A DNA stretch of 24,000 nucleotides from Desulfobacterales bacterium (GCA_050115795.1 JASFPT010000025.1:235-24234), one strand, 5' to 3'; counted from the first letter of the stretch, positions 1 to 24,000 are shown. Numbers and translations are program-made. The notes: a model not told the origin generated them from the sequence alone.

Positions 1-955
1 GCCGAGCGTCGTTGGGGTCGACCGTGTACAGCACGCCGCTGACCCGGGCGTCGATCATCGCAATGCAGGCAACGCTCATGACGACGTCCTGATCCGTGTA
101 GCCTTTTTTCCGGCGATAGAAAATGGCCCGGGGATTGAAGGTGCTGGCCACCACCTTCCGGTAGGCGCTGGAAATCCCGTCGGGACCGACATTGAGAACC
201 GTCGAATGCTGGCCTGCAAAGCTGGCTTCGGTGTCTTCGCTGGTAGCGCTGCTGCGAACAGAAAGCCGCGTGTCGGCGCCCTGGTAATTCAGGAGCCGGG
301 CGGCGGCCTGGAGCATCTCCGCTTCGAGCTGTTTTGGAATTTCCGCCGTCAAAATCCGATCGCAGATCTCTTTGCTGACGGCGATCAGCGCCTCGGTGTT
401 GTCGACGTCCAGTCGGCGCAGACGTTTTTCGATGAATTCCTCGAGTCGGTTGTGATCGAGAAATTGCTGGCAGGCATAGGCCGTAACGGCGAATCCGGGG
501 GGTACCCGCAGATGCGCGCGGTTGGAAATCTCTCCGAGGTTGGCGGCTTTGCCGCCGACATGGGCGGCATCGTCCTGGCTGAGGTTCTCCAGGCCGATGA
601 CCAAGGGGGTGGTTTCGATCTGCTTCTTGTGCACCAGGTCCTTCAAGGCCAGGCTGCCGATCTGTTCGGCGGCATCGAAAAGCCCGGGGAACCGGGCTCC
701 GGAAAGCGCATTGAGATCTTCGACGATGCCGTAGACTTCACCCAGAAGGCGTTCGGTCTGCATCAGCACCTGACCGAGGGTGAACGGGCGGTCCCGGTAA
801 AAAGAGTCCTCCAGTTCGGCAATGAGCTCCAGCGCCCGGTTGTTTGCGGAAAGAAGGCGTTGAAAAGAAGCGAACTTCGGCTTCGGCAGCCGACCCGTCG
901 CCGTGCTGCCCGTGCGGGCTTCCCTGCCCTTGAACAAGTCGAAAAACTTAAACAT
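1..955 (-). CDS. PEP-utilising dikinase-family protein (PPDK_N ATP-grasp domain), N-terminal 318 codons; 3' end lies beyond the window start
   Basis: My own translation of the minus strand from ATG 955..953 gives MFKFFDLFKGREAR...HVGGKAANLGEISN...LSVRSSATSEDTEASFAGQHSTVLNV. GGKAANLGE and RSSxxxED..SFAGQ are signatures of the PEP synthase/PPDK nucleotide-binding domain. It is absent from the ORF track because it runs off the edge. The listed + ORF 206..1069 is its antisense shadow. It aligns along its whole visible length with 5392..7980. Confidence 0.85.
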   Translation of the reverse strand, partial: MFKFFDLFKGREARTGSTATGRLPKPKFASFQRLLSANNRALELIAELEDSFYRDRPFTLGQVLMQTERLLGEVYGIVEDLNALSGARFPGLFDAAEQIGSLALKDLVHKKQIETTPLVIGLENLSQDDAAHVGGKAANLGEISNRAHLRVPPGFAVTAYACQQFLDHNRLEEFIEKRLRRLDVDNTEALIAVSKEICDRILTAEIPKQLEAEMLQAAARLLNYQGADTRLSVRSSATSEDTEASFAGQHSTVLNVGPDGISSAYRKVVASTFNPRAIFYRRKKGYTDQDVVMSVACIAMIDARVSGVLYTVDPNDAR

Positions 956-1280
956 CGCGATGGCCTCTGCGCCTATTCAGAAAGAAGAGGTGAACGTGCG
1001 CTGCAGCCGCTTTCCCCCAGTGCCGGAAGACGGCGGCAGCCGGCATTTGTATCCTTTCCTGTATGTTGAAGTACGTGCATGCCCACGTCAAGTAAAAGAG
1101 ATGCGGCAGGCGGGTCTTGTGCCGAAATGCAATCCGTCCCTGACCCGAAGACCCTCCTTGGCGAGTGGAGCGGATCGTGTGCCGCCCATATTTTGATGGA
1201 GAGGGTCTTCCCAAAGCCGCGATTGTGGTCCCTTTGGTGAGATTTCTTCCCAAAAACCCTGATTATCCGCCTTTTTCCTA

Positions 1281-1309
1281 TTGACACCATTTTTCTATTC
1301 TTGTAAATG
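1281..1309 (+). promoter_or_regulatory. Candidate sigma70 promoter of the HU gene
   Basis: Perfect -35 TTGACA at 1281-1286. After a 16-17 nt spacer there is a weak -10 (GTAAAT/TAAATG, 1303-1309). It lies about 60 nt upstream of the HU ATG in an AT-richer patch. Confidence 0.45.
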
Positions 1310-1367
1310 CTGGTTGCACAGAGGCGAGGAGGCCTGAACCGCAACCATTAGCACAAGGGGGAAACAG

Positions 1368-1640
1368 ATGACGAAGGCAGAATTGATCGAAAAGATGGCG
1401 AAGGAAGCGAAAATTTCCAAAGCCGCGGCCGGCAAAGCGCTCGATTCCTTCATGGACGGGGTGACCAAGGCCCTCAAGAAAAAGGACGGCAAAGTGACCT
1501 TGGTCGGCTTCGGCACGTTCCAGAAATCCCGCCGCAAGGCCCGCAAGGGACGCAATCCCCAGACCGGCAACCCCATCAAGATCAAGGCCAAAAACGTGGT
1601 CAAGTTCAAGCCGGGCAAGAAATTGAAGGACGCCATCTAA
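1368..1640 (+). CDS. hup: HU family nucleoid-associated DNA-binding protein
   Basis: The 90-aa ORF MTKAELIEKMAKEAKISKAAAGKALDSFMDGV...VTLVGFGTF...RKGRNPQTGNPIKIKAKNVVKFKPGKKLKDAI has the classic HU/IHF fold sequence, including the RNPQTG arm. SD GGGGGA lies 5 nt upstream. Confidence 0.95.
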   Translation: MTKAELIEKMAKEAKISKAAAGKALDSFMDGVTKALKKKDGKVTLVGFGTFQKSRRKARKGRNPQTGNPIKIKAKNVVKFKPGKKLKDAI

Positions 1641-1663
1641 ACGCCGGCCTGAAAAGATGCCGA

Positions 1664-1698
1664 GGCGGCCCGGCCCTCTGCCGGGCCGCCTTTTTTTT
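1664..1698 (+). terminator. Rho-independent terminator of hup
   Basis: GGCGGCCCGG (1664-1673) pairs with CCGGGCCGCC (1681-1690) around a 7-nt loop. A T8 run follows at 1691-1698. It starts 24 nt after the HU stop. Confidence 0.85.
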
Positions 1699-1747
1699 GC
1701 CGACCCTTCCGCTGGCACAATGCATGATGGCTGCCCCGCCGCCATGG

Positions 1748-1763
1748 CTGGCACACTCCTTGC
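1748..1763 (+). promoter_or_regulatory. sigma54 (-24/-12) promoter upstream of usp
   Basis: TGGCAC-ACTCC-TTGCT matches the TGGCAC-N5-TTGCW consensus with exact GG-N10-GC spacing. It lies 168 nt upstream of the usp ATG and downstream of the hup terminator. Nearly identical to the element at 5281-5295. Confidence 0.7.
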
Positions 1764-1930
1764 TGTTCATCAAGAAGAAAGCTGCCGCGCACAACCCGAG
1801 GCGGCAGCCCCGGTCGAGTCCCCGACGGTCCTGCCGGCGGGCCTGTTCCTTTTCCCATTTTCAGACTTCCGGCCGGCCGGGCGTCTGGCGATAAAGGCTG
1901 CCGACAACATCTCAACCTGGAGGCGAATCG

Positions 1931-2323
1931 ATGAAAATCATGGCCTGTTTTGATGGATCGAATGTGGCCGAAGAAGTGGTTCGGCTGGCCGGCGTCCACG
2001 CAGCGGCCTTCGGCGGCGAGGTGTGGATCGTCACCTCGATGGCGGGAGGCCCCGAAGTGGCCAGGCGCGAATTTGACGCCAGGGAGCGGGAGCTGGACTA
2101 TGCCAAGTCGCTCGTCGAGGGTAAATCTCCGGCTGTGGCGGCTCATCTTTCGATTCGAGGGCTTTCTCCCGGCGAGGACCTGGTTCAGCTGGCAAGGGAA
2201 CAAGGCGTCGGTGAAATCATCATCGGTGTGCGCCGGCGATCCAGGGTCGGGAAACTGGTGTTTGGTTCAACGGCCCAATACGTGATCCTCAATGCGCCCT
2301 GTCCCGTGGTGACGGTCCGGTGA
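1931..2323 (+). CDS. Universal stress protein (UspA family)
   Basis: 130-aa ORF with a Usp C-terminal ATP-binding-type motif: IIIGVRRRSRVGKLVFGSTAQYVILNAPCPVVTV. SD GGAGG lies 8 nt upstream of the ATG. Confidence 0.85.
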   Translation: MKIMACFDGSNVAEEVVRLAGVHAAAFGGEVWIVTSMAGGPEVARREFDARERELDYAKSLVEGKSPAVAAHLSIRGLSPGEDLVQLAREQGVGEIIIGVRRRSRVGKLVFGSTAQYVILNAPCPVVTVR

Positions 2324-2353
2324 TCAGATCACTTCTGCGATATTATCCATGTG

Positions 2354-2381
2354 GTTCGCCTATTGGTTGGGGCGAACTTTT
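2354..2381 (+). terminator. Candidate intrinsic terminator after usp
   Basis: GTTCGCC (2354-2360) pairs with GGCGAAC (2371-2377) around a 10-nt loop, followed by TTTT. The stem is short and the U-tract weak. Confidence 0.4.
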
Positions 2382-2412
2382 CGCGGCGCCCATCGGCGTC
2401 TGACCCCCGAAC

Positions 2413-3018
2413 ATGACACACTACGCTTCCATCAGGGAGTTGGCCGCGCAGGAGCCGCCGGGCCGGGCTTTTCTCGTCCAATGGCGCCGGGCGGCCTCCG
2501 GGCTGATCGTGATGGCCATCCATGGCGGCGGAATCGAGCCCGGCACCACCGAGGTCGCCGATGCTGTCGCCGGAGACCGTCTCGGCTTCTATTCTTTTGT
2601 GGGGATAAAGCGAAGCGGAAACCGCTCTCTTCACCTTTCCAGCCGTTCGTTTGACGAGCCCATCGGCCTGCGGATGGCCGCCTCGGCAAAGACGGTCATC
2701 TCGATCCATGGCTGCAGGGGCCGGGGCGCATGGACTTACCTGGGCGGCCGGGACCAAGACCTACAGCGGTCCGTAGCCGACGCCCTGCAGGCGGCCGGAT
2801 TTTCCGTGGGAACAAGCGCCCGGTTCCAGGGGATCTCTCCACAGAACATCTGCAACCGGGGATCTTCGGGCAAGGGCCTCCAACTGGAGTTAAGCTTCGG
2901 GCTGAGGCGTTCGTTTTTCATCGAGCAGGCGATCGGCGGTCGAAAGCGGCGCCGGGCCGCCTTCAACCGGTATGTGGCGGCCCTCCAAGCCTGCCTCGCA
3001 TCCCCTTCAGTCAACTGA
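2413..3018 (+). CDS. Poly-gamma-glutamate hydrolase family protein (PghP-like, DUF867/YjqB-type)
   Basis: 201-aa ORF with the family pattern MAIHGGGIEPGTTEVA...FYSFVG...GNRSLHLSSRSFDEP...VISIHG...YLGGRD...NICNRG...GLQLELS. No obvious SD, so the start is less certain. Confidence 0.7.
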   Translation: MTHYASIRELAAQEPPGRAFLVQWRRAASGLIVMAIHGGGIEPGTTEVADAVAGDRLGFYSFVGIKRSGNRSLHLSSRSFDEPIGLRMAASAKTVISIHGCRGRGAWTYLGGRDQDLQRSVADALQAAGFSVGTSARFQGISPQNICNRGSSGKGLQLELSFGLRRSFFIEQAIGGRKRRRAAFNRYVAALQACLASPSVN

Positions 3019-3420
3019 TCCGGGCGGGCGCCTTTTTTTATTTTTGGCGGCCATCTTTTCGCAGGCCTGGTTCAGCTTGATCATCAGGTCTTCGAGTTTG
3101 ATCGGCTTCATGAGATAGTCGAACGCCCCGAGCTTCATCCCCTCGATGCTGGTCTCTACCGATGCATGGCCGGTCAGGAGAATCACCTCCACCTCCGGCT
3201 GAATGCGGTGAATTTCCCGGAGTGCCTCGATCCCATCCATGCCCCCGGGCATCTTGATGTCGAGGATGACCACATCATAGGGTTGCCGTCGGATCTGCTC
3301 GACGGCTTCCTCGCCGCTTTCCACGCCGTCGGCAGCAAAGTTTCGCCGCCTGAGCCGGTTGACCAGGGTTTTCAGAAAATCTTCTTCGTCGTCGACGACG
3401 AGTACCTTGTACGTGTCCAT
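3007..3420 (-). CDS. Stand-alone CheY-like response regulator receiver
   Basis: 137 aa: VLVVDDE (acidic pocket), VVILDIKMPGGMDG (phospho-acceptor Asp), ILLTGHA, DYLMKP. No output domain. SD GGAG lies 5 nt upstream. Its 3' end overlaps the convergent 2413..3018 gene by 12 nt. Confidence 0.92.
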   Translation of the reverse strand: MDTYKVLVVDDEEDFLKTLVNRLRRRNFAADGVESGEEAVEQIRRQPYDVVILDIKMPGGMDGIEALREIHRIQPEVEVILLTGHASVETSIEGMKLGAFDYLMKPIKLEDLMIKLNQACEKMAAKNKKRRPPGSVD

Positions 3421-3479
3421 GGTGTCTCCGCTTGGACCCGGATAGAAAAAGGTCCTGAGGTGAAGGGCCCGGCCGCGCC

Positions 3480-5141
3480 TTATTTCTTCTCCGGGAGAAC
3501 AATGGGGATCTGAACGGTGAACGTGGATCCCTCTCCCTTGCGGCTGAGCACCGTGATGGTCCCCCCCATCTTTTCAATGATGGAATGGCTGATCCACAGA
3601 CCCAGCCCGGTTCCTTTCCCGGGCGCCTTGGTCGTGAAAAACGGGTCAAAGACCCGGCGCTGCTGCTCCTCGGTCATCCCGGGTCCATCGTCTTCCACGC
3701 GGACCAGAATGCTGCCCCGGGAGACCTCGGTGTTGATCCGGATCAGGCCGTCTTTGCCGATCGCATCGATGGCGTTGGTCATCAGATTCAAGAACACCTG
3801 TTGAAGCTGGGATTGGTCGCTGGCGATGATCGGCAGCTTCGGACCGAACTCGGTCCGGATCTCGATGTCATTGATCCTCGCGTAGTTTTGCAGCAAATCG
3901 ATGGTTTGGTTCACCACGGCGTTGACGTCCACATCCTCCAGGTGGGGCTCCATTTTTCGTGCATAGCCCAGCATCCCCTGGACGACCTTCCGTGCCCGGT
4001 CCACGTGCTCTTCGATCTTCCGGATGGAGGTTTTCAACTCCTCCAGGTTTTCACTGTCCTTGAACTCTTCCTCTTCGAGCAGGTCTTCCATCCAGCCGGT
4101 TTTTTGCAGGATCACGGCCAGCGGGTTGTTGATTTCGTGGGCGACGCCGGCGGCCATTTTCCCAAGGGCGGCGAGCTTGTCGGATTGAATCAACTGCGCG
4201 TTGAGCTCGTTCATCTGCTGATCGGTCTTGCGCAGGCGGTCGATGATCGCACCGGTGATCAGCACAGTCGCCAGCAAAATGGCCACCATCCCGACGCTGA
4301 TGATCAAGATCTCGGTGGCCCGGGTGGCGAACAGGCGGCTCATCTCTTCTTCGGTCCCCTGGCTGACCACCAGCAGCCACTTGTTGTTTTTCAGCCAGGC
4401 CCCGGAGATCAGCCGCGTAAATCCATTATCGCTTTTTCTTTCGATGACAGTGGTGCTGCCGCCGAACAGCTGCGGGTCGATTTCCGAAGGTTCCATAATT
4501 TTTCCGGCAAACCGGGGGGCGGTTTGAAAAACCCCGGACCGGTTGACGATGTAGGCGTCTCCCGTCCGCCCGACATGGGCAGCCCGAACGAGGTTGCCGA
4601 ACACTTCCGAGTCGACCGTCGCCCGGAGAATCCAGGTCCGTTCCTGTTCCTGGCGCCGCAGCGCGATAATGAAATGGGGGGACCGGCGAAACCCCATGTA
4701 CACGTCGCTGATGTGAAGCCCCCGGGCCATGGTTTCGGCAAACCAGGGCTCCTGGTCGTAGCGCAGCCCCGTTAGTGCATACGGCCCGACGTAGGCCCGG
4801 TGCCGGCCCCGGCTGTCGATGACGCCCAGATCCACGAAGGCCCCGGCCCGAGTGTTCATGACCTCCAGGACACGGGCCAGATTGCCGCTGTCGAGCATGT
4901 GCTGGAAGCTGTGGGTGTCGGCCATGGCGGACAGGATCGCCGAGCGCTCCTTCAAGAAAAGATCCACGGCCGTGGCCTGCGCCTGGGCGCGGTAGCGCAA
5001 CTGTTCTTCGATTTTGGCCCGGATGGTGTCGTAAAATTGCAGATAGATCGTGACGCCGAGGATGAGCAGCGGAGTGAAAGAGACCAGCAGCGTGACCAGG
5101 ACGATGATCCGTTGCAGGCGGGCATATCGCGTCGCTTTCAT
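3480..5141 (-). CDS. Sensor histidine kinase with periplasmic Cache-like domain
   Basis: 553 aa. TM1 (IIVLVTLLVSFTPLLILGVTIYL) and TM2 (ILIISVGMVAILLATVLITGAII) flank about 250 aa. H-box AAGVAHEINNPLAVI, N-box LNLMTNAIDAI, G-boxes DDGPGM and GKGTGLGLW. SD AGGAG lies 5 nt before the ATG. Confidence 0.92.
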   Translation of the reverse strand: MKATRYARLQRIIVLVTLLVSFTPLLILGVTIYLQFYDTIRAKIEEQLRYRAQAQATAVDLFLKERSAILSAMADTHSFQHMLDSGNLARVLEVMNTRAGAFVDLGVIDSRGRHRAYVGPYALTGLRYDQEPWFAETMARGLHISDVYMGFRRSPHFIIALRRQEQERTWILRATVDSEVFGNLVRAAHVGRTGDAYIVNRSGVFQTAPRFAGKIMEPSEIDPQLFGGSTTVIERKSDNGFTRLISGAWLKNNKWLLVVSQGTEEEMSRLFATRATEILIISVGMVAILLATVLITGAIIDRLRKTDQQMNELNAQLIQSDKLAALGKMAAGVAHEINNPLAVILQKTGWMEDLLEEEEFKDSENLEELKTSIRKIEEHVDRARKVVQGMLGYARKMEPHLEDVDVNAVVNQTIDLLQNYARINDIEIRTEFGPKLPIIASDQSQLQQVFLNLMTNAIDAIGKDGLIRINTEVSRGSILVRVEDDGPGMTEEQQRRVFDPFFTTKAPGKGTGLGLWISHSIIEKMGGTITVLSRKGEGSTFTVQIPIVLPEKK

Positions 5142-5280
5142 GGCAACTCCTGAAGACCTTTGCTCACCGCGGCCGGAACCGGCATTTGCACCCGGAAACC
5201 TGAGCGGGAGCGGCAGCCGCGGCGGCTCGCGGAAAATGGCGAAAAGCGATCCACATCAAAGCGGTGCACCCACATGGAAC

Positions 5281-5295
5281 AGCAAGGAATGTGCC
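5281..5295 (-). promoter_or_regulatory. sigma54 (-24/-12) promoter upstream of the HK-receiver pair
   Basis: The minus strand reads GGCAC-ATTCC-TTGCT with exact consensus spacing, 140 nt upstream of the HK ATG (5141). The 19-nt stretch GGCACATTCCTTGCTGTTC (5295..5277) matches 1749..1767 at 18 of 19 positions. Confidence 0.7.
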
Positions 5296-5391
5296 GGAAA
5301 AACATCCCGGCCTGTCGTAGAATTGATATGGCATTTCAGCTTCTTGGAGATCAATGACACGGGAAAGAATTCCACCGGGTGTCGGCTTTTT

Positions 5392-7980
5392 TTACAAAGG
5401 AAAGAGGCGGTCCAACTCATCTTCGATCTTCTTTTTGTAGAAATTGACCGACGCGGGGTTGGCCATGATCATGTCCAGCTGTCGGGTGTGAATCGTGAGA
5501 TAACCGACGATTTTCAGCCGGTGTTCCATATAGGACTGGTCTCGGCCTTCCAGTCTGGCGATCAGGGAGTCCTCCTTGATGTCCAGCCGAAAGCCGTAGT
5601 CTTCCAGGATCGTTCCGATGAAACGAACCCGCCGGTGCTTTCGATCCAGGTCCGCGGCGCCCCCTTTGAACTGGAAGCTGATGTAGTTTTCCGCTGCGCG
5701 CTCGCTGACGAGGGTCTCCACCGTGGCGAAGTGAAACCCGAATCGGGAGTTCAGGCTGCAGTAATTTCTGGAGATCATGAAGTAGTTGCGGGTGGCGAAC
5801 CGGCTTCGACGGCCGAGGATGAGGTCCTGGTTGGTGGTGGCCTGAAACAGGACCGACATCATTCCGCGGCCGTCGACGGGCGGGGGGCCTTCCCACGGAC
5901 TTGCGGTGATTCCCGCCCAGAGGGCGCGCATCGGAACGGAGACGATCTGCTCGAGGTTCACATAGGGGCCATTGATCTCGCCGACGAAGCCGTCGTCCAG
6001 GTTCAGGACCCACCACTTCATCGGGACCCGGGCGATGAGCTGCTTGCTGGACCTCTCCGGGAAGTGATGATCCCTGCCGAACCGGAACATTTCGGCGACC
6101 GCCTTTTCGTGGCAGAACCGGGTGATGTCATGAAAGGTGCGGCAATTGTCGGCCTTAAACGAGGGGGCGTCCGGATCGAGCAGGTTCAGGGGGATGATGT
6201 GCTCGGCGGCGCCGCGCAACGCCTCGTAGACCGGGCTGCCGGCCATCAGATTGCGGGCCGCCGGCTTTCGGCCGAGAACGGCATCGATCCGGCCCGAATA
6301 GATGCGGCACCGGCCTGCGTCCACGGTGACGATTTCCTCCGGCGGCAGGCGGGTGGCCCCCCTTATGCCGAAAAGGGCCGGGACACCGAACTCGCGGGCG
6401 ACATTGGCCAGGTGGCCCGCCATGCTTCCCTGTTCGGTGACCACGGCAGCGCAGCGATCCAAAAGAGGGGCCCACCGGGGAAGGGCTTGTTCGGCGACCA
6501 GCACGGCGTCTTTCGGAAACCGCAGGGCATCGATGTTTTTCCGGACCACGAACACCGGGCCGGCTGCAGCCCCGCTGCTGGCGGTGCTTCCGCCCGTCAA
6601 GAGAATCTCTTGCCCGTCGGCTTGAAGATCGGGTTCGCCATTGCTGTCTCCGGATTGCTGCCGCTCCAGGGGGCGGCATTGGAGCACGACGAACTCTCCT
6701 TCGTCGGAAAGCGCCCATTCGATGTCCAGGGGCATGCCGTAGTGGGTTTCGAGGCGGACGGCCATGGCGGCCAGGGTTGCCGCCTGGTCGTCGGTCAAAG
6801 ACGCCGATCGGCTTTCCTGGTCCACCGCGTCCAGTCGGCAGACCCCCTCTTCGGGATAGCAGACGAACTTGAGCCGCTTTTCCGGTATCTCCTTTTCCAG
6901 CACTTCCGGTGACGGGCCCCGCGACAAAACGAAGCGGTCCGGGTTCACCGTGCCGTCGACCACCGATTTGGGAAGCCCCCATACCGAGTGAATCAGGACG
7001 TGCTCGTGCCGGAAATCGACCGGGTTCCGGGAATAGGCCACCCCGCCGGATACGGCCGGCACCATCCGCAGGCAGCCGACGCACATCGTCACGTCCTCGT
7101 CGCGGATACCGCGGCTGAACCGGTAGGAGATGGCGGCCAGGCCGTATTTGCTGGCGATGATCTGGCGGTAGGCGTCGATGATATGGTCGGGGTCGACATT
7201 GAGTTCGGATCGGTACTGGCCGGCAAAGGAGGCCCCCACCACATCTTCGCCCAGGGCGCTGCTCCTCATGGCAACGCTGAAAGACTCCCCTTCATGGCGG
7301 GCCAGGCGCCGGTGGTGCCGCTCGATCTCCTGTTGCAGCTCAGGTGGGATTTCTGCGCTCATGATGAGCTGCTGGATGTCGGAGCTCAGGGCGAAACGTT
7401 CTTCGAGCCGCTCCAGGTCCGCGGCCTGAATGCGGCGGTCGATTTCCGGTTGAAGGTCGTTGTGGGTCATGAACTGCTGGTAGCCGGAGGTGGTGACGGC
7501 AAACCCCCGTGGCGTCTTGAGCCCGACGCGGTTGGCAATCTCGCCGATGTTGGCCATCTTGGGGCCGACCTGGCCGGCCCGGGATGCGTCGATGTTTTCC
7601 AGCGGGAGCACCAGCGGCCCGCCCAGCCGATCGCTTTTGGGCCACACATGCGGGTTGATGGCCATCTGGATCTGCTTGAACCGATCAAAAAGAGCGGAAT
7701 ACCGGTCCGGGGCCAGCGCATCGATCTGCCGGACGATCTGAAAGACCTGGGTCGATGTCCGCGTGCAGCGGGAGCGAACGAAACGCATGGAGAAGGGAAA
7801 GTTGCCGGCCAGGGCCGACTGGATTTCGGCCATCGTCTCCAGGGTGGAGTTGTTGGCGCTGAGAAGAAGTTTGAAACGGTGGTAGCGGTCTTTGAAGGCG
7901 ACCCGCAGCTGCCGGGCGTCATTGGGTTCGGCCGCTTTGTCGCGTTTTCGCGAAAACAGGTGTTGGAAGAACCGGACCAT
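5392..7980 (-). CDS. PEP-utilising dikinase-like protein: N-terminal extension + PPDK_N ATP-grasp + phosphohistidine swivel domain + non-canonical C-terminal domain
   Basis: ORF 5392..8118, trimmed to ATG 7980 (MVRFFQHLF...), which aligns with the start of the paralog at 955 (MFKFFDLF...). ATP-grasp motifs: GQVGPKMANIGE and AMRSSALGEDVVGASFAGQYRSELNV. Swivel domain: VVTEQGSMAGHLANVAREFGVPALFG, with the His codon at 6414..6412. The last ~290 aa lack the NDL/CGE-type motifs of the PEP/pyruvate TIM-barrel domain. Confidence 0.85.
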   Translation of the reverse strand: MVRFFQHLFSRKRDKAAEPNDARQLRVAFKDRYHRFKLLLSANNSTLETMAEIQSALAGNFPFSMRFVRSRCTRTSTQVFQIVRQIDALAPDRYSALFDRFKQIQMAINPHVWPKSDRLGGPLVLPLENIDASRAGQVGPKMANIGEIANRVGLKTPRGFAVTTSGYQQFMTHNDLQPEIDRRIQAADLERLEERFALSSDIQQLIMSAEIPPELQQEIERHHRRLARHEGESFSVAMRSSALGEDVVGASFAGQYRSELNVDPDHIIDAYRQIIASKYGLAAISYRFSRGIRDEDVTMCVGCLRMVPAVSGGVAYSRNPVDFRHEHVLIHSVWGLPKSVVDGTVNPDRFVLSRGPSPEVLEKEIPEKRLKFVCYPEEGVCRLDAVDQESRSASLTDDQAATLAAMAVRLETHYGMPLDIEWALSDEGEFVVLQCRPLERQQSGDSNGEPDLQADGQEILLTGGSTASSGAAAGPVFVVRKNIDALRFPKDAVLVAEQALPRWAPLLDRCAAVVTEQGSMAGHLANVAREFGVPALFGIRGATRLPPEEIVTVDAGRCRIYSGRIDAVLGRKPAARNLMAGSPVYEALRGAAEHIIPLNLLDPDAPSFKADNCRTFHDITRFCHEKAVAEMFRFGRDHHFPERSSKQLIARVPMKWWVLNLDDGFVGEINGPYVNLEQIVSVPMRALWAGITASPWEGPPPVDGRGMMSVLFQATTNQDLILGRRSRFATRNYFMISRNYCSLNSRFGFHFATVETLVSERAAENYISFQFKGGAADLDRKHRRVRFIGTILEDYGFRLDIKEDSLIARLEGRDQSYMEHRLKIVGYLTIHTRQLDMIMANPASVNFYKKKIEDELDRLFPL

Positions 7981-8006
7981 TGCCGTATCCGGAAGGTGCC
8001 CGCATA

Positions 8007-8021
8007 TGCACTGCCTGTGCC
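8007..8021 (-). promoter_or_regulatory. sigma54 (-24/-12) promoter upstream of the dikinase-like gene
   Basis: The minus strand reads GGCAC-AGGCA-GTGCA, with correct GG-N10-GC spacing and one mismatch in the -12 TTGC. It sits in the 165-nt gap between genes. The predicted TSS lies about 16 nt before ATG 7980. Confidence 0.55.
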
Positions 8022-8076
8022 GGTTGCCGAAACGGTGCTGCGGCGGCTGTCCTCTGCAGCGGTGAACCCGGGAAAG

Positions 8077-8115
8077 CCCCGTTGCGAACCTGTCAGAGGC
8101 AGGATCGCAACGGGG
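8077..8115 (-). terminator. GC-rich hairpin/palindrome: candidate terminator-attenuator or enhancer (UAS) site
   Basis: Perfect 11-nt arms CCCCGTTGCGA (8077-8087) and TCGCAACGGGG (8105-8115), plus an inner CCTG/CAGG pair in the 17-nt spacer. It starts 30 nt after the stop of 8146..8832 and is centred about 80 nt upstream of the 8007-8021 sigma54 element. Only a weak CTTTC follows on the minus strand. Confidence 0.4.
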
Positions 8116-8145
8116 CAAGGCAGCTGCCCGCAGGTCCTTGCAGGT

Positions 8146-8832
8146 CTAGTGGCCGAGCTCCATCCCCCAGCCTTCGAACATGAACATGATCCCGAACCCG
8201 TACCAGAGGGTGTAGGCCACGTAAAAGATCAGGGAGAGGAGAACCACCCAGATCTGTTCCATGATGTGCTGGGGAGCGATGCCGTAGTAGTTATAGGCGG
8301 TTTCAACGGCCTTGCCGGAGGCGAACAAGATGATATTCGCCTCCTTGAATTTTTTTTGTTTCTTCAGGCTCTTGTCCATAACCTGAAAAGCGGTCCACCA
8401 GTTGTACAACACCTGCCGTTCGTCGTAGCCGTACTTCTGCACCACGGCCGCTCCCTGATTGTAGTACATTTTGTCGGCGTCTTCCAGGGCGTTTTCCAGG
8501 ACCTTTCCCAGGTCTGCGCTGACGGCAAGCGTGGAACCGTTTACATTGACCAGCGCGCCGCTTTTCATCAGCAGCGTTGCGGTCTGCTGCGCCTGCCGGT
8601 CGTCTTTCATCTCGAGGGTGACCTGGATCTGGTTGCCGGCAAACGCGGCGGCCTCCTCTTTGACCTTGGGAATGTAATAGGCCGACCCCTTGGAGATCGA
8701 GTTGTACAGGTCGTCCAGGTATTGGAGCCCGTTATGGCCCTTGATCAACGGCATGAACATCAGAACGAGGATGATGAAAAAGGCGATTATCATGCCGAGG
8801 CCGAGCGCGAATTCTTTTTTGTGGGCTATCAT
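8146..8832 (-). CDS. Hypothetical two-TM membrane protein, translationally coupled to the TauE-like permease
   Basis: ORF 8146..8925, trimmed to ATG 8832..8830, which overlaps the upstream TGA (8831..8829) as ATGA. 228 aa: N-terminal TM (LGLGMIIAFFIILVLMFMPLI), a ~150-aa Lys/Asn/Tyr-rich soluble domain, and a C-terminal TM (IWVVLLSLIFYVAYTLWYGFGIMFMF). I recognise no family. It is visibly less GC-rich than its neighbours. Confidence 0.7.
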   Translation of the reverse strand: MIAHKKEFALGLGMIIAFFIILVLMFMPLIKGHNGLQYLDDLYNSISKGSAYYIPKVKEEAAAFAGNQIQVTLEMKDDRQAQQTATLLMKSGALVNVNGSTLAVSADLGKVLENALEDADKMYYNQGAAVVQKYGYDERQVLYNWWTAFQVMDKSLKKQKKFKEANIILFASGKAVETAYNYYGIAPQHIMEQIWVVLLSLIFYVAYTLWYGFGIMFMFEGWGMELGH

Positions 8833-10127
8833 GACAACGCCCCTCCTTTCAGCACGCGGATGTTTTTCAAAAAGGTTCCGATGACCCAAACCCCGAAGCC
8901 GCCGATGACGATGAAAAAGGCCCATATCCCGATGGTGTTCAGGAAATCGCCGAGCCCCTTGGGGATCGGGATGATTCCCATGGCCCCGAGTTTGGACGGC
9001 AACGCGAAGATCCGGTTCACGAAGCCTGCCAGCACCGCCATGGCGTAAAAGCCTCGGATCGTGATGCCGGGCACCACCTTGGTGACCATGGCGCCGATCT
9101 GGATGCCGAGAAGGGAGCCGAGCAGCATCCCCATGGCCAGGGTGTAGAAGATGAACCCGTAGATGGCGTACTGGCTGATGGAGGCATAGCCGGCGGTGAA
9201 AACGATCTGGAAAATGTCCGTTCCCACCGTGGTCATCGAAGAGACCCCCAGCATGTAGACAAAGATCGGAAAGGTCAGAAATCCGCCCCCGACCCCCATG
9301 ATGCCGGCGGCCAGGCCCACGAGGGCCCCGGAGAGAACCAGAAACAGCCAGGAAATGCTGCGTCCCCCGGGGGTAAAATCAAAATCGAACTTGACCATGG
9401 GCGGCAGGGTGATGGACTGAAGCTTTTTCGGCAGGCCGCCCATTTCAGCCCCTTCGACTTTTCCACCGTGGGCCCCGCCGCCGTGAGGGGCCTGACCCTG
9501 CGAAATTTTTCTCGCCTTGAGAAAATCGACCATGGCGTAAATGCCGAGAAAGCCGAGCATCAGCGCATAGATCGTCGTGATAAAGGCGTCGGACAGCACC
9601 GGATTGATCTCGTAGAGCACCCGGTTGATAACGCCGCCGACCGTGGCCCCGACGATCGCACCGATCAAAAAGACCACGGCCAGCGGGACCGACACATTGC
9701 CCAGCTTGCGGTGGATGACGCTGCCCATGATCGCCTTGGCAAAGATGTGGAACAGGTCGGTGCCCACGGCCAAGATGCCCTTGATGCCCGCGCTCATCAG
9801 CGCCGGGGCGATGATAAACCCTCCACCGGCCCCGATGCAGCCGGTGATCAACCCCGCACCCATTCCGATCAGAATCGACACGATGAAGATCCCGGTGGAA
9901 TAATAGGCAGGGCTGTAGGCACCCTTGCCGCCGATAATGCTGGGCAGGGCGCCTCCGATCTCCTCGGCAAAAGCGATGCCGCAAAGAACCGGCGGAACGC
10001 TCAGCAAAAAGAGGAGCAACAGCCGCCTCCGGTCATGGATAATCGTGTCGGCGACCCGAATCTCCCACCGGGCGTGGGCCTGGGCTCCGGCCAGCATAAA
10101 TTGTCCCCATCGTCTGAGAAATTTCAT
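8829..10127 (-). CDS. TauE/SafE (DUF81) family anion permease
   Basis: Two internal halves carry the family Gly-rich motif: GCIGAGGGFIIAPALM and GIMGVGGGFLTFPIFVYM. It is polytopic. I prefer the ATG at 10127 (MKFLRRW...), which has SD AGGAG 10 nt upstream and a signal-peptide-like RRRLLLLFLLSVPPVLCGIAFA. The upstream 44 codons of ORF 8829..10259 look non-coding. Confidence 0.8.
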   Translation of the reverse strand: MKFLRRWGQFMLAGAQAHARWEIRVADTIIHDRRRLLLLFLLSVPPVLCGIAFAEEIGGALPSIIGGKGAYSPAYYSTGIFIVSILIGMGAGLITGCIGAGGGFIIAPALMSAGIKGILAVGTDLFHIFAKAIMGSVIHRKLGNVSVPLAVVFLIGAIVGATVGGVINRVLYEINPVLSDAFITTIYALMLGFLGIYAMVDFLKARKISQGQAPHGGGAHGGKVEGAEMGGLPKKLQSITLPPMVKFDFDFTPGGRSISWLFLVLSGALVGLAAGIMGVGGGFLTFPIFVYMLGVSSMTTVGTDIFQIVFTAGYASISQYAIYGFIFYTLAMGMLLGSLLGIQIGAMVTKVVPGITIRGFYAMAVLAGFVNRIFALPSKLGAMGIIPIPKGLGDFLNTIGIWAFFIVIGGFGVWVIGTFLKNIRVLKGGALS

Positions 10128-10269
10128 TTTGACTCTGCTCCTGTTTGGTTGTGAAAAGACACCGGCGGCTTTCCCGGAGGTCCCCGCCCCGCGGGGATTT
10201 GACCGGATCGGTATTGGTTGCCATCGGTTGCAGACCGTTTTCGGGCATCCGTTCTCCACTCTTCCGCCG

Positions 10270-10680
10270 TTACAGTTTGATTTGAATCTGGCGAATTTTT
10301 TCTTCCTGGATCGCCTTTTTCTTGTGGGCGTCCTGCACCTTGTAGAGCAGTTCGTCGAGGTCGACCGGTTTCATCAGGTAGTCGAAGGCGCCCAGCTCCA
10401 TTCCCTCGACGGCCACTTCCATGTTGGCATGACCGGTCAACAGGACGACCTCCACCAGCGGGAATCGTTTCCGGATCTCGCGAAGGGTCTCGATGCCGTC
10501 CATCCCGGGCATCCGGACATCGAGCACGACGACGTCGAATTCTTCCCGTTGGAGAAGGTCCAGGGCTTCAAAACCGCTCTGCACGCCCGCAACAGTCGTG
10601 TTCCGTTTCTGAAGCCGTTTGACGATGGTTTCCAGAAAGTCCGTTTCATCATCGACCAAAAGTACTCTACAGTCGGTCAT
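10270..10680 (-). CDS. Stand-alone CheY-like response regulator receiver
   Basis: 136 aa: VLLVDDE, VVVLDVRMPGMDG, VLLTGHA, DYLMKP. Clear paralog of 3007..3420. SD GGGAGA lies upstream. Confidence 0.92.
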   Translation of the reverse strand: MTDCRVLLVDDETDFLETIVKRLQKRNTTVAGVQSGFEALDLLQREEFDVVVLDVRMPGMDGIETLREIRKRFPLVEVVLLTGHANMEVAVEGMELGAFDYLMKPVDLDELLYKVQDAHKKKAIQEEKIRQIQIKL

Positions 10681-10890
10681 AACTTTCTCCCGGACGCGGC
10701 TCCCACGCTATGCCTTTCCAGGACTCGACGCACAATTTCCGGGGCCGAGACCTTTCCGGCCCCGCGGGCCGGTCGGCCCCCGGCAAAACCGCGCCGGAAA
10801 AGCATTCTCCCGGATTTGTGTCCATAGGAAATGGGATGCATCACCGATCTTTCTCTTCGGGCTGCAGGAGCGCACCGTGGCGGCAGCAGA

Positions 10891-11271
10891 TCAGGGGGAG
10901 GCGGCCGGTTTCCGGAGCATTTCGGCGACGGCCCCCTTCAGATCCTCGATGCTGCCGCCTTGTTTTTCCACAAAGGAAGTCGTGGACGCACTCGGGTGCT
11001 GGCGGTATTCCGCCCAGAATCCGTGGAGCACCACCGACACCCCGGGGGCCTGCTCGCGGATCTTCTCCAGGACCTTGAGTTCCCGCTCGTCGGGAAGGTT
11101 CAGGTCCAGGACGATCAGGTCCATCGGCTCCCCGTTCGAAAGCCGGTCCAGCACCTGGCGTCCATTTTTCGCCAAAAGGACTCGATATCCTTCAACAGAC
11201 AGCTCCCGCTGCAGGTAGTCGCGCACATGCCGGTTCCGGTCGGCCACCAGGATGGTAACGGCTCTCTTCAA
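10891..11271 (-). CDS. Atypical (partly degenerate) receiver-domain protein
   Basis: Receiver-like sequence TILVADRN...MDLIVLDLNLPD...VVLHGF...FVEKQG. The phospho-acceptor Asp is kept, but His replaces the conserved Thr/Ser and KQ replaces KP. I place the start at TTG 11271 (SD GGAGAAGGG, 3 nt spacer). The in-frame ATG at 11337 is part of a consensus sigma54 promoter. Alternative starts are 11337 and 11412. Confidence 0.65.
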   Translation of the reverse strand: MKRAVTILVADRNRHVRDYLQRELSVEGYRVLLAKNGRQVLDRLSNGEPMDLIVLDLNLPDERELKVLEKIREQAPGVSVVLHGFWAEYRQHPSASTTSFVEKQGGSIEDLKGAVAEMLRKPAASP

Positions 11272-11321
11272 GCGCCCTTCTCCATGAAAATTCTTTTTCC
11301 AGCTTTTCCACGGATTTTCAG

Positions 11322-11336
11322 GCAACCTCCGTGCCA
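11322..11336 (-). promoter_or_regulatory. sigma54 (-24/-12) promoter upstream of the receiver-TauE gene string
   Basis: The minus strand reads TGGCAC-GGAGG-TTGC, a full match to the TGGCACG-N4-TTGC core. The predicted TSS (~11310) lies about 40 nt upstream of the TTG/SD at 11271. Confidence 0.7.
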
Positions 11337-11489
11337 TTTTTTTCGGGCGCGCGCATCCCGGTTTTTGTGCGGCGTCAGTCGGCGTTTTTGCCCTGTAAGA
11401 ATCGCGGTCCAACCGCCCCAGCCGTTGGTGGCTTGCCTGAAAAATGTCGATCCGGGCACCGGCTCAGATGCCGCCGGGCGTGTCCGGTT

Positions 11490-11508
11490 TCTTTACAGGG
11501 TGTAAAGA
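11490..11508. promoter_or_regulatory. Perfect 8-3-8 palindrome, candidate operator/UAS in a divergent intergenic region
   Basis: TCTTTACA-GGG-TGTAAAGA, between the minus-strand receiver string and the plus-strand helicase. It lies about 165 nt upstream of the 11322-11336 sigma54 element. Confidence 0.3.
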
Positions 11509-11681
11509 CCGAGCGATCAAATCGGCCGTCTCCCGGTCTTTGGCCCGATCTCAGCCGATTTTTCACCCGACGAGATACGGGAGGCTGCAGTGGGGGCGCT
11601 TACCGAATCCGGGCCGGGGTGTCCCGGAAGGCCGGTTCGAGAAGCGTTGCGCGGAGGGGGAAATAAGGATATGGGCTGGCC

Positions 11682-13055
11682 ATGAAGATCATCATCGATC
11701 ACAGGCTCCAGGTTCTGGACCTTCCCACCGATATCCGAGAGGCGGTGGTTGCGGAACTGACCCTGGAAAACCCGAAATGGCTCGAGAATGTCCGAATGAA
11801 GCGCTGGAACCGAGGGACGCCGCGCCATCTGCGCATCTACCATCGGGGTCGACAGGGCCGTCTGTTTCTGCCCCGTGGCTACATCCGGCGGCTTCTGACC
11901 CTGGCCCGACGCTATGGGGTTCCGTGGTCGATCGATGACCGGCGACGGTCTCTTCCGCCGGTGGCCATCGAATTCCAGGGCCGGCTCAAGCCGTTTCAGT
12001 CAAGGGCCGTCGACAAGATGCTGGCAAAGGAATTCGGGACATTGTCTGCGCCGACCGGAGCCGGAAAGACGGTGATGGCCCTTTCGATGATCGCCCGGCG
12101 GGCGCAACCTTCCCTGGTCGTCGTCCACACGAAGGATCTGGCCCGCCAGTGGATGTCCCGGATCGAGACGTTTCTGCGGATTCCCGAAAGCGCAATCGGG
12201 CTGATCGGCGCCGGAAAGGAGCGGATCGGCGACCGGATCACCGTCGCCCTGGTTCAAAGCCTGTACTCTCGGGCAGAAGACATCCGCAGCCGGGTGGGGC
12301 ATCTGGTGGTGGATGAATGCCACCGAATTCCGAGCCGGTGTTTTACAGAGGCGGTCGCTGAATTCGATGCCCGGTATATGCTGGGGCTCAGTGCAACCCC
12401 CTGGAGACGGGACGGTCTTTCGAAATTGATCTTCTGGCACGTGGGCGCGCTTCAGCACAAGATCGACCCAAAGACGCTGGTGGCCGCCGGGGAGGTGCTG
12501 GCCGCGGAAGTCGTCTTCCGGGAGACCGAGTTCAGGCCGTTTTCCGACCCGGTGGGCGAGTACTCCCGAATGCTCACCGAACTGACGGCAGACGATCGCC
12601 GCAACCGCCTGATTGCAGGAGATGTGGCCGCCGAGGCGGCCGTCGGAAACGGAGTCTGCCTGGTGTTGTCGGACCGCAGGCACCACTGCGAAAGCCTGGC
12701 CGCATTGCTGCGATTCGGCCACGGCGTGGCCTGCGACGTGCTCACCGGAGACCTGAAAGAAGAGCAGCGGCGGGATGTTCTCCGGCGGCTGGAAGACGGC
12801 AACGTCCGGGTTCTGATCGCCACCGGCCAGCTCCTGGGAGAAGGGTTCGACAGCCGGAAGCTGACCACCCTTTTTCTGGCCACCCCGATCCGGTTCAGCG
12901 GGCGCCTGCTCCAGTATCTCGGCCGGGTGCTGCGGCCTGCGCCCGGCAAGGCGAAAGCCCGCGTCTTTGACTATGTCGACGTTCACGTAGGGCCGCTCAA
13001 AGCGGCTGCAGAAGCAAGGAAAAGGGTTTACGGGGCCGGGGCAGAGGGATCCTGA
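11682..13055 (+). CDS. Superfamily 2 DEAD/DEAH-box helicase (ResIII/XPB-like)
   Basis: 457 aa. Motif I LSAPTGAGKTVMAL, motif II LVVDECHRIPS, motif III LGLSATPWRRDG, C-terminal helicase lobe VLIATGQLLGEGFD, motif VI QYLGRVLR. Confidence 0.85.
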   Translation: MKIIIDHRLQVLDLPTDIREAVVAELTLENPKWLENVRMKRWNRGTPRHLRIYHRGRQGRLFLPRGYIRRLLTLARRYGVPWSIDDRRRSLPPVAIEFQGRLKPFQSRAVDKMLAKEFGTLSAPTGAGKTVMALSMIARRAQPSLVVVHTKDLARQWMSRIETFLRIPESAIGLIGAGKERIGDRITVALVQSLYSRAEDIRSRVGHLVVDECHRIPSRCFTEAVAEFDARYMLGLSATPWRRDGLSKLIFWHVGALQHKIDPKTLVAAGEVLAAEVVFRETEFRPFSDPVGEYSRMLTELTADDRRNRLIAGDVAAEAAVGNGVCLVLSDRRHHCESLAALLRFGHGVACDVLTGDLKEEQRRDVLRRLEDGNVRVLIATGQLLGEGFDSRKLTTLFLATPIRFSGRLLQYLGRVLRPAPGKAKARVFDYVDVHVGPLKAAAEARKRVYGAGAEGS

Positions 13056-13056
13056 G

Positions 13057-13090
13057 GAATTGAGAAATTAGAAATTAGAATTGAGAATTT
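13057..13090. repeat. AT-rich degenerate heptamer array with a 10-nt direct repeat
   Basis: GGAATT GAGAAATT AGAAATT AGAATT GAGAATTT. GAATTGAGAA occurs at 13057 and again at 13078 (21-nt offset). It is a strongly AT-rich island in a GC-rich convergent intergenic region. Confidence 0.6.
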
Positions 13091-13182
13091 GGAAGGATTC
13101 AGATCGGCAGCGCAGCATCTTTTCCGCCTCGCTGGCTCAAAGTTCCGACCACAAACGACAAACCACCGACCACCGACTGCCG

Positions 13183-14151
13183 CTATCCCTTCCACACCAG
13201 ATAGCCGATGTAGACACCGTAGCAGAGCAACATCACCGCTCCGTTGGCCCTGCTGAGCCGGGCGGATTTTCGCATCATGAACCAGGGCAGCACGCTGATG
13301 CCCATCATCACCAGGTAGTCGACGTAAAGCCCTCCCTGGAAAAAACCGCCTTCGATCCGCAATGGACGGACCAGCGATGCGGCTCCCAGCACGCTGATGA
13401 TGTTAAAGACGTTGCTGCCGATCAGGTTGCCGACGCTGATGTCCATTTCCTTTTTCAGGGCCGCCACAACGCTGGTGGCCAGTTCGGGCAGCGATGTGCC
13501 GAGCGCCACCACGGTCAGGCCGATAAATTTCTCGCTCACCCCCAAAAACATCATCATCGCCACTGCCGCATCGACGAGCAGTTCAGCGCCCACCACGACG
13601 CCGGTGATGCCGGCCAAAATCCGGAGGATCTGCCCTGCGCGAGAGCCGCCAGCCGTCGCCGGTGCCTTTCCCGGCACGCTTTCAAACAGCAGGCGGGATT
13701 CGCGCATGGCCATCGCGTAGCTGAACCAGACATAGAAAACCGCAGCGGCCAGCAAGGTGGCCCCCTCGATCCGGCCGATGGTCGAGTTCAGGGAGATCAA
13801 CAAGAGATAAAAGGAAACCCCGAGCATGATGGGGATCTCCCTGCGGACCACCGCCCGGTGGCAGGTGATCGGACCGAGCAGGGCGGCCAGGCCCAGGACC
13901 AGGCCGATGTTGCAGATATTGCTGCCGATGACGTTGCCGACGGCGATCATGCTCTTGCCCTTGAAGGCGGAAACCACGCTGACCACCAGTTCCGGCGCAG
14001 AAGTGCCGATGGCCACCACGGTCAGACCGATGACGATCGGCGACAGGCCGAGGCTGCGGGCAAGACCCACCGCTCCATTCACCAGCCATTCCGCGCCGTA
14101 GTAGAGCAGAAGAAGTCCTGCAAACAGAAAAATCAGATGCTGTGCGACGAT
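13183..14151 (-). CDS. CaCA family Ca2+/Na+ (cation) antiporter, YrbG-like
   Basis: Both alpha-repeats are present: GLTVVAIGTSAPELVVSVVSA and GLTVVALGTSLPELATSVVAAL, each followed by GNxIGSN. The family-typical N-terminus (IVAQHLIFLFAGLLLLYYGAEWLV) begins at ATC 14151, which has SD AAGGAA 6 nt upstream. There is no ATG/GTG/TTG there, so the 5' end is uncertain. The ORF-track start (TTG 14367) would overlap hgcB by about 200 nt. Confidence 0.8.
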   Translation of the reverse strand: MVAQHLIFLFAGLLLLYYGAEWLVNGAVGLARSLGLSPIVIGLTVVAIGTSAPELVVSVVSAFKGKSMIAVGNVIGSNICNIGLVLGLAALLGPITCHRAVVRREIPIMLGVSFYLLLISLNSTIGRIEGATLLAAAVFYVWFSYAMAMRESRLLFESVPGKAPATAGGSRAGQILRILAGITGVVVGAELLVDAAVAMMMFLGVSEKFIGLTVVALGTSLPELATSVVAALKKEMDISVGNLIGSNVFNIISVLGAASLVRPLRIEGGFFQGGLYVDYLVMMGISVLPWFMMRKSARLSRANGAVMLLCYGVYIGYLVWKG

Positions 14152-14162
14152 GGAATTTCCTT

Positions 14163-14453
14163 TCAGCAGCAGCTGCCGCTGCCGCAGGCGGCTTTGTCTT
14201 TGCCGCGGACCCAGGACTGGATGATGTAAGAGGCGCAGCCGACCCCCGGGTGCACCGTCACCGCCGCCGTGGGGCAGTTCATGGCGCAGGCCCCGCACTC
14301 CATGCAGCCGTCGGCGTCGACGACCCGGGCCTTTTCCCGTTCCAGCACCAGGACGCCGTGGGGGCAAACGGTCGTGCAGGCGCCGCAGCCGACGCAGAGG
14401 CCGTCATCGAGCTGGAGTGTCGTCACGCCGGTCAGGTATCGGAATTCTCTCAT
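14163..14453 (-). CDS. hgcB: HgcB, 2x[4Fe-4S] ferredoxin of the mercury methylation pair
   Basis: Last 96 codons of ORF 14163..15506, from ATG 14453: MREFRYLTGVTTLQLDDGLCVGCGACTTVCPHGV...DGCMECGACAMNCPTAAV...PGVGCASYII...CGSGSCC. It has two CxxCxxCxxxCP motifs, the extra conserved Cys (GVGCA) and the C-terminal vicinal CC typical of HgcB. It starts 23 nt downstream of the hgcA stop. Confidence 0.9.
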   Translation of the reverse strand: MREFRYLTGVTTLQLDDGLCVGCGACTTVCPHGVLVLEREKARVVDADGCMECGACAMNCPTAAVTVHPGVGCASYIIQSWVRGKDKAACGSGSCC

Positions 14454-14476
14454 GGTTTGTCTTTCTCGGGCTCGGG

Positions 14477-21825: not shown

Positions 21826-23385
21826 TCAGGCGGGAGGGGGCGGGACCGAAGGAAACCGCTTCGGGTCGGTGTGGGGGTAGAATTTGGCCGCCGAAAACCG
21901 GTTCATGAAATCCTGGTTCACGTTCAGTTCGAGGTAGGTGATCCGGTCCCGGATCCGGTCGAGTTCTTCGACCGCAGAAGCGTCGGTCAGCGCTCGGGCG
22001 GCGCCCTCCAGGCTGCTGTTTCCGAGGGCTACGTAGCGCTGCAGGCCGATGTCCGGCAGCATGCCGATGGCGATGGCCGATTCGGCCCGGATGAAGGAGC
22101 CGAAAGTGCCGGCCACGTGGAAGGCGGCCAGTTCGTCGAAAGACACCCCCACCGTGAGGGTCAGGGTTTCCAGGATCGTATACATGGCGGCTTTGGATCG
22201 GGTCAGACTGTCCAGGTCGATCTGGCTCAAGGTCAGTGGCTTTCCGGTGGCCGACGTCCTTTCGTCTGCGACGAGGAAGGTGTCGATGCCGTCGCGGTCG
22301 ACCAGCCGGCTGCCGCATCGGGACGCAACAAATTTTCCGCGCATGTCGACCATCCCGGCCAGAAAGAGCTGTGCCGCCAGATCGATGAGGCCCGAGCCGC
22401 AAATGCCGATTGGCGGCAGATCCTCGATGGTGTGAAGTTCGACCGTACCGGTTTTCGGGTCCACCTGAACCCGGTCGATGACCCCCGGTGCGGCGTTCAT
22501 CCCCATCCGGGTGACGCCGCCCTCCAGAGCCGGTCCCGCCGCGCCGGCACAGGCGATGAGCCAGTTTTCATTTCCCAGCACCACCTCGGCGTTGGTGCCC
22601 ACATCGACCAGGATCGTGGTCTCGGCCCTGCGGTGAATTCCCGAATGGAGAATGCCGGCGATCAGATCGCCCCCGAAATAGCTGCCGATGTTCGGAAACG
22701 TGAGCAGCCGGCAACGGGGATGCACGTTCAGGCCGATTTCTCCGGCGCGGATCACCGGCAACCGGTTCGCCGCGGGGATGTAGGGCTCCCGGATGATCCA
22801 CCGGGGGGGGAGGCCCAGAAACAGATGGGTCATGGTCGTGTTGCCCGCGGCGCTGACCAGGACGATCTCCTCGGGCTCGGTTCCGGCGCGGGTGCAGATT
22901 GCTTCGACCTCCCGATTCAGCGCGGCGATGATCCGGCCGTGCAGGTCCTGCAGTCCTCCGGGGCGGTCCGCATGGTGAATCCTGGCCAGCACGTCGGGCC
23001 CGATTTCGATCTGGGGATTGTCGAAGGCGGCTTCGGCCAGGGTTTTCCCCGAATCGAGGGCCACCAGGCGAAGCACCACGCGGGTGGTGCCGATGTCCAC
23101 GGCAAGACCGGGGATGGGATCCGTCCGGGAGGGGTCGTAGACTTCCAGCAGGGCCCAGCGCCCCCTTTCCGGAAACACGACGCAGCGGGCGTTCCACCCC
23201 CACCGGCGGAGGCGTTCGGGCAGCCGGCGCAGCAGGGACAGGTCGGGAGCCAGCTCCGGCAGGCCGGCCTGCCGTTTCAGCACACCCATGAGCCGGTCGG
23301 CGTCTGCGCTATTGTCTTCCAGGGAAGGCGGGGAAAGAGATACGTCATGAATCCAGGCCGATTCGGTCATGGGGTTCCGTGACAT
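21826..23385 (-). CDS. ASKHA-fold DUF4445 protein, RACo-like (corrinoid reductive activase family) lacking the N-terminal [2Fe-2S] ferredoxin domain
   Basis: 519 aa. Family pattern: LAVDIGTTRVVL, SAAGNTTMTHLFLGL, ILVDVGTNAEVVLG, CAGAAGPALEGG, GICGSGLIDL, VAGTFGSF. The first ~100 aa contain a single Cys, so no ferredoxin-type cluster motif is present. The start could be ATG 23385 or ATG 23370. Confidence 0.8.
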   Translation of the reverse strand: MSRNPMTESAWIHDVSLSPPSLEDNSADADRLMGVLKRQAGLPELAPDLSLLRRLPERLRRWGWNARCVVFPERGRWALLEVYDPSRTDPIPGLAVDIGTTRVVLRLVALDSGKTLAEAAFDNPQIEIGPDVLARIHHADRPGGLQDLHGRIIAALNREVEAICTRAGTEPEEIVLVSAAGNTTMTHLFLGLPPRWIIREPYIPAANRLPVIRAGEIGLNVHPRCRLLTFPNIGSYFGGDLIAGILHSGIHRRAETTILVDVGTNAEVVLGNENWLIACAGAAGPALEGGVTRMGMNAAPGVIDRVQVDPKTGTVELHTIEDLPPIGICGSGLIDLAAQLFLAGMVDMRGKFVASRCGSRLVDRDGIDTFLVADERTSATGKPLTLSQIDLDSLTRSKAAMYTILETLTLTVGVSFDELAAFHVAGTFGSFIRAESAIAIGMLPDIGLQRYVALGNSSLEGAARALTDASAVEELDRIRDRITYLELNVNQDFMNRFSAAKFYPHTDPKRFPSVPPPPA

Positions 23386-23397
23386 TCAGAAGCGGGT

Positions 23398-24000
23398 TTA
23401 CAGCAGGGCCTCGACTTTTTCCACCAGCTGGGCCATGACGTCCGCCGCTTTGCCGGGGATTCGGTAGTCGCTGACCCACCCGGTCAGGGGCGTTTCCTCT
23501 TCGTTCAGCTCGATGATTCTGGCGCCGGCCTGCTTGGCAATGATCGGCATGGTCGCCGCCGGCTGAACGGTGGCCGAGGTGCCGATGACCAGCATCACCT
23601 TGCAGCCGGTGCTGGCCTGCTGGGATCGCATCAACGCCAGCGGCGGGATCGTCTCTCCGAAAAAGACGCACTCCGGCCGCCAGATCCCGCCGCAGCTGCA
23701 CAGGGGCGGGATGCGGCTCAGATCAAGGGCCGATGTCTTTTCCCGGCGGTTGCACCGGATGCATCGGTGGCTGGCGAAAGTCCCGTGAAACTCGATCACG
23801 TCGGTGTTTCCGGCGGCCTGATGGAGCCCGTCCACATTCTGGGTGATGACGGTTTTCAGCAGGCCCAGCTCCTCCAGGCGCGCCAGGCCCATGTGGGCCG
23901 GATTCGGCCGGGCCGTGTCGAGCAGTTCTTTCATGTCCTTGAGCAGCACGCTCCAGACCTTGGCCGGATCCTGCAGGAAGGCGTCGATACTCGCATACTC
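23398..24000 (-). CDS. cobB: Sir2 family NAD-dependent protein deacylase (sirtuin), C-terminal 200 codons; 5' end beyond the window
   Basis: TQNVDGLHQAAG, catalytic EFHG, Zn-ribbon CIRCN...CSCGG, VIGTSATVQPAA and IIELN. The reading frame stays open to position 24000 (..EYASIDAFLQDPAKVWSVLLKDMKELL..). Confidence 0.88.
   Translation of the reverse strand, partial: EYASIDAFLQDPAKVWSVLLKDMKELLDTARPNPAHMGLARLEELGLLKTVITQNVDGLHQAAGNTDVIEFHGTFASHRCIRCNRREKTSALDLSRIPPLCSCGGIWRPECVFFGETIPPLALMRSQQASTGCKVMLVIGTSATVQPAATMPIIAKQAGARIIELNEEETPLTGWVSDYRIPGKAADVMAQLVEKVEALL

What the first reader, a model, noticed from the sequence alone, without database searches (positions are those of the whole stretch)
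3007..11336. Co-oriented cluster of one kinase, three stand-alone receivers, an atypical phosphohistidine dikinase and a TauE permease pair: possible undescribed signalling or phosphotransfer module
Seven minus-strand genes run without any opposite-strand interruption: a degenerate receiver, a CheY-like receiver, a TauE permease, a coupled two-TM protein, a PEP-utilising dikinase-like protein, a Cache histidine kinase and another CheY-like receiver. None of the three receivers has an output domain, and only one histidine kinase is present. The dikinase-like protein carries its own phosphohistidine swivel domain, and a second paralog lies at 1..955. One hypothesis (inference only) is that the ATP-grasp/swivel enzyme feeds phosphoryl groups into, or is regulated by, the orphan receivers. 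This would link a periplasmic Cache signal to anion export through TauE. I know of no described system with this composition, but I cannot search to confirm novelty.
Basis: partly seen in the sequence, partly recalled or inferred. Interest (0 to 1): 0.7.

Follow-up and report, generated by a model that had tools for sequence, protein, structure and literature searches.

The report
Receiver, dikinase-like enzyme, anion permease module
This is a real gene set, widespread in sulfate-reducing bacteria, that links two-component signalling proteins to an unusual ATP-using phosphohistidine enzyme and a two-part sulfur-anion permease; it resembles the poorly understood "nitrate-resistance cluster" of Desulfovibrio, and how it works is still unknown.

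Summary
The seven minus-strand genes exist as described. The only coordinate error is that the last gene ends at 11337, not 11336. The cluster has two parts.

The conserved core is RR_B (stand-alone receiver), a TauE/TSUP permease, a coupled 228-aa two-TM protein (TM2) and an 862-aa dikinase-like protein (DIK). In 61 related loci with enough upstream flank, 60 keep TM2, 59 keep TauE and 60 keep an RR_B-type receiver. This holds across several orders of Desulfobacterota and three gene orders. TauE and TM2 are fused in two genomes.

The Cache kinase plus RR_A is an accessory pair. In relatives it usually sits with a DASS permease gene that this window lacks.

DIK is not PEP synthase. Its C-terminal 300 residues form a confidently modelled α/β domain with no solved relative. 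The receiver stays paired with family members that have lost the catalytic histidine or the whole catalytic core. This favours "receiver regulates DIK" over "DIK phosphorylates receivers".

A similar parts list was reported in 2014 as the Desulfovibrio "nitrate cluster", where permease, receiver and dikinase mutants share one phenotype. The finding is therefore real and conserved but only partly novel, and its mechanism is unresolved.

The parts
10891..11337 (-). RR_C: atypical stand-alone receiver (148 aa). It keeps the phospho-acceptor Asp but has D-R instead of D-D and His at the Thr position.
   Evidence: Pfam matches profile positions 1-78 of 111. Alignment to CheY. Twenty-five homologs in related loci share the ADRN and V-H-x-F substitutions.
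10270..10680 (-). RR_B: canonical stand-alone receiver with an NtrC-like REC domain. It is the receiver that travels with DIK.
   Evidence: Pfam E 9e-33. Full D-D-D-T-K set. An ortholog at >=55% identity is present in 60 of 61 loci.
8829..10127 (-). TauE/TSUP-family permease (432 aa) with an N-terminal extension and a long central loop.
   Evidence: PF01925, E 2.5e-35. 54-86% identical orthologs in 59 of 61 loci. Core nearly invariant in 61 sequences.
8146..8832 (-). TM2: 228-aa two-TM protein, coupled to TauE by an ATGA overlap. Probable permease subunit; the ~160-residue domain between the TM segments is probably periplasmic.
   Evidence: No Pfam, NCBIfam or PDB match. 3179 homologs, all unnamed. 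Present in 60 of 61 loci. Fused in frame to TauE in L011 and L049/L081. TM segments.
8076..8116 (-). GC-rich hairpin (17-nt arms, 7-nt loop) in the TM2-DIK spacer. Only TTT follows it, so it is a weak terminator or processing site at best.
   Evidence: Inverted repeat I18; sequence read.
5392..7980 (-). DIK: 862-aa dikinase-like protein. Layout: family-specific N-terminal domain (aa 1-~125; no secondary structure was predicted), ATP-grasp (aa 137-449), phosphohistidine swivel (aa 488-556, His523 at nt 6412-6414), novel C-terminal domain (aa 566-862).
   Evidence: His523 and the RSSALGED motif are invariant in 23 orthologs.
5395..6285 (-). C-terminal domain of DIK (297 aa). It replaces the PEP/pyruvate TIM barrel and is a family-defining α/β domain of unknown function.
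   Evidence: AF2 pLDDT 89.4, pTM 0.81. Best Foldseek PDB match E 0.048, TM <=0.25. No PDB sequence match. 1359 clusters at 50% identity carry it.
5281..5296 (-). Sigma-54-like promoter match (CGGCACATTCCTTGCT, one mismatch) between DIK and HK. It suggests HK and RR_A form their own transcription unit.
   Evidence: This is a consensus match only.
3480..5141 (-). Periplasmic dCache_1 histidine kinase (553 aa). Accessory sensor.
   Evidence: 57-71% orthologs lie within 3 kb downstream of DIK in 10 of 43 loci, usually after a DASS permease gene.
3007..3420 (-). RR_A: canonical stand-alone receiver (137 aa), partner of the Cache kinase.
   Evidence: It travels with the window-type HK in relatives.
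1..955 (-). 5' part (318 aa) of a paralogous DIK-family gene, cut by the window edge.
   Evidence: Orthologs are ~850 aa with the same C-terminal domain, sit in variable contexts, and have no adjacent receiver or TauE.

Best explanation
The core is a four-part unit: RR_B, the TauE-TM2 permease and DIK. It controls or energises the flux of a sulfur oxyanion (thiosulfate, sulfite or sulfate class) in sulfate reducers and sulfur disproportionators.

Proposed flow:
1. A sensor kinase phosphorylates RR_B. Here that is the periplasmic Cache kinase; elsewhere it is a second Cache kinase with further receivers.
2. Phospho-RR_B docks on the non-catalytic N- and C-terminal unit of DIK.
3. This switches DIK's ATP-grasp and swivel-histidine chemistry, meaning autophosphorylation of His523 from ATP as in PEP synthase.
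4. The phosphoryl group, or the conformational state, is passed to the TauE-TM2 permease or to a ligand held by the C-terminal domain, opening or closing anion transport.

Shown: the parts, their conservation and linkage, the TauE-TM2 subunit relation, the absence of a PEP/pyruvate domain, and the persistence of the receiver pairing with catalytically dead forms.

Inferred: the direction RR to DIK, the acceptor of the phosphoryl group, the substrate, and the direction of transport.
For: Linkage:
- Of 61 loci with at least 3 kb upstream, 60 have TM2, 59 have TauE and 60 have an RR_B-type receiver. They occur in three gene orders across Desulfobacterales, Syntrophobacteraceae, Desulfomonile, Desulfarculus, Desulfatiglans and Desulfacinum.
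- The isolate Desulfatiglans anilini has only RR-TauE-TM2-DIK, with no kinase among the called genes within 10 kb on either side.
- TauE and TM2 are separated by 20 nt or less in nearly all loci and are fused in two genomes.

DIK is an enzyme but not PEP synthase:
- His523 and the ATP-grasp motifs are invariant in 23 orthologs.
- PEP synthase models and structures match only residues ~120-570 and score below the curated cut-offs.
- The C-terminal domain is a confident non-TIM-barrel fold with no PDB relative.

The receiver's partner is the N/C unit:
- Canonical RR_B-like receivers (51-57% identical) sit directly upstream of a His-to-Ser dead DIK in D. vulgaris, a dead DIK beside dsrABD (L089), a swivel-less DIK inside an RR-TauE-TM2-DIK set (L086), and an N-plus-C-only protein (L093).
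- In D. legallii the order is dead DIK, Cache HK, RR, live DIK.

Physiology:
- Desulfovibrio transposon mutants in the TauE-like, small hypothetical, receiver and dikinase-like genes are all nitrate resistant, and the G20 mutants are mildly impaired on thiosulfate (PMC4001038).
- In Dissulfuribacter thermophilus the adjacent 'PEP synthase', 'TM protein co-occurring with TauE' and TauE all rise under thiosulfate disproportionation (PMC13490349).
- DASS and PHO4 anion permease genes flank the module in relatives.
Against: - No biochemical or interaction data exist for any member.
- The catalytic core is strictly conserved in the TauE-linked subfamily, so catalysis matters there. Its acceptor could equally be a small molecule.
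- Homology of the Desulfovibrio nitrate-cluster genes to the window genes was not shown directly. In L091 the DUF169-TauE(401 aa)-191-aa set that best matches that cluster is a different TSUP subtype, and its small protein is not a TM2 homolog.
- The proteomics paper gives two different locus tags for the 'PEP synthase'.
- The conservation statistics come from the 80 closest of at least 593 relatives.
Confidence: 0.4

Rival explanations
1. DIK is a small-molecule water dikinase, in the manner of phenylphosphate synthase or rifampicin phosphotransferase. Its novel C-terminal domain binds the solute carried by TauE-TM2 and phosphorylates it, for trapping or activation. The receivers only tune expression or activity.
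For: - The ATP-grasp and swivel histidine are intact and invariant in the TauE-linked subfamily.
- The substrate domain of PEP synthase is replaced by another conserved domain rich in invariant His, Arg and Asp residues and carrying an FKGGAAD motif.
- Enzyme and permease are tightly linked.
- Loss of such an enzyme could also give nitrate resistance, if uptake needs trapping or if the product is the toxic species (PMC4001038).
Against: - The C-terminal domain persists under conservation in proteins with no catalytic histidine, no swivel domain or no catalytic core at all. It also occurs as a stand-alone 317-aa protein, always beside a receiver. A pure substrate-binding role explains this poorly.
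- No candidate substrate is known.
Confidence: 0.22
2. DIK is an ATP-driven (or PEP-driven) phosphodonor that charges the orphan receivers from its swivel histidine, as an Enzyme-I-like alternative to a histidine kinase.
For: - Receivers outnumber kinases: three to one here, and one to six receiver-only genes per locus in relatives.
- 16 of 35 loci have no homologous kinase within -7/+5 kb, and D. anilini has none near the module.
- Transfer from a mobile-domain phosphohistidine to a protein is established for PTS Enzyme I (established knowledge).
Against: - Canonical receivers stay paired with DIK forms that cannot carry a phosphohistidine: His to Ser or Arg, swivel deleted, or N-plus-C only.
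- Cache kinases accompany the module in about half of the loci.
- No His-to-Asp transfer from a PEP-utilizers domain is known.
Confidence: 0.13
3. The ordinary reading: DIK is a PEP synthase for gluconeogenesis, as it is annotated, and its neighbours are unrelated.
For: - Databases name it 'pyruvate, water dikinase'.
- The best NCBIfam and PDB hits are PEP synthases.
- The Dissulfuribacter paper treats it as gluconeogenic.
Against: - There is no PEP-utilizers_C domain.
- PEP synthase models cover only positions 6-471 of 798 and score 332 bits against a cut-off of 598.
- The C-terminal fold is not a TIM barrel.
- Synteny with the receiver and the permease is near-universal.
Confidence: 0.03

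Closest known systems
Desulfovibrio 'nitrate cluster' DVU0251-DVU0245 / Dde_0597-Dde_0605 (Korte et al. 2014, PMC4001038)
   Same: - Co-oriented set with a TauE-like permease, an adjacent small conserved hypothetical protein, a histidine kinase, a stand-alone receiver directly before a PPDK_N + PEP-utilizers protein, and DUF169 in G20.
- Mutants in the permease, small protein, receiver and dikinase genes share one phenotype, so the parts act in one pathway.
- Desulfovibrionaceae demonstrably carry homologs of every window part: L091 has TauE at 56%, TM2 at HMM E 4e-72, RR at 47%, DIK at 41% and Cache HK at 34%, right beside a DUF169-TauE-191-aa set.
   Different: - That cluster also has a PtxB-like periplasmic protein and a dual-specificity phosphatase.
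- Its kinase is PAS/HAMP type, not Cache.
- It has one receiver, not three.
- Its TauE (320 aa) and small protein (195 aa) probably belong to the second TSUP subtype seen in L091, not to the TauE-TM2 pair here. This is inferred from lengths and the DUF169 adjacency.
- The DVU/Dde sequences could not be fetched, so orthology is untested.
PEP synthase / pyruvate phosphate dikinase
   Same: An N-terminal ATP-grasp followed by a central swivel phosphohistidine domain, in the same order. Similarity to 2ols_A is E 2.5e-63 over residues 124-569.
   Different: - No PEP/pyruvate TIM-barrel domain.
- Extra family-specific N-terminal domain of about 120 residues.
- Novel C-terminal domain of about 300 residues.
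- Scores below the curated family cut-offs.
PTS Enzyme I
   Same: A PEP-utilizers mobile domain that carries phosphohistidine to a protein acceptor docked on a separate helical subdomain. This is a working analogy for DIK's N-terminal domain and a protein partner.
   Different: Enzyme I is charged from PEP through a TIM-barrel domain, whereas DIK has an ATP-grasp. There is no HPr-like gene here. The analogy comes from general knowledge and was not tested.
Phenylphosphate synthase, rifampicin phosphotransferase and PigC/RedH
   Same: ATP-grasp plus swivel-histidine enzymes in which the pyruvate domain is replaced by another substrate domain. RPH and PigC models hit the ATP-grasp.
   Different: In RPH and PigC the swivel domain is C-terminal and the substrate domain is central. 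Scores are far below the cut-offs (222 against 999 bits). DIK's C-terminal domain has no match to them.
Dissulfuribacter thermophilus DITHS69_1988-1990 (PMC13490349)
   Same: Consecutive genes annotated 'PEP synthase', 'transmembrane protein co-occurring with sulfite exporter TauE/SafE' and TauE/SafE. All three are more abundant under thiosulfate disproportionation. The gene order matches DIK-TM2-TauE.
   Different: Homology rests on annotation and order only. The authors read the enzyme as gluconeogenic and the permease as an exporter.
TauE/SafE/TsaS (TSUP family, TC 2.A.102)
   Same: PF01925 match above the cut-off, with a 4+4 TM repeat layout.
   Different: This permease has an N-terminal extension, a long central loop and an obligatory partner protein (TM2), none of which are described for characterised TSUPs. 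Its substrate is unknown.

Membership tests
PEP synthase (pyruvate, water dikinase) | N-terminal ATP-grasp nucleotide-binding domain (PPDK_N) | tested here: met
   PF01326, E 4e-91, residues 137-449.
PEP synthase (pyruvate, water dikinase) | Swivel domain with catalytic histidine | tested here: met
   PF00391, E 3e-18. G522-H523-L524 is invariant in 23 orthologs.
PEP synthase (pyruvate, water dikinase) | C-terminal PEP/pyruvate-binding TIM barrel (PEP-utilizers_C) | tested here: not met
   No Pfam hit beyond residue 556. PEP synthase models and structures stop near residue 570. The AF2 model (pLDDT 89) is a mixed α/β fold with no PDB match.
PEP synthase (pyruvate, water dikinase) | Score above the curated NCBIfam equivalog cut-off | tested here: not met
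   NF005057: 332 bits against 598. TIGR01418: 318 against 740.
Rifampicin phosphotransferase / PigC-type ligases | Domain order ATP-grasp, substrate domain, C-terminal swivel; score above cut-off | tested here: not met
   The swivel domain is central here. NF041857 scores 222 bits against 999 and matches only the ATP-grasp.
Classical two-component system | Histidine kinase with HisKA and HATPase_c domains plus a sensor domain | tested here: met
   dCache_1 + HisKA + HATPase_c.
Classical two-component system | Receiver with the conserved D-D-D-T-K residues | tested here: met
   Met by RR_A and RR_B. RR_C fails: D-R in place of D-D and His in place of Thr.
Classical two-component system | Receiver fused to an output domain (DNA-binding or enzymatic) | tested here: not met
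   All three receivers are 136-148 aa with only a REC domain.
TSUP / TauE permease | PF01925 match above the gathering score, multi-TM | tested here: met
   122.7 bits against 32.6. TM profile.
TSUP / TauE permease | Sulfite or sulfonate export activity | not testable with these tools
   No substrate or direction can be read from the sequence.
Desulfovibrio nitrate cluster (PMC4001038) | TauE-like permease with an adjacent small conserved hypothetical protein | tested here: inconclusive
   The composition is met. In L091 the 191-aa protein next to DUF169-TauE401 is not a TM2 homolog, while the TauE420-243-aa pair is. DVU0250 and DVU0251 sequences were not obtainable.
Desulfovibrio nitrate cluster (PMC4001038) | Stand-alone receiver plus a PPDK_N/PEP-utilizers protein, with a kinase | tested here: met
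   The same architectures are present. The kinase and receiver directly precede the live DIK in D. legallii (kinase-receiver-DIK), and the receiver directly precedes DIK in L091, where the kinase follows it. Both DIKs are full-length relatives, 43% and 41% identical.
Desulfovibrio nitrate cluster (PMC4001038) | PtxB-like periplasmic protein, dual-specificity phosphatase, DUF169 | tested here: not met
   None was found among the window's ORFs. DUF169 does occur near the module in L081, L091 and L093.
Desulfovibrio nitrate cluster (PMC4001038) | Loss of function confers nitrate resistance | not testable with these tools
   Needs genetics.

The most novel reading that the evidence does not exclude
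The DIK family is a previously unrecognised class of effector for single-domain receivers. A conserved N-plus-C-terminal unit reads the phospho-receiver. In most members an inserted ATP-grasp and swivel-histidine engine converts that signal into a phosphorylation event that gates a two-subunit TSUP anion permease after translation. This would be a third, non-transcriptional tier of two-component signalling controlling sulfur-oxyanion traffic in sulfate reducers. It would also explain the Desulfovibrio nitrate-resistance cluster.
Probability: 0.3. Interest if true: 0.8.

Novelty: new variant of a known kind. Interest (0 to 1): 0.62.

Why it matters
- Sulfur-oxyanion uptake and its regulation are a weak point in the physiology of sulfate reducers. 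No TSUP permease from these organisms has a defined substrate or regulator.
- This module occurs in at least 593 species-level genomes. It contains an uncharacterised enzyme family (1359 clusters at 50% identity) that is annotated as PEP synthase or pyruvate, water dikinase wherever a source names it more specifically than by domain.
- Its Desulfovibrio counterpart decides whether nitrate, used against oil-field souring, inhibits the cells.
- Showing how a stand-alone receiver, a phosphohistidine enzyme and a permease work together would give the module a function. It would correct a widespread annotation error. It might also reveal a new output route for single-domain response regulators.
- Testable organisms exist: Desulfatiglans anilini DSM 4660 has the minimal four-gene form, and D. 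vulgaris and G20 have mutant libraries.

Tried and rejected
Rejected readings:
- PEP synthase or gluconeogenesis: rejected because the TIM-barrel domain is missing, scores fall below the cut-offs, and synteny is conserved.
- RPH/PigC-type enzyme: rejected on domain order and score.

Searches that found nothing:
- Profile searches of the C-terminal domain and of TM2 against PDB sequences.
- Rfam on the whole window: no riboswitch or leader.
- Plasmid collection, searched with the C-terminal domain.

Weak or incomplete leads:
- Sigma-54 promoters as a common regulator: only sporadic matches, 5 of 60 TauE genes.
- Fetching DVU0246, DVU0250, DVU0251 or Dde_0598-0604 failed. The single genome scan returned only the 80 closest loci, and each homology search lists only its best 120 hits. 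I reached Desulfovibrionaceae only indirectly, through cluster representatives.
- The third homology search, on the paralog fragment, returned mostly short or fragmented gene calls. Two contexts showed the paralog family is full length and not linked to a receiver or TauE.
- An invariant histidine in the N-terminal domain as an HPt-like site: rejected, because it is not conserved outside the close orthologs.

Full report
**Observation**

The window is ~60% GC DNA. It matches a Desulfobacterales MAG: the DIK and TM2 proteins are 100% identical to database entries. Seven co-oriented minus-strand genes occupy 3007-11337.

| Gene | Coordinates | Size | Features |
|---|---|---|---|
| RR_A | 3007-3420 | 137 aa | receiver only |
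| HK | 3480-5141 | 553 aa | periplasmic dCache_1 between two TM segments, HisKA, HATPase_c |
| DIK | 5392-7980 | 862 aa | PPDK_N ATP-grasp at 137-449; PEP-utilizers swivel domain at 488-556 |
| TM2 | 8146-8832 | 228 aa | two TM segments, no family |
| TauE | 8829-10127 | 432 aa | PF01925 |
| RR_B | 10270-10680 | 136 aa | receiver only |
| RR_C | 10891-11337 | 148 aa | partial receiver match |

- RR_A and RR_B carry the complete D-D-D-T-K set.
- RR_C keeps the acceptor Asp but has D-R in place of D-D and His in place of Thr. Twenty-five homologs share this pattern, so it is a conserved atypical receiver rather than a decaying gene.
- TauE and TM2 overlap by ATGA.
- A paralogous DIK gene begins at 955 and runs off the window.

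**DIK is not PEP synthase**

- PEP synthase profiles and structures align only to residues ~120-570. NF005057 covers model positions 6-471 of 798 and scores 332 bits against a cut-off of 598. 2ols_A aligns to residues 124-569.
- The first ~120 residues and the last ~300 have no Pfam, NCBIfam or PDB sequence match.
- In 23 orthologs the swivel His523 and the ATP-grasp RSSALGED motif are invariant. The C-terminal region is the most conserved part, with motifs HDITRFCHEK, NLDDGF, FKGGAAD and HTRQLDM.
- A first AF2 model of residues 566-862 from 17 close sequences was poor, pLDDT 61. A model from 81 diverse sequences was good, pLDDT 89.4 and pTM 0.81. It shows a mixed α/β domain, not a TIM barrel.
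- A profile of this domain finds 1359 clusters at 50% identity with E up to 1e-3, and 672 with E up to 1e-30. Apart from evident fragments, the 150 best are almost all proteins of ~830-940 aa with the domain at the C-terminus.

**Neighbourhood**

A scan of one genome per species found at least 593 genomes encoding a relative. The 80 closest (53-74% identity) were fetched with flanks and mapped with the window's proteins.

- Among 61 loci with at least 3 kb upstream of DIK, 60 have TM2, 59 have TauE and 60 have an RR_B-type receiver at 55% identity or more.
- Three arrangements occur:
  - RR_B-TauE-TM2-DIK in most Desulfobacterales, Desulfatiglans, Desulfomonile and Desulfacinum loci.
  - TauE-TM2-RR_C-RR_B-DIK in Syntrophobacteraceae.
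  - A divergent layout in Desulfarculus (L047, L058).

  Linkage that survives rearrangement argues for function rather than inertia.
- The TauE-TM2 gap is 20 nt or less in nearly all loci. In L011 and L049/L081 the two are one open reading frame. TM2 is therefore best read as a permease subunit.
- Desulfatiglans anilini DSM 4660 has just RR-TauE-TM2-DIK.

**The kinase is accessory**

- A homolog of the window's kinase lies within -7/+5 kb of DIK in 19 of 35 loci.
- Many Desulfobacteraceae have a second Cache kinase (~36% identical) plus two or three receivers upstream of TauE.
- The window-type kinase with RR_A (57-71% identity) usually sits downstream of DIK, after a DASS (Na_sulph_symp) permease gene.
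- That gene is present in 15 of the 80 loci and absent from the window.
- Some relatives have up to three sets of DASS, Cache HK and receiver, plus PHO4 and CBS genes, around the core.
- The seven-gene run in the window is therefore composite: the core module plus RR_C, joined directly to an HK/RR_A pair that elsewhere accompanies another anion permease.
- A one-mismatch sigma-54-like site at 5281-5296 between DIK and HK fits separate transcription. It is only a consensus match, and such sites are not general in relatives.

**Direction of signalling**

Ten of 80 representative family members lack the swivel histidine, mostly through His to Arg. Their contexts are informative.

| Locus | Form of the DIK-family protein | Context |
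|---|---|---|
| D. vulgaris (L082/L083) | 887 aa, His to Ser, ATP-grasp motif lost | 38 nt after a canonical receiver; no TauE nearby |
| L089 | dead form | follows a receiver, beside dsrABD |
| L086 | 765 aa, no swivel domain | inside an RR-TauE-TM2-DIK set |
| D. legallii (L090) | dead DIK and live DIK (43% identical to the window DIK over its full length) | dead DIK, Cache HK, RR, live DIK |
| L091 | 317-aa stand-alone C-terminal domain protein | directly precedes RR-DIK |

All of these receivers keep the phosphorylation residues and are 51-57% identical to RR_B. The constant partner of the receiver is therefore the N/C unit, not the phosphohistidine. This favours "phospho-receiver acts on DIK" over "DIK charges the receiver". 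Catalysis is nevertheless strictly conserved in the TauE-linked subfamily, so it matters there.

**Literature**

- Korte et al. 2014 (PMC4001038) described the Desulfovibrio "nitrate cluster". It comprises a TauE-like permease, a conserved hypothetical protein, a PtxB-like protein, a PAS kinase, a stand-alone receiver, a PPDK_N/PEP-utilizers protein and a phosphatase, with DUF169 in G20.
  - Isolated D. vulgaris transposon mutants in DVU0246, DVU0247, DVU0250 and DVU0251 grow as well with 100 mM nitrate as without it (nitrite still inhibits them), and pooled G20 cluster mutants gain fitness in 150 mM nitrate.
  - G20 mutants are mildly impaired on thiosulfate.
  - The authors proposed a leaky thiosulfate transporter.
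- I could not fetch those sequences. Desulfovibrionaceae do carry every window part. L091/L092 has TauE (56% identical over its full length), a TM2 homolog (profile E 4e-72), RR (47%), DIK (41%) and a Cache HK (34%). These lie next to a DUF169-TauE(401 aa)-191-aa set whose composition and sizes match Dde_0597, Dde_0598, Dde_0600 and DVU0250.
- The original D. vulgaris annotation of the dead paralog is 114 aa shorter than the current one (773 against 887 aa). This could also explain why DVU0246 is listed at 744 aa.
- A 2026 proteomics paper on Dissulfuribacter thermophilus (PMC13490349) lists consecutive genes annotated PEP synthase, "transmembrane protein co-occurring with TauE" and TauE. All three are more abundant under thiosulfate disproportionation.
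- The comparative study of sulfate transporters (PMC5840216) does not mention kinases, receivers or dikinases next to TSUP genes.
- No paper was found that describes the module across Desulfobacterota or proposes a mechanism.

**Mechanism**

Best-supported reading, confidence about 0.4:
1. A sensor kinase phosphorylates RR_B.
2. Phospho-RR_B binds the N/C unit of DIK.
3. This controls ATP-dependent autophosphorylation of His523.
4. The result is relayed to the TauE-TM2 permease, or to a ligand held by the C-terminal domain, setting sulfur-oxyanion flux.

Steps 1 to 4 are inferred. What is shown is the functional linkage, the subunit relation of TauE and TM2, the non-PEP-synthase nature of DIK, and the independence of the receiver pairing from catalysis.

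Rivals:
- A small-molecule dikinase acting on the transported solute (0.22).
- DIK as phosphodonor to the receivers (0.13).
- An ordinary PEP synthase (0.03).

**Novelty and verdict**

- Its parts list was noticed genetically in Desulfovibrio in 2014, so it is not categorically new.
- Three things do not appear in the searched literature: the breadth of conservation, the TauE-TM2 pair, and the novel DIK domain with its dead, split and stand-alone forms.
- I rate it a new variant of a known but mechanistically unexplained kind, with interest 0.62.

Noticed in passing
window 14163-15715 (-): A mercury-methylation gene pair. hgcA (14477-15715, 412 aa) has a CdhD-type corrinoid domain and the NVWCAAGK motif. 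hgcB (14163-14453, 96 aa) is a 2x[4Fe-4S] ferredoxin ending in CGSGSCC.
   Followed up: partly
window 21826-23385 (-): A RACo-type reductive activase of corrinoid proteins, with all three RACo domains. It lies about 6 kb from hgcAB.
   Followed up: no
window 1749-1764 (+), upstream of 1931-2323: A perfect sigma-54 promoter consensus (TGGCACACTCCTTGCT) lies 167 nt upstream of a universal stress protein gene. No sigma-54 activator gene was seen among the window's ORFs.
   Followed up: no
window 1368-1640 (+): A small HU/IHF-like DNA-binding protein gene (90 aa), recognised by eye from the translation and not scanned. It lies between the DIK paralog and the USP gene.
   Followed up: no
L082/L083 10001-12664; L089 7001-9598; L090 7001-9742: A 'dead' subfamily of DIK proteins: swivel His changed to Ser or Arg and the ATP-grasp RSSxxED motif lost. 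It makes up 10 of 80 representative clusters and includes D. vulgaris and D. legallii proteins. Three of these (D. vulgaris, L089, L086) follow a canonical stand-alone receiver; in D. legallii the dead form heads an operon with a Cache kinase, a receiver and a live DIK.
   Followed up: partly
L093 7001-8272; L094 4812-6077; L091 8627-9580: Proteins made only of the DIK N- and C-terminal domains (421-423 aa), and a stand-alone C-terminal domain protein (317 aa). The L093 and L091 proteins sit next to receivers.
   Followed up: partly
L011 7455-9440; L049/L081 7768-9756: TauE and TM2 are fused in frame into a single ~660-aa ORF in two genomes.
   Followed up: yes
window 8076-8116 (-): A 17-bp GC-rich hairpin in the TM2-DIK spacer, followed by only TTT. 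It could be an attenuator or processing site. Conservation in relatives was not checked.
   Followed up: no
window 15872-19732 (-): A three-gene set. The transglutaminase (TgpA_N + Transglut_core + DUF4129) was scanned. The MoxR-type AAA ATPase (18800-19732) and the DUF58-like gene (17818-18795) were recognised by eye only. Also recognised by eye are a rhomboid protease gene (19736-20581, -) and a Sir2-like gene fragment at 23398-24000 (-). The EamA permease at 20597-21811 (+) was scanned.
   Followed up: no
L089 1603-4394: In one metagenomic contig the receiver and dead-DIK pair lies about 2 kb from dsrA, dsrB and dsrD, the genes for dissimilatory sulfite reductase. This is a further hint of a sulfur-metabolism link.
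   Followed up: no
L040, L044, L052, L054, L062 upstream of TauE: Exact sigma-54-type motifs (TGGCAY-N5-TTGCW) lie 61-212 nt upstream of TauE in five loci (two of them labelled Desulfomonile) whose TauE is 59-61% identical to the window's; they are absent from most other loci.
   Followed up: partly
L091 1127-3829 (-): A second permease set (DUF169, a 401-aa TauE and a 191-aa membrane protein) sits beside the module in a Desulfovibrionaceae-like genome. It matches the first genes of the G20 nitrate cluster in composition and size. Its small protein is not a TM2 homolog.
   Followed up: partly
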